Position numbers and translations under genes: made by a program. Positions 1 through 64,000 of a stretch of 64,000 nucleotides of DNA are shown here, in pieces (the first letter of the stretch is position 1; the number at the start of each line of letters is the position of its first letter). The notes under the pieces are model-generated. The model saw nothing but the letters and a program-made list of their open reading frames with translations, did not search any database and had not been told where the DNA came from. Source of the stretch: Octopus sinensis (taxonomy: Eukaryota); contig NC_043005.1 of assembly GCF_006345805.1 (NCBI RefSeq), positions 9,486,001 to 9,550,000 on the forward strand, read 5' to 3'.

Positions 1-73
1 AGCGAAAATGCCTTCATGATTTAACGGTTACTCGAAAGGAGGTAGGAAGTCAGTAACATACAATGAGATGAAA

Positions 74-474
74 GCTTTATATATAAAAGTGAGGTTGTGA
101 GCTGTCTGTCTCCCCTACGATTTAGATTCCTAACTACTCCCACATTTTGCGGTGCAAAACCGGGTATCTTATAGTCGTGATTCATATCGAGCCCTTCTGG
201 GTATTAGCGCGCGTCTACGATGAGTCTACGATGAGTCTACGATTTAAAAAAAAATTACCATACTTTTTTTCCATTTTAATGCATTTTTTTCGCTATTATA
301 TAAGGGAAGTAACTCTCTAAAAATGTCTACGATGAGTCAACGATTTAAAAAAAAATTACCATCATTTTTTTCCATTTTTAATGCTTTTTTGCTATTTTTT
401 GGCTATAACTCTCTAAAAATGCTTATATAGTTATTTCCCTTACAAACCCGAGCAACGCCGGGCGATACTGCTAA
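74..474 (+). mobile_element. Non-autonomous Helitron, family H1
   Basis: Starts (G)CTTTATATATAAAAG..GTTGTGAGCTGTCTGTCT and ends with hairpin CCCGAGCAACGCCGGG followed by CTAA|T (CTRR). A homologous inverted copy with canonical TC...CTAG ends is at 60252-60647. Confidence 0.8.
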
Positions 475-1436
475 TGAAATATAAAAGATGAGACGCATGA
501 TATGAAAACAAAATTGTACTAGATATGATAAACAAAATAAATCGGAACAAAGACATACGCAGAAAATATGGATTCAGAACGTTACAGTAAACATGATAAC
601 ACTGTTGGGCACAGATGTCAGCTGACTAAAATGCGCTTACGTCATTAACACTATAAAAAGTAATTTTCCCTTCACTGTAATCATACCCTATTCAATAAAT
701 TCAATAACGATCTCATGAAATAACAAACTTCACCAGACATTTGTTTCGAAAGAATTCGTGAGTAAACAAATTAAGGCGACACATGTTTTACACAAAAAAA
801 TGAAATAACAAAACATTATATAATATAAAAAGTTGGCACAATGAACTGTCCAAAGAGTTGCAATCTATGCAGCATGCATTCTGTGTAATCACAACTTGTC
901 CTAAATCGCATGGTACTTAACAAACAGCGCATATCAGGTACAAATACAACCCATCCCTACCAAAGAAAAAAACAAAAACAACACTCACATTGTATATACT
1001 CCTCCCAACAGATAAAACAATAAAAAAATACAGAAGAAAACACACCAAATACTATAGCAACGCAAAACTGTTGTAAGATAGCAAGAACTATTCTAGATTA
1101 ACAAAACTAATGCAGGATCCTAGACTTGCATCTGTTATATATTAGGAACTATCACAGAGATGTTGGAACATAACGATGAAAACAGTATTTAAGCAACATT
1201 TCGAAATCTAACTAGAACCAATATATCATCCGTATATTCCAAATGACATTTCATAAGCTTGTTTTACCTGGGGTTATCTCAAATTTCTTCTACACTAAAA
1301 ACCAGTTGATTTGTATATTAAATTTACAGAACATACAACACATTAAAATTGAATATCATAGATATAAATGTACTTAAATTTTTTGCCTTTGACTCCAAAT
1401 TGGTTTAGTGAGGAGATTGGAATAAATTATGATATA

Positions 1437-1760
1437 CTAGCACTATGACCCGGCGTTGCCGGGTCATAGTGCTAGTGCATGCATATACAGCTGCGTGCGT
1501 GCGCACATACACACGAGTACTGTCCAAATCTCCGACCAATCACATACAGCTACCTGGCATTCAATTGGCGTATCCAGTTTCGGGCATTTTGATTGATTTT
1601 TTAATGGCTTTCCGGGGTGACTGGTGAAATGTAAATATGTGCACAACCACCCTTGGACGGTTTTGAATGACAATAGAAAGTGTGAGCCCCGTAACTGAAA
1701 AATTGTGGATTTGTATAAAGGACACACACGCAGACATTTTGCCGTTTATATATATAGAGA
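1437..1760 (-). mobile_element. Non-autonomous Helitron, family H2
   Basis: On the minus strand A|TCTCTATATATATAAAC...CTAG|T with no TSD. The 3' end is a 19-bp-stem palindrome (1436-1476). Confidence 0.8.
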
Positions 1761-2714
1761 TGATATATGAAATTGAATGAAATATTCCACCGTCTAAATT
1801 TCCCAGCACTAATCTCAAACACACGAAGGGGATGTGACTCGATATATAAATAAATATATGATACAAATTTAGGAGAATTGTGAAAAAAAGGCTGTTTTTA
1901 TCAGTAGAGTGAGGGGTTCTCTGTGTTAATGAAAATCAGATTGCTAGTTTAGTTCGTCAATTATTTAACAAGGGTTAACACTATTTGCATGAAAAAATAG
2001 TGAATACAAATAAGAATTGTTGGTTTTTATTTATTCTGTCATACGTTGTGGTTACAACCAAAATACGAAACTATGCTACAAATTCGTCTTTATGCTATTG
2101 CTCTTACCATAACAAGGTAAAAATAGCGCTGAAAAACACTTTAGCAACAAAAACGAAAAGAGATAGATTGCTTTATATTGGAAATAATAGAAAGAAAAAA
2201 GAGGAATGACATCATTTTCATATAGTCTGAGTTCTGTATTGATAAAGAACACAATGAGTTAAAAGAACAATGGAAAGTGCCAAATTTGAATAGAAAGCGA
2301 TAAGCTGTGGTATGAGAGAAATCATAAAAGCTGATTGTTACTGTATTGCAATACATTTCGTTGCTGATTACATTAAGTGGTAAGCCAGAAGTTATAATAA
2401 TCATATACAACAGATTTTCTCTCTCATAGAATAGATTTCAATTTATTTTCTAGTGATTATTATTTGATACAAAATGGTGGAATCAAAGTATTGCTAGTTT
2501 AGCAGACAGCAATGGAAAGAATATGCTGAGTCATGAAGTATCCTTATGGATTTTCTATGTTCGTAAGTACTGCGAGACCGACAGATGGACGAGATGATAA
2601 TGTTTCAGAGTTGCCAAGTAATCTTCACTGGCTCATCCTATATTATCTATTTCACACATACGTATACTCATACGCGCGTACAACCTATGTAGATACACAC
2701 ACACCACACACACA

Positions 2715-2770
<56 letters not shown>

Positions 2771-2867
2771 ACGACACACACAAACGACATGCATATATAT
2801 TATTTATAGCAGCGGTGCCTGAGAATGGAGCGCAGGTTTCAAGCTGAAACTACTACAAGAGTATATG

Positions 2868-2940
<73 letters not shown>

Positions 2941-2942
<2 letters not shown>

Positions 2943-3251
2943 AATTAAGGACTGAACACGAAAAGGTGGACAGTCAACATGCTAGATATAGACGTCAAAT
3001 CGCCATTCTCCACAAAGATTTTGTTCTCAAATAAAAATAAAATTCAGCACGACCTAAAGCAATGGATGAGACAAAAGAAAAATACTAAATGGAATATTAT
3101 TCCATTTAGTATTTTCTTTTGTCTCATCCATTGCTTTAGGTCGTGCTGAATTTTATTTTATTTGAGAACAAAATCTTTGTGGAGAATGGCGATTTGACGT
3201 CTATATCTAGCATGTTGACTGTCCACCTTTTCGTGTTCAGTCCTTAATTGG
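2941..3251. repeat. Near-perfect ~155-bp-arm palindrome between (AT)n tracts
   Basis: 2941-3096 is the reverse complement of 3098-3251 apart from two 1-nt homopolymer indels. The loop is 1 nt at 3097. Confidence 0.95.
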
Positions 3252-3349
3252 TATATATAATATTTTAATCTTCGGATTCTTTTTAATGTGCTAGACCACT
3301 GGTTTTAATTGACTAATATCAATTTCTACCCTTAATTTTAAATATGAAT

Positions 3350-3393
<44 letters not shown>

Positions 3394-3396
<3 letters not shown>

Positions 3397-3603
3397 GGAG
3401 TAAAGACATAAATGTGAAACAAGGTGGAAAAAAGAGTACTCAAATACCAGTGGCAGAGTAATATGCTTTATTTAAAGCAGCAGAAAATTCAACAAAACCT
3501 GTTACTCTGAGTTTCCCGTTGCAAAAACTGTCCGATGAACGGCAACGGAAAACTCAGAGTAACAGGTTTTGTTGAATTTTCTGCTGCTTTAAATAAAGTA
3601 TAT
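3394..3603. mobile_element. Penelope-like terminal fragment with fold-back
   Basis: Arms ~3461-3522 and ~3542-3603, 19-nt loop. Contains a degenerate hammerhead-like core and is bounded by (AT)n. Confidence 0.55.
3528..3565 (+). ncRNA. Degenerate minimal type-I hammerhead-like motif, probably inactive
   Basis: ctgt-CcGATGA-acg gcaa cgg-aAAA-ctc a gag-TA-acag. Stem I is ctgt/acag. Core positions U4 and G12 are mutated; the other arm retains cggGAAActc. Confidence 0.45.
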
Positions 3604-3690
3604 ATATATATAATAAATATTAGGGAATGAATCCAAAATTACAGGGAAAAATCAGATTTAGGGTTAAATCCAAATTTTATAGTAAAATAT

Positions 3691-3863
3691 TATATAATAT
3701 AATTCGAGACAAAACCACTATTTTAAAACCAAACAAGGAAAGACTTAATCAATACATAAAATTTTGATATAAATTAAATAAAATTATTTAATTTATATTA
3801 AAATTTTATGTATTGATTAAGTCTTTCCTTGTTTGGTTTTAAAATAGTGGTTTTGTCTCGAAT

Positions 3864-3876
<13 letters not shown>
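3691..3876. repeat. Palindrome with ~90-bp arms
   Basis: tataattcgagacaaaacc...ggttttgtctcgaattata, centred at about 3782, near-perfect. Confidence 0.9.
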
Positions 3877-3929
<53 letters not shown>

Positions 3930-4250
3930 ATGTATGTATGTATGTATGTATGTGTTGTAGTTAAAATGGTACACCCCCTCCAACGGAACAATTGGTATTA
4001 ACCAGCCACTATATAGTGGGATAACGTCGACCAGTACAGGGAATCAAGTGTCAGTATTTTCTGTTCCATTTCATCATTTTTGATCCCCATTAGACGTGAG
4101 TCGCAATGTTAAACACTTGTTGAATGTCTCCCGTAAGGGTGAACCTAATTGTTGAACCTCATAGTTAAACAGTTGAATTGTTAGTTGCTGTTTTTTATTG
4201 CATGTGAATTTATAATTGTTTTCTTCCCCATTTATGTGAAAAAAGGAAGG

Positions 4251-5488
4251 ATGGAAAGCGAACCGGTCCCAGCCAGCAGCTATACTTCAGCCACTGGAAG
4301 AAGTTTAACTGCAGACATGTTACAAGTTCGGGAGGTGAAGTTGGAGAAAAAAGAGCTAAAGGAGTTCAACAGACTTATCGAAAAGGAGGGAACGATTTGA
4401 CAGCTAGTATAACTAAACGGACAGTCATATATAGAACGCTGTCCACGGTAACGAAAAGAATTGAAATAGCTACGTTGGAAGCCACAGTGGAGAGTTTAAA
4501 GAAAGTAAAAGGCCTCACAACATTCTATATCAGGGGGGAAAAGTACGGCACAGTGGAAGTAAGGTTCGCGAGCGAACAGGACGTGATAAACCACTCCACT
4601 CTGGCGCTAAGGACACCGGGGTGGGTAATTCTGCCGACTTACTGTGGCAAACGAGTGGCCAGGGTAAGGATATGCAGAGTGCTCCCGGAGATTGAGGTAG
4701 CGTGGCTGGTTGCAGCCATTATGTACAACAGAAGAGGAAGCAAAATTTTTAAAAGTAACGATTTCGAAAGAGGTAAACTGATGGGGATACGACCTCGAGG
4801 TGACAGTCCAGGTCAGTTTGCAGGACTGGCACAAGATAGAAGAGGAAGTGATACTGCCGGAGGAAGTGAGATTAAGAGTAGTGGTGGAGGGAAGACTCGC
4901 CAACCTGTTACCAGTGTGCAGTAAGGGGACACACGAGAGCAAGGTGTCCCAAGAATGACGAGAAAGATGAACTGGAACAGCAGCAACAGGGTGACGAGCA
5001 GGAGCAAAATTCCGAAGTGGCGACCCCAGTGAGTGAGAAGTGTCCAGAGAAGGTGGAGGGGGAATATAAGGTGGTAACTAGGAAAAAGAAAAGGAAGGAA
5101 AACGTGGATTCACCGCCAAAGAGTTCACTGAAGAAGATGAAAGAAAATAAACAGCAAGAGACACAGCAGAACATTATCAACAAGGAAAACCAACGTAGAA
5201 AATCAAGTGGAACTACAGGAACAAATAACAAAAAGAATCAAAAGAGAAATGGCGTATTGTGACATTTTCGAAAAACACGATAATTGAAAAGAGTCGATAG
5301 TGAGAGTGAAGTTAACAACGGAATATTATCCAGAGAACAGCAAGGCGATTGTAATTAAAGAAGAGAGATGTGCAAGATTGAGAGAATTATTTGGATATAA
5401 GATAGATCTAGCAGGTGTACGCGTGGCGTTTGACGACTTGCCACCTGTAATAGATTATGAGGACCTAATACCGTACATAAGATGGTGA
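4251..5488 (+). pseudogene. Frameshifted L1/Tx1-like ORF1 (gag-like) remnant, copy 1
   Basis: ATG at 4251. Joined frames 4251-4400, 4397-~4730, ~4850-5262 and 5300-5488. Intact CX2CX4HX4C knuckle CYQCAVRGHTRARC at 4906-4947, followed by a Lys/Glu-rich tail. Homologous to 6352-7132 (KRTVIYRTLST, YGTVEVRF, PTYCGKRVARVR). Confidence 0.7.
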
Positions 5489-5578
5489 AAAAATGTAAGT
5501 AAATATTAGGGATTTTAATGACTATAAAACTGATACAGATAGGAAAAAAGGAGAAAAATGAAAAACTATGTATATAGG

Positions 5579-5958
5579 AGCACTCCGTCGGTTACGACGA
5601 TGAGGGTCCCAGCTGATACGATCAACGGAACAGCTTGCTCGTGGAATTAACGTGCAAGTGGCTGAGCACTCCACAGACACGTGTACCCTTAACGTAGTTC
5701 TCGAGGATATTCAGCGTGACACAGGGAGTGACAAGGCCGGCCCTTTCAAATACAGGTACAACAGAAACAGGAAGTAAGAGTGAGAGAAAGTTGTGGTAAA
5801 AGAGTACAGCAGGGATCGCCACCATCCCCTGTCGGAGCCTCGTGTAGCTTTTAGGTGTTTTCGCTCAATAAACACTCACAATGCCCGGTCTGGGAATCGA
5901 AACCGCGATCCTACGACCGCGAGTCCGCTGCCCTAACCACTGGGCCATTGCGCCTACA
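5579..5958 (-). mobile_element. tRNA-derived SINE, group A
   Basis: Minus-strand head GGCGCAATGGCCCAGTGGTTAGGG (A box) and GGTTTCGATTCC (B box), tail GTAACCGACGGAGTG, imperfect TSD gaaaaactat.ta. Other copies at 7700 and 21548. Confidence 0.9.
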
Positions 5959-6351
5959 CGAAAAACTATATAAAAACGTTTAACTAAAACATTTAAAATG
6001 GTGCTACGTGCGAGTGGGGAGCATGCAGCCCTTTCACGTCCATTATTATAATGCATCTTTCATTCATTCGTTTTGTGTTTTTTGTCCCCACTGTGGTGTC
6101 CTATCTGTCCTTGTACAGCCTCCCTCTCTGCATGAGTCTAAGTGCTCAAATAAAGAAATGAGTCATGAGTCAGTACATTCTGTTGTTGGTGGTGTTTTCT
6201 TTAACATGAGTGCGAATTGTTACACATTGTTATTTATAATTCTCGAAGGTCTCCCCGTGTGAGTGTACCACGATTTGTTAAATTACTTAAATTGCTGAAT
6301 TTTCGTCACTGTTTTGTTTGCATAGTATTCGAATCTGTTTATCACCCATCT

Positions 6352-7132
6352 ATGGTAGAATTGGAGAAAGGAAGAGAGATGAAGAGTGGACAAAGTTACG
6401 CAGCGGCAACTACACAAGGAATAAATGCCAACACCCAGGAAGTACGGGAAATTAAAACTGAACCAAGAAAATGGAAGGAAGGAAGCAAATTGCAGGAAAA
6501 GGAAGGAGCCAGTCGAAAACAGACTCTTCGAGAAGAACGGAGAAATAATGTGGCAAAGAGGTCGGTGGTATATAGGACCTTGTCCACGTCCTCGAACAAG
6601 ATAGAGGTCGTCCCGATAGAGGCAATAAAAGAGTGCCTTGAAAATGTCAAGAGGTTGACCTGTTTATACACGTGGAAGAAAGTACGGCACAGTGGAAGTA
6701 AGGTTTGGCAACGAAGAAGACGCCATAAGCCACTCCACTGTGCCGATAAGGACACTGGAATGCGTACTTCTGCCGACGTACTGTGGCAAACGCGTTGCTA
6801 GAGTAAGAATGGTGCTACGGTATGGAGAATGAGGTGAAAATCCTCAAGATAACGAGGACCAAAAATGACAATTGGTGGGAGTATGGTCTCGAGATGCCAT
6901 ACAGGTGAGTTTAAAAAACCTGTATGGCATCACAGAGGAAATCATACTCGTAGAAGACACTAGACTTCGAGTAGTAGTAGAAGGAATACAACCAACATGC
7001 TTCCTATGCGGCAAAAAAAGGGCATATGAAATGTGCCCTGAGAAGGAAAACGAAGCCGAGGAGCAAAAAGGTGAAAAGAAGAGTACCAAAGAGGTAGTAC
7101 AAATAAATTGGAGGACTCCTTCAGAGTCGTAA
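6352..7132 (+). pseudogene. Frameshifted L1/Tx1-like ORF1 remnant, copy 2 (diverged)
   Basis: KRSVVYRTLSTSSNKIE; after a frameshift YGTVEVRF and LLPTYCGKRVARVR; degenerate knuckle PTCFLCGKK...C. Confidence 0.65.
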
Positions 7133-7346
7133 ACAGGAGGAAGAGAAAAGACCGGCTGAGCTCTCCTCCAGAAACCTAAAAAAGGTGGAAAGCGATTGAG
7201 ATGGAGGAGACATCAAGTGCAAGACATCAACAGAATAACTAATGAAAGACGGCGCAGAGGCAGAAACAGCATTACAACAGGATGTGGGAGGAAGCAGCGC
7301 TTATTATTTTGTTTTTTTTATATTTTTTACACGCCCGGACAACATA

Positions 7347-7560
7347 AGGCAGCGAAGTGGCAGAATCCTTACCTCGCTGGACAAATGCTTAGCAGCATTT
7401 CATCCGTCTTTACGTACTGGGTTCAAATTCCACTGGGGGTGGACTTCGCTTTTTATATTTTCAGGATCGATAAAGTGCAAAGTGAGTAGCAGTTAAACAA
7501 TGAGGTTGATGTAATCGACTTGCTTCTTCCCTGAAATTAATGGCAATTTGAAACCGATAT
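7347..7560 (+). mobile_element. Old SINE, group C
   Basis: Diverged match to the group C head (ggcagcgaagtggcagaat, gggttcaaattcc) and to the gatgtaatcgactt body. Confidence 0.75.
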
Positions 7561-7699
7561 TTTAGAGAGTTAGATTAAGAATAACAATAGAACAGTCAAG
7601 GAGTGAGATTTCAACTTATGAAACAAATGGGTAAATTAGCTGTCAGACCAACAGTTATTTTGTGTGTGCGTGTATACATGTATGTATATATGGATGGAA

Positions 7700-8075
7700 G
7701 CACTCCGTCGGTTACGACGACGAGGGTTCCGGTTGATCCGAATCAACGGAACAGCCTGCTCGTGAAATTATCGTCTAAGTGGCTGAGCACTCCACAGACA
7801 CGTGTACCCTTAACGTAGTTCTCGGGGATATTCAGCGTGACACAGAGAGTGACAAGGCCGGCCCTTTGAAATACAGGTACAACAGAAACAGGAAGTAAGA
7901 ATGAAAGTTATGGTGAAAGAGTACAGCAGGGATCACCACCATCCCCTGCCGGAGCCTCGTGGAGCTTTAGGTGTTTTCGCTCAATAAACACTCACAACGC
8001 CCGATCTGGGAATCGAAACTGCGATCCTATGACCGCGAGTCCGCTGCCCTAACCACTGGGCCATTGCGCCTCCAC
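7700..8075 (-). mobile_element. SINE, group A
   Basis: Full-length match to 5579-5958, with an approximate TSD acatgtat.tatat. Confidence 0.9.
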
Positions 8076-8334
8076 ATGTATATATATGTCTTCACACACA
8101 CACACACAGATCGAGCTGCCGCTCCTCGCACGTGATAGCGGCATGGTTGCGGAACGGCGGCGTTGACAGGGTCGGTTCGGCCGAGCAATGCCGACGGCGG
8201 CCTGCTCACATGTGCAGGCCAGTCGGTTGGCGAGCACAGTGATTTTTAGAGGCACAGGTTGTAGAAAGTTGCATGAGGGGGAACGATAACTGGTCTGTAA
8301 TGCAATTCGATGTTCGGGTCCGCACACACATTTT

Positions 8335-8567
8335 TATTTCTTTACTACCCACAAGGGGCTAAACACAGAGGGGACAAACAAGGACAGACAAACAGATTAA
8401 GCCGATTACATCGACCCCAGTGCGTAACTGGTACTTAATTTATCGACCCCGAAAGGATGAAAGGCAAAGTCGACCTCGGCGGAATTTGAACTCAGAACGT
8501 AGCGACAGACGAAATATGGCTACACATTTCGCCCGGCGTGCTAACGTTTCTGCCAGCTCGCCGCCTT
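8335..8567 (-). mobile_element. SINE, group C (short young form)
   Basis: Head GGCGGCGAGCTGGCAGAAACGTTAGC, B box GAGTTCAAATTCC, body GGTCGACTTTGCCTTTCATCCTTTCGGGGTCGATAAATTAAGTACCAG, tail GGGTAGTAAAGAAATA. Confidence 0.9.
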
Positions 8568-8729
8568 ATATTACACTGGCGATATCAGTGGGCGCGTCTC
8601 CAGTGAGAGGGATCGGGGCCTGCAACCAAACCTGTGAACGAAAAATTCCCCATAGGTGCGGATCATCAGCCCGCAGAGATCACATTCCTGTCCTTTGAAC
8701 AGACCACCCATCTTATTAAGAAATTAATT

Positions 8730-8910
8730 CCTGTCAGGTCGCTCCGAGTACTACTGGTAACATGTACCGCAGTACAACCAGTTGCATACTCAGCGTTATC
8801 GGCGAATAAACTAGTAATACCACTGAGTGTTCTTGTCTAGGAAGGACACCTTGTCGGACGGAAAACAAGCCCCTCAAAAGGAGAAACTCAAGAGTGTACG
8901 GCCATCCAAT
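8730..8910 (+). mobile_element. Fragment homologous to the repeat at 24570 (possible LINE 5' UTR)
   Basis: gtcaggtc..ggtaacatgta..cagtacaacc..ggacacc..aaaacaa..ctc..gagt..acggccatccaataa is shared with 24572-24766. Confidence 0.5.
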
Positions 8911-8968
8911 AATGTGTATGTGTGTATTCCAGGGAGGTATGCGCCGATACATATGTATAAAAATTCTG

Positions 8969-9374
8969 GGATCTTTTCGGTTTGAACGGCAGTTTTTTCT
9001 ATGAAATTGTCACCCATAATTATGACCCTAGTATCGATCTATTGCATTTCAATCTGTTTTAGGATTAGGGTTAGAGGTGGGGGGAAGGGTATCTTTTTTC
9101 TTCACAAATGTAAATAAACCCTATCTGTTTCTTAAACGAGGGACATATTCATACGGCACAGAATGTTTTTTCCCTCAATAGACCTCAGTGATTGGTTGAA
9201 ACTGTAAAAATTGAAGAAAAAACAACAACAAATATCTTACAAACTACAGAATTTTCTCAATAAAGCCAAGAGAAAAAGACGTTTTATAAACTCATTCTAC
9301 CAGTATACGAAGTTTAAAATTTTTTAGTTACCTAGAAATTATGTTAAAAACTGCCGTTCAAACCGAAAAGATCC
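8969..9374 (+). mobile_element. GG-ended MITE, copy M1 (Merlin-like candidate)
   Basis: Perfect TIRs GGATCTTTTCGGTTTGAACGGCAGTTTTT / AAAAACTGCCGTTCAAACCGAAAAGATCC, no ORF. Strand is assigned relative to the other copies. Confidence 0.9.
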
Positions 9375-9565
9375 CCAGTTGCATACTTAGCGTTATCGGC
9401 GAATAAACCAGTAATACCACCGAGTGTTCTTGTCAAGGAATGACACCTTGTCGGACGGAAAACAAGCCCCTCAAAAGGAGAAACTCAAGAGTGTACGGCC
9501 ATCCAATAATGTGTATGTGTGTATTCCAGGGAGGTATGCGCCGATACATATGTATAAAAATTCTG

Positions 9566-9971
9566 GGATCTTTTCGGTTTGAACGGCAGTTTTTTCTATG
9601 AAATTGTCACCCATAATTATGACCCTAGTATCGATCTATTGCATTTCAATCTGTTTTAGGATTAGGGTTAGAGGTGGGGGGAAGGGTATCTTTTTTCTTC
9701 ACAAATGTAAATAAACCCTATCTGTTTCTTAAACGAGGGACATATTCATACGGCACAGAATGTTTTTTCCCTCAATAGACCTCAGTGATTGGTTGAAACT
9801 GTAAAAATTGAAGAAAAAACAACAACAAATATCTTACAAACTACAGAATTTTCTCAATAAAGCCAAGAGAAAAAGACGTTTTATAAACTCATTCTACCAG
9901 TATACGAAGTTTAAAATTTTTTAGTTACCTAGAAATTATGTTAAAAACTGCCGTTCAAACCGAAAAGATCC
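9566..9971 (+). mobile_element. GG-ended MITE, copy M2
   Basis: Appears identical to M1, including the 11-bp deletion after the left TIR. Part of a 597-bp tandem duplication. Confidence 0.9.
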
Positions 9972-10318
9972 CCAGTTGCATACTTAGCGTTATCGGCGAA
10001 TAAACCAGTAATACCACCGAGTGTTCTTGTCAAGGAATGACACCTTGTCGGACGGAAAACAAGCCCCTCAAAAGGAGAAACTCAAGAGTGTACGGCCATC
10101 CAATAATGTGTATATGTGTATTCCAGGGAGGTATGCGCCATACATATGTATAAATATTCTGGACACTTTAGTGCACTATATACTATATTCCGGCAATCTA
10201 TTCGTGTGAATCCACATTCATTACACCTCTCGTTTTACAACCTTTAGCATTATCCATTGCCAAATATTTTCAAGCACACAGGTAAAGATCATTTGCTTGT
10301 GACAGATATTCTATGAAC

Positions 10319-10740
10319 GGATCTTTTCGGATTGAACGGCAGTTTTTTCTAGCGGTCTCATATGAAATTGTCAGCCATAATTATGACCCTAGTATCGATC
10401 TATTGCATTTCAATCTATTTTATGGTTAGGGTTATGGTTAGGGGTGGGGGGAAGGGTATCTTTTTTTCTTCACAAATGTAAATAAGCCCAATATGTTTCT
10501 TAAACGAGGGACATATTCATACGGCACAGAATGTTGTTTACCTCAATAGACGTCAGTGATTAGTTGAAATTGTAAAAATTGAAGAAAAAAACAACAAATA
10601 TATTACAAACTATAGAATTTTCTCAATAAAGCCAAGAGAAAAAGATGCTTTATAAACACATTCTACCAGTATACGAAGTTTAAAATTTTTTAGTTACCTA
10701 GAAATTATGTTAAAAACTGCCGTCCAAAGCGAAAAGATCC
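10319..10740 (+). mobile_element. GG-ended MITE, copy M3
   Basis: Same TIRs with a few substitutions. Flanked by a ~165-bp direct duplication (10154-10318 and 10741-10904). Confidence 0.9.
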
Positions 10741-11867
10741 ATATTCTGGACAATTTAGTGCACTATATACTATATTCCGGCAATCTATTCGTGTGAATCC
10801 AATTCATTACACCTTTCGTTTTACAACCTTTAGCATTACCCATAGCCAAACATTTTCAAACACACGGGTAAAAATCATTTGCTTCCGACAGATATTCTAT
10901 GAACATAAAACTATGAGAAATCCTTATCAAAAATATTCAGTCTCTCTACTGCTTCTCATTTGTTATTTAACTTCTAGAATGGATTCAATAAAAAGCATAA
11001 AACAGAAAGTTTTTAACCTGTCGTATAATTGTTCTGATATTTAATTTTAATTTCAATGCAATCACTTAGATTATTTTGTTTCTTTCCAAAAGTGTTCTAG
11101 CAAGAAATACGAGAATTACTTCGCATAAAGAATCCATTAGTACACTTAACATGCTCACTTGCTCCATATGATCAATAAATATCAGAATACATGGTTGACT
11201 ATAGTGCAGATTGATCGATCAATGCGTTTAAATGAATTGTGTTTCTTTTGCTAAGACATACGTCTACAGTCATTGTAATATTTAATGTTCGCACTCAACT
11301 GTCTGCGTTGATAAGTTTTTATTTTGTAGTTTTTTAAACCGTACGTGTAATGCATATGTTAGTCAGACTTTTCAGTCGGTTTCAGTGCGGTTTTTAGTTG
11401 TTATCGTTTGTAAAAGCATAAAAAAACTCACCTCTAATACTCTCCAACTTACAAACATATTTTCGTCAAAATATCTAATTTCAATACATGTTGCATGTAA
11501 ATACTTAGCGGATGAGGTACCATTCGTAACATACACCTAAAAGTTATTCTGGTTTACAAGTCCTGAAATTTTCTTTAAATTTAGGTAGAATTGTGAGAGC
11601 AATAATGCTTCACAGTATTTGTTCCAACTCTTTGAGTTCTGAGTTCAAATCTTGCTGAAGTCAACCTGATGGTTCATCCATTCTGGCGGCCTTTAAAGAA
11701 GAAAGATCCTTTCTGTGGAATAGTGATATCATAAGCACGTTAGACCGGACACTTTGTGATATTTTTACTAGCGTTTTACATTCTGAATTCAAATCCTACT
11801 TTAGCCTACATGGATGGTACACTCAACACGTTGCCCGTTTTCATACCACCACATAACCCGTTGGGTT

Positions 11868-12169
11868 TTTTGGTCCTTCTCGAGCCACATCTGGCTCATT
11901 AGGGCCGGTTTCCCAGTTTCCTTGGCGTATAGGTTCTCCACCTGGACGGAACTCCGGTCCGTCGTAGGTAAGCTGCAAGAGGCTGGAGGAAAGAGTGAGA
12001 GAAAGTTGTGGCGAAAGAGTAAGCAGAAGATTGCCATTACCTTCTGCCGGAGCCGCGTGGAGCTTAGGTATTTCGCTCATAAACACACACATCGCCCGGT
12101 CTGAGATTCGAGCCCGCGGTACCTCGACCGCGAATCTGCTGCTCTAACCACTAGGCCATGTGTATCCAC
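11868..12169 (-). mobile_element. SINE, group B
   Basis: Head and 5' body like group A, different 3' half (GACGGA..GG..TCCGTCCAGGTGG..GGAAACTGGGAAACCGGCCCTAATGAGCC). Second copy at 53289. Confidence 0.85.
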
Positions 12170-12845
12170 ATAACACGTTGGGTGTTTTAACAGAGCCCAT
12201 CGCATCACAAGCATTTGAGCTAGGATTTTCTGGTTTCAAAACACTTTTTTCCTTCTTTTCCACAAGTCATAAGCGTTCCCTTCTCTCCTGAACCAAAGTT
12301 TAACAAAATACTAAACCTCTCTTCTAAAACTGAGTGTGGCTGCTGTCATCTAATCAGGGAAAAGCTGAACATTAAGAATTCTTAGTAATTATAGGAATTT
12401 TGTTTTTATCATATTGGTTACAAATTAATCGTTAAGCCACTCTGATATGGCATTACAAATGAAGTTAACGTTAACATATTCTATGCAGAGCCATAAAAAG
12501 ACAAACTATGGCAAATCATGCGGTGTGGGGAAAAATCATTTGCAATCAGCCATTAACTAAAATCGTTTTGATTCAGAGATATGGAAGGCAATTCATCACA
12601 GATGGTTATTATTATAATCTCCTCTTTACGATTCTAGACAAATTCTTGATGACAGAATCATTAAGTAAATGTAGAATAATTAACACTTATATATGAGAAG
12701 AAATAAAGATTGTTCAAAGAAACAAATTAATATTAGACACTTTCAGTAAAGAAAGATAATTAAGTTAGCGTTAAAATATAATATTGGAAACAGTAGTATG
12801 CTAATTATTTTTGTCGTCTCATTTGAGCTATCCGTGAGGTCAATA

Positions 12846-13261
12846 GGATCTTTTCGGTTTAAACGGCAGTTTTTCTAGCGGTGTCATATGAAATTGACAC
12901 CCATAATTATGACAATAGTATCGATCTATTGCATTTTAATTTATTTTAGGGTTAGGGTTAGTTAGGGTTAGGAGGAAGGGTATCTTTTTTTCTTCACAAA
13001 TGTAAATAAACCCAGTCTGTTTCTTAAACGAGGGACATATTCATACGTACAGAATGTTTTCACCTCAATAGACGTCAGTGATTGGTTGAAATTGCAGAAA
13101 TTGAAGAAAAAAACAACAAATATCTTACGAACTATAGAATTTTCTCAATAAAGCCAAGAGAAAAAGATGTTTTATAAACACAATCTACCAGTATACAACG
13201 TTTAAAAGTGTTTAGTTACGTGGAAATTATTTTAGAAACTGCCGTTCAAACCGAAAGATTC
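12846..13261 (+). mobile_element. GG-ended MITE, copy M4, with 8-bp TSD
   Basis: GGTCAATA|GGATC...GATTC|GGTCAATA (12838-12845 and 13262-13269). Confidence 0.9.
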
Positions 13262-13814
13262 GGTCAATAGAACCGTTAAAGAATAATACTAATTAGATGT
13301 ACAGACAATCTTCTTTACCAAAAGAATATATTTGGTCAGCAATAATATTTCGATTCTAAAAAATACGCATCTTTGCTAGGTGGTAATATTTCGACCCTGA
13401 ACGAAGCAAAGCAAAGTTAGTCATTACCGTTCATTCAGAATTCAAATTGAAGAAATTATATACTATCAGGTCGTATATTCTTTGTTTCCATAAAAAACAG
13501 AAATAACTGCCAGGCTTTGGGAATAATATACGACATTTATTTGGCGTTTGTCGGTGGAAATGATGCCATAAAAACAAAACATAAAATATTTTCAAAACTT
13601 GATACCGTGCAGAAGATAAGATTGACAATAACTGCTAACAAATATTTTCACCCTAACAGACAAAAAACATTATGTCTTGTGTTGGACTCTAATGTGTTCG
13701 AATCAGAGACGTATAGTAGTATATGTGATTATATCCTCAAATATCTATTAATATTTCTTATATACTTGCACGATTCAAATAACTAGAAAAATAACTAAAT
13801 ATACAAAGTAATCT

Positions 13815-14238
13815 GGATCTTTTCGGTTTGAACGGCAGTTTTTAACATACTTTCTAGGTAACTAAAAAAATGTTAAACTTCGTATACTGGTAGAATGAGT
13901 TTATAAAACATCTTTTTCTCTTGGCTTTATTGAGAAAATTCTATAGTTTGTAAGATATTTGTTTGTTTTTTTTTTCAATTTCTGCAATTTCAACAAATCG
14001 ATGAGGTCCATTGAGTTAAAAAACATTCTGTGCCGTATGAATATGTCCCTCGTTTAAGAAACAGATTGGGTTTATTTACATTTGTGGAGAAAAAAAGATA
14101 CCCTTCCCCCCACTCCTAACCCTAACCCTAACCCTAAAACAGATAGAAATGCAATAGATCGATACTAGGGTCATAATTATGGGTGACAATTTCATATGAC
14201 ACCGCTAGAAAAAACTGCCGTTCAAACCGAAAAGATCC
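13815..14238 (-). mobile_element. GG-ended MITE, copy M5 (inverted)
   Basis: Perfect TIRs, reverse orientation, internal (CCCTAA)3. Flanked by a 65-bp direct duplication (13750-13814 and 14239-14303). Confidence 0.9.
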
Positions 14239-14807
14239 GATATTTCTTATATACTTGTACGATTTAAATAACTAGAAAAATAACTAAATATACAAAGTAA
14301 TCTTTCTCCCTATTATAGTATCAATTTCTTTGTATTATAACAGCGTTATATACACCATTTAGAAATTTGGCTAATCATAAATGGTAAATTATTTATTCCG
14401 TTTTGCTTTATAGTCGGGCGTAGCTTCTTAAACTGATGTAAATATAACAACGTTTCTTTGTTTTAAATGGAATAATAGTATTTAGCCACGAGATCAATCA
14501 AAGCAAATTACAAAAACAATTACGCTACTCTCATTCTCATACATAGAATCTTTGTATTGAAACATAAAAATAGTTCCACTAATCTACTACTATGTATATT
14601 TAGTTAATTTTCTAGTTATTTTTAAATAATCTTTAAAATAAATATAATCTGTTACGCTTTGGATTTGGTCGCAGATCTGGGCTTACCTAAAAAATCTTAA
14701 ATAAGATTCACACTTGCATCATGGAATGTCTCCCTACATATTTGAAATAAAAAGAGATTTTTCTGATATGTCTCTCATGGATATCGATATCTATCTATCT
14801 ATCTATC

Positions 14808-15205
<398 letters not shown>

Positions 15206-15232
15206 CATATGTATATACATATATATATATAT

Positions 15233-15460
15233 GTCTTTACTACCCACAAGGGGCTAAACACAGAGGAGACAAACAAGGACAGACAAAGGGATTAAGTCGA
15301 TTACATCGACCCCAGTACGTAACTGGTACTTTATTTATCGACCCCGAAAGGATGAAAGGCAAAGTCGACCTCGGCGGAATTTGAACTCACAACGTAACGC
15401 AGACGAAATACCGCTAAGCATTTCGCCCGGCGTGCTAACGTTTCTGCCAGGTCGCCGCCT
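15233..15460 (-). mobile_element. SINE, group C
   Basis: Full match to the 8335-8567 copy, inserted in (AT)n. Confidence 0.9.
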
Positions 15461-16559
15461 AAATATATATATATATATATATATATGTATACATACACAC
15501 ACATATATACATGTTCTTTTAGCCTAAGACAGATCAGTTAATATTCTTAGCTTTCCACCTAATATGAATTCATTCCCTTATTAGGCCATTAATAAAAAAA
15601 ATGTTGTTAGCATACCTATGAACCTGTATTAAATATGTTAAGCGCTGTTCCTCTACCCAATAGAGATTATAGAAATATTGAAATATATTAATAATATTGA
15701 AAACAAAATGGCTGCTATATTAAAAGCAGCCTATATATAAACCTTAGTAGCAACTCTAGAAATCTGTCGTTTTTTTTTTTTTAGTTATTTTAGTCGTGTT
15801 CATAGTATTGATGTAGATGATATTTTGGTGTTAAGCTCTACTGACAAGGACAGTAATGTTGCTGCTTATCAGGGTGAGTGAAATAGCGACAAAAAATAAA
15901 TAGACGAAGAAAGAGAAAACGATACCGCGAACAGCGAATCAATGTATAAGAATCATTACACATACGCAAGCATCGCCTGAAACCATAAATCATCAGATCT
16001 AGAGTGGAAACCGATATAAAACTTCTGAAAATAATCCTAATTCATATTCAACACATAGGAAGACTGTCAGTTGTATTACTGGCAACACATTTTAATCCAA
16101 AGTTTGCTAAATAGACTGCGTACGTCTCAAATAAATGCCAACGTCGGCAGTAAATTTACTAAGATTACTGAACAAAAATTTCTCAGAAATGTATCAGCTT
16201 TTAACTGTCATGTATGAAAAGCTTGACGTAACAAACTGATGGAATTTTAGTATTTTGAAGGTGGGAAGTTATACAAAGTCAAAAAAACTCTAGAGAATTC
16301 GAGCTATTATTTAGAATAACCCATTAACATAAATCGAGTAGGAGAAAACATGCTGTTTGAAATCAATAGTTGTGAGTGAGATCGAATGTGTCATACAAAA
16401 GAAATATGCGACGAAATACAAGTGCAGCTAATAACGTCAACATGAAAGTGAAACTAGCGTACACTAATATAATGGCCAACACCTAAAGCGTTCCAGTTTG
16501 TCACATGCTTTACATATACACAGACCAACACACAAATGCGCACACATATATGAGCGCAT

Positions 16560-19160
<2,601 letters not shown>

Positions 19161-19549
19161 TGTACCGCTAAGCACATGACGCTTTGACATGTAGTCTGAT
19201 CTTTTAGCATGAAAAATGATACCGAAGTAAGCACACTTAGAAATGAAATGTTCTTTTATTTTTTTGATTAATTGTAAGCAGACAAGTGTAACCTTGCCTC
19301 CTGCCAAAAGCACAGCCTTGTTCTTTCAATATGGCTGATTTTTTGCTAGGATTTGTTGAAGACCGCACCCAGTTTTGGCTTTTAATGGAATTGGATTTTT
19401 CGGAAGGATATAGCTGCTTTTGAAAGGAGAAGTAATAATTTTGACTGGATTAAGATTGTTCGTCGTCTGAAGCATTACTATGTTGGCTAATTCAAAATTG
19501 TTCCAGTTGTTATAGAAAAGTTGTCACAAATTTAAGACACAAATATAAT

Positions 19550-19971
19550 AGGCATAGGAGTGGCTGTGTGGTAAGCAGGTTGCCTACGAACCAGATGGTT
19601 CTGGGTTCAGTCCGACTGCGTGGCACCTTGGGCAAGTGTCTTGTACTATAGCCTCGGGCCGACCAAACCCATGTGAGTGGATACGGTAGACAGAAACTGA
19701 AAGAGGCCTGTCGTATATATATATATATAGGATCAACAAGTGAGACCACGTGAGCGCGTGATATATATAGGGAAAGACACCATGATAGATCGTTAGCCAC
19801 TACACACATTTTTTTCTCTCCTTGTTTTTCTGTGCACCTATCTGTAGAAGAGCGTAGGCTCGAAACGTAAAATACTTTTTCTATTCCTGAGTGCTATACT
19901 AATACATCTGTTTGTTCTGTACACCATCTGTCTTTGTCTTTTGTTTTTTTTTTCATGAATTCTCCCTATAT

Positions 19972-20028
<57 letters not shown>

Positions 20029-20255
20029 ACATATATATATATGTATGTATTTATGTATGTATGTATGTATGTATTTGTGTGTGTATATCTTTGTGTGTCT
20101 GTGTTTGCGACCCCGTACCTTAGCGGTTCGGCAAAGGAAACCGATAGAACAAGTACTAGGCTTACCAAGAATAAGTCCTGGGGGCGATTTGCTCGACTAA
20201 AAGGCTGTGCTCCAGCGGGGCCACGGTCAAATGACTGAAACAAATAAAAGAGAAA
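19550..20255 (+). mobile_element. SINE, group D, interrupted in its internal microsatellite
   Basis: Head at 19550-19713 (GGCATAGGAGTGGCTGTGTGGTAAG; CORE-like ACCTTGGGCAAGTG), 3' half at 20075-20255. Confidence 0.85.
19730..19966 (+). mobile_element. PLE-associated terminal fragment (family F) nested in SINE D
   Basis: Motif GAAGAGCGTAGGCTCGAAACGT...CTAATACA..TACACC..TGTCTT ending in (TA)n. The same motif occurs at ~36978 downstream of a GIY-YIG C-terminus and at ~51675. Confidence 0.6.
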
Positions 20256-20664
20256 CAAGAGAGCTCATCGTCATTCTGTTTTGATCCGTGTCTGTCCAGT
20301 TGTCCGGTCCACAACAAAATTATTGGTTGATTTAGCATGCTTTGGTGATGAATATTGCATTGATAGGTATGCGAATAATTTCGTCTCTACGACAGAGAAT
20401 TTAGCTCGAAATATTAAGGCAATTGTCATCTTTCATCATACAATTTTATACATGAATTTTGTTTAACTTTTGACACGTATAAGACGTCGTGAATAATTAT
20501 TGGAATTTGCATGGTTTAGTATGTGTTGCGACATAGTTGGGTTTTAACCGTTATTTGCTCATGACTATTTGATAGGTATTTATAGAAAGGTACAGCGGTG
20601 TTGATTACATAGTTATTGTGGAAATGCGGTAGTACAGCAGTTATTGTGGATATGCGGTAATAAA

Positions 20665-20896
20665 AGACGGCGAGCTAGCAGAAACGTTAGAATGCCGGGC
20701 GAAATGCGCAGCGGTATTTCGTCTGCCGTTACGTTCTGAGTTCAAATTCCGCCGGGGTCGACTTTGCCTTTCATCCGTTATGGTTCGATTAAATAAGTAC
20801 CAGTTACGTACTGGGGTCGATGTAATCGACTTAATCAGTTTGTCTGTCCTTGTTTGTCCTCTCTGTGTTTGGCCCCTTGTGGGTAGTAAAGAAATA
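20665..20896 (+). mobile_element. SINE, group C
   Basis: Full-length short form with apparent TSD GGTAATA. Confidence 0.9.
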
Positions 20897-21118
20897 GGTA
20901 ATAGAGCAGGCTGTGATACGTCAGTTTGAAAGGAGTTTTTCATTTCAAGATCTGAGATACGAACGGAGCACCTGAGTGAAGAACATTAGTTAAATTTTCT
21001 TAACTCAAATCTTGCATGCTTCTATATCATACAAAGGACTATAGCATAACGTCGTATGAACGTTTGGAAATTAAATGATCACTGATGAATCACAGCATAT
21101 CTATTGTGCTAGTTCACC

Positions 21119-21370
21119 TCTTTTCTCTTTTTCTCTTTTACTTGTTTCAGTCATTTGACTGCGGCCATGCTGGAGCACCGACTTTAGTCATATATATACA
21201 TATATACGACGGGCTTCTTTCAGTTTCCGTCTACCAAATCCACTCACAAGGCTTTGGTCGGCCCGAGGCTATAGCAGAAGACACTTGCCCAAGATACCAC
21301 GCAGTGGGACTGAACCCGGAACCATGTGGTTGGTTAGCAAGCTACTTACCACACAGCCACTCCTGCGCCT
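21119..21370 (-). mobile_element. SINE, group D with internal deletion
   Basis: Head and extreme 3' end are present. About 150 bp of the body is missing at the microsatellite boundary (~21189). Confidence 0.85.
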
Positions 21371-21547
21371 GATAGTTTTTAAACGAAAGAAGCCCCAGAC
21401 TGAGATCGATGGAGTTGTGTTCGAGAATATCCACCAAGCCCCGAATATGTTGTTCGTGATGGTAACATTTGGTGAGTTATCAGTTTCTGAACTTGCATTT
21501 CTCCAAAATCTCATCATGAAAATTCGTATATTCATAGTTTGAGTTCG

Positions 21548-21930
21548 GTGGAGGCGCAATGGCCCAGTGGTTAGGGCAGCGGACTCGCGGTCGTAGTATA
21601 TCTGTTTCGATTCCCACACCGGGCATTGTGAGTGTTTATTGAGCGAAAACACCTAAAGCTTCACAAGGCTCCTGCAGGGGGTGGTGGTGAACCCTGCTGT
21701 ACTCTTTCACCACAACTTTCTCTCACTCTTTCTTCCTGTTTCTGTTGTACCTGTATTTCAAAGGGCCAGCCTTGTCACTCTCTGTGTCACGCTGAATCTC
21801 CTCGAGAACTACGTTAAGGGTACACGTGTCTGTGGAATGCTCAGCCACTTGCACGTTAATTCCACGAGCAAGCTGTTCCGTTGATCGTATCAGCTGGGAC
21901 CCTCATCGTCGTAACCGACGGAGTGCTCCA
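21548..21930 (+). mobile_element. SINE, group A, with 14-bp TSD
   Basis: TSD atagtttgagttcg (21534-21547) / atagtttgagatcg (21931-21944). Confidence 0.92.
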
Positions 21931-22627
21931 ATAGTTTGAGATCGATATTCATAAGAGAAATCAAATACTTCATTGAGGAATGGAACTAGTAAACGAATTC
22001 GTGCAAGCACCATGATGATCTGTCATCTCCTTCGGTGGGAGTTATCACAAACGATTTACATCTAGATGGTCATATACAACTTGTAGTAGAAGGATTTTAA
22101 GTGAAGGAGGACAAGTTTCATCCTGAAAGAATTAAATTTAGGGCAAAACGAATATTAATTATTGTTAATACAGTATTATCTGCTAAAATGCTATTGAGCG
22201 AGGCGTTCCGGTTGGCATATTGCAGTTAAAACTATTTTGCAATTCCCATTATATATATTCACTCTTTGAAAACTGTCTAACGCCCTACATTCATGTAGAA
22301 GGCATGTTATCTTCCATGCCATGCACTGCTTGAGAGTAAATTTCTTGTTTCCGTGAAATTTAACCTGTGTTTTCTACATATACAGCGGTAGTGATGATTT
22401 TAGGTCTGTAGTATTTAATGTATGTACCTTATGAAAGTGCACATGAAGGAGAATAACCTTAACTATCAAAATTAAATTAGTGGTAAAGTCTATTTGCAAT
22501 CAAATGGCGTCCGTACAAATTTTGGTGATGCCCCAACTAACTATAGACTTAAAAGAAGTACTTGTGTACTCCGATTTCAAATACATGGACACACATCTCC
22601 GTAGGTAATATAACCATCGAATTTTAT

Positions 22628-22800
22628 GTTCACATGTATGTATGTATGTGTGTATGCATGCATGCATGTATGTATGTATGCATGTATGTATGTATGTATG
22701 TATGTATGCATGTATGTACGTATGTATGTATGTATGCATGTATGTATGTATGTATGTATGTATGTATGTATGTATGTATGTATGTATGTATGTATGTATG
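22628..22800. repeat. (TATG)n/(CATG) microsatellite
   Basis: Directly visible tandem tetranucleotide repeat. Confidence 0.95.
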
Positions 22801-23658
22801 AGTGTGTGCGTGTGTGTGTAAACAGATTTTATCGAAGCGTGAATTTGTAACTGTGTTAGTAGTTGTCCATGGGGTCGTAGGTAGATTTCTCCGTTCAAAT
22901 TATGATTGAATATATATACCATCAATAAATTCAACTGGGAATGAACAGAAGAGGGAGCGGTTTGATCATCCCAAACGTGAAGTGGTGTGGGATTTCAAAC
23001 AGTCATACAAAATGAATTCTCCATATTAAATATAATTTATTTCGAGTGTGACGTCTGGGCTAACTTAATCTATTGTAAATATTTTAATCCAGTGATATAC
23101 ATGATAAAGTTAAACATGTAAAGATATATAAGAAAACTCGTTCTCAAAGCGAGCTTCATAAAATAAATACATCCAGAAGCAACCAAAGAATATATGCATT
23201 ATCCTTTGTCGAAACAATTTTCAGCAACACTTAATAATTCTATATCACTAGCATACACCCTCGTAAAATTACCGTTGTTGGAAGACCAATAAAATAAACA
23301 CTCTTTATATGCGCCTTCCTTTGACTTCAGCCTAAAAACAAGAGATTCAACATGTATTTCTCTTTCTAATCGATAAACATTTGCGTAAAAATCACGAATT
23401 CTCTCAGTTGTTTACCAGAACATACATAAACGTCAAATTCTGTTACTTGGGAAACATTTCAAAAATAATAATCATAACTACATGAACATAATGCTAAACG
23501 TTTACGATATTCTCTTCTCTCAGTATGCAGCAGTAACAAAAAATAGGAATCTGCTCCTAAAGAGATGATATTTTCATAGAGATATGATTGTCTATGAAAC
23601 GCGCCAGCTACATGTGGCTGACAAACATCCATTTAAAACTCGACTATATTGAAATAAC

Positions 23659-23912
23659 CGGCGACGCGTTGTGTCCTTGAGCAACACACTTTATTTCACG
23701 TTGCTCCAGTCCACTCAGCTGGCAAAAATGAGTTGTACTTGTATCTGAAAGGGTCAGCCTTGTCACTCTCTGTGTCACGCTGATTATACCCGAGAACTAC
23801 GTTAAGGGTACACGTGTCTGTGGAATGCTCAGCCATTTGCACGTTAATTTCACGAGCAAGCTGTTCCGTTGATCGTATCAGCTGGGACCCTCGTCGTCGT
23901 AACCGGCGGAGT
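23659..23912 (+). mobile_element. 5'-truncated SINE with a group A 3' half but a different body
   Basis: TTGTGTCCTTGAGCAACACACTTTATTTCACGTTGCTCCAGTCCACTCAGCTGG joined to the group A tail (GCCTTGTCACTCTCTGTG...GTAACCGGCGGAGT). Confidence 0.8.
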
Positions 23913-24569
23913 CTTTTTAAGATATTGAAATAAAAACACGCATGTCAACGTTAAAATGCCTCTCTGCGTTTCCTCGTCTTGTTAGAAATAGAAACCAAAT
24001 AGAAACCAAACATACTTAACTCTCATTATATCTTCGAATAGTGATACATTAGAGAATTTCGATCTAGCTTTACCTTCACAGCTCTATACCTACTGCTAGG
24101 TCTATTTTCAATAGATCTGTTAAAACCAAGTTGGTTTGGTATGAACAAAAATATCCTTTATATACGTGACAGTTTTCATAAGATAAATAAACTTATAAAC
24201 ACTCATCTTTTCTCCATCATCTTCGTACATGTTTGAAAGCAATTTGGAATTAAAGATTTTGCCGCTCTTCACCAAATCTATTATTGAATTGATTGGTTGA
24301 ATTACAACTGAAACTTCTCTTGATAATTGGTTAGCACTGACCTCGTCCGAGAAGTTTCACTTTGTATAGTTTCTAGGCAACTTATTTCATAGCTTCTTAT
24401 ATATCCTATAAAAATATACGCTACGCGTGATTGTATCTACTTATGTATGTATGTATGTATGTATGTATGTATGTATGTATGTATGTATGTATGTATGTAT
24501 GTATTTATGTATGTATGTATGTATTATGTATGTATGTATGTATGTATGTATGTATTTATTTATTTATTT

Positions 24570-25100
24570 ATGTCAGGTCACTCTCGAGTGCTATTGGTAA
24601 CATGTAACCCAGTACAACCTATTGCATGGTCGGGTCGTCGGCAACTAAGCCGACAACCCCACCAAGCTTGCTTGGTGAGGAGGGTGATTATTGGACACCC
24701 TGTGGCCTGAAAAACAAAACCCGTCAAAGGGCGGAGGAACTCTTGAGAGTCAACGGCCATCCAATAAGGCTCTATCATGCGCGGGGACATAGAAATAATC
24801 GGACTGAATACCCGATCGCGCGGTTAAACTATTGGGAGTGAAGGACTCGTAGCCTTTGTTAGGGCATCCTTCTAGGAGAAGGTAACTCAGGTAACTGGGA
24901 TAACTCCGACATAAAATCTGCAGCTCAGTGGTTACCGATAATGGTGACTTGCTCTTCTTTTCAGATTATGGCTGCTGTTGCTTAGTGAGTTAGATTGACT
25001 CAGTGTACAGCCTTTCCTCACTTTAAAAAATCTTCTTGCACAGGCATTGCACGATAACAACATTGATTAAGCTTCATGCAATGGCCATAGTCGATAAGGA
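24570..25100 (+). mobile_element. Interspersed repeat, probably a non-coding 5' region of an RTE-like LINE
   Basis: Homology to 8730-8910. The class call rests only on recalled resemblance (CTAGGAGAAGG..AACTC motif); there is no ORF. Confidence 0.4.
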
Positions 25101-26333
25101 GGGGGCAGCCACCGTATTTTTGTATGTATGTACGTACTTAAGGATTGGGTAAAATTCTAGTAGGAGGCGTATGAAATACTGGACTTAAATTAGGAAAGCA
25201 ATTTTCTTGTCGTCCAACAATGACGGTCACAAGTAAAAGAAAGTGTAGATACTTTCGAAACAACGCGCACTTTTCATGCAGAATTTAAACGGGTTGCAAT
25301 GAAGGAGGAAGCTTGGTTGCAATATCTGCGCACATGTATGTTTGTCCAGAGCTTGACTCCTCAGTCACCAGCGAAGGCACAAGTGAAAGTATAAATTTGT
25401 GTGAGTACACAATGCTTCTTATGGGCGGTGATGGACTTCTTCAGTCACGTATGCACAACCGTCATGTATTTATGTATATGAAGTCTATTTGAATTTTTTC
25501 ATTGCAGTCTTCAAACTGGTCACTAACAGAGTAGTAAGTATGTTTTATCAAAGCTGGTGCGCTAGAGAAAATGCCTGGTGTCTTCATATATTTATGCATG
25601 CATGTGAGTGTAATTTTGTACTCTTATAGCAGATGTGCACCCCACTTTTGTATTCAAGTACATGTGCTTCATTTCTGTTAATATCCATGTAGAAGTATAT
25701 CCTTATGTATGCATGAATACGTATGCACATACTTATGAATGCAAATATGCATATACGTAGGTATGAGTCTACGACTGCATGTACTTAGTTATGTAGGAAC
25801 GTATATGTAATTATTTATACATATTGATAGCTGAGGGAATTTAAAAGTGTTCTTTAACACCACCTACTATTCATTTGTTTAGTGCATATCTCGCTAAAAC
25901 CGTATGGGGACCATTGAAATTTAATAATGCACTTCCATTTTACTCTCATATTAGTGAATTCTCCTATTTACAGTAACTTGTAGGATTTTCGTTTCTTTTA
26001 TGTTTGATATTTTCCATCGCAATACTATCTTTAATAAGATTATTTTCACACTTGCTGCTACGACCTGAAGAATATCCTTCACGAATAAGTTATATAGAAT
26101 ACAGTTTGACTAAAATGATTCCAGTTATGAATTTAAGTAAAATGCAGGATTTCTTTGAAAATGTATGTGGAATACCATTAACGTATCAAGCATAACCGGT
26201 TCTTTTCAAAATATTACTGTGCTTGATTCTAATACTTTTTACGCCTGATTCGAAAAAAAACCTACACTTTTCGATATGTTAAGAATTAGCTCATAGCAAC
26301 CGTTTAATTAAATCATTTTAAAGATACTTATAT

Positions 26334-26704
26334 CTTTTCTGCTCTAGGCACAAGGCCCTAAATTTTGGGGGAGAGGCCAACTGGCACTTAATATATCGAC
26401 CCCGAAAGGAGGAAAAGCAAAGTCGGCCTCAGCGGAATTTGAGCTCAGAACATAAAGACAGACGAAATACCTATTTTTTACTACCCACAAGGGGCTAAAC
26501 ACAGAGGGAACAAAGAAGGACAGACACACGGATTAACTCGATTACATCGACCCCAGTGCGTAACTGGTACTTATTTAATCGACCCCGAAAGGATGGAAGG
26601 CAAAGTCGACATCGGCGGAGTTGTGAACTCAGAACGTAGCGGCAGACGAATAACCGCTAAGCATTTCGCCCGGCGTGCTAACGTTTCTGCCAACTCGCCG
26701 CCTT
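26334..26704 (-). mobile_element. Dimeric SINE, group C (head, body, tail, second body, alternative tail)
   Basis: On the minus strand the tail GGGTAGTAAAAAATA runs into GGTATTTCGTCTG, then a second body, ending GGCCTTGTGCCTAGAGCAGAAAAG. Confidence 0.8.
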
Positions 26705-27317
26705 AAAGATTCTTAAATCTGCTGGAAAATTCTTTCATCTTAATTTGTACCTTAGTGGCAGTAGATAGTAACAAATATTTCATCGCAGATAGGTACTAAC
26801 AATAAAGCTGATACTGTGTTTTAAGATATATACGTAGACGTTTGCGGAAAAACTAAGAGAAATAGTCTATAGGCACAGGCGTAGCTGTGTGATAAGAAGC
26901 TTACTTCCGGTTCCGGTTGTTTAGTTTTCTTCACTCACCTGTAGAAGCCGCCACGCTGGTCTGCAGCGGACGAAAGTTGTTTCTGAAAGAGGCTCTGCTG
27001 TAAGGTAAGACTTTTAGCTTTGTGGGTCTAGTTGAGGTACGTTGTTTGTGATATTTATTTTTTGTTCAAGCAAGGAGTTCTCACTGAATTCTGCGCTTTG
27101 GTCTGCCTGCAGTAGAGCATTTTGTTTTTCTCACTTAATTATGAGAATTGCTATTTGGAGGCGTATCCCGCCCCCAAATTTAATTTAATTTGAGAATTGT
27201 GTTATTCTCAATTAATTGTGAGAACTGTTCCTCTTTAATTTCCTGGGATTTTTTAAAAAACAAATTCGAGGAATTGGACAATAATTGTGAGAAGCTGTCT
27301 TCCAGTTGAATGTTTTT

Positions 27318-27548
27318 ATGTGTATGTGTCTTTGTGTCTGTGTTTATCTCCCCAACATCGCTTCACAACTGATGTTGGTGTGCTTAGGTCCCCGTAACTT
27401 AGCGGTTCGGCAAAAGCGACCGATAGAATAAGTACTAGGTTTACAAAGAATAAGTTCTGGGGTTGACTTCTTCGAATAAAATCACTTTAAGGCGGTGCTC
27501 CAAAATGGCGGCAGTCAGATGGCTGAAACATGTAAAGGAATAAAAGAA
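27318..27548 (+). mobile_element. 3' half of SINE D (head fragment at 26871-26910)
   Basis: CCCCGTAACTTAGCGGTTCGGCAAAAG..GGCGGTGCTCC. About 400 bp of unrelated sequence separates it from the head fragment. Confidence 0.8.
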
Positions 27549-28708
27549 TTCGAAAACTTGCACTTTGGGAGACGAATGATATGCCTAAATCTTTTGTGGG
27601 GGAATCAACGAGAGAAAGAAACGATATGAGTATCAGATAGACCTGGATGAAAAAGCCAAGTAGCTATCAAGTCCAGAGACGTTTAAGCCAATATGGTGAC
27701 GTAGAAATCCAGAGGAAATGAAAGTTCCCCTTAGACCGTGTTGTTGCTCGATTTAAACCAGAAATAGCTAATACGGGTTTGTTTGGAGTTTTGTAGAGGA
27801 CAAGCAGTCATTTACGATTAGAATATTTTTCTATTTTCAGACTTTAGCACAAAACTGCATTGCTTTCATCGTATTTGTGATGTTGGAGTTGAAAGCCATA
27901 AAGTGTTCTGTACCAGTGTCAAAGTCATGGTTATTGTACGTTATATGAAAACCTATTTCCTCCAATCCAGATAAACACCTAAAGCGACAAACATATTATA
28001 TTTAACAGTAATACAACCGGGTTTTGGAAACATTGGTCTAACGTAACAAAACGGAAGGCATTGGGTGCTGTTTGATTTGTTTGATTGTAAAGATCATTGA
28101 ATTTGTTCATACTTTGTGACTGCTTGTATGTATTTTGAAAAATAGCGTATCGTAAAAAGAAACGTTTGTACATCTATCTGTTCTGTGCGTGGGTATGCAG
28201 GTCTGACAGCGTGAGTGGGTAAGTGAAGGTATTTATGTGATTGTGTGTGTGTGTGTGCATTTGTTTGTGAGTTTCTGTGTGAGTGTGTGAGTGTGACTAA
28301 TCACGTGTTCAACAGCAGACGGTGACTGAACGTGTACTCAGAGCAGAGAGAGAACGTGAGTGCACCTAACCAATAAAGAATAAAGAATAAAGAGTTTAAG
28401 CGTTTATAATTGGACAAATTAGTCATTTAAAACCTCTTTACACGGGTAACAATATGGAGTGAGAATGGTTTCTACGTTAGTTGATATAACAATAGTTAAG
28501 TTTTCTATTAACAGAAATAAAACCAGCAGAAATGTACGTGGGTTGCTGATTTTCTCTTCAGCTCAGAACAATTATTTACCATCAATGCAGATGCGTCTCT
28601 TGTTTTTTCCTGATAAAATAGATATAGACTCTACATGGTGATATTATTTCCTCTAATAAAGCTGTGAAACTTAATCCACATCACGTTTAACATAAATGTG
28701 TGTGTTTG

Positions 28709-28773
<65 letters not shown>

Positions 28774-29717
28774 TGTGTGTGTATGTGTGTGTGCAGATGT
28801 ATATATATATATATATATATATACGTGTGTATGCATAGGTATATATGTATACGCGTGCGTGAGTGCGTGAGTGCGTATGTTTGAATGTATGCATGAATAT
28901 ATACTATGTAATATGTATGTATGTATTTATGTATACACACTCATGCATACATACATAATCGCACATACACAAATATACAAAACCAGAGATATACGCGTAG
29001 CGAAACGCATAGATATATACACAGATAGACAAATATGGTAGGAAAAGTTATCGTATTCTTTTAAACTTGTTCTAAAATAAATTTGAAGACCTATCCTCCA
29101 GAGAAAACTGAAGTATTGCTATATACAGACATAGAGGCGACTGCTTAGGAAACTGAATTGCCGTATTGTCCTAAGAGCAATCAATATTTAAATGGCAGTA
29201 TAAATATAGTGTATGACACGTCTGGTGCCCAATAGTATCTTACTGAACTAGTTTGAATAATTCGTTACTAATGGAAGATAACCTTCTTAACTATATATAC
29301 TTATTATCCTTACAGATGAGATATAAAGGAATCAATCGTAAAATACTCTATTCAAAATTAGGGTCTAGTTAGTTGTATTAAACCCTATGGAGATTTCATT
29401 GCATGGAGTGATACACGGGATCAGATCCTTTTCTTCGTGTCTGATGCAAACGCAATTGAATTAAGATAGCTACAATAGGTTGCTAAGGAAAAATAGCTAA
29501 AGAGAAAGTTTCATCTTATAACAATATATATTGTTGATTTTCTCTAGATTACATAATGGAATCTAAACTTCCTTTGGATCATGGAGTCTATGCGTTTTGT
29601 ATGAGAAAAGAATTTGACCACCGTGAAATTCAGGTCATTAGGTAGAGTAACTGAGTTTGTTTTGTGAATCTCATATTTCTCATTCTCTCTCGCTCTCCCC
29701 CACACTCTCTCTCTCCG

Positions 29718-29774
<57 letters not shown>

Positions 29775-29982
29775 AATTAATATGTGACAATTATACAATA
29801 GCCAAGATAAAACTGTGAGTTTCGGATGCCGAAGTAGAAATCCACAACACCATCGCTTCGGTTATATGACCATCTGAAAAACGCTACGAAATATTAATTT
29901 ACAGATCAGTTTCCTCTATTTACATAATATTGAAGTCTCTTTCTTTCTTTTGTTATCTTACTGTTTTTACCAATACATATAC

Positions 29983-30047
<65 letters not shown>

Positions 30048-30401
30048 TGTGTGTGTATATGTATATATATATATATATATTATATATATATATATTATAT
30101 ATATATATATATATATACAATGAAGGGTGAAATTAATTAATTTGGAACAATTATCAATTACACCAAGTAGTCTTCGGCATGTAAAAGCCTCATTCGAGGA
30201 AAATTTAAGTAATACTAAGCAATTAAGTGTTTAGCAACGAATTGCCTTACCACACACCGAATTTAGAAATAGCAGTCAAAGAGATTATAGCTATTTCTTC
30301 TACTAAAAGGGAGATCACAGTAAAGGCACAGCATTTGAAAGGCAAACACAAACAGTAAAAGAGAATGAATTAACGGCAATCTATCATACAGTTTTAAGTC
30401 A

Positions 30402-30487
30402 CCTACGGACGTACGTTTCGAGATCAAGTCTTAGGAAGCATAAGAAGATAACTCTACTTACCCAGACTTCTTCTTTCATCAGGCAGG
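30402..30487 (-). ncRNA. Type-I hammerhead ribozyme, unit 1 (1-nt defect in stem I)
   Basis: cctgc-CTGATGA-stem II (aagtc/gactt, extended)-c-GAAA-CGTACG-TC-cgtagg. Confidence 0.6.
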
Positions 30488-30966
30488 ATACAAACAATAT
30501 GAATGATGAATATGAATTTTGAATACTAGAAGGCACCAACTCAATCAGTATCAGAGCGAGCTAGAAGCCACAGCTAGTATCACCAAATTCAAAGTATGAA
30601 TGAAGCTTGTGTCACCAGTCCCTCCCACCAGCGTGTAGCCAAGACAAAGTGCCGTGGTCATTACTGGGATGAATATGGTTTGAGTAACAATGAAGGGTGA
30701 AATTAATTTGGAACAATATCAATTACACCAAGTAGTCTTCGGTATGTAAAAGCCTCATTCGAGAAAAATTAAGTAATACTAAGCAATTAAGGGTTTAGCA
30801 ACGAATTGCCTTACCACACACCGAATTTAGAAATAGCAGTCAAAGAGATTATAGCTATTTCTTCTACTAAAAGGGAGATCACAGTAAAGGCACAGCATTT
30901 GAAAGGCAAACACAAACAGGTAAAAGAGAATGAATTAACGGCAATCTATCATACAGTTTTAAGTCA

Positions 30967-31054
30967 CCTACGGACGTACGTTTCGAGATCAAGTCTTAGG
31001 AAGCATAAGATTAGATAACTCTACTTTACCAACTTCTTCTTTCATCAGCGCAGG
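30967..31054 (-). ncRNA. Type-I hammerhead ribozyme, unit 2
   Basis: Stem I cctgcg/cgtagg (6 bp, one GU), core CUGAUGA and GAAA, palindromic stem III ACGUACGU, GUC cleavage predicted between 30973 and 30972. Caveat: the 10.1-11.1 pair is A-C rather than G-C. Confidence 0.72.
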
Positions 31055-31498
31055 ATACAAACAATCATGAAGATTGAATATTGAATTTTGAGATACTAGA
31101 AGGCACCAACTCACTCAGTTCAGAGAGCGAGCTAGAACCACAGCTAGTATCACAAATTCAAAGTATGAATGAAAGCTTGTGTCACCAGTCCTTCCACCCG
31201 CGTGTAGCCAAGACAAAGTGCCGTGGTCATTTACTGGATGAATATGGTTTATGAGTACAATGAAGGGTGAAATTAATTAATTTGGAACAATTATCAATTA
31301 CACCAAGTAGTCTTCGGTATGTAAAAGCCTCATTCGAGGAAAATTTAAGTAATACTAAGCAATTAAGGGTTTAGCAACGAATTGCCTTTTGCCTTTCAAA
31401 TGCCGTGCCTTTACTGTGATCTCCCTTTTAGTAGAAGAAATAGCTATAATCTCTTTGACTGCTATTTCTAAATTCGGTGTGTGGTAAGGCAATTCGTT

Positions 31499-34400
31499 CT
31501 TGGGAACGTCTCGTCCTTTACTCTTAGTGGGGGATTGGAATGCTACCTTGGACACGCATGTAGACTACGTGGGTAGAGATAGGAATAGACGGGGATGCAA
31601 ATGCCCAGAGACCTGCTCAGACGCTTTCACTGTCTGACAGGTTCCGACTAGACAGCCGAATGCGCCAACGTGGACATGGAGCAACCGCATCGGGTCGTCG
31701 AGATCGTATCTAGATAGATACTGTGTAGGACAGTAGATAGAGATAGCATAGGATGTCCACAATTCCACATAGTCAGCTACACGGATCACAAACTTGTGAC
31801 ATGTACGCTAGACTTAGGTAAGACACTTAGCAGGGTCCCGGATACTGGAAACTAAACGCGTCTTTCCCATCGAGACAAGTTTTCAGAGACCGGATTAGCA
31901 CACTAGTAAAGAGGGCTTTGACGGGAGCCATCATCAACAACAAATGGTGGTTTGCCCTCAAGAGAGCAGTAAAAGCAGAAGCGATTAGGTACAGCAAAGC
32001 ACTAGCCATAGATAGAAATAGAGTAGAGGGTGAGCTAGTTAAGAAGCTAGAAGAGGCAATTAGAAGCGGCATCGCATCCGACGTTTTGGCGGCGAGGTTG
32101 GCCCTCGACCAACACTTCAACGCCAAACACGAAGGATGTGCTGTCAGAGCTAGGATGCGTGCTCTAAGGAACGAAGGTGTTGGAGCCGCGAGAGAGGCCC
32201 GGGTGGCAGAGGCGCAACAGGGCAACAAAGCCACCATTCGGTCACTGGTAGATGAACAGGGGCGCGAATTGCTCGAGCCAAGTAAAATGTGTGAGGCCTT
32301 TCAGCAGCATTTTGCCCGACTGTTCGGAACGAGTGGAGGGCAAGAACGTAGGGTGGACTTCAGTGCCTACCTACATAGCCTACCACGACTCTCGACAAGA
32401 AAGGCAGGGTGCTGCGAAGGGTGCCATCACGGCGGCGGAATGCGGGAAGCGATGGCAGAATGCTCGAGGGACAAATCACCGGGTTTGGATGGTCTACCCT
32501 ACGAGCTTTACAATTGTATGCCAGACTTGTTTGGAGATCTCTTGGCGGCGGTGTACTGCAACTGGCAGCAAAACGGGAGCATCCTGGTTTTGTGAGCCGA
32601 GGAGCCGTAACACTGCTGAAGAAAGATCTAAACAAGGGAAATGTAATAGATAACTTTAGGCCCATCACTCTGCTTAATGCAGACTTGAAAATTTTGGCCA
32701 AGGTGCTAGCCAAGAGGTTGCGCTTGTCATCGAAAAACTGGTCGACAAGGCGCAAACATGCGCCGTGCCAGCCGGACCATCCATGACAACCTCCATCTGA
32801 TGCGCTACATCATAGACAGGGTAGTTAACGAACCTGGCATGGGTGGGGCCCTGATCAACTTGGATCAATCGAAAGCCTTTGATAGGGTAGACCATCGATA
32901 CTTGGAGGCAGTCCTGAGAGCGGCTGGTTTCGGTCCCGTCTTCCGCGGCTGGATAGCTGCCTTGTACAGAGGCATCCGTTCGGTAATTCGCGTAAATGGA
33001 CATCTATCGAGACCTTCGACATTGCACGTTCGGTCCGTCAGGGATGCCCCCTCTCGGCGCTTCTATACGTATTGACTCTTGAGCCACTACTGCGGAAGCT
33101 GGCGACTCTAAGGGCATCCCGCGAGAATTGGGATGCGGGACGAGCGTGTCTGCATACGCGGACGACGTCACCGTCATAGTGTCTAGCCACGAGCACATCG
33201 AGCTGGTCGGCGAGACACTGAAAAACTACGAAGCGGTGACAGGAGCGAAAATCAACCGGGAAAAGTCAGTGGGCTTGCGACTAGGCACCTGGAGAAGCAA
33301 GCCCATGCCGTCCACCAGCGCCTCCGTCGTGGGACGCTGGACCGACGGCCCGGTTGAGTTGCTCGGGGTCTGGTTTGGTCCGGAGCTCCAAGTGGAGAAG
33401 AACTGGAACGAGATAACGAGTAGGGTGGTCACTCTCGCCCGGCAATGGGCCGAGAGGAAACTGTCCCTAAAAGGTCGAGCGGAGGTGGCGAACACGTACA
33501 TCGCGTCCGTCATCTACTACCGCCTGACCGTCGTACCTTCTCCCGACCCTACCATCACCAAACTACAACGCATCCTCTTTCGCTTCTTGTGGAAAGGATG
33601 CGTCCCGATGGTCAGGCGATCCATTTGCTGTCAACACCCGTTAAAAGGAGGGCTGGGCATGCCGTGGTTGATGATGCGCAGACACGCGCTGAGACTGCGA
33701 CATCTCTGGCTCTATGTAGACGACGGTGAACAGGTGTGGTCGCCGTTTGTGAGGCACGCTTTCCCGCAGCTCGTCTCCATGACCGAACTGCAGTCGTGGA
33801 TCAAAAAGAGGCCGAGGAAGGGCGAATGGCACCGCGAGTGTCGCGTTGCTCTCAAGCAACTCTGCCGTCCTGGGTCGACCTTAAGTGACTTCAACACAAC
33901 CAAAGCATTCTATAGGGGTTTATGGAGGGGAGGTACGACGACGAGCTCGGGGCGAACCTGGACGTCGACGAGGAGTACCTGACCCGCTGTTCAGTGACGA
34001 CTTTCGGGCCAGGGCCCATGGACAACTTCCAGAGATCCCTGGCCTGGCAGTGCTACCGAGAAGCACTACCCGTTCGGATAAGCTCTACAGACACGGCTCG
34101 AGAAACACGGGGCCGACCTGCCCGAGATGCGGTCAGAGCACGAAACCGTTCTGCACGCACTCGTTCAGTGTCCAACAATTCCGACCTGTGGGCTTATGTC
34201 GAACAACTGCTGTCACGTGTGGGACGAGTCGGTTTATCAGCTGAGTCTATCGTCAATATTGTCACGCCTCCTTCCTTCAAACGGGAAGGAAGAGCTATTT
34301 TCATCATCCTTGTGGCTATGGCGAAAGAATGTATCTGGTGGACGCGTCTGAAAGGATTGGAGACAAACACTTTCCTCTCTGGTCAATCTCTCATCAACTT

Positions 34401-34536
34401 CTTCAAGTACCACTTGAAAAGGAAAGTGAGAGTAGAGAGGCAAGTTTTGTCTAGCGAATGTTTTAAAAAAAGATGGGTGAATGTAGCAAGAATGGCACGT
34501 ATGAATGACGAAGCCACCTTGAGCATAGTCCTATGA
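31499..34536 (+). pseudogene. L1/Tx1-clade ORF2 (APE endonuclease C-half, RT, CCHC), frameshifted
   Basis: Motifs LLVGDWNA, TDHKLV, GPGYWKLNAS, KSPGLDGLPYELY, RPITLLNADLKILAK, LDQSKAFDRVDH, VRQGCPLS, YADDVTV, GGLG and CPRCG..ETVLHALVQC across successive frames. Confidence 0.92.
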
Positions 34537-34990
34537 ACCCAGAAATCGAAAACAGAGAGTTGCTTATTTGCAAAAAAAAAAAAAAAAAAAAGAAATATAA
34601 AATGTGACTTCATTGACCGAGGTTACCGTCGTCTTTTCCGTAGGCTTTTCTTTCCACGGGTAAACCTCACCTGTCCTCCCCTTTACACTTCATATTGACA
34701 TTTCTGTGATAACGATCCCTATTGATCAATTTTTTTTTTTTTTCCTCTCCCCTTTTTTTTTTTTTAAGCCCCCCTTTTTTTTGTCCTCTTTCTCTCCTTT
34801 TACGATCCCTTTTGATCGAAACTCCCCTTCCCATTTTTTTTTTTTTTTTTAAACCTTCAAAAGAAAAGCTCTACCTGTAATTTGTTCTATCTGTGTGCAG
34901 CCCTGTGTGGCTAATAAAGAAACATATCTATCTATCTATCTATCTATCTGTCTCTCTGTCTATCTATTTATCTATATATCTATCTATATA
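31499..34990 (+). mobile_element. 5'-truncated L1/Tx1-like LINE with 3' UTR and (TATC)n tail
   Basis: ORF2 stop at 34536, T-rich UTR, AATAAA at ~34913, then (CTAT)n. Confidence 0.85.
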
Positions 34991-35499
34991 GTTATCTATC
35001 TAATTGATCGATCAAAAGGATGATATTCATATCTGCATTAATATGAGAAATACTAAGAATACGAGATACATATGAAACAGCTACAACAGCAATAGCAACA
35101 ACAACAACAACAGCAACGACCGTGACAACGACAAGAACAATAATAGACAGCGGCAGACTGAATTAAATTGCGAAATTAGTTGGAGCTGGAAATTCAAGGA
35201 TACACTCAAACGAGAAATGATATTCACATGAATATATCTATAACTATTGGGAACAGGATTTAGAATTTAGGCCAAAAATCCCCAGCCGCCACTCAGGTGA
35301 TATAAAGAGGAATTAATTGACTTCAAAAGGAGATATCATGAGATGATGACTGTAATAATGGCTTTATTCCTGAACTGAAGAGGCAATAATAGTAATGACC
35401 ATTACATATTGTTACCGGGTTATCCTCTCTGTATTAATGAGGGATTCCGTCGCTTCCAATGCCATTCGGCTACATATGTGTGACTGTGTATATGTGTAC

Positions 35500-35541
<42 letters not shown>

Positions 35542-35544
<3 letters not shown>

Positions 35545-35655
35545 GGCTTACCGAGAATAAGTCCTGGGGTCGATTTGTTCGACTACAGGCGGTGCTCTAT
35601 CATGGCCTCAGTCAAATGACTGAAACAAATAAAAGTACAACAGAATAAAAGAATA
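35542..35655 (+). mobile_element. SINE D 3' fragment
   Basis: CTAGGCTTACCGAGAATAAGTCCTGGGGTCG...TGACTGAAAC. Confidence 0.8.
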
Positions 35656-35716
35656 CGTGTGTGTGTGTGTGTATGTATATCTGTATCAATCTATCTATCT
35701 ATTTCCTTCTTTGCAG

Positions 35717-35808
35717 TTCTTTTAATTGTTTCATTCATTTGACTGCAGCCATGTTGCAGCACCGTCTTTAGTCGGACAAATCGACACTGGGACTTATTCT
35801 TTGTAACC
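35717..35808 (-). mobile_element. SINE D 3' fragment (inverted relative to the previous one)
   Basis: Reverse complement of the same segment. Confidence 0.75.
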
Positions 35809-35863
35809 CATCTTTTGAACATAGAGTTCTGCGTTGAGCGTTTGATACATATACATAAATATA

Positions 35864-35923
<60 letters not shown>

Positions 35924-36021
35924 TATATTCGAAAAAACACCTTTTATCAATTAAAAATGAAAAATTAAATTACACCATCTAAAAATTACATATAATAGAA
36001 ATATTAAATATAAGATAAAAA

Positions 36022-36056
<35 letters not shown>

Positions 36057-36339
36057 TGTATGTATGTATGTATGTATGTATGTATATATATAAAATTACT
36101 GTTAAGAAAAGCTGTGATACGTGGCATTCAGTTCCTTGGCGGATGAATAATGCATTGAATACTAAAAGACGTGTACATAGGACAAGCACAGTAGGACCCT
36201 AATTTGTCATCAGACTTCGATCGAAATACTACTATTTACTTGCATACCTGTAATGATAAGACTGAGAACTTCGCCTATCGAGCAAACAAAACGATACACC
36301 CCCACAAACACATATATATGCACGCATAAACATACCTCA

Positions 36340-37100
36340 GATTCGGCAATGACACCGAGTTCACCCTATTTCCACTCTACCAGTCATTCACTGTGACACC
36401 TGTCTGTGTTCGGATTGTCATTGTTGCACAGGGGCCATCCGGACTCCCGTCTTTGCCATGAACAAGAATTAATCTTCTCTCTACGCTCCTTTGTGCTACA
36501 TGGGCTCAACTCCCCTCCTTTCTTCATCTGACACCTAATTCTCTCTTCATTGATACCAACCCACCCTATCCCACGGACCCTGCCCACCCCCACATCACCA
36601 CTCCTGCCCCACTTCCCCCACACCAACCTCGCCTCATATCACCCAACACCACTCCACACACTCTAGCACTGACCACTTACCAGCACCCACACCATACATC
36701 AGCACCCGCACACCCACATACTATCCTCTGGTCATCCACACACCCACTCGTTACAAGCGCACATCCATACCTTACAAACTCACCCATCCACACATATACA
36801 ATCTCTCATACATACACATGCACGCACACCTTCATTTTGGGATCACCAATACTTTATTATCTCTCCTTTTTTCAACCTATCCTTTCAAACATTTTTCCCA
36901 GCCAGTCACCATGCTTGAATGCTAAATCCACAAATCATTTTCATTCTCTGTTTATTTTCTCTTATTCCTTCCCGTTGAAGAGCGTAGGCTCGAAATGTAA
37001 GAGCATGAAACTAATACACTTCAAACTAAAACACTTCAAACTAATACACTTGATTGTTATTCATACACCTGTCTTCGTCGTTTTTTCTCTGTACATTTTA
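36340..37100 (+). mobile_element. Penelope-like element 3' remnant (GIY-YIG C-terminus plus terminal repeat)
   Basis: 36361-36510 translates as YFHSTSHSL*HLSVFGL...RLCHEQELIFSLRSFVLHGLN, matching the PLE endonuclease HF..GH / R..E..LI..L.T..P.GLN pattern. Followed by the family F motif and (AT)n. Confidence 0.7.
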
Positions 37101-37102
37101 AC

Positions 37103-37137
<35 letters not shown>

Positions 37138-38198
37138 ACGTGTGTGTTTGTGTGTGTGTACACACACGCAAACGCACACGTACCTACACTTATATCATGC
37201 CCACACGAGCACGTACACACGTATATCATGCACACACTAGCACGTACACACTCACAAACACGCACACACAAACACACACATAAACGCACAGACACACGCA
37301 CACACATACGAAGCGCGTGAGAAAGTCACAGAGAGATCGTGCGTGTGCGTACGTGTATTACAGAGAGTGATTGGTTGCGTTAGATGAATATAGATAGTAG
37401 AATGTTTCTAAAGATGAACTGACTGATAAACTGGCAACGAAAAATATATTATTTAGACATTACACTCTGTTCAGACGCCCGCGCTCTGACTCTGACACAA
37501 ACAAATTTTCGCCTTCAAATACGCAAGCATCTAATACAAAGAAGTAACATATAAAATAACGTAAGGAAGATAAATTTTGTGGGGCCAAAGCTTGGTTTAA
37601 TTATTGTTTGACCTCAGTTTAACCTCAGTTCAGCACTCCTGGTAGAGGTCATATTGTTAGAGATTCTCTCGGTGGTGATTTTGGAGAAGATAACCGTGAC
37701 AATATCATCGGCGATAGTGATGGTGGTGGTGGGAGTAAAGTCATAATGAATGTAATAATATTGATGATATATTGCTTACTTATATGGTTGTTGCCTTTCT
37801 TTTTTGTTAATGAAACTCAGAAATAATGACCAAAAGCATTCTAATGATGACTGTAAATTCCATTGTTTACGGAAGTCAAGAACTTTTTTTTTTTTTGAGT
37901 ACCGTGTTAACAGACGTTTGGTTTCTATTTCTAGCTGGTTCAGAGTCCACTTAAGCTTCCCGTTCTGGCTGTTAGAAAACTTCAAGAATGAATGATCTTT
38001 CTGAAAACGAAACTGTTTTTTTTTTTGTGGTGGTTATGATAATGATAATGCTGATGCGATAATGATGGTATCAGTTATGATGTTGTTAATCTCTTTATCT
38101 CTTTAGCGACACCAGGTAATCAGATGCCTCTCTGTTTGTACCAAAGTGCTCTCGTCAACTGCAGTTTCTGAGTGATCAACTAAACTACCAAGTCATTT

Positions 38199-38418
38199 GG
38201 AGGTGAATGGTGCGAGCTAGCATTTCATCCACATTTACGATCTGCTTAGCAGCAGTTCCCACATCTTTATACTCTGAGTTTGAAATTCCGCTGAAGTCGA
38301 CTTCGACTTTTTTCCTTTCGTGCTCGATGAAATAGATACCAGTTGAGTACTGGGGTCGATATAATCGACTTAACGCCTCCAACCGAAATTACTGGCCTTG
38401 TGCCAAAATCTGAAATCA
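38199..38418 (+). mobile_element. Old SINE, group C (alternative tail)
   Basis: gagtttgaaattccgctgaagtcgac...ggggtcgatataatcgact...ggccttgtgccaaaatctgaaa. Confidence 0.75.
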
Positions 38419-38947
38419 GTATTATTTTGTGGGGGAACATTTCTTCATGCTATTCTTGTTGAAATTTTCTCTTCCTGCGTTTTAGAGTTTCAGTCGCAGT
38501 TGGCCAGAAATGTTCTGTCAGAACTAAAATGCTTCTTTACACACTTCACAAAACTCTGAAGTCGAATTAGGAAATAGGGGACACCGGGTCTAGTTGTTAC
38601 ATTTTTAATTCTCTTGCCTTGGTACCCGCATAAATAAACACAACTGAAGTTTTCTCAGATTTAATTAGTAAAACATCTCTGTTTATTGTTATCACCATCA
38701 AAAAACAGAAATTACATAGCCAGGTTATGTAATTAATTAGACAGATTCTAATTAATGAGGTGGTGTCAGCTGTAACAATTTTCCCCGAGTGCAGGGTACG
38801 TTGTGACACTTACTGGGGTGCTTTGTTACAACTGTCGATAACTCGGAATTATGTAAAGAAAAAGTTTAAAATGAATACCTCTTGCTTCTTGCATCTAGGA
38901 GGTATTATTTTAATTAATTAACTGTGCTTTGAACCACCTCATATCCT

Positions 38948-39130
38948 AGCTGTGATACCGTGAGTCCTCATCAGCCAAGTGGATGTGAGAAGCTTGCACA
39001 AAAAGAATACAAAGGCCGCCACGATAAAGTGTGTAAGTATCTTCATTGGATCTTATGCCGTAAATGCCAATATGGAGTAACAGAGGACTGGTGTGAGCAT
39101 GTATTAAGTAAAGTTATACAGGAGGATGGC
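38948..39130 (+). pseudogene. Fragment of an RLE-type non-LTR retrotransposon (R4/Dong-like), knuckle-to-RLE linker
   Basis: SGCEKLAQKEYKGRHDKVCKYLHWILCRK...DWCEH matches the SGC..LA..EY..RHD.V...LHW..WYEH pattern. Confidence 0.65.
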
Positions 39131-39597
39131 GCCCCAACCACGTTTAAAAGACTGAAAAAGTAAAAGACCAATTTGAATTTCTAATAATTTTCCAGCTAAT
39201 CCGGGCACCCTTGTAGCGTGTGTAGAGTATGTTCACCGATACTCGTGCCGAACTGCATATCTTCCTCAGTCAGCTAAACTGCAAAATCACTTCATTTACT
39301 AACTATTACATATCTTTCTATCTAAGTGGAGACTGCAAGCCGTCTCTAACACCCATATCTATCTTGTCCGCTTCACTGAGTTAGAAACTCGTGTGTAAGG
39401 TTCCTTTCAATGTTATCTTTCATTAAATCCTAGTTATAATAATTTTCTCCTCCGCCAAAATTCGGGGACGCAAAATGCTACATTACTAAACTGTTTTCTG
39501 TATGGGGGAAACCCCCCAAATGAAACGAAACTGTCTCTGCTACCTGTGTAGTAACAACATTCTTTGAACATATTTCCATGTGTTTGAGAAATATTTC

Positions 39598-39609
39598 TCT
39601 CTACTACTA

Positions 39610-39650
<41 letters not shown>

Positions 39651-39675
39651 ACTACTACTACTACTGCTGCTGCTG

Positions 39676-39708
<33 letters not shown>

Positions 39709-39815
39709 TTACTACTACTGCTGCTGCTGTTGCTGCTGCTGCTACTACCACCACTACTACCACCACCGCCATTACTACTACTACGATTACTACTACTGCT
39801 GCTGCTACTACTATA

Positions 39816-39847
<32 letters not shown>

Positions 39848-39854
39848 ATTACTA

Positions 39855-39888
<34 letters not shown>

Positions 39889-39985
39889 CGCTGCTACTAC
39901 TACTACTACTACTACTACTACTGTTGCTCTCGCCGCCACCATCACCAACAACGCCATCACCACCACCACCGCTATCACCATGTCC
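39598..39985. repeat. Compound (CTA)n/(CTG)n/(CCA)n trinucleotide array
   Basis: Alternating blocks, which explain the poly-L/Y/C/T/V ORFs. Confidence 0.95.
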
Positions 39986-40613
39986 ATCTTTTTTGTGTTA
40001 GTTTTTCTTTTTTTTTTTTTTGCTAATATTGACTTTTTTTCTTTCTTTTCTCTATTCCCCTTTGCTTCTTTTTCCCAAAAAGAACTTTTCGCCGAAATTC
40101 TATCCGTGCAACACATAAATCGCTCCTAATTAAAGCATCCAGTAAGCCGCGAGTAGAAAGCTAACTCTGCTTCCTTGTCAACGAGCGAGGTGAGCTGCTT
40201 ACATAAACATATTCCAATGTTTATTTATATTCCGCATTTCATCGCACGTCTCTCTCGACCCCCTCCTAACAAAATGGCTTCCCTTATCTCCGTCTTTTAT
40301 CGTTTCTTCACTTTCCTTCGTCTAGCTTCTACATCTTTTCTTTAACATCCACCCCCCACCGCCCACCTCAGATGTTCTGCGATTAAATTATTAGAGAAAG
40401 AATTTCTCCTCTTAATCCTATTCATTCGAATAAATTTGTTGTATTACAGACTTGCTTAATCCTCTGAATCTCCTACCCGTAGCACCCACATACCCCCCCA
40501 CACACAACGTCTGCTTCTCTACAATGCTGCTATTGTCATTCTCAACACCACCACCAACACCTACACCTACACCACTACCTACACCACCACCACGTACACC
40601 ACTACTACTACTA

Positions 40614-40644
<31 letters not shown>

Positions 40645-40737
40645 TGATACCAACACCAATACCTTTGCTACTACTTCTGCCTCCACCAACACCACAGCAC
40701 CAAAACCACCATCCACACCACTACCACCACAACCACT

Positions 40738-40768
<31 letters not shown>

Positions 40769-41429
40769 CCAGCAACAACACCAACAACACCAACACCACC
40801 ACATTTACTACTTCAAACAACATCATCGTAGATCCACTAACAGCAATTACATCTTTCATTGCTCTCATCACTCACAATACTATCAATTAATATAATGAAA
40901 ATCTTTATTGTTGCCGCAAAAGTGGATTGAAAATACCACTATTGTAAATGTTATCAAAGCAAACAGAATTTCAGCTACCATTGGTACGAGCATCAACGAC
41001 TTACATAATCTTCATTATCAGCAGCATCAATACCATTAACAACATTACCACTATTTGTAGGGACATCAAAACCTGTAGCACTATCAAAACCTCACTTATT
41101 TCCGCCAGTATTGATACCCTAAAGCTTGTTGACTTAAATTGTCACTCAGATTTATATCTACATTGGAACACATCGGTAAGAGCTGGTCTTGTATATGTTT
41201 GCTCATGCACTTGTATAGTTATTTTAGAGAGGTTGCCTTTAGATACAATCCCTATTTTCGTAACCCAACCATGTTTAAGCAAGGTAACTTTTACCACCTT
41301 AGGACCGATTCACCTTCAGGATAAATGTTGTCACAAACGTTCCTCTCAAGACAAAGACTTGGAACAAAATCCGCAAAACATCTTGCAGGATGAAATAAAA
41401 CTTATGATAATTCACCACCTTGGATCCGT

Positions 41430-41560
41430 ATTTTCTAATAGGCCGTGGAGGGACGAAAGTCAAAGTGTGACCTCGGCGAGATTTGAACTCATAACGCAGA
41501 GAATTGTCTATAAATCACAAGGCATTTTACCTAACGCTCGGGAGACTTCGCCATCTTCAC
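41430..41560 (-). mobile_element. Degenerate SINE C fragment
   Basis: aaagtgtgacctcggcgagatttgaactc matches the group C body. Confidence 0.55.
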
Positions 41561-42644
41561 TTATTTAAGCGATCACCTTGTTGTTGCCTACATTTAGCGA
41601 TGCTACTCTATTGGAAGTATTATGTCTTAAGATAAGTTGCTCCCAACAGCCGTCGAGACTACTTCCCTTCACCTGGCTATGTCATTAAAAATACTAAATA
41701 AAAATATCCCCTCAAGACCCCTAATTCCGCAGCCATTTCTAGCACAATCAATTCTAGTAACCCAAGGGCCCATTATATCCAATAATGACCACAGTCACTA
41801 CCATTGTCATTCCTATCACTGACACACAATGGTTGCCAACAGTAACAAACCACCATTAAAACTTATCTCACATTAGCACCGCCAACTCCAACAACACTAT
41901 GCCTAGTTCTATTATCATTGGTATCATTAAATCACTCCAATTTCACCATCAACACTACGATCAGGTCTACAGTTATTACTCTTATTAAAATAAAATGTCG
42001 TCAACACCAGCCGCTCTGCCAGAATGACAATCTAATCAATTATCTTTGTAACCATTAAAATACACCACTATCGCCAACATGGCAAACAGTTTTCTAATAA
42101 TTGTCACCACGGAACGATCATCAAAACCAGCATCCTCACCAATATCACTGCCCACCCTATTATCATCGCTAACATTGAAACACGCTGCTGTCACCACCAA
42201 CTATTACCCGTTCGTTCTATTATCTTGACCGACACAAAAATCATATTCACTTTTACACCATCACCAACTCCACCGACATTTCTACAATTATTTCAACTGT
42301 TGATATATTCTACCTTCGACACCACCAAATCTAACGGCAGCACACAGGCAGTTCTATCGTCCGCACCACAATTAAAATACATCACCTGTAGTGTCACTAG
42401 CAGTTCCACCGACACCATAGCCATTATTATTACCACTGTCACCACTAAAATACACCGCCACTAACACCACCACCAACACCACCACGAACGCTGAAGTTAC
42501 TACCAAAAAACACCACTATCAAAATCTATAGTTATCGTGTCACCAGTAAATCATATCACCCTCAATAATTCCAGCAGCATCAATCCTACAAGCAATTCGA
42601 TTATCATCGTTACCATCACCACCATCTCCACCAATAGCGTTACC

Positions 42645-42879
42645 TATTTCTTTACTACCCACAAGGGGCTAAGAACAGAAAGGACAAACAAGAACAGACA
42701 AAGGGATTAAGTCGATTATATCGACCACAGTACGTAACTACTACTTAATTTATCAACCCCGAAAGGATGAAAGGCAAAGTCGACCTCGGCGGAATTTGAA
42801 CTCAGAACGTAACGGCAGACGAAATACGGCTACGCATTTCGCCCGGCGTGCTAACGTTTCTGCCAGCTCGCCGTCTTAT
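42645..42879 (-). mobile_element. SINE, group C, with 15-bp TSD
   Basis: accaatagcgttacc at 42630-42644 and 42880-42894. Confidence 0.93.
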
Positions 42880-45666
42880 ACCAATAGCGTTACCAATGCC
42901 ACTAACCCCACCAACCTCACCGACACCACCAACACCACCTGCACTGCCAACTACATGAACTTCACTAAGTCCACCAACACTGGAGCCGTCCCTACGATAC
43001 TGCCATCATTACAACACGTTCTGGTCAACACTTATGTCTTCAACACGCCCTGATCAGGGAATAATCTGTTTGTTGGCTCAATCTTTAACGAACAGCAACT
43101 TACGACTCTCTTAAAAATCACATTGTAATATTTTGCGAAATGGGAAGAGAAGTGAAATATCGTAGTTTCGGTGGCCAAGCTATTTCTTAGGTATAATTCT
43201 CTCAAAAGGAAAAGAAAGCGCATATCTTTTTCGAACATAGTTTCGAATGATCAGAGCTAACCTCGGACTATAAAAAGGACGACGACCATGCTTCCATTGC
43301 CATTGCATTTAATGCTACAAGCATTGCAGCCACAAGTACAGCACTGCCAAGTACCATTACCACAATAATTGCCACAACGAGTGCCCAGACCATTAAAAGC
43401 TGCAACCTTCGAAACGGGTTTCAACATTTCAGTAAAAATAAAGGACAAACGAGAAACTGAAATCTCTCAAAATGAACTTGTATCGACAAGGTTTGCGAAG
43501 AGAACTAAATAGATAGAGATAAGGGAAGATTGACAGATTAAGAGAGAAGCAAAGAAAAAGGGGAAGGAAGAAAGAGAGGGAGAGAGAAGGAAAGTAAGAA
43601 GTAAAGAAAGACAGTAAGCACAACGAGAGAATGGGTTGAAAAACTGATAGCAAGGAGCAGAAACAAGCTTTGCAAAAGGAACTAAACAGAGAGAGAGAGA
43701 TAAGGAAGGATAGTGTGATTAAAAGAGAAGGGGAGAGAGAGAGAGTGTAAGAGAAAGCGAAGGACTAAAGAATGAAAGTATAAAGAAGGAAAAAGAGAGG
43801 GAATGAAAGAAAGATTAAAAGGAAGCGCGAATGAATAAAGTGACTGACAGCAAGGAGGAAAGACTAGAAGAGAGAGAGAGAGAGAGAGAGAGATGTTTGT
43901 GAGCGGCAGGAAAAGATTTTGGTTATCTGCCTATCACTCACAATTTGTTTTTGCGTTTGTCTCTTTCATTTGTTGGTTCTGTTGTATTTTGAGTGTATAT
44001 TTTGTTGGCAGCCATTTTCAGGACTACGTCTCATTTGATTGACTTGGAGGAGGCTCCTGCCACTGTTCTCATCTGATGAAGGAGACTACAATATAAAGCA
44101 AAAGATAGTGATAAAAACAATTCGTAAAAGAGATTGCAATGGGATTTGCTAGACGGATCGTCGAAAGAATAAAGTAAATTGAAGGAGCTGAATAGAAGGA
44201 AATTTTGTGAGAAAGGAAGAGAAACCGAAAGATAAAAACAAATGTAAACAAACGAAATGTTACAAAACCTAACAACCAAAAATGACAGGAGAAGCGAAAT
44301 AATAAAAAAAGAAGAAAAAAAAAGCAATGAGAATCAGAAGACATAAATAAATGTGAAAGAGAAGAATCAGAAACGAAGTAGAAAAGACAAACTGAATCGT
44401 TGAAATAATTTGAAGTAGTGGATTGTAACCATCATATTGATCGTTATGGGCTGAGCAAAACCATGTGTAAACGGGTGTTTTATGTAACTGCATTTACGGA
44501 TCTACTTATATGAGCATGTATATACAATATATGTATACAGACACGCACGCACACACAGAGACATATATACGCAAATTTATGTATGTGTATTTGTCTATGT
44601 ATGTGAATTCGCACTCGTAGGAATGTACGGGTGCTTATAGATGTACATGGGCGTACATCTATGAGTGTAAGATATACACGAATATACAGCCGTGCAAGTA
44701 GTGATGTATGAAGCTATCTCTACGTCTATGCGTATCTTCACTTCACAGCATATGTGTGCGAGTGTGTATGCGGGGGTTGGGGTGCGGATTGCGCTTATAT
44801 AATTTTAAATCATAATATATTAACGGCCATGAACATATTGGAAATTATGTGCATGCACACGGACACACGAATGAATATGATTGCATGTTATAAGGAATTG
44901 TGTGCTAAAAGAAAATCTCTAAATCTTAATGTGAATCATGAATATCTTTATGTCTTTTGTTGTACCATAACCTCGCCAGTGCAATGTATTTTGGAAGATC
45001 GCAGTCTATATTTTTGACTTTTCTTCCCTTTTTTAAAAAAAAAATCCTGACAGTATGTTTAAGAACTTTTATCTTCTAAGAGTGTTCTTTTCTTTCACGA
45101 AATGAACCATAATTTATGTCGTGTCTTATCTCGAGAAATAAATCCGTTTTTCACATCCGTAATACTGTATATCACTGTAAATGCATTTGAGCTCTCAGCT
45201 TATTGAAAAATGATGCTTTTTGCTTAGGTTACACATTTTCGGGACTTTCCTGCAAAATGTCAAACGGAGATTACATAGTTCAGATGAGTTGACATGCTCC
45301 ATTAATGAATATTGCACCTTGGTTTGTAATTGAAATAGATATCATACGCCATTGTTATTCTGACGACAGAGATTGAGAATCACAGATTCTTTAAGGTTTC
45401 TGACCTGCAGAAAATAAATTGAATATTTTCAAGGACTGTAATATGTTTCACACAAAAACAAGAGTACTCCTGCGTAATATATGCCTTGGAGGTTGGAGAG
45501 AGCAGGAGAGCCACTAATTTTTCAAGTGTTGACAATTTCAATATATTTATTTACGCGCGAATATTGTAAGGTTGTTAAAACAATCCATTCAGCTGCGCGG
45601 GGAGGAAAGAGGTTCGATGCATCATTAAACAGCGTGAAATACTGTAACGGAGTTGGTAAACCGGTT

Positions 45667-45884
45667 GTTACTCTTTTTTACTCTTTTACTCGTTTCAGTC
45701 ATTTGACTGCGGCCATACTGGAGCACCGCATTTAGTCGAAGAAAGTCTTATTCTTTGTAAGTACTTATTCTATCAGTCTCTTTTGCCGAACCGCTAAGTT
45801 ATGGGGACGTAAACCCACCAGCATCCGTTGTCAAGCGATGCTGGAGGACAAACACAGACACACAAATATATACACACACATATT

Positions 45885-45940
<56 letters not shown>

Positions 45941-46103
45941 CACGACGGGCTTCTTTCAGTTTCCGTCTACCAAATCCACTCACAAAGGCTTTGGTCGGCC
46001 CGAGGCTATAGTAGAAGATACTTGCCCAAGCTGCCATGCAGTGGGACTGAACCCGGAGCCATGTGGTTGGTAAGCAAGCTACTTACCTCAGAGCCACTCC
46101 TGC
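45667..46103 (-). mobile_element. SINE, group D, near full length
   Basis: Head, internal (AT)n, 3' half and (AAAGAGT)n-type tail. Confidence 0.9.
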
Positions 46104-46674
46104 TGTGTTATATCATTTTCAGACAAATCACGTCTAGAAATTTAAATGAATCCAAATTTTTGCTGTTCTAAGTGATCCGTATTATATAATGATTATATCG
46201 TTGGTCAAGTTATTACTACATTTGCACACACACACACACACACACACACCACACACACACACAAACATACACACATATATATTCATTGTACAACTTATAC
46301 CAAATCTCTCTAATAGGAGTCGATATTAAATGAAGGTGCAGAAAGAAAAAGAGTCGGACTCTGAATACATTTATTCATCCGTGTGTCTCTTGGCTCACTT
46401 GCAGAGATCATAATACATATAATTACTGACGTTAAATGATTTATGTCATACGGGCAAGAAAGTTTTGAATCAACATTTAGATAAAGAAAAATAAAGTGTT
46501 TAGTCATAGTTCTTAAATCTTTAGCAATGGTCTCCTTGGAATTGTGATATCATAAAAAAAAAAGATATAATCTGCACAAGCTATTTTTATTGTTCTTATT
46601 GTGTGAGTCTCGCTGAGTGTATATTTTGTATTCTAAGCAAGCAACATAGCTGGAACCAATAAGAATTAATAGTT

Positions 46675-46865
46675 AAAGCGGTGAGCTAGTAGAATCGTTA
46701 GAACGCCGGGAATAATGCTTAGCGGCATTTCGTCCGCTGAGGTCAAATCTACCTTCCCTCATTTCTGGTTCGTTGAAATAAGTACCATCTGAGCATTGGG
46801 ATTGATGTAATCGACGTATCTCATCCGCAGAAATTGCTGGTCTTGTACCAACGTGTGGAACCAAT
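46675..46865 (+). mobile_element. Old SINE C with internal deletion
   Basis: gcggtgagctagtagaatcgttag...gatgtaatcgacg...gctggtcttgtacc. Confidence 0.7.
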
Positions 46866-46882
46866 ATATTAGCGTTTACTTC

Positions 46883-47258
46883 AGGCGGTTAGCTGGCCAG
46901 AATAGTGAGCAGGCTGGTCAAAATGCTTTGTGGTATTTCGTCTGCCGTTACGTTCTGAGTTCAAATTCCGCCGAGGTCGACTTTGCCCTTCATCCATTCG
47001 GGGTCGATAAATTAAGTACCAGTTACGCACTGTGGTCGATATAATCGACTTAATCCGTCTGTCTGTCCTTGTTTGTCTCCTCTGTGTTTCTCCCCTTGTG
47101 GATAGTAAAGAAATAGGTATTTCGTCTGCCTTTTGCCCTTGGTTAAAATTCCGTCGAAGTCGATTTTTTTCTCCCACCATTTTAGGGTCGATAAAATAAG
47201 TACTAGTTGAACACTGAGGTCAAATTTGCTGGCCGAGTACCAAACTTTGAAACAAATA
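46883..47258 (+). mobile_element. Dimeric or nested SINE C
   Basis: Direct repeat ggtatttcgtctgcc at 46932-46946 and 47116-47130 brackets a young body. A diverged second body follows. Confidence 0.8.
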
Positions 47259-48138
47259 TGTTGGTTTACTGTAAAATATAAGTCATCATAATTATTTTAT
47301 CGGACAGGAGATTTTGCTTCCGAATAATACTGTTGTATTATATATTAGAGCTTTTAGTACAAGTATTATAATAACAATTGCATTGCTTTAAACGATAATT
47401 CGGGATTCTAGAAAATAAGATATTTCTTCTGCTAATGGGGTTATTTAGACTGGAAAGGGAGCAAAATTTATCGTTTTATATTTTTAAAATATTTTCATCA
47501 TTTTAGATTCATAAAGTCAAAGTGGGGTTCATTTGTCCAGTTCAGTGCCTAAGCTACTGTGTTGGGCGATCTTCACAGCCCTAAATTTATAGGGGTTTGA
47601 TCTAGAAGAAGGGGATCCAATCATGTCTGTGGGTACACCTTATATTGAACAAATATAAAATAAGAGCTACTGGAAAATAAAAAAAGAAGAGGCATATTCC
47701 AGTGAGGTAACTTCTTTGGTAGCAAGACCTAGATAAATTGGTTACCACTTCTTCCGGGGAAGAGCGCACAATATGTAAGTGTGCCAGTCTGAAACCCATG
47801 CGTGGCGTTGGCATGAAACTAGTCAACATCGAGGAGTAAAAACCATAGATATAGCGTTAGAGAAGCCGTCTAAGAAGACACCAGGTCAGTGGAGGAACTA
47901 TAGTGTTTCACTAAGCCGAAGTTCATTTTCTTGAATTTTGTTAAACTGTACCATCGGCAAGCTGCATAGATTCTAGCATATCGAATATTTCTTAGGTTTC
48001 TAGTTACGCTGATCTTTAAAACATTGCTAGCTCTCGAAGATTTGATTTTTTTTTTTTCAATTTGAAACACACACGGTAGAGTCTTATTGCGATTTGTGTG
48101 TGTGTGTTTAGTGTGTGTGTGTGTGTGTTTGTGTTTGG

Positions 48139-48169
<31 letters not shown>

Positions 48170-48518
48170 TGTGTGTGTGTGTGTATGTTTGTGTGTGTGT
48201 TGTGTGTGTGTGTGTGTGGAACAAGGGTCGGAATTTAAATGGAATGACAAGTAATTATACTCTGAAATTCTAACAACTTGTCTACATCTTCCGATGTAAT
48301 TTGTTTGATTTTAGTTCCTGTATTCAAAAATAATAATTCAGAATAGAGTACCAATACACAAAGGGTCTGGACACCTGTAGAACCGAGATATATGCATATA
48401 AGGTATGAGCAAATATGACAACCGAAAACTCGATCCATTCTAAGCGTAGTGCTTTATAACATAACTGCATACGTATATACATATATATACATACATAGAT
48501 GAATATATATATGTGTGT

Positions 48519-48752
48519 AAAAGGCGGCGAGCTGGCAGAAACGTTAGCACGCCGGGCGAAATGCGTTGTCGTATTTCGTCTGCCGTTACGTTCCGAGTTC
48601 AAATTCCGCCGAGGTCGACTTTGCCTTTCATCCTTCCGGGATCGATAAATTAAGTACCAGTTACGCACTGGGGTCGATGTAATCGACTTAATCCGTTTGT
48701 CTGTCCTTGTTTGTCTCCTCTGTGTTTAGCCCCTTGTGGGTAGTAAAGAAAT
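48519..48752 (+). mobile_element. SINE, group C
   Basis: Full short form, flanked by atatatatatgtgtg on both sides. Confidence 0.92.
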
Positions 48753-48774
48753 ATATATATATATATGTGTGAGA

Positions 48775-48838
<64 letters not shown>

Positions 48839-49329
48839 ATGTGTACGTGTGTCATAGCACAGTCTGAAAAACAGATAATTTAATTCTATTGTTTGACGCC
48901 TTGTGTGAAATTTGATTATAAGGGTTACAACCATGACTAAACGTTCTTTGTTTTTTTTTTGTATTTTTTTTTTTTTGTAATCCTGTATCAAGACTCATTA
49001 TCTAGCGTAGACACAGTTATGACTGAGTCGTTCAGAAATGTGTGTTGCAGTTTATGATGTTCCAGTTTTGCTATCACCGTATGACGTCCTGGACAATTAT
49101 CCGTATCGAACACTGGTTCAATGCCAGCCTTGGGAGAGGAATTGCTTTTAACGGAAGCAGATTGGAAGTTCTGATGGGAATTGTTCGTTTAATTCAAATG
49201 ACCAAACTTATTTCATATTGTTTCGGAATACTCAGCCACTTAAACATTAATGTAACGAATCAGATAGTCAGTTCATGAGACCTTCGCAGAATCCGTCGTC
49301 TCATCTATCCTTCCTATTTTTTTAGACAA

Positions 49330-49742
49330 TGGCGCAGGAGTGGCTGTGTGGTAAGTAGCTTGCTAACCAACCACATGGTTCCGGGTTCAGTCCCATTGCG
49401 TGGCATCTTGGGCAAGTGTCTTCTGCTATAGCCCCGGGCTGACCAATGCCTTGTGAGTGGATTTGGTAGACGGAAACTGAAAGAAGCCTGGCGTATATAT
49501 GTATATATATATAAGTGTGTGTGTATATGTTTGTGTGTCTGTGTTTGTCCCCCTAGCATTGCTTGACAACGGATGCTGGTGTGTTTACGTCCCCGTCACT
49601 TAGCGGTTCGGCAAAAGAGACCGATACAATAAGTACTGGGCTTACAAAGAATAAGTCCCGGGGTCGATTTGCTCGATTAAAGGCGGTGCTCCAGCATGGC
49701 CGCAGTCAAATGACTGAAACAGGTAAAAGAGTAAAAGAGTAA
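49330..49742 (+). mobile_element. SINE, group D, full length (reference copy)
   Basis: tRNA-like head, CORE-like CTTGGGCAAGTGTCTT, internal (TA)/(TG) tract, 3' body and GTAAAAGAGTAAAAGAGT tail. Confidence 0.92.
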
Positions 49743-50530
49743 TGTAGTAAAATTTATGAGATATTGCCTGCTATTTCCAGCATGCCTGGCGATTAGAAAG
49801 AGCTCGCCCCATCCACACGCGTAGGCAATTTCATTAGTAAATAGAGGTTGTGATTTGCATATTTACCCAAGATCATTAGTAAAGTAAGTGAAGCGAATGG
49901 CTTCAACGGGAAATTGAAAGTGTGTTTGTAGACACGGGTCATTGGGAACTTATATTTTATTGTATACTGCTCGCCTCACCTGTCATAAATTGACGCGAAC
50001 TCACATAGCACAATATTTAATCGACTTGATCATGGCGCCTTCTGTAAGCAGACATATTGTTGCAGTAATTCTGGAAAGATTATTCATTCAGGAAACGTCA
50101 AGAGCCATCAAATTCAGACACTGAAATGATCAATACAAGCTCCCAGGAGAAGCACAGTATTTTGTATGATACGTTAGAAATAATGTCTGATGGAGATTAG
50201 TTTGTCTTTCTTATCTTTATAGAATTCATGTCTTATACCGTGTCCTCCTAAGCAAAAACGAATACAAACAGCAGCATCAACAAAAGCAACAATAACAACA
50301 ACAACGACATTAAAAGCAACAACAACGAATGGCTAATATAGACAAAAATGTCAACAAAAAAATAGATATGTAAAATATATATTTGGAAATTCACAAAAAT
50401 ATTAAATATACTCATATTGACTCACATTCTTATCTGCACATAACTACACACTTACACACACGAACTGATATATAGACACACAAACACTCACTCACACACA
50501 CACACACACATATATATATATGCTTATATA

Positions 50531-50566
<36 letters not shown>

Positions 50567-50783
50567 CCTATATATATGTGTGTAGATAAACATACAATAC
50601 GTACAAAATAGAAAGTATATGTACATAGCTACACAAACAAACGCACAGACGTACACACACACACACACACACACATACACACACACACATACACACAAAT
50701 GCACAAACACACACACACTCAAATACCATCAACAATTTTCAAGTAAATTATTATGTTTAATAGGATATGATATATGTGCGTGC

Positions 50784-50819
<36 letters not shown>

Positions 50820-51222
50820 CTGTGTACATAGAAACATATATATATATATACACACACTTATATGATAAACCATTAAACATAATAATTTACTAAAATATAT
50901 TTGAAGATGATTATCAAAACCATAGCTAGTTTTTTTGATTGCGAATCTCAAGATAGACTTGTTTTTTAGTAGCATAAATCACTACCACCGCTGGTTTGAC
51001 AAATATATGACAGTTATTGGTTTTCTTAATACCAATAACCTTTTTTCATGTTATGTGTCTGATTTTGTTTAGCTTTTGTTCCTTAAAAATATCCACTCTT
51101 CAGTTAGCAACATACTTATAATACCATTCCTCCGAAGCCAAACCACTTCGAAAGCTAATATCTTAATTTTTTCTCTTCTAGTCTGACAATCTATCTACCT
51201 ATCTATCTATCAATTTATCTAT

Positions 51223-51268
<46 letters not shown>

Positions 51269-51452
51269 GTCTATCCCTGTATCTGTCTGTCTGTCTGTCT
51301 GTCTATATATATATATTTCTATACCTGTCTCCTCACTGTTTCTAAATATGCGTATATATATATATATTTATTATTTATTTATAAATACATACATATACAT
51401 ATAATACATACATATATATATATATATACAAACATATATATATATACATGCA

Positions 51453-51522
<70 letters not shown>

Positions 51523-51536
51523 CATATATATATAAT

Positions 51537-51568
<32 letters not shown>

Positions 51569-51594
51569 AAATACATATATATATATATAGCGCT

Positions 51595-51760
51595 ATGATT
51601 GACTGCTAAATCCACAAGTTTATATTTATTTTTTTTACTGCTCTCTGTTTATTTCCTTATCTTCCTTTTTTGTTGAAGAGCGTAGGCTCAGAACATAAAA
51701 AGACGTTCTCATCTTCCGAGCGCCAAACTAATACACCTGCTGTTTATACATCTAACATCA
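51595..51760 (+). mobile_element. Family F (PLE-associated) fragment
   Basis: tgctaaatccacaa..ctctgttta..gttgaagagcgtaggctc..aactaatacac is shared with 36915-37080. Confidence 0.6.
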
Positions 51761-52027
51761 TATACTTTCATTACAGTTTAATTCAGTTCCACAGGATTTA
51801 TATTTTCGTGGAAGCGTAGAACACGCCTAATATGTCACATGTTAGTATCAGTGTAAGAGCTTTAAGAGAAGCGGAATATGGCTTCTGGGTGCTAGGCTAC
51901 TTTTGATCAACTCAGTTCAGCCAGTATTAATGCCATAAAAGCGACACCAGCTACACTCTCTAGTCTAAAATTTTGTTTCATTTTCTTTATAATTTCAATA
52001 AGAGATTTTCTTTCTTTTTTTTTAATA

Positions 52028-53024
<997 letters not shown>

Positions 53025-53288
53025 TATATATGCATATATATATATATAGCTGTGTCACTTTCATAGTGTTAATACCATTTGACATAAGTTGACCAATGGA
53101 GAACTAGCAGTTAGATACCATCTTGAATTTTCCTCATAACGTTCATTCTACTTCTCTTATCTGATGAGATGGACGTGTACGGCGTGGCCACGAAACTTTA
53201 AGCCATATAAATCTGAGTCAAATTGTTATTAAAAATACATATGTATATACGTAAGTATATTTATATTTACATGTATGTATGATCATAC

Positions 53289-53589
53289 GTGGAGTTACAT
53301 GGCCTAGTGGTTAGAGAAGCGGACTCGCGGTCGAGGGATCGCAGGTTCGAATCGCAGACCGGGCGATGTATGTGTTTATGAGCGAAACACTTAAGCTCCA
53401 CGCGGCTCCGGCAGAAGGTAATGGCAAACTTCTGCTGACTCTTTCGCCACACCTTTCTCTCACTCTTTCCTCCTGCATTTTGCAGCTCACCTGCGACGGA
53501 CTGGCGTCCCGTCCAGGTGGGGAACCTATACGCCAAGGAAACCGGGAAACCCGCACTAATGAGCCAGGCATGGTTCGAGAAGGAACAAA
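53289..53589 (+). mobile_element. SINE, group B
   Basis: Homologous to 11868-12169, B box GGTTCGAATC. Confidence 0.85.
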
Positions 53590-56496
53590 TATGTTCATAC
53601 ATCTATATGAGTATTAGTATCTGTGAGGTTTCTCAAATTGTTTTACACACAGGAACGTGTGTACGACAAGGAATATATTTTTGCTTTTAAGTAATTAACA
53701 CTTCTTAATACAATATGCAAAACCACTATCAAGAGACAGCAATAAAGAGACATGCAATAAAGAACGCTGCTGAAATATCAGAAAAAAACCCTTTATGCAA
53801 TCACAAAATGTGTTTGGATTGGCGAATTCTTTCTCGAGTTACGGTCATTATCGTGTATTAGGAAATATGTAATGGATATTAAATCTACGTGAGAAGTAGT
53901 TTCAGATTGTCTTCACAGGAAATTGGTTAAAGGATGAAACTTGAACTATGTAGTGGACATATCTTTTTTCTGAAATACGTCTGATGGTCCAAATCAATAG
54001 TAACTGAACCAGGGTTTAGCAACACTAACGACACTTGCTACATATTTGTTTTTCGTTGACCGATCCTTCTACAGTGGCATTATTGTTATTTAAGGATGTG
54101 CACATGTTGAGGCAGGAATTGAAGTACAATGATCAGATCAAGTGCTGAATACTTGATTTCTCTCTATTTCCATTCTGTTTTCCCCCTCCCCTGTGTCTCA
54201 GTCTGTCTCTGTGGGTCAGCCACTTTCATTCCAACACTCAATATCTTTGTACTATTTACTGCTTGGACGCTCTTGGCGATAGGTCTATTTAATCAGGTTT
54301 AATTTGGATCTAAGTAAGAACAACAGTTCAAGAAGTAACAGCTGGTGCCTGTACGTAGTCACATGACCTGCAGAAAATGTCTGTCAAATATGTGTCCAAA
54401 TATTAACCATACCTTCTTAAAAATGTATGGTGATGACACATTCAATTATGTATCCCTCCATTAAGCCTTGAAAAATTTCTGCATTGTACGCGAGGAACAT
54501 TATTTATTGTAGGCATACATGATAGAGCTATGAGGAAACAATAACAGCAAAACAGGAAAAGAAAAACATCCATAAATAATTACGTATATGCAGTTTATAA
54601 CGTTAGTTTTCAGAACCTGAAATATCGAGCATTTTCTTAGTGAAAGCCAGAAGAATGACGTGAAATAATAATGACTTAAGTTCGTAACCTGGATCTGATT
54701 ACTTGCTATCATTGTCTGTACTAGACAAATCATGAATATTTCATTCTTATTTCTACACCATTTCAATGTAAATATTGTGAGATTGAGTTCTTGGTGTTAG
54801 CAGACAGAGAGCAGAGAAATATATCTTTCTCGGGTATCAATAATACAGAAAAATCTATAAGAAGAATAAATGTTTAACAAATTTTTTTATACAAGAGTTA
54901 AAAAGCGTGAGCCTTCACTGTTTTCAAGACCTCCTTCGGCAATGAAGCAAAAGGACGAAATTATTTTCAAATCACTGTTACCTAAACCCATGTAAGAAAA
55001 CAGATTCTTCTTATCGCACCAGGGTACCTGGCAAAAGTGTTAAATCGGGAGATGGATTAAGACCATCAGGCAAGAACCTGTGCCATTGGTATAATCAAGG
55101 AATTTTGGTAAAATTTTCAACTAGAAATTACAAGATCCTATTTACTGGAATTTTCAAATTGTACTCTTCCATTTACAATTTTAAACATTTCACTTTACCT
55201 ATTTCACTACCATTTTTGAAGCTTCATCGCTTCAGTACTGGACTTTTCCTCTTAGCTCTACGCTGTGTTTCCAATTAATAAGTTATGTGCAGTAATCCCC
55301 ACATTGTTTGAGTTGAACTAAATTACATTGAGCTGATTTATTAAACTAATTGTGGCTACATGAACAATTAGTTTCGGCTTGCATAACTTTGCATCAAATA
55401 TTTACATTAGCGTAGTGGAGAATTCCATGTATAAAAATGATGTATATTTAATGTAGCATAATCCTTTAGTATGACAAAATATATTGGGAATCATTAAAAT
55501 GAAATTGTTATAACTATGCCCCAAGAGAGATTGAAATAGTAACATTTTACTAATATGTTACATCTTTTGTAATATTTTGCAGCAAAGCCTTCCGAATCCT
55601 ACTGGCCAATCTCAATTCTAAATATGTAAACCAGTGATGGGAATTTAGTTTAGATAAATTTGAATGTAAGAACACAATGATCAGTCGGACATGCACTCAC
55701 GATATTTTCAGATATTATTGATTTTTTTAGCTCGGTCAGTAATTACAGAAGTAATTCAAGGTCTTTTATTTTAAAATTGAATTGACTTAATCGTTCCGCT
55801 TCTCTGATGAATTTCATATGATAACTAATACACGAGTTTAGGACTGTCATTGGTACAAGTACCAATGACACTTGCTCCTTCTTATTTCTATGTATTGTTT
55901 TTTTTTTTTGTGATTCAACTATCCAGCAATTCTTTAAGTGTATAAGCGTTTATGGACTACACAGTCCTTTACGCGTAAACTCCACGCTTCGAGATAGACG
56001 GAGAATATCCGCCACCAGAATTATTGATGTACATGAAGCAAAAAGCAAAAATTGTCACTATAGTCTTAGCTCTTATCCTATAATAGATCCTAGACAGATT
56101 TGTATATATCTCTTCTTTCTTACAGCTAAGATAAAAAAACAAACAGTTTTCTTTCATAGAGATAACAGACAAAACAACGACATTCCTGAGAGTATTGTTA
56201 ATCAAGGATCAGAGACATTTGCAGATGGAAAACTCATTGTCTATCCAGATTTATTCAACCATAGAATTTGGTAGACACACAACATACATAAGCAGCTTAA
56301 CGTCCTTCAAATCAAATCCCCTAACATCCATATAAGTCAAGGTCAGAACATTGGAAAATACTATAGTTGAAATTTCTAAAATGACAGGATGTTCGATGTT
56401 AGAATATTTTTGAACAATGTTTCTTTTTATCGAAGATGTCTTGGGGCTAAACCACTACAAACACAAGAACCAGAAAAAATAGCGTTCTCACCATCA

Positions 56497-56527
<31 letters not shown>

Positions 56528-57063
56528 GAACAACAACAACATTATCTTCAACAACGAAGACTACACAAAGTGTGATATAAATATGTTTGACTAGTGTCTA
56601 GCACTGGCAAAATGTATAGTGACAGTGCGTATGATGTTTCAGAAAGTGCTATTGACAGCTTGGAATTATGGCAATTCTGAGTTACATTGGATGGTCCACT
56701 CGGGAAGCTATAAATCGTAAACAGCTTGACTTGCTAATAAATAAATCAGACAACAGTCCTTTACTTAATGCATAGATACATATCTACGTAACTACATAAA
56801 GGCAAGTATACATACATACATACATACATACATACATACATACATACATACATCATACATACATACATACATACATACCCACACACATACATACATACAC
56901 ACACAGACATATATATACATATATACATATGTATAGTATATATATATATTTCTATATATTATATATATATATGTATATCTATATATATATATGTATATAA
57001 TGTGTTGTGTGCATATATATATATATATGTATATATATATATTTATATGTATATATAATATAT

Positions 57064-57097
<34 letters not shown>

Positions 57098-57199
57098 CAT
57101 GCATACATATATATATGTATATATACATATATGCATATACAGACATATATATGTGTATATATACATATGTATGTATATATATTATATATATATATATAT

Positions 57200-57623
57200 A
57201 TATATGCTTGTACATATACAGACATATATATGTGTGTATATATATACATACATACATACATACGCTCATACACACGCACTCACACACAAACATATATAAA
57301 CGCGCGTGCGGTTCGCAATGTATCATTTCTCAAGACAGAACATTTGCAATATATGCGGTGTATTCTATAAATTCAAAAGTGTTTCACAACAATGATCTCA
57401 TTGTAGATATACTGTCAAATATTCCAGTCTCGCCACTATCTAATATCTTCTCTGAGAATACCTTTACCGTTCCAATATGATGCCGCGCATACGCACAGTC
57501 ATAGGCACTTGCAAACACATAAGTAAAACCTCAGCGGCCATTGTTCATACACATATATATACATATATATACATATATATGTATCTATATATATATATCT
57601 ATAATCTATCTATCTATCTATAT

Positions 57624-57707
<84 letters not shown>

Positions 57708-57731
57708 GTATATGTATATGTATATGATATG

Positions 57732-57776
<45 letters not shown>

Positions 57777-58130
57777 TTGTACATATACAGACATATATAT
57801 GTGTGTATATATATACATACATACATACATACGCTCATACACACGCACTCACACACAAACATATATAAACGCGCGAGCGGTTCGCAATGTATCATTTCTC
57901 AAGACAGAACATTTGCAATATATGCGGTGTATTCTATAAATTCAAAAGTGTTTCACAACAATGATCTCATTGTAGATATACTGTCAAAATATTCCAGTCT
58001 CGCCACTATCTTAATATCTTCTCTGAGAATATCTTTACCGTTCCAATATGATGCCGCGCATTACGCACAGTCATACGCACTTGCAAACACATAAGTAAAA
58101 CCTCAGCGGCCATTGTTCATACACATATAT
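57200..58130. repeat. Tandem duplication, period ~569 bp, with microsatellite-bounded units
   Basis: The ~360-bp unique core recurs (gcttgtacat at 57206 and 57775). Copies differ mainly by 1-nt indels. Confidence 0.9.
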
Positions 58131-58191
58131 ATACATAGATATATACATATATATGTATCTATATATATATATCTATATCTATCTATCTATC

Positions 58192-58225
<34 letters not shown>

Positions 58226-58229
58226 TATA

Positions 58230-58275
<46 letters not shown>

Positions 58276-58304
58276 GTATATGTATATGTTATGTATATGT
58301 TATG

Positions 58305-58356
<52 letters not shown>

Positions 58357-58849
58357 TATATATATGTATTTATATATATATATATTATATATATATATAT
58401 CTTCTACATCATACGAGTGTTTGCAGCGTGTTGAAAGTCTGTGTTTGAACATGATATTTTTTTTTTCTTATTTTCTTTTCTTTACTTCTTACTGGATTTT
58501 ATAAAAGAAAACAAGATTCTCATTTCAGAAAGAGAATCAACACAAATGCCAGTAGAAAGTGTTAGATGCCGAAACTTCAGAAATTGTTGCATATTTTTGC
58601 CGTGTTTCGTTTCATACTGATTGAATGTGGAGAAAAATAGTCTCTTCATTTGTTTAAAAGCTGAAGATTTTTTCCAGATTACTAATTTTATTACTCGGTT
58701 ATATAGTAACGGAACAAAGTGTGTGGGGCTGTGTAGGGTGTGGATGGATTGGTGTGGGTGTGCGCGCGCAGGTGTTACCGCGCGTGTGTGTATACGTGAA
58801 CGTAGTTACGTATGTATATACCTATGTGTGCATGTATGCATGTATGTAT

Positions 58850-58887
<38 letters not shown>

Positions 58888-58894
58888 CCGTAAT

Positions 58895-59100
58895 AATGAA
58901 GGGTGAAATTAATTAATTTGGAATAATTATCAATTACACCAAGTAGTCTTCGGCATGTAAAAACCTCATTCGAGGAAAATTTAAGTAATACTAAGCAATA
59001 AGGGTTTAGCAACGAATTGCCTTACCACATACCGAATTTAGAAATAGCAGTCAAGGGTTATAGCTATTTCTTCTACTAAAAAGGGAGATCTCAGTAAAAA
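58895..59100 (-). mobile_element. Fragment of the 570-bp hammerhead unit (hammerhead not included)
   Basis: About 200 bp matching 30119-30325, with the same terminus next to (AT)n. Confidence 0.85.
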
Positions 59101-59364
59101 CAGCAAATAGCTATATATATATATATAATATATATATATATATTATATAATATATATATATATATATATGTTGTGTGGTGTGTGTGTATGTATGTACGTA
59201 TATATATGACATCCTTGTTGCTTATTTGTGATTGTAAACACCCCATTTTGAATTATATGGATAATACCATGCTAAATTCTGGTACCTTCAACTTAAGTAC
59301 CATATTCAACTGAATCTAAATTTTTACTGAAGTTATATATATATGTATATATACGTATGTCTAT

Positions 59365-59437
<73 letters not shown>

Positions 59438-59766
59438 CATATATATATATATAGTATATATATTTATATGTATATATATGATGTTAGCTTCATCTTGACA
59501 GATGACATACACCACTGCCCAGAGAGACAGACAGATAGATAAAGTGAGGGTGGCAGACAGAAAATGTTAATAGGAAAACTGTATTTAAAATCAACAACCA
59601 GCTAGCCGAAGGCAAATCTCACCGTATGTAGTCAATATTGATGTAATAAGTACTTACGTACACGAACAACAAACTCACGGGTATATATATATATATATTA
59701 TATATAGATATATATATATATATAGATATATACATAATATTATACATATATATATGTATATATATG

Positions 59767-59798
<32 letters not shown>

Positions 59799-60104
59799 AT
59801 AATATATATATATATTACATATTATATATGTATATATATATTTACATATTATATACATATATAATATATATCTATATTAATACATATATATGTATATATA
59901 TGTATATATATATATATAATATCTATATATTATATGTGTGTGTGTGGGTGTGTGTGTGTGTGTGGCGTGTGTCCCCATTATTCAGTTTTATTTCAAGTTT
60001 CAGCCAAGAGAGAGAGAAAGATCCCGTTTGTAACCTAGATCCATGGCTCCTTGATTGGGATTTCAACATCAACAACAGCGTATTTTTGTATGTATGTATG
60101 TATG

Positions 60105-60140
<36 letters not shown>

Positions 60141-60251
60141 TGTATGTACGTATGTATGTATGTAAGTATGTAAGTATGGAAGTATGTAGATGTGTATGTA
60201 TGTATGTAGGTGTGTATGTATGTACGTCATTTGTTCAGTTTTATTTCAAGA

Positions 60252-60647
60252 CTAGCAGTATTGCCCGGTGTTGCTCGAGTTTGTAAGGGAAATAACTATA
60301 TAAGCATTTTTAGAGATGTAAATTATAATAGCCATCTCAATATGGTTAACCACAAAGGGGGGGGGGTTACTGTAGCTTTTTACGTTCTGAGATTTAATAA
60401 TAAATTTTTAGAGAGTTACTTCTCTTATATATGCCAAAAATGCATTAAAAATGACAAAAATTGATGGTAATTTTTTTTTTAATCGTAGACGCATCGTAGA
60501 CGCGCGCTAATACCCAGAAAGGCTCGATATGAATCACGACTATAAGATACCCGGATTTGGTTAAACTGCACCGCAAAATGTGGGAGTAGTTAGGAATCTA
60601 AATCGTAGGAGACAGACAGCACACAACCTCTCTTTTATATATAAAGA
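60252..60647 (-). mobile_element. Non-autonomous Helitron, family H1
   Basis: Minus strand A|TCTTTATATATAAAAG...CTCGAGCAACACCGGG..CTGCTAG|T, inserted at AT with no TSD. Confidence 0.9.
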
Positions 60648-60928
60648 TTTTTTGCCAATACAGGAAGAGTCCTTTTGTAACCTAGATTCAAGGCTTCTCC
60701 ATATGGAATTTCAACATCAACCACAGGGTATTTTTGCATACATTTTTGTATGCAATATATATATAGATACATAGCCTGCTCTCTTAGCCAGCGGGATGGC
60801 GTTATTTGAAGGCTAAAACAATGCGAAGCGCATTGTGACCAGCGATGTGTAGCAACATCTGACAGCCTGGTCGGTCACGGTGATGACGCTGATCACGGTA
60901 ATATTATATATATATATTATATATATAG

Positions 60929-60971
<43 letters not shown>

Positions 60972-60976
60972 CAAAT

Positions 60977-62153
60977 ATATATATATAACTGAGAATGTGT
61001 GTGTGTCTGTCTGTTTGTCTGTGTGTTTCCCTAAAACTTGAGAAATACACAACCAATTTCATTCAAATTTTACACATGCCTTACTTAGGGTCCGGGGAGT
61101 GTCATCGGAAAAAAAATGTTCAACTTTTTGCCTAGGGCGAGCCCACAGCAATATCATATCTTCTCCACTACGATTCCCTAAAACTTGAGAACTACACAAA
61201 CAATTCCATTCAAATTTTACACATGCCTTAGTTAGGGTCCATGTAGCTTCATGGGCAAAAAAAAATGTTCAACTTCTTGCCTAGAGCGAGCCCATAGCAA
61301 TATCATATCTTCTCCACTATTTCAGTATTACGTGTTAAAAGTGAAACAAAAATATTTCTCTATTTTATGTCAGACGCTTTCACATTAACAGTAAAAATAA
61401 TAACAATTGAATTTTATGTAGTAAGTAATAATTAAAATCAAGCTAAGTTTTATTTTTTAGTAACATAACAAAAGTAAAATTAGCAATTGGTATAAAATTG
61501 CATCAATGATTTGAACTTGAATAAGTGGTTTCACATGAATGGAAATAAATTAAAAATAAAATTAGGGTGCAGAAATGGAATAGTCCAGATGGATAATAAA
61601 AGATTGAATTAAAGAAAAGACTATTGTCTGTAAAGTATACAACGTAGAGAAAAAAGAAGATTTGAACACATGGAGGAAAGCACCTTCGAAAAGTGTCTTG
61701 GTGCGACTATGAAAGATATCTAATCAGAGGCGGTAAATTCGCCACAATAGAAGCAAGGTCGAGTCAACGGAGCGTGCAAGGGGGTACTCGACTCGAACTT
61801 GCAAAGTGGAAATATTTTATTTCTTACCCTTATATCTGGGACGTAGGACGTCCCGGAAAAAAATTCCCCCCACCCCCACCCGAAGTAGAGGTAGGCTGGA
61901 TTGTAGCCACACATCTATACAAGAGGGAGAAAAAGATACAATTAATCGAAATTACAAGAGACGGGCTAACAATTCCAGTCTGTTATATATTTTGAGTATT
62001 GTTATCACTAGCGATATCAAGATATAACTTTGTATTTTGTATTTTATGTGTAGATGTATATATATAGATGTACATGTATTATGTACACATATATATACAC
62101 ATATATACATGCACTAGCACTATGACCCGGCAACGACGGGTCTTTAATGCTAG
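60977..62153 (+). mobile_element. ~1.2-kb non-autonomous Helitron with an H2-type 3' end
   Basis: 5' region TATATAACTGAGAATGTGTGTG-TCTGTCTGTTTG..CCAATTTCATTCAAATTT (exact start hidden in (AT)n), internal 147-bp tandem duplication (61027 and 61174), 3' ACTAGCACTATGACCCGGCAACGACGGGTC..GCTAG|T. Confidence 0.7.
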
Positions 62154-62161
62154 TATGTATA

Positions 62162-62534
62162 CACTACCGTCAGAAATTAATTAGCACCCTTGATTTGCTC
62201 AAGGTATGTGCTGTCACCTAGTGGCCATATCTCGAACTATTGCTTTGTTGCGAGTTCACTGTTGCGCAGAACGATGACGTAACTTTGTTTGCAGAGCAGT
62301 TTGAGAGTCTACAGCCTTATAATGTTGACATAGCAGTGCAACAACAACTTGGAGTGCGGATGCAGACAAATCTTCCTTTGTTTAATAGATATAGGTAGCG
62401 CCTCGCAAGGACCGAAATCACACCATACTAAGTTTTCTCATCGCGTAAGACGTTTTGAACAGCTCAAAGGTTAATTGATTTAACCTATTTAATGTAGAAA
62501 TTTGAGAAGTGCTAATTAATTTCTGACGCAAGTG
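62162..62534. mobile_element. Tc1/mariner-type MITE
   Basis: 26-bp TIRs CACTACCGTCAGAAATTAATTAGCAC / GTGCTAATTAATTTCTGACGCAAGTG (2 mismatches), TA on both sides. Confidence 0.85.
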
Positions 62535-62544
62535 TATATATATA

Positions 62545-63868
62545 TAAACTTAGATAAACTTAGATATGTTTCGATGAATGATTGGTCCAGGCCATGTCTA
62601 ACTTAATAGCACCACCTGATAAGATTATTTAAATCCTGTTTAAGTCAAGTTTTGTTTATGGTCCATTCAAGTAGTGAGATTTTGTTGGCTGAGTTGTATC
62701 CAATTATGGGTGGCTTCTCTGGTATTCCTTGAAGGAATCTATTCAGACTTCGTTTAAAGTTGATAGGATCCTGTTCCTCTTTGATCTCTTTCGGGACAAT
62801 GTTAAATAGGGCAGGGCCTGTTGAGGAAAAGAAATTATGTTGTAGTGTACATGTATGTTGTGATCTTGAATTGGGCAGGGCACGTATGGCCCGTGGTCCC
62901 AGTCTTGGATAAACTTTGAAGCTAATGTTCAGGTCGATTGGGCAAAGTTGGCGGTATATTCTCCACATCGTACAAATGATGTACCGCTCACGGCAACGCT
63001 GGAGAGGGTAACGTTTCAAGGCTTTAAGGCGATCCCAATAATCGAGAGCAGCCATGCCTTCAATGCGTTTAGTGAGTGCCCTCTGGGGTGACTCAATTCT
63101 GGAGATGTTTTGTCTTGTATGGGGAGACCACAGTGGGCAGCAGTATTCGATGTGTGGCCGCACAAAGGAGGAGAAAAGGGGTAGATGAATGACGACACTG
63201 AATCTGTGCTGGAAAGTTCTTAAGAGGACAGGAACATCCTACAAGCTATATCGACCTTCTTGTGATGATGTGCACTCCAACTGAGATCGTCATAACAATT
63301 ACACTCAGGTCTCTGATATTGTTAGAGGCTGTGAGCGGTTCCCCTGAAGGAAGAGTATGGCTTGTTTTATTTGAGGAATTTCTTCCAAAATGCATCAGCT
63401 CAAATTTTCCCTCGTTCAGTTGCATTTTGTTTCTCTCTGCCCATTGACTCACAGCATATAGATCAGACTGGAGTTGAGTTCGGTCTGCTTCTTCATTGAC
63501 GATTTGCTGGAGCTTCGTGTCATCAGCAAATATTTTCACTTTGCAGTAATGTACGACACTGGAAAGGTCGTTTATGTAGATTATGAAGAGTAGCGGACGC
63601 AAGACAGTCCCCTGGGGGACACCGCTGGTGACTTTTGCTGGGCTTGAGTGGACTCCATCAACTACAATATGTTGTGTTCTATTTGCTAGGAAATACTTGA
63701 TCCAGTGTAGAACTTTTCCACGGACTCCAACATTTGCCAATTTTGAGAGTAGGATATTATGGTCTACCCTGTTGAATGCTTTACTGAAGTCAAGGTATAT
63801 GACATCAGAGTTCAAACCTGTTCCCAAGGCTTTGAGTACATCTTCAATGTGGTGTAAGAGCTGTGATA
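62545..63868 (-). pseudogene. 5'-truncated CR1/L2-group LINE, RT C-terminal half plus 3' UTR
   Basis: YLDFSKAFNRVDH, SGVPQGTVL.PLLF.IYINDL, IFADDTKL, RPHIEYCCPLWSP, LDYWDRLK; frameshifted; tail (ATCTAAGTTT)2. Confidence 0.9.
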
Positions 63869-64000
63869 TATATAGATATATATATATATATAAATGTATG
63901 CATATATATATATACATATGTATATAAATATATGCATATAAATGTATATATATATATATGTATATACGTATATGTGTGTGTGTGTGTGTTGTGTGTGTGT

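What the first reader, a model, noticed from the sequence alone, without database searches (positions are those of the whole stretch)
8778..14303. A MITE flanked by direct duplications of 8, 65, 165 and 191 bp
Seen: M4 has an ordinary 8-bp TSD, but M5 is flanked by 65 bp (3 mismatches), M3 by ~165 bp and M1/M2 by ~191 bp of duplicated host DNA, each abutting both TIRs to the base. Established: cut-and-paste superfamilies make fixed short TSDs, and GG-starting TIRs with 8-9-bp TSDs fit Merlin/IS1016. Long variable flanking duplications are known from P-element hybrid-end insertion, Ac/Ds alternative transposition and a few bacterial IS. Inference: this family frequently duplicates host DNA, and the long type accounts for 3 of 4 independent sites here.
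Basis: partly seen in the sequence, partly recalled or inferred. Interest (0 to 1): 0.8.

Follow-up and report, generated by a model that had tools for sequence, protein, structure and literature searches.

The report
MITE cluster with transposase-made flanking duplications
Five copies of a small non-coding DNA transposon sit within 5.3 kb of an animal genome, and three of them are bracketed by 64-191 bp duplications of host DNA that are best read as fossils of aberrant ("hybrid-end") transposition, a process known from fly P elements and maize Ac/Ds but rarely seen preserved in a genome.

Summary
A 406-424 bp MITE (29-bp perfect TIRs starting with GG) has five copies in the window, all between 8969 and 14238. 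M4 has a plain 8-bp TSD. M5 is flanked by 64/65 bp of duplicated host DNA, M3 by 165 bp and M1/M2 by 191 bp, and each duplication ends exactly at a TIR.

These are not long TSDs. Three results reshape the reading:
- M1 and M2 are identical, and the middle 191-bp copy is a chimera of the outer two. M1/M2 is therefore a recent unequal crossover on an older A-M-A structure.
- The 191-bp and 165-bp duplications overlap by exactly 8 bp (ATATTCTG), the family's TSD length. Both therefore start from one ancestral simple insertion, whose two junctions survive on different copies.
- All new junctions have zero microhomology.

The best model is one insertion, then two hybrid-end (sister-chromatid/homologue) insertions, one to each side, then the crossover. 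A separate such event explains M5.

This is a new member of a known kind (P-element HEI; Ac/Ds alternative transposition; 3 fossils among 7611 maize hAT copies). Merlin affiliation is plausible but not shown. The claim that the family often does this could not be tested, because no other copies were reachable.

The parts
8778..8968 (.). A1, first copy of the 191-bp host segment. Its last 8 nt (AAATTCTG) are the left TSD copy of the inferred ancestral insertion.
   Evidence: The boundary 8777|8778 is contiguous in a diverged paralogue at 24553-24770.
8969..9374 (+). M1, a MITE copy of 406 bp
   Evidence: It is 100 % identical to M2.
9375..9565 (.). A2, a chimeric copy: nt 1-142 are identical to A3 and nt 68-191 are identical to A1. 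This marks an unequal crossover between A1 and A3.
9566..9971 (+). M2, a MITE copy of 406 bp and the recent duplicate of M1
   Evidence: P of 0 differences = 3e-7 if it were as old as the A1/A3 split
9972..10161 (.). A3, the third copy of the 191-bp segment. It runs on into B1 as an intact empty site.
10154..10161 (.). T = ATATTCTG, the 8 bp shared by the end of A3 and the start of B1. This is the inferred target site (TSD) of the ancestral simple insertion.
   Evidence: It also occurs as AAATTCTG at 8961-8968 and 9558-9565 (just left of M1 and M2) and as ATATTCTG at 10741-10748 (just right of M3).
10154..10318 (.). B1, the first copy of the 165-bp host segment
10319..10740 (+). M3, a MITE copy of 422 bp
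10741..10904 (.). B2, the second copy of the 165-bp segment (164 nt; 10 mismatches and 1 indel against B1). It starts with T directly after the right TIR of M3.
12838..12845 (.). Left 8-bp TSD of M4 (GGTCAATA)
12846..13261 (+). M4, a MITE copy of 416 bp. It is the most diverged copy (8-9 %), has a 1-bp deletion in its right TIR, and is an ordinary insertion.
13262..13269 (.). Right 8-bp TSD of M4 (GGTCAATA)
13751..13814 (.). C1, the first copy of the 64-bp host segment (65 bp if 13750 is counted)
13815..14238 (-). M5, a MITE copy of 424 bp, inverted relative to M1-M4
14239..14303 (.). C2, the second copy. G14239 is either the mutated first base of a 65-bp repeat or one extra base; the 64 bp that follow carry 2 mismatches against C1.

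Best explanation
The flanking repeats are tandem duplications made by alternative (hybrid-end) transposition of a cut-and-paste MITE. They are not long TSDs.

Write the original host sequence as x-A'-T-B'-y, where T = ATATTCTG. The inferred history is:
1. The MITE inserted normally at T and made an 8-bp TSD (allele R: x-A'T-M-T-B'-y).
2. After replication, transposase paired the right end of M on one chromatid with the left end of M on the sister. It inserted this hybrid pair into a nearby site on the homologue (or on the rejoined sister). With the target at the start of A', the chromatid arm x-A'T-M joins A'T-B'-y, giving A-M-A.
3. A second event of the same kind from allele R, with the target at the end of B', joins x...A'T-B' to M-T-B'-y, giving B-M-B. 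Together the two events give x-A-M-A'T B'-M-T B'-y.
4. Much later, an unequal crossover between the diverged A1 and A3 added one [A-M] unit (M2 plus the chimeric A2).
5. An independent hybrid-end event around a simple M5 insertion made C-M5-C. M4 is an untouched simple insertion.

Shown:
- the architecture and the base-exact junctions;
- the 8-bp overlap of A and B;
- the chimeric A2 and M1 = M2;
- the absence of microhomology at the new junctions.

Inferred:
- that transposase strand transfer made the new junctions;
- which molecule was the target (homologue or sister), and the order of steps 2 and 3.
For: - Every duplication ends exactly at a TIR terminus on the inner side. On the outer side it ends at host DNA with no element there. 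Zhang et al. use this same criterion to separate transposition-made tandem duplications from NAHR, BIR and FoSTeS.
- A3 and B1 overlap by exactly 8 bp, ATATTCTG. That equals the TSD length shown by M4. The same 8-mer lies directly left of M1 and M2 and directly right of M3. Both junctions of one ancestral 8-bp-TSD insertion therefore survive, but on different copies. If the two boundaries were independent, an exact 8-bp overlap would have a chance of roughly 1 in 100 to 1 in 400 (my estimate).
- A script that applies insertion, two hybrid-end joins and one crossover to the joined flanks reproduces the observed order of 8700-10960. The only differences are point changes and small internal indels.
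- The three novel junctions (M|A', B'|M, C|M5) have 0 nt of microhomology.
- The boundary x|A1 is contiguous in an older paralogue at 24553-24770, so there is no footprint or missing element there.
- M1 and M3 have the same orientation, as the model requires.
- The A, B and C repeat divergences (3.7 %, 6.1 %, 3.1 %) and the M1-M3 divergence (5.2 %) do not differ significantly. This fits one period of activity.
- M1 = M2, and A2 is the 5' part of A3 joined to the 3' part of A1.
- All five copies lie within 5.3 kb of a 64-kb window, as expected from local reinsertion.
- Precedents: P-element HEI and Ac/Ds SCT/RET, and fossil duplications of 116-1262 bp next to maize dhAT elements.
Against: - No reciprocal deletion allele, no R or empty allele, and no transposase are available. 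Transposase involvement is therefore inferred from anatomy alone.
- The donor copy at T is absent from this haplotype. The model needs the target to have been an empty or already rearranged homologue, or else precise repair through the 8-bp repeat.
- Two separate events from the same donor plus a crossover is a multi-step history. For C-M5-C nothing beyond the exact abutment separates this model from its rivals, and the odd base G14239 next to the TIR needs a later substitution.
- In maize such fossils are very rare (3 of 7611). Three in one 5.5-kb stretch needs either special local conditions or ascertainment bias.
Confidence: 0.6

Rival explanations
1. NAHR between clustered elements, then excision. 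Three independent simple insertions sat at x|A, at T and at B|y. Unequal crossovers between these direct MITE copies duplicated the intervening host DNA. The outer and central copies were later lost by precise excision, leaving A-M-A and B-M-B.
For: - It also explains the 8-bp overlap at T, because an element once sat there with its TSD.
- Local clustering of copies is observed.
- NAHR did occur at this locus, as the chimeric A2 shows.
Against: - It needs about 8 events (3 insertions, 2 NAHR, 3 perfectly precise excisions) against 3 for hybrid-end insertion.
- No footprint or duplicated 8-mer remains at 8777|8778, and the paralogue is contiguous there.
- Elements with 8-bp TSDs usually leave footprints on excision (my own knowledge). 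Zhang et al. make the same argument.
Confidence: 0.12
2. Breakage and repair without strand transfer. One version is transposase cuts at a single TIR end followed by end-joining to a nearby break on the sister chromatid. The other is replication-fork stalling at the TIR hairpin with template switching (FoSTeS/MMBIR). Either would copy the flank again.
For: - As single-stranded DNA the element folds into a 29-bp TIR stem whose base coincides with the element termini (-58 kcal/mol, z = -5.9).
- The window carries other tandem duplications of similar period that do not involve this element.
Against: - All three novel junctions have 0 nt of microhomology and fall exactly at the last TIR base. Template-switch junctions normally use 2-5 nt of microhomology and scatter around a stall site.
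- Blunt end-joining that loses and gains no base three times out of three is unlikely.
- The model does not predict an intact empty site (A3-B1) between two copies.
Confidence: 0.12
3. True long target-site duplications. In a single integration the two transposon ends attack target strands 64-191 bp apart, for example across one nucleosome, and gap filling duplicates the interval.
For: - It needs only one event per site.
- The repeats abut both TIRs exactly.
- 165 and 191 bp are close to chromatosome and nucleosome-repeat lengths (my own observation; speculative).
Against: - It gives no reason for the A and B duplications to overlap by exactly the canonical 8 bp.
- The same family makes a normal 8-bp TSD at M4.
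- I know of no eukaryotic DDE transposase that makes staggers of this size.
Confidence: 0.07
4. Assembly artefact: repeat-induced misassembly created the duplicated flanks.
For: M1 and M2 are 100 % identical. A2 could arise if an assembler traversed a graph cycle through the stretch of at least 75 bp that is identical between A1 and A3.
Against: - A1/A3, B1/B2 and C1/C2 differ by 3-6 %, including indels, and the M copies differ by 4-9 %. They are distinct old sequences, not one sequence written twice.
- At most the copy number of the 597-bp unit is in doubt.
Confidence: 0.04

Closest known systems
P-element hybrid element insertion (HEI) in Drosophila (Gray, Tanaka & Sved 1996; Preston, Sved & Engels 1996; listed as references; content from my own knowledge)
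   Same: - A single element is enough.
- Left and right ends from sister chromatids insert together nearby, typically on the homologue.
- The product keeps a mobile element with a direct duplication (or a deletion) immediately next to one end.
- Sizes run from a few bp upward.
- Repeated rounds from the same element are possible.
   Different: - HEI was seen de novo and depends on transposase. Here there are only diverged fossils.
- The superfamily differs (the P element has 31-bp TIRs beginning CATGATG).
- The element here is a non-autonomous MITE of about 420 bp.
- Duplications to both sides of one donor site are preserved on a single haplotype.
Ac/Ds alternative transposition in maize (sister-chromatid and reversed-ends transposition), and the fossil tandem duplications next to dhAT elements in B73 (PMC3744419; PMC4270019)
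   Same: - Tandem direct duplications end precisely at transposon termini.
- One outer endpoint lacks an element.
- The 8-bp TSD logic holds.
- The fossils are small (116-1262 bp, 93-99 % identical), comparable with 64-191 bp at 94-97 % here.
- Arrays of duplications separated by elements are known (bz1-m4-D6856).
   Different: - RET needs two nearby elements with reversed ends. Its product is TE-segment-TE-segment, with the first TE keeping both TSDs.
- Here the donor copy is gone, each duplicated pair holds one element, and no second element is needed.
- Frequency: 3 of 7611 hAT insertions in maize, against 3 events among 5 copies here (a biased sample).
Merlin / IS1016-like DNA transposons and their MITEs (PMC8101967)
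   Same: Terminal 5'-GG, TIRs of at least 24 bp (29 bp here) and an 8-bp TSD.
   Different: - No transposase gene with matching TIRs was found, so there is resemblance but membership is not shown.
- I found no report of alternative transposition for Merlin in the searches I ran.
MITE-derived tandem repeats and satellite seeds (review PMC12628747)
   Same: A MITE sits inside a tandem unit that has begun to amplify by unequal crossover (597-bp unit, 2.3 copies).
   Different: The described cases amplify sequence internal to the MITE, or whole MITEs. Here the unit is one MITE plus 191 bp of host DNA, and the first duplication was probably made by transposase.

Membership tests
MITE (non-autonomous TIR DNA transposon) | Terminal inverted repeats | tested here: met
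   29-bp perfect TIRs in M1 and M5. The TIR 24-mer is found at 9 of 10 ends with at most 3 mismatches.
MITE (non-autonomous TIR DNA transposon) | Target-site duplication of fixed short length | tested here: met
   M4 has GGTCAATA, 8 bp. A second 8-bp site, ATATTCTG, is inferred from the A/B overlap. That is only two sites.
MITE (non-autonomous TIR DNA transposon) | Short, non-coding, in several diverged copies | tested here: met
   406-424 bp; five copies at 91-96 % identity, plus one identical pair. No ORF of 120 aa or more anywhere in 8778-14303.
MITE (non-autonomous TIR DNA transposon) | Dispersed copies elsewhere in the genome and an autonomous partner with the same TIRs | not testable with these tools
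   There are no copies outside 8969-14238 in the window. There are none in the metagenome, prokaryotic-genome or viral collections.
Merlin superfamily | TIRs of 24 bp or more with a conserved terminal 5'-GG | tested here: met
   GGATCTTTTCGG..., 29 bp. The criterion is taken from PMC8101967.
Merlin superfamily | 8- or 9-bp TSD | tested here: met
   8 bp
Merlin superfamily | Mobilised by a DDE_Tnp_IS1595-type transposase | not testable with these tools
   The window encodes no DNA transposase. The only Pfam hits are RVT_1 on LINE fragments.
hAT superfamily (the alternative family with an 8-bp TSD) | Short TIRs beginning with the YARNG-type consensus | tested here: not met
   The termini are GGATC. 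The consensus itself is from my own knowledge.
Products of alternative transposition (HEI / SCT / RET) | Duplication endpoints coincide exactly with transposon termini, with the element at the junction of the tandem copies | tested here: met
   Met for A-M-A, B-M3-B and C-M5-C
Products of alternative transposition (HEI / SCT / RET) | No element and no footprint at the outer endpoint (this separates it from NAHR between elements) | tested here: met
   No element at 8777|8778, 10904|10905, 13750|13751 or 14303|14304. Absence of a footprint is checked only at 8777|8778, through a paralogue of about 80 % identity.
Products of alternative transposition (HEI / SCT / RET) | The original TSD of the donor insertion is kept next to the element on the donor side only | tested here: met
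   ATATTCTG/AAATTCTG lies left of M1 and M2 and right of M3. The opposite sides carry unrelated sequence.
Products of alternative transposition (HEI / SCT / RET) | A matching 8-bp target duplication shared with a reciprocal deletion product | not testable with these tools
   This needs other alleles or individuals.
Products of alternative transposition (HEI / SCT / RET) | Dependence on the cognate transposase | not testable with these tools
   This needs an experiment.

The most novel reading that the evidence does not exclude
This Merlin-like MITE family, or its transposase, has an intrinsically high tendency to pair ends from different chromatids and to reinsert within about 200 bp. Short tandem duplications of host DNA would then be a routine by-product of its movement, not a 1-in-thousands accident. 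That would make the family a systematic source of small tandem duplications and composite satellite seeds in this genome. It would also be the first natural animal system outside the P element for studying alternative transposition. An even more radical variant is that some of the repeats (for example C, 64 bp) are true nucleosome-scale staggered integrations. That variant is not excluded, but the 8-bp overlap at T speaks against it for A and B.
Probability: 0.2. Interest if true: 0.7.

Novelty: new member of a known kind. Interest (0 to 1): 0.45.

Why it matters
Alternative transposition is a demonstrated way for cut-and-paste transposons to duplicate, delete and shuffle host DNA. Direct evidence, however, comes from only a few systems: Drosophila P elements, maize and snapdragon hAT elements, and recently Arabidopsis VANDAL21. 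Preserved genomic fossils are very rare (3 of 7611 in maize).

This locus keeps, on one haplotype, both junctions of a vanished donor insertion and duplications to its left and right. The order of events can therefore be read from the sequence alone. If the pattern holds across the family, three things follow:
- alternative transposition would be extended to another superfamily and to MITEs in an animal;
- there would be a concrete route from a MITE to a composite MITE-plus-host tandem repeat, since the 597-bp unit has already started to amplify;
- TE annotation pipelines, which assume a fixed TSD length, would need to allow for such copies.

If it does not hold, this is a well-resolved single case of a known mechanism.

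Tried and rejected
- Collecting more copies of the family. Exact scans with the TIR 23-mer and with an invariant internal 27-mer found nothing in JGI metagenomes. The TIR 23-mer also found nothing in GTDB genomes or IMG/VR. The family-wide flank-length distribution could therefore not be computed.
- Identifying the organism. A LINE reverse-transcriptase fragment (63246-63917, - strand) gave only about 40-60 % identical CR1/jockey-like hits from many animals, one of them from the cephalopod Argonauta hians. The best long contig (L001) shares no DNA with the window and carries no copy of the element. The host is an animal rich in SINEs and microsatellites. 'Cephalopod' is only a guess.
- Autonomous partner. 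The window encodes no DNA transposase.
- Structured RNA or tRNA. There are no Rfam matches and no tRNA genes.
- A simple tandem duplication of [flank + element]. Rejected, because it would leave a second element at one outer end.
- One long duplication or composite insertion by re-replication. The predicted internal order (M-T-B'...A'-T-M) does not match the observed M-A'-T-B'-M. A simultaneous origin of the three A copies is excluded by the chimeric A2 and by M1 = M2.
- Sequential hybrid-end events from one moving element. Rejected on paper, because after the first event the element no longer lies at T. The donor allele must have persisted on a sister, a homologue or in the population.
- The 7-nt match ATATTCT near the end of B as microhomology. 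The junction does not fall at it, so it was not used.
- Phylogeny of the copies to test whether M1 and M3 are sisters. The alignment is star-like, with mostly private changes, and is uninformative.

Full report
**1. The observation**

The window is animal-like DNA. It has several copies of two SINE-like repeat families, many microsatellites and LINE reverse-transcriptase fragments, and no structured RNA or tRNA genes.

The 24-nt terminus GGATCTTTTCGGTTTGAACGGCAG occurs 9 times with at most 3 mismatches, against 0 expected by chance. All matches lie between 8969 and 14238. They define five copies of one element:

| Copy | Coordinates | Strand | Length |
|---|---|---|---|
| M1 | 8969-9374 | + | 406 bp |
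| M2 | 9566-9971 | + | 406 bp |
| M3 | 10319-10740 | + | 422 bp |
| M4 | 12846-13261 | + | 416 bp |
| M5 | 13815-14238 | - | 424 bp |

- The TIRs are 29 bp and perfect in M1 and M5.
- No ORF of 120 aa or more lies anywhere in 8778-14303.
- Copies are 91-96 % identical, except M1 = M2 at 100 %.
- As single-stranded DNA the element folds through its TIR stem (-58 kcal/mol, z = -5.9).

| Flank repeat | Copies | Length | Differences |
|---|---|---|---|
| M4 TSD (GGTCAATA) | 12838-12845, 13262-13269 | 8 bp | none |
| A | A1 8778-8968, A2 9375-9565, A3 9972-10161 | 191/191/190 nt | A1-A3: 7 mismatches + 1 indel |
| B | B1 10154-10318, B2 10741-10904 | 165/164 nt | 10 mismatches + 1 indel |
| C | C1 13751-13814, C2 14240-14303 | 64 nt | 2 mismatches |

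C is 65 nt with 3 mismatches if 13750/14239 is counted. Each repeat fails to extend by even one base beyond its ends, and the inner ends touch the first or last TIR base.

**2.

*(a) M1/M2 is secondary.*
- A1 and A2 differ at five positions, all within the first 67 nt.
- A2 and A3 are identical over the first 142 nt and differ only in the last 49 nt.
- A2 therefore has no private change. It is the 5' part of A3 joined to the 3' part of A1, which is the signature of an unequal crossover between A1 and A3.
- M1 and M2 have no difference in 406 nt. About 15 differences would be expected if they were as old as the A1/A3 split (P = 3e-7).
- The older state was therefore A1-M-A3.

*(b) The A and B duplications overlap by exactly 8 bp.*
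- A ends in ...ATATTCTG and B begins with ATATTCTG (10154-10161).
- The same 8-mer lies immediately left of M1 and M2 (as AAATTCTG, one substitution) and immediately right of M3.
- Eight bp is the TSD length shown by M4.
- The left and right junctions of one ordinary insertion at ATATTCTG are therefore both present, but on different copies. Between them lies an intact empty site (A3 running into B1).

*(c) The three novel junctions have no microhomology.* This holds for the right end of M joined to the start of A, for the end of B joined to the left end of M, and for the C junction with M5.

*(d) The outer boundary 8777|8778 is contiguous in an older, roughly 80 %-identical paralogue at 24553-24770*. 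Nothing is missing or added there.

**3. The mechanism I commit to**

Write the host sequence as x-A'-T-B'-y, with T = ATATTCTG.

1. A simple insertion gives allele R: x-A'T-M-T B'-y.
2. After replication, transposase synapses the right end of M on one chromatid with the left end of M on the sister. Both ends carry the same 29-bp TIR. It inserts the pair nearby on the homologue. With the target at the start of A', the arm x-A'T-M is joined to A'T B'-y, giving A-M-A followed by a natural empty site.
3. A second such event from R, with the target at the end of B', joins ...A'T B' to M-T B'-y. Together the two events give x-A-M-A'T B'-M-T B'-y.
4. A later unequal crossover between A1 and A3 adds one [A-M] unit.

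A script that applies exactly these joins to the host flanks and one element copy reproduces the observed order of 8700-10960. The only differences are point changes and small internal indels.

C-M5-C needs one independent event of the same kind. M4 is an untouched simple insertion.

The divergence of the repeats (A 3.7 %, B 6.1 %, C 3.1 %) and of M1 against M3 (5.2 %) does not differ significantly. This fits one old burst of activity.

Shown: the anatomy, the 8-bp logic, the crossover, and the lack of microhomology. Inferred: strand transfer by a transposase, the identity of the target molecule, and the order of the two events.

**4. Rivals**

- *NAHR between three clustered insertions, then three perfectly precise excisions.* This gives the same structure and also explains the 8-bp overlap. 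It needs about eight events instead of three, and it leaves no trace where traces are usual. Zhang et al. used the same argument.
- *Template switching or end-joining.* This is disfavoured by three base-exact junctions with no microhomology.
It gives no reason for an exact 8-bp overlap (my estimate of the chance is roughly 1 in 100 to 1 in 400), and it conflicts with the normal TSD at M4.
- *Misassembly.* This cannot explain repeats that differ by 3-6 %. Only the copy number of the 597-bp unit is open to that doubt.

**5. Comparison with what is known**

In function this is closest to P-element hybrid element insertion. In HEI, sister-chromatid ends insert into the homologue and leave a duplication or a deletion next to a retained element (references listed; content from my own knowledge). 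It is also close to Ac/Ds alternative transposition:
- De novo tandem duplications there end at Ac termini.
- Three fossils of 116-1262 bp were found among 7611 maize hAT insertions.
- McClintock's bz1-m4-D6856 allele has three duplications separated by Ds elements.

Differences here:
- a MITE with Merlin-like ends (5'-GG, 29-bp TIR, 8-bp TSD; criteria);
- no second element is needed;
- the donor copy is gone;
- duplications lie on both sides of one donor site.

Merlin membership is not shown, because no transposase partner could be sought.

**6. Limits and verdict**

- No other copy of the family could be reached, and the organism was not identified.
- The claim that the family often duplicates host DNA therefore rests on one cluster that was selected for looking odd.

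Verdict:
The duplications are products of alternative transposition rather than long TSDs, and they represent three events rather than three of four independent sites.
- Novelty: a new member of a known kind. Interest: 0.45.

Noticed in passing
window 10425-10445, 12945-12975, 14117-14140 (inside M3, M4, M5): The MITE carries an internal tract of telomere-type repeats, (TTAGGG)2-4 with variants. Exact TTAGGGTTAGGG occurs in the window only inside copies of this element (3 matches against 0.01 expected).
   Followed up: partly
window 30116-31498: A tandem array with a period of about 565-575 bp and 2.2 copies (98-100 % identical in long blocks). It ends in a 111-bp inverted copy of part of the unit (31388-31498 is the reverse complement of 30236-30346). 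It lies just upstream of LINE-like ORFs at 31.9-34.5 kb. It may be tandem 5' monomers of a LINE with a fold-back junction.
   Followed up: partly
window 56981-58397; also 61027-61319 and 224-421: Further tandem duplications that do not involve the MITE. Their periods are about 572 bp (91 % identical, microsatellite-rich), about 147 bp and about 100 bp. Three arrays in this window have periods of 565-597 bp, which may or may not be coincidence.
   Followed up: no
window 14588-14627 (- strand) versus 13777-13810 and 14262-14299: A 34-38 nt inverted copy (94 % identical) of the 3' part of host segment C lies about 285 bp downstream of C2. Before M5 arrived, C may have been one arm of an older inverted-repeat element.
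   Followed up: partly
window 24553-24770 versus 8713-8912: A diverged paralogue (about 75-84 % identical) of the host DNA spanning the x|A1 boundary. The MITE cluster therefore sits inside an older, unclassified repeat.
   Followed up: partly
window 8335-8570, 15230-15460, 20657-20896, 26472-26705, 42645-42880, 46883-47115, 48518-48753; also 7681-8075, 5567-5959, 21548-21927: Two abundant SINE-like families. One is about 236 bp, with at least 7 copies at 88-94 % identity. The other is about 400 bp, with at least 3 copies at about 91 %. ARAGORN finds no tRNA-like gene in the window.
   Followed up: partly
window 10154-10161, 13751-13758, 10305-10311: The inferred donor site ATATTCTG, the first 8 nt of C (ATATTTCT) and a 7-mer near the end of B (ATATTCT) resemble one another. 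This may hint at a target preference for ATATT(T)CT, but there are too few sites to judge.
   Followed up: no
window 4540-4671 and 6679-6810: Two ORFs (4397-4924 and 6217-6801, + strand) share an 83 %-identical stretch. They have no Pfam match and are probably fragments of another repeat family.
   Followed up: no

What the first reader, a model, noticed from the sequence alone, without database searches (positions are those of the whole stretch)
10154..10161. The two long duplications overlap by exactly 8 bp, the footprint of one ancestral insertion site
Seen: U ends and V begins with the same octamer ATATTCTG (t). The locus reads U't-M-(U't-M)-U'tV'-M-tV', so an intact empty site U'tV' lies between elements whose outer ends sit at t. 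M1 and M3 also share GTAAAAATT where M4 and M5 have GCAGAAATT. Inference: one parental insertion t-M-t gave a leftward and a rightward hybrid-end duplication that later recombined, or a composite M-cargo-M hopped into its own empty allele.
Basis: inference. Interest (0 to 1): 0.7.

Follow-up and report, generated by a model that had tools for sequence, protein, structure and literature searches.

The report
Transposon-made duplications sharing one insertion site
A 0.4-kb non-coding jumping element in an animal (probably mollusc) genome has duplicated the DNA on its left and on its right, and the two duplications overlap by exactly the 8 bases this element family duplicates when it lands; this is a natural relic of a known but rarely seen kind of faulty transposition.

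Summary
The locus reads U1(8778-8968)-M1-U2-M2-U3(9972-10161)/V1(10154-10318)-M3-V2(10741-10904). U3 and V1 share ATATTCTG at 10154-10161.

M is a 406-424 bp MITE with 29-bp terminal inverted repeats starting 5'-GG. A separate copy, M4, has a perfect 8-bp target-site duplication, so 8 bp is the family's own insertion signature. Independent boundaries would overlap by exactly 8 bp with p about 0.003. Every junction keeps a complete M terminus. The central 347 bp is a footprint-free empty site.

A fifth copy, M5, sits between 64/65-bp direct repeats in the same X-M-X layout.

Best reading (0.55): one insertion at t, then hybrid-end (alternative) transposition to the left and to the right, with the two products ending up on one chromosome.

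The second U-M unit is a recent unequal crossover. M1 and M2 are identical, and U2 is U3-like on the left and U1-like on the right.

Sisterhood of M1 and M3 is unresolved and leans slightly against, so a composite M-cargo-M hop remains possible.

The mechanism is known from the P element and Ac/Ds. This is a new natural instance, possibly in a Merlin-type MITE. No further M copies could be retrieved.

The parts
8778..8968 (+). U1, the outer left copy of the left-flank segment (a+t). It ends with AAATTCTG, the left copy of the ancestral target-site duplication with one later change.
8969..9374 (+). M1, a 406-bp MITE copy with a complete GGATC...GATCC pair of 29-bp terminal inverted repeats. Its left junction is the ancestral one (t|M). 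Its right junction (M|CCAGTTGC) is secondary.
9375..9565 (+). U2, a mosaic copy. It matches U3 at the 5 left diagnostic sites and U1 at the 3 right ones, so it is the crossover product of U3 x U1.
9566..9971 (+). M2, 406/406 identical to M1. It is the recent second unit of the U-M array.
9972..10318 (+). Central intact empty site a-t-b (U3 9972-10161 plus V1 10154-10318). It is collinear with U1 joined to V2 minus one t at 94.8% identity, with no excision footprint.
10154..10161 (+). t = ATATTCTG, the single copy of the ancestral 8-bp target, shared by U3 and V1.
10319..10740 (+). M3, a 422-bp MITE copy. Its right junction is the ancestral one (M|ATATTCTG). Its left junction (CTATGAAC|M) is secondary.
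10741..10904 (+). V2, the outer right copy of t+b. It begins with ATATTCTG, the right copy of the ancestral target-site duplication.
12838..13269 (+). M4 (12846-13261), flanked by a perfect 8-bp target-site duplication GGTCAATA (12838-12845 and 13262-13269). It is the oldest copy, about 9% from the others, and it fixes the family's duplication length at 8 bp.
13750..14303 (-). M5 (13815-14238, inverted), lying directly between 64/65-bp direct repeats X (13750/1-13814 and 14239/40-14303; 2 mismatches in 64). It is an independent X-M-X structure of the same kind.

Best explanation
M is a non-autonomous cut-and-paste DNA transposon (a MITE) that makes 8-bp target-site duplications.

One copy inserted at ATATTCTG in an originally single-copy segment a-t-b, giving a-t-M-t-b. 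The locus then underwent two hybrid-end (alternative) transposition events. These are the type called hybrid element insertion for the Drosophila P element.

How such an event works: after replication, the transposase pairs the right end of M on one chromatid with the left end of M on the other. It then inserts this hybrid pair into a nearby target on a chromatid that carries the unoccupied site. That chromatid is either the homologue or the precisely rejoined donor flanks.
- A target 182 bp to the left (CCAGTTGC) gives a-t-M-a-t-b, which is U-M-U-V'.
- A target 157 bp to the right (after CTATGAAC) gives a-t-b-M-t-b, which is U'-V-M-V.

The two products came together on one chromosome. This happened either by a crossover within the shared a-t-b or because the second event used the first product as its target. 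The result is a-t-M-a-t-b-M-t-b.

Much later, an unequal crossover between U3 and U1 added the second U-M unit. M5 with its 64/65-bp flanking repeat is an independent product of the same reaction.

Shown directly: the anatomy, the 8-bp family duplication length, the intact termini, the intact empty site and the mosaic U2.

Inferred: that ends from two chromatids were used, the order of events, and how the two products were combined.

The structure has no evident function; it is a record of transposon-driven local duplication.
For: (1) M is a TIR element. The 24-nt terminal motif occurs 9 times in the window within 3 mismatches, only at M ends, against 0 expected by chance. The tenth end, M4's right end, has an indel and is seen only by alignment. 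The 29-bp inverted repeats dominate the single-strand fold (z = -6.7). There is no coding capacity and no transposase gene in the window.

(2) The family target-site duplication is 8 bp: M4 has GGTCAATA on both sides, 8/8.

(3) M1's left flank (AAATTCTG) and M3's right flank (ATATTCTG) are the two halves of one canonical 8-bp duplication of the single central t. The chance of an exact 8-bp overlap is 0.0028.

(4) All junctions, ancestral and secondary, carry complete GGATC/GATCC termini with no loss, filler or microhomology. This is expected for transposase strand transfer and not for breakage or template switching.

(5) There is one element between the two copies and none at the outer borders. 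That excludes recombination between two M copies as the origin, the same argument as in PMC3744419.

(6) The central 347 bp is a footprint-free empty site.

(7) The same X-M-X layout occurs independently at M5. No other nearby direct-repeat pair in the window has a spacer bounded by inverted repeats.

(8) The divergences are homogeneous: U 7/190, V 10/164, X 2/64, M1/M3 21/404, p = 0.65. They equal the divergence between separate M loci (M1/M5 20/404). The duplications therefore date to the period when the family was active.

(9) U2 is U3-like at 5 left sites and U1-like at 3 right sites, and M1 = M2 at 406/406. This is exactly the product of a U3 x U1 unequal crossover.

(10) Precedents exist. 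Hybrid element insertion of the P element is reported to give rearrangements, including duplications, next to the element (cited). Three small tandem duplications bounded by hAT MITEs, consistent with alternative transposition, were found among 7,611 insertions in maize B73 (PMC3744419).
Against: The model requires M1 and M3 to descend from one insertion. The four-copy comparison does not show this:
- 3 dispersed sites group M1+M5 against M3+M4;
- 2 adjacent sites group M1+M3;
- the sister topology is 1.9 lnL units worse and wins 34% of bootstraps;
- three parallel changes have a rough probability of 0.004-0.05.

The history needs several steps: one insertion, two aberrant events anchored at the same site, and a way of bringing both products onto one chromosome.

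If sister chromatids alone were used, the donor flanks must have rejoined precisely, with a single t and no footprint. That is atypical for hAT and P excision, although annealing of the two 8-bp t copies could do it.

Three such structures among four independent M loci is far more frequent than the maize figure of 3 in 7,611.

No reciprocal deletion products, other haplotypes or further family members could be examined. All six external DNA scans were empty.
Confidence: 0.55

Rival explanations
1. Composite (macro)transposon. Two independent M insertions in the same orientation flanked a-t-b on one homologue (x-M-a-t-b-M-y). The transposase used the two outer ends, and the 1.18-kb composite M-a-t-b-M inserted with a normal 8-bp duplication at t of the empty allele.
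For: The structure can be read exactly as a-t-[M1-a-t-b-M3]-t-b, with t as a normal 8-bp duplication at 7/8. It does not require M1 and M3 to be sisters, which fits the slight phylogenetic preference for (M1,M5)|(M3,M4). M copies do cluster closely here: M4 and M5 are 553 bp apart. Macrotransposition by linked elements in direct orientation is documented for maize Ac (reference 16 listed).
Against: The composite would have to land inside the 347 bp allelic to its own cargo, on a homologue lacking both M copies. That is a very small target with no cis-linkage advantage. If the target had been the sister chromatid, two outer M copies would remain, or would have had to excise without leaving a doubled 8-mer. 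None is seen at the start of U1 or the end of V2. The model does not explain the single-element X-M-X at M5, and it makes the resemblance of U-M-U and V-M-V to M5 a coincidence.
Confidence: 0.15
2. Two independent one-step insertions with abnormally wide stagger. Each M entered the empty site with its two strand transfers 165-190 bp apart instead of 8 bp, perhaps across one nucleosome, so U, V and X are giant target-site duplications. On this view t is a target hot spot at which one end of each event attached correctly.
For: X-M-X with intact termini is exactly what a giant target-site duplication would look like. One step per structure would explain why 3 of 4 loci show it. The duplication ages equal the element ages. 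Lengths of 165 and 190 bp are close to one nucleosome repeat (my own observation, not tested).
Against: The 8-bp overlap becomes a coincidence (p about 0.003), or needs a hot spot used twice by complementary half-events. The other junction octamers (CCAGTTGC, CTATGAAC, GGTCAATA, AGATTACT) share no motif with t. I know of no precedent for such stagger in eukaryotic DDE transposons. M4 shows that the family makes normal 8-bp duplications.
Confidence: 0.1
3. A mechanism not involving transposase: replication slippage, fork stalling and template switching at the MITE hairpin, or recombination between repeats. This would have produced tandem units (U+M, period 597; V+M, period 587) that happen to contain M.
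For: The U-M array did expand by homologous unequal crossover. The inverted repeats can form a strong hairpin in single-stranded DNA, which could stall a replication fork.
Against: All three primary duplications start and end exactly at complete M termini, with no microhomology and no lost or added bases. Recombination between M copies would leave M at an outer border, and none is there. Nothing in this model predicts the 8-bp overlap that equals the family's duplication length. No other repeat pair in the window has this layout.
Confidence: 0.05
4. Assembly artefact, in whole or in part. For example, the U2-M2 unit could be a false duplication.
For: M1 and M2 are 100% identical and the unit is short. 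No reads were available to check it.
Against: The primary copies differ by 4-6% with their own indels, which assemblers do not invent. U2 is a clean two-part mosaic, as expected of a real crossover.
Confidence: 0.03

Closest known systems
Hybrid element insertion (HEI) of the Drosophila P element (Gray, Tanaka & Sved 1996; Preston, Sved & Engels 1996; cited)
   Same: The left end of one copy and the right end of its sister or homologous copy act together and insert nearby. The product keeps the element at the original site with a duplication (or deletion) of flanking DNA directly abutting one terminus, in an X-element-X layout. The target-site duplication is 8 bp. The details of HEI products rest on my knowledge of those papers, which are not held in the library.
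   Different: The HEI cases were produced and selected in dysgenic crosses. Here it is an old natural relic in a non-insect genome. It involves a 0.4-kb MITE whose termini (5'-GG) are not P-like. Both a leftward and a rightward product of one donor site are joined on one chromosome. The reciprocal products cannot be seen.
Alternative transposition of maize Ac/Ds and the natural tandem direct duplications at dhAT MITEs in B73 (PMC3744419)
   Same: The duplication endpoints coincide precisely with transposon termini. One terminus keeps the original 8-bp duplication and the other has a non-matching flank. The small natural examples are of similar size and age (147 bp at 93% identity, 1.26 kb at 96%). 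The same argument against recombination between elements applies.
   Different: The maize reversed-ends products read TSD-TE-TSD-X-TE-TSD-X: two elements, each starting a repeat, the first with both duplications. Here each primary duplication has a single element between the copies and none in front, so the reversed-ends layout is not met. The frequency in maize is 3 per 7,611 insertions, against 3 of 4 loci here.
Macrotransposition by two linked elements in direct orientation (Huang & Dooner 2008, listed)
   Same: The locus can be parsed as M-cargo-M bounded by an 8-bp duplication.
   Different: The cargo is the same sequence as the target and is centred on the insertion point. No donor locus is known.
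Merlin superfamily of DNA transposons and their MITEs (Feschotte 2004, as summarised in PMC8101967)
   Same: Terminal inverted repeats of 24 bp or more with a conserved terminal 5'-GG-3', and target-site duplications of 8-9 bp. M has 29-bp repeats starting GG and an 8-bp duplication.
   Different: No transposase with matching repeats was available, so the assignment rests on structural hallmarks only. hAT and P elements also make 8-bp duplications.

Membership tests
MITE (non-autonomous TIR DNA transposon) | Terminal inverted repeats at both ends | tested here: met
   29-bp repeat GGATCTTTTCGGTTTGAACGGCAGTTTTT, perfect in M1, M2 and M5. 9 of the 10 ends are found within 3 mismatches, against 0 expected.
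MITE (non-autonomous TIR DNA transposon) | Target-site duplication of fixed length | tested here: met
   M4 has GGTCAATA 8/8 on both sides. M1-left and M3-right match 7/8, and 8/8 to the central t. Only one simple insertion was available.
MITE (non-autonomous TIR DNA transposon) | Small, non-coding, multicopy | tested here: met
   406-424 bp, 5 copies, and no ORF of 45 aa or more lying within an M copy. There is no transposase in the window.
Merlin superfamily | Repeats of 24 bp or more ending in 5'-GG-3', with 8-9 bp duplications (PMC8101967) | tested here: met
Merlin superfamily | Mobilised by a DDE_Tnp_IS1595-type transposase whose element has matching repeats | not testable with these tools
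   No such gene is in the window and the host genome could not be searched.
hAT superfamily | 8-bp duplication | tested here: met
hAT superfamily | Short repeats usually starting 5'-YARNG (CAG/TAG) (my knowledge) | tested here: not met
   The termini are GGATC.
Hybrid-end / alternative-transposition duplication | Duplication endpoints coincide exactly with intact transposon termini | tested here: met
   Junction table
Hybrid-end / alternative-transposition duplication | One terminus keeps the original duplicated flank; the other abuts a new sequence with no matching 8-mer | tested here: met
   M1: t on the left, CCAGTTGC on the right. M3: CTATGAAC on the left, t on the right.
Hybrid-end / alternative-transposition duplication | No element at the outer border of the duplication, which excludes recombination between two copies | tested here: met
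Hybrid-end / alternative-transposition duplication | A reciprocal deletion product sharing the 8-bp duplication of the new junction | not testable with these tools
   This needs other haplotypes.
Hybrid-end / alternative-transposition duplication | The two element copies descend from one insertion | tested here: inconclusive
   2 against 3 informative sites. lnL is -873.6 for the sister topology against -871.7. Bootstrap is 34:66.
Reversed-ends-transposition tandem duplication (maize type) | Each repeat is initiated by a transposon copy, and the first is flanked by both target-site duplications | tested here: not met
   The layout is X-M-X, not M-X-M-X.

The most novel reading that the evidence does not exclude
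Long flanking duplications may be the habitual output of this MITE family rather than rare accidents. Its transposase might routinely pair ends from different chromatids, or place its two strand transfers roughly one nucleosome apart. Either way the family would act as a dedicated generator of 60-200 bp tandem duplications around itself. The figures that prompt this reading are 3 of 4 independent loci here, against 3 of 7,611 hAT insertions in maize.
Probability: 0.15. Interest if true: 0.65.

Novelty: new member of a known kind. Interest (0 to 1): 0.4.

Why it matters
Alternative transposition is well established in engineered or selected systems such as P-M dysgenesis and maize p1 alleles. 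Natural genomic relics are scarce: three were found among 7,611 maize hAT insertions.

This locus preserves both the leftward and the rightward product of one donor site, the intact empty site between them, and a later recombinational expansion. It shows step by step how a small MITE can seed a local tandem array and multiply itself without ordinary transposition.

If the M family proves to be Merlin-type, this would extend the reaction to a superfamily for which, to my knowledge, it has not been described.

The high local frequency (3 of 4 loci) is worth a genome-wide census. There is no sign of a cellular function.

Tried and rejected
1. More M copies for a rooted family tree. Six exact-pattern scans of viral, metagenome and prokaryote-genome collections, using conserved internal and terminal motifs, all returned nothing.

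2. Other haplotypes through a nearby ORF (6217-6801). That protein is not on record.

3. The same species through a LINE reverse-transcriptase ORF. The best hits are 60-71% identical on tiny contigs. One named hit is a cuttlefish protein at 50% identity over 39% of the query. The long ENA contig fetched (L001) is a different organism: 43% GC, with no M or SINE.

4. Rfam found no families in the window. Tandem Repeats Finder found nothing because the periods (597 and 587) exceed its limit.

5. Recombination between two M copies as the origin of the primary duplications. Rejected, because there is no M at an outer border.

6. Maize-type reversed-ends layout. Rejected, because the element order is wrong.

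7. One concerted double insertion of two excised M copies at t. Rejected on paper: the central copy would lack t, since each target strand supplies t only once.

8. Break repair after excision that copies past M on the sister chromatid. Rejected, because it predicts t-b-a-t between the two M copies and not a-t-b.

9. Gene conversion of M3 by M4 to explain their three shared sites. Unlikely, because M4's 24 private changes interleave with those sites.

10. A second example at another family, as a control. The other nearby direct-repeat pairs in the window have no TIR-bounded spacer. The 570-bp repeat at 30.1-31.5 kb is a different kind of structure.

Full report
**Context.**
The window is eukaryotic. 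It is 36.5% G+C and full of microsatellites. It carries tRNA-like SINE copies and LINE reverse-transcriptase fragments. The only named relative of one reverse-transcriptase ORF is a cuttlefish protein at 50% identity over 39% of the query. A cephalopod or other mollusc is therefore plausible but not established.

**Observation.**
Self-BLAST and alignments give this map:

| Part | Coordinates |
|---|---|
| U1 | 8778-8968 |
| M1 | 8969-9374 |
| U2 | 9375-9565 |
| M2 | 9566-9971 |
| U3 | 9972-10161 |
| V1 | 10154-10318 |
| M3 | 10319-10740 |
| V2 | 10741-10904 |
| M4 (+) | 12846-13261 |
| M5 (-) | 13815-14238 |

U3 and V1 share ATATTCTG at 10154-10161. V2 starts with the same octamer. U1 and U2 end with AAATTCTG. 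The octamer is not rare in itself: it occurs twice in the window against about 5 expected. What matters is its position.

**What M is.**
All five copies begin GGATCTTTTCGG... and end ...CCGAAAAGATCC (...GATTC in M4). The 29-bp inverted repeats are perfect in M1, M2 and M5.
- The 24-nt terminal motif is found only at M ends, 9 times within 3 mismatches, with none expected by chance.
- M is 406-424 bp and A+T-rich. It carries a variable (TTAGGG)-like tract and no ORF.
- The window has no transposase gene.
- M4 is flanked by GGTCAATA on both sides, 8/8.

M is therefore a MITE with an 8-bp target-site duplication. Inverted repeats of 24 bp or more that start 5'-GG, together with 8-9 bp duplications, are the published hallmarks of the Merlin superfamily (PMC8101967). 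hAT and P elements also make 8-bp duplications but usually have other termini. Superfamily membership cannot be settled without the transposase.

**Why the overlap is meaningful.**
Once the M termini are fixed by the inverted repeats, M1's left neighbour is the last 8 bp of U and M3's right neighbour is the first 8 bp of V. Both are copies of the single central t. Read together, they form a canonical t-M-t insertion site.
- If the two boundaries were independent positions in the 347-bp segment, an exact 8-bp overlap has p = 0.0028. The value 8 was fixed independently by M4.
- Joining outer-left U1 to outer-right V2 minus one t reproduces the central 347 bp end to end. There are 329 matches, 17 mismatches and two 1-bp indels, none at the junction. 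The middle is therefore an intact, footprint-free empty site.
- The secondary junctions (M1|CCAGTTGC and CTATGAAC|M3) keep complete termini, without filler or microhomology.

**A third example.**
M5 lies directly between two copies of a 64/65-bp sequence (13750/1-13814 and 14239/40-14303; 2 mismatches in 64), again with complete termini. Three of the four independent M loci therefore have the X-M-X layout. None of the other nearby direct-repeat pairs in the window has a spacer bounded by inverted repeats.

**The recent layer.**
M1 and M2 are identical at 406/406. U2 equals U3 at the five left diagnostic sites and U1 at the three right ones. That is the exact product of an unequal crossover between U3 and U1. 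The primary structure was therefore U-M-U'tV'-M-tV', and the second U-M unit is a late addition.

**Ages.**
Substitution differences are as follows.

| Pair | Differences | Percent |
|---|---|---|
| U1/U3 | 7/190 | 3.7% |
| V1/V2 | 10/164 | 6.1% |
| X copies | 2/64 | 3.1% |
| M1/M3 | 21/404 | 5.2% |
| M1/M5 | 20/404 | 5.0% |
| M3/M5 | 28/422 | 6.6% |

The first four rows are homogeneous (p = 0.65). M4 is about 9% from every other copy. The duplications are therefore as old as the young M copies themselves. They arose while the family was moving.

**Mechanism.**
The anatomy matches what hybrid-end (alternative) transposition predicts. The right end of M on one chromatid and the left end on the other are used together, and they insert into a nearby site on a chromatid carrying the unoccupied sequence.
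- A target to the left of the donor site gives a-t-M-a-t-b.
- A target to the right gives a-t-b-M-t-b.
- In each product one terminus keeps its original flank including t, and the other acquires a new flank with no matching 8-mer. The 8-bp duplication of the new target is split between the reciprocal products.

This reaction is known as hybrid element insertion for P elements (references). A related reaction in maize Ac/Ds gives tandem duplications whose endpoints coincide with transposon termini. Three small natural cases were found at hAT MITEs among 7,611 insertions (PMC3744419). The maize reversed-ends layout (TE-X-TE-X) is not what is seen here; the P-type single-element layout is.

To obtain the present chromosome, the leftward and rightward products must have been combined. 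That needs either a crossover within the shared a-t-b or a second event that used the first product as its target.

**Weak points.**
- The model needs M1 and M3 to be copies of one insertion. With only four distinct copies the tree is almost a star. Three dispersed sites, two of them transversions, unite M1+M5 against M3+M4. Maximum likelihood prefers the latter by 1.9 lnL units, and bootstrap support is 66:34. This is a Bayes factor of only about 3-7 against sisterhood, but it keeps the composite-transposon reading alive.
- If only sister chromatids took part, the donor flanks must have rejoined precisely.
- The history has several steps.
- The local frequency is surprisingly high.

**Rivals.**
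- Composite M-a-t-b-M inserted at t of the empty allele. This fits the anatomy and the phylogeny. It needs a hit on a 347-bp allelic target and does not explain M5.
- Two independent wide-stagger insertions. This explains the frequency but makes the 8-bp overlap a 0.3% coincidence or requires a hot spot.
- Replication or recombination mechanisms. These fail on the exact termini and on the absence of outer M copies.
- Assembly error. This is implausible for copies 4-6% apart, and untested for the identical U2-M2 unit.

I also worked through a concerted double insertion and aberrant break repair on paper. Each predicts the wrong central sequence.

**Verdict.**
The interpretation that the 8 bp mark one ancestral insertion site is well supported. 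The exact route is not resolved: hybrid-end events are favoured at about 0.55 and a composite hop stands at about 0.15. The mechanism belongs to a known class, and this is a clear natural instance of it, possibly in a Merlin-type MITE.

Noticed in passing
window 10306-10312 and 10892-10898; also 13751-13758 and 14240-14247: The heptamer ATATTCT of the ancestral target t recurs 6 bp inside the right end of V, next to the secondary V1|M3 junction. A related ATATTTCT opens the repeat X beside M5. The register differs from t, so this is not a simple target consensus. A post-hoc chance estimate is roughly 0.3-5%. It may reflect a weak target-context preference or may be coincidence.
   Followed up: partly
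window 14588-14621: A 34-bp inverted partial copy (32/34) of the repeat X lies about 285 bp downstream of its right copy. X may itself be the end of another small inverted-repeat element into which M5 inserted.
   Followed up: partly
M copies, e.g. window 14100-14135 (M5) and 10405-10445 (M3): Each M carries a telomere-like (TTAGGG)n tract followed by a G-run. The number of units differs between copies: M1/M2 is one unit shorter, and M4 differs again.
   Followed up: no
window 30117-31498: A 570-bp unit is repeated 2.2 times in tandem at 94% identity. It is followed by a 111-bp segment of the unit in inverted orientation at 99% identity. This lies just upstream of LINE-like ORFs at 31.8-34.5 kb. 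A partial copy of the unit is at 58895-59098. It is not bounded by inverted repeats and is a different kind of structure from the M locus.
   Followed up: partly
window 4400-8100: An older tandem duplication with a period of about 2.1 kb (4540-4671 / 6679-6810 at 83%; 5567-5959 / 7681-8075 at 91%). It contains paralogous ORFs of 175 and 194 aa with no Pfam match. It sits directly upstream of the M cluster.
   Followed up: no
window 8335-8566, 15230-15460, 26379-26705, 46883-47115, 48522-48753: Multiple copies of a roughly 230-bp tRNA-like SINE (…GGCGGAATTTGAACTCAGAACGTAGCG…). One copy ends 210 bp before U1.
   Followed up: no
window 12846-14238: M4 (+) and M5 (-) lie 553 bp apart with their right ends facing each other. 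All five M copies sit within 5.5 kb and none is in the other 58 kb, which suggests local hopping.
   Followed up: partly
window 31827-34536 and 62645-63927: Two LINE reverse-transcriptase remnants: RVT_1 at E = 4e-5 and 3e-20. The first is split over several frames.
   Followed up: partly
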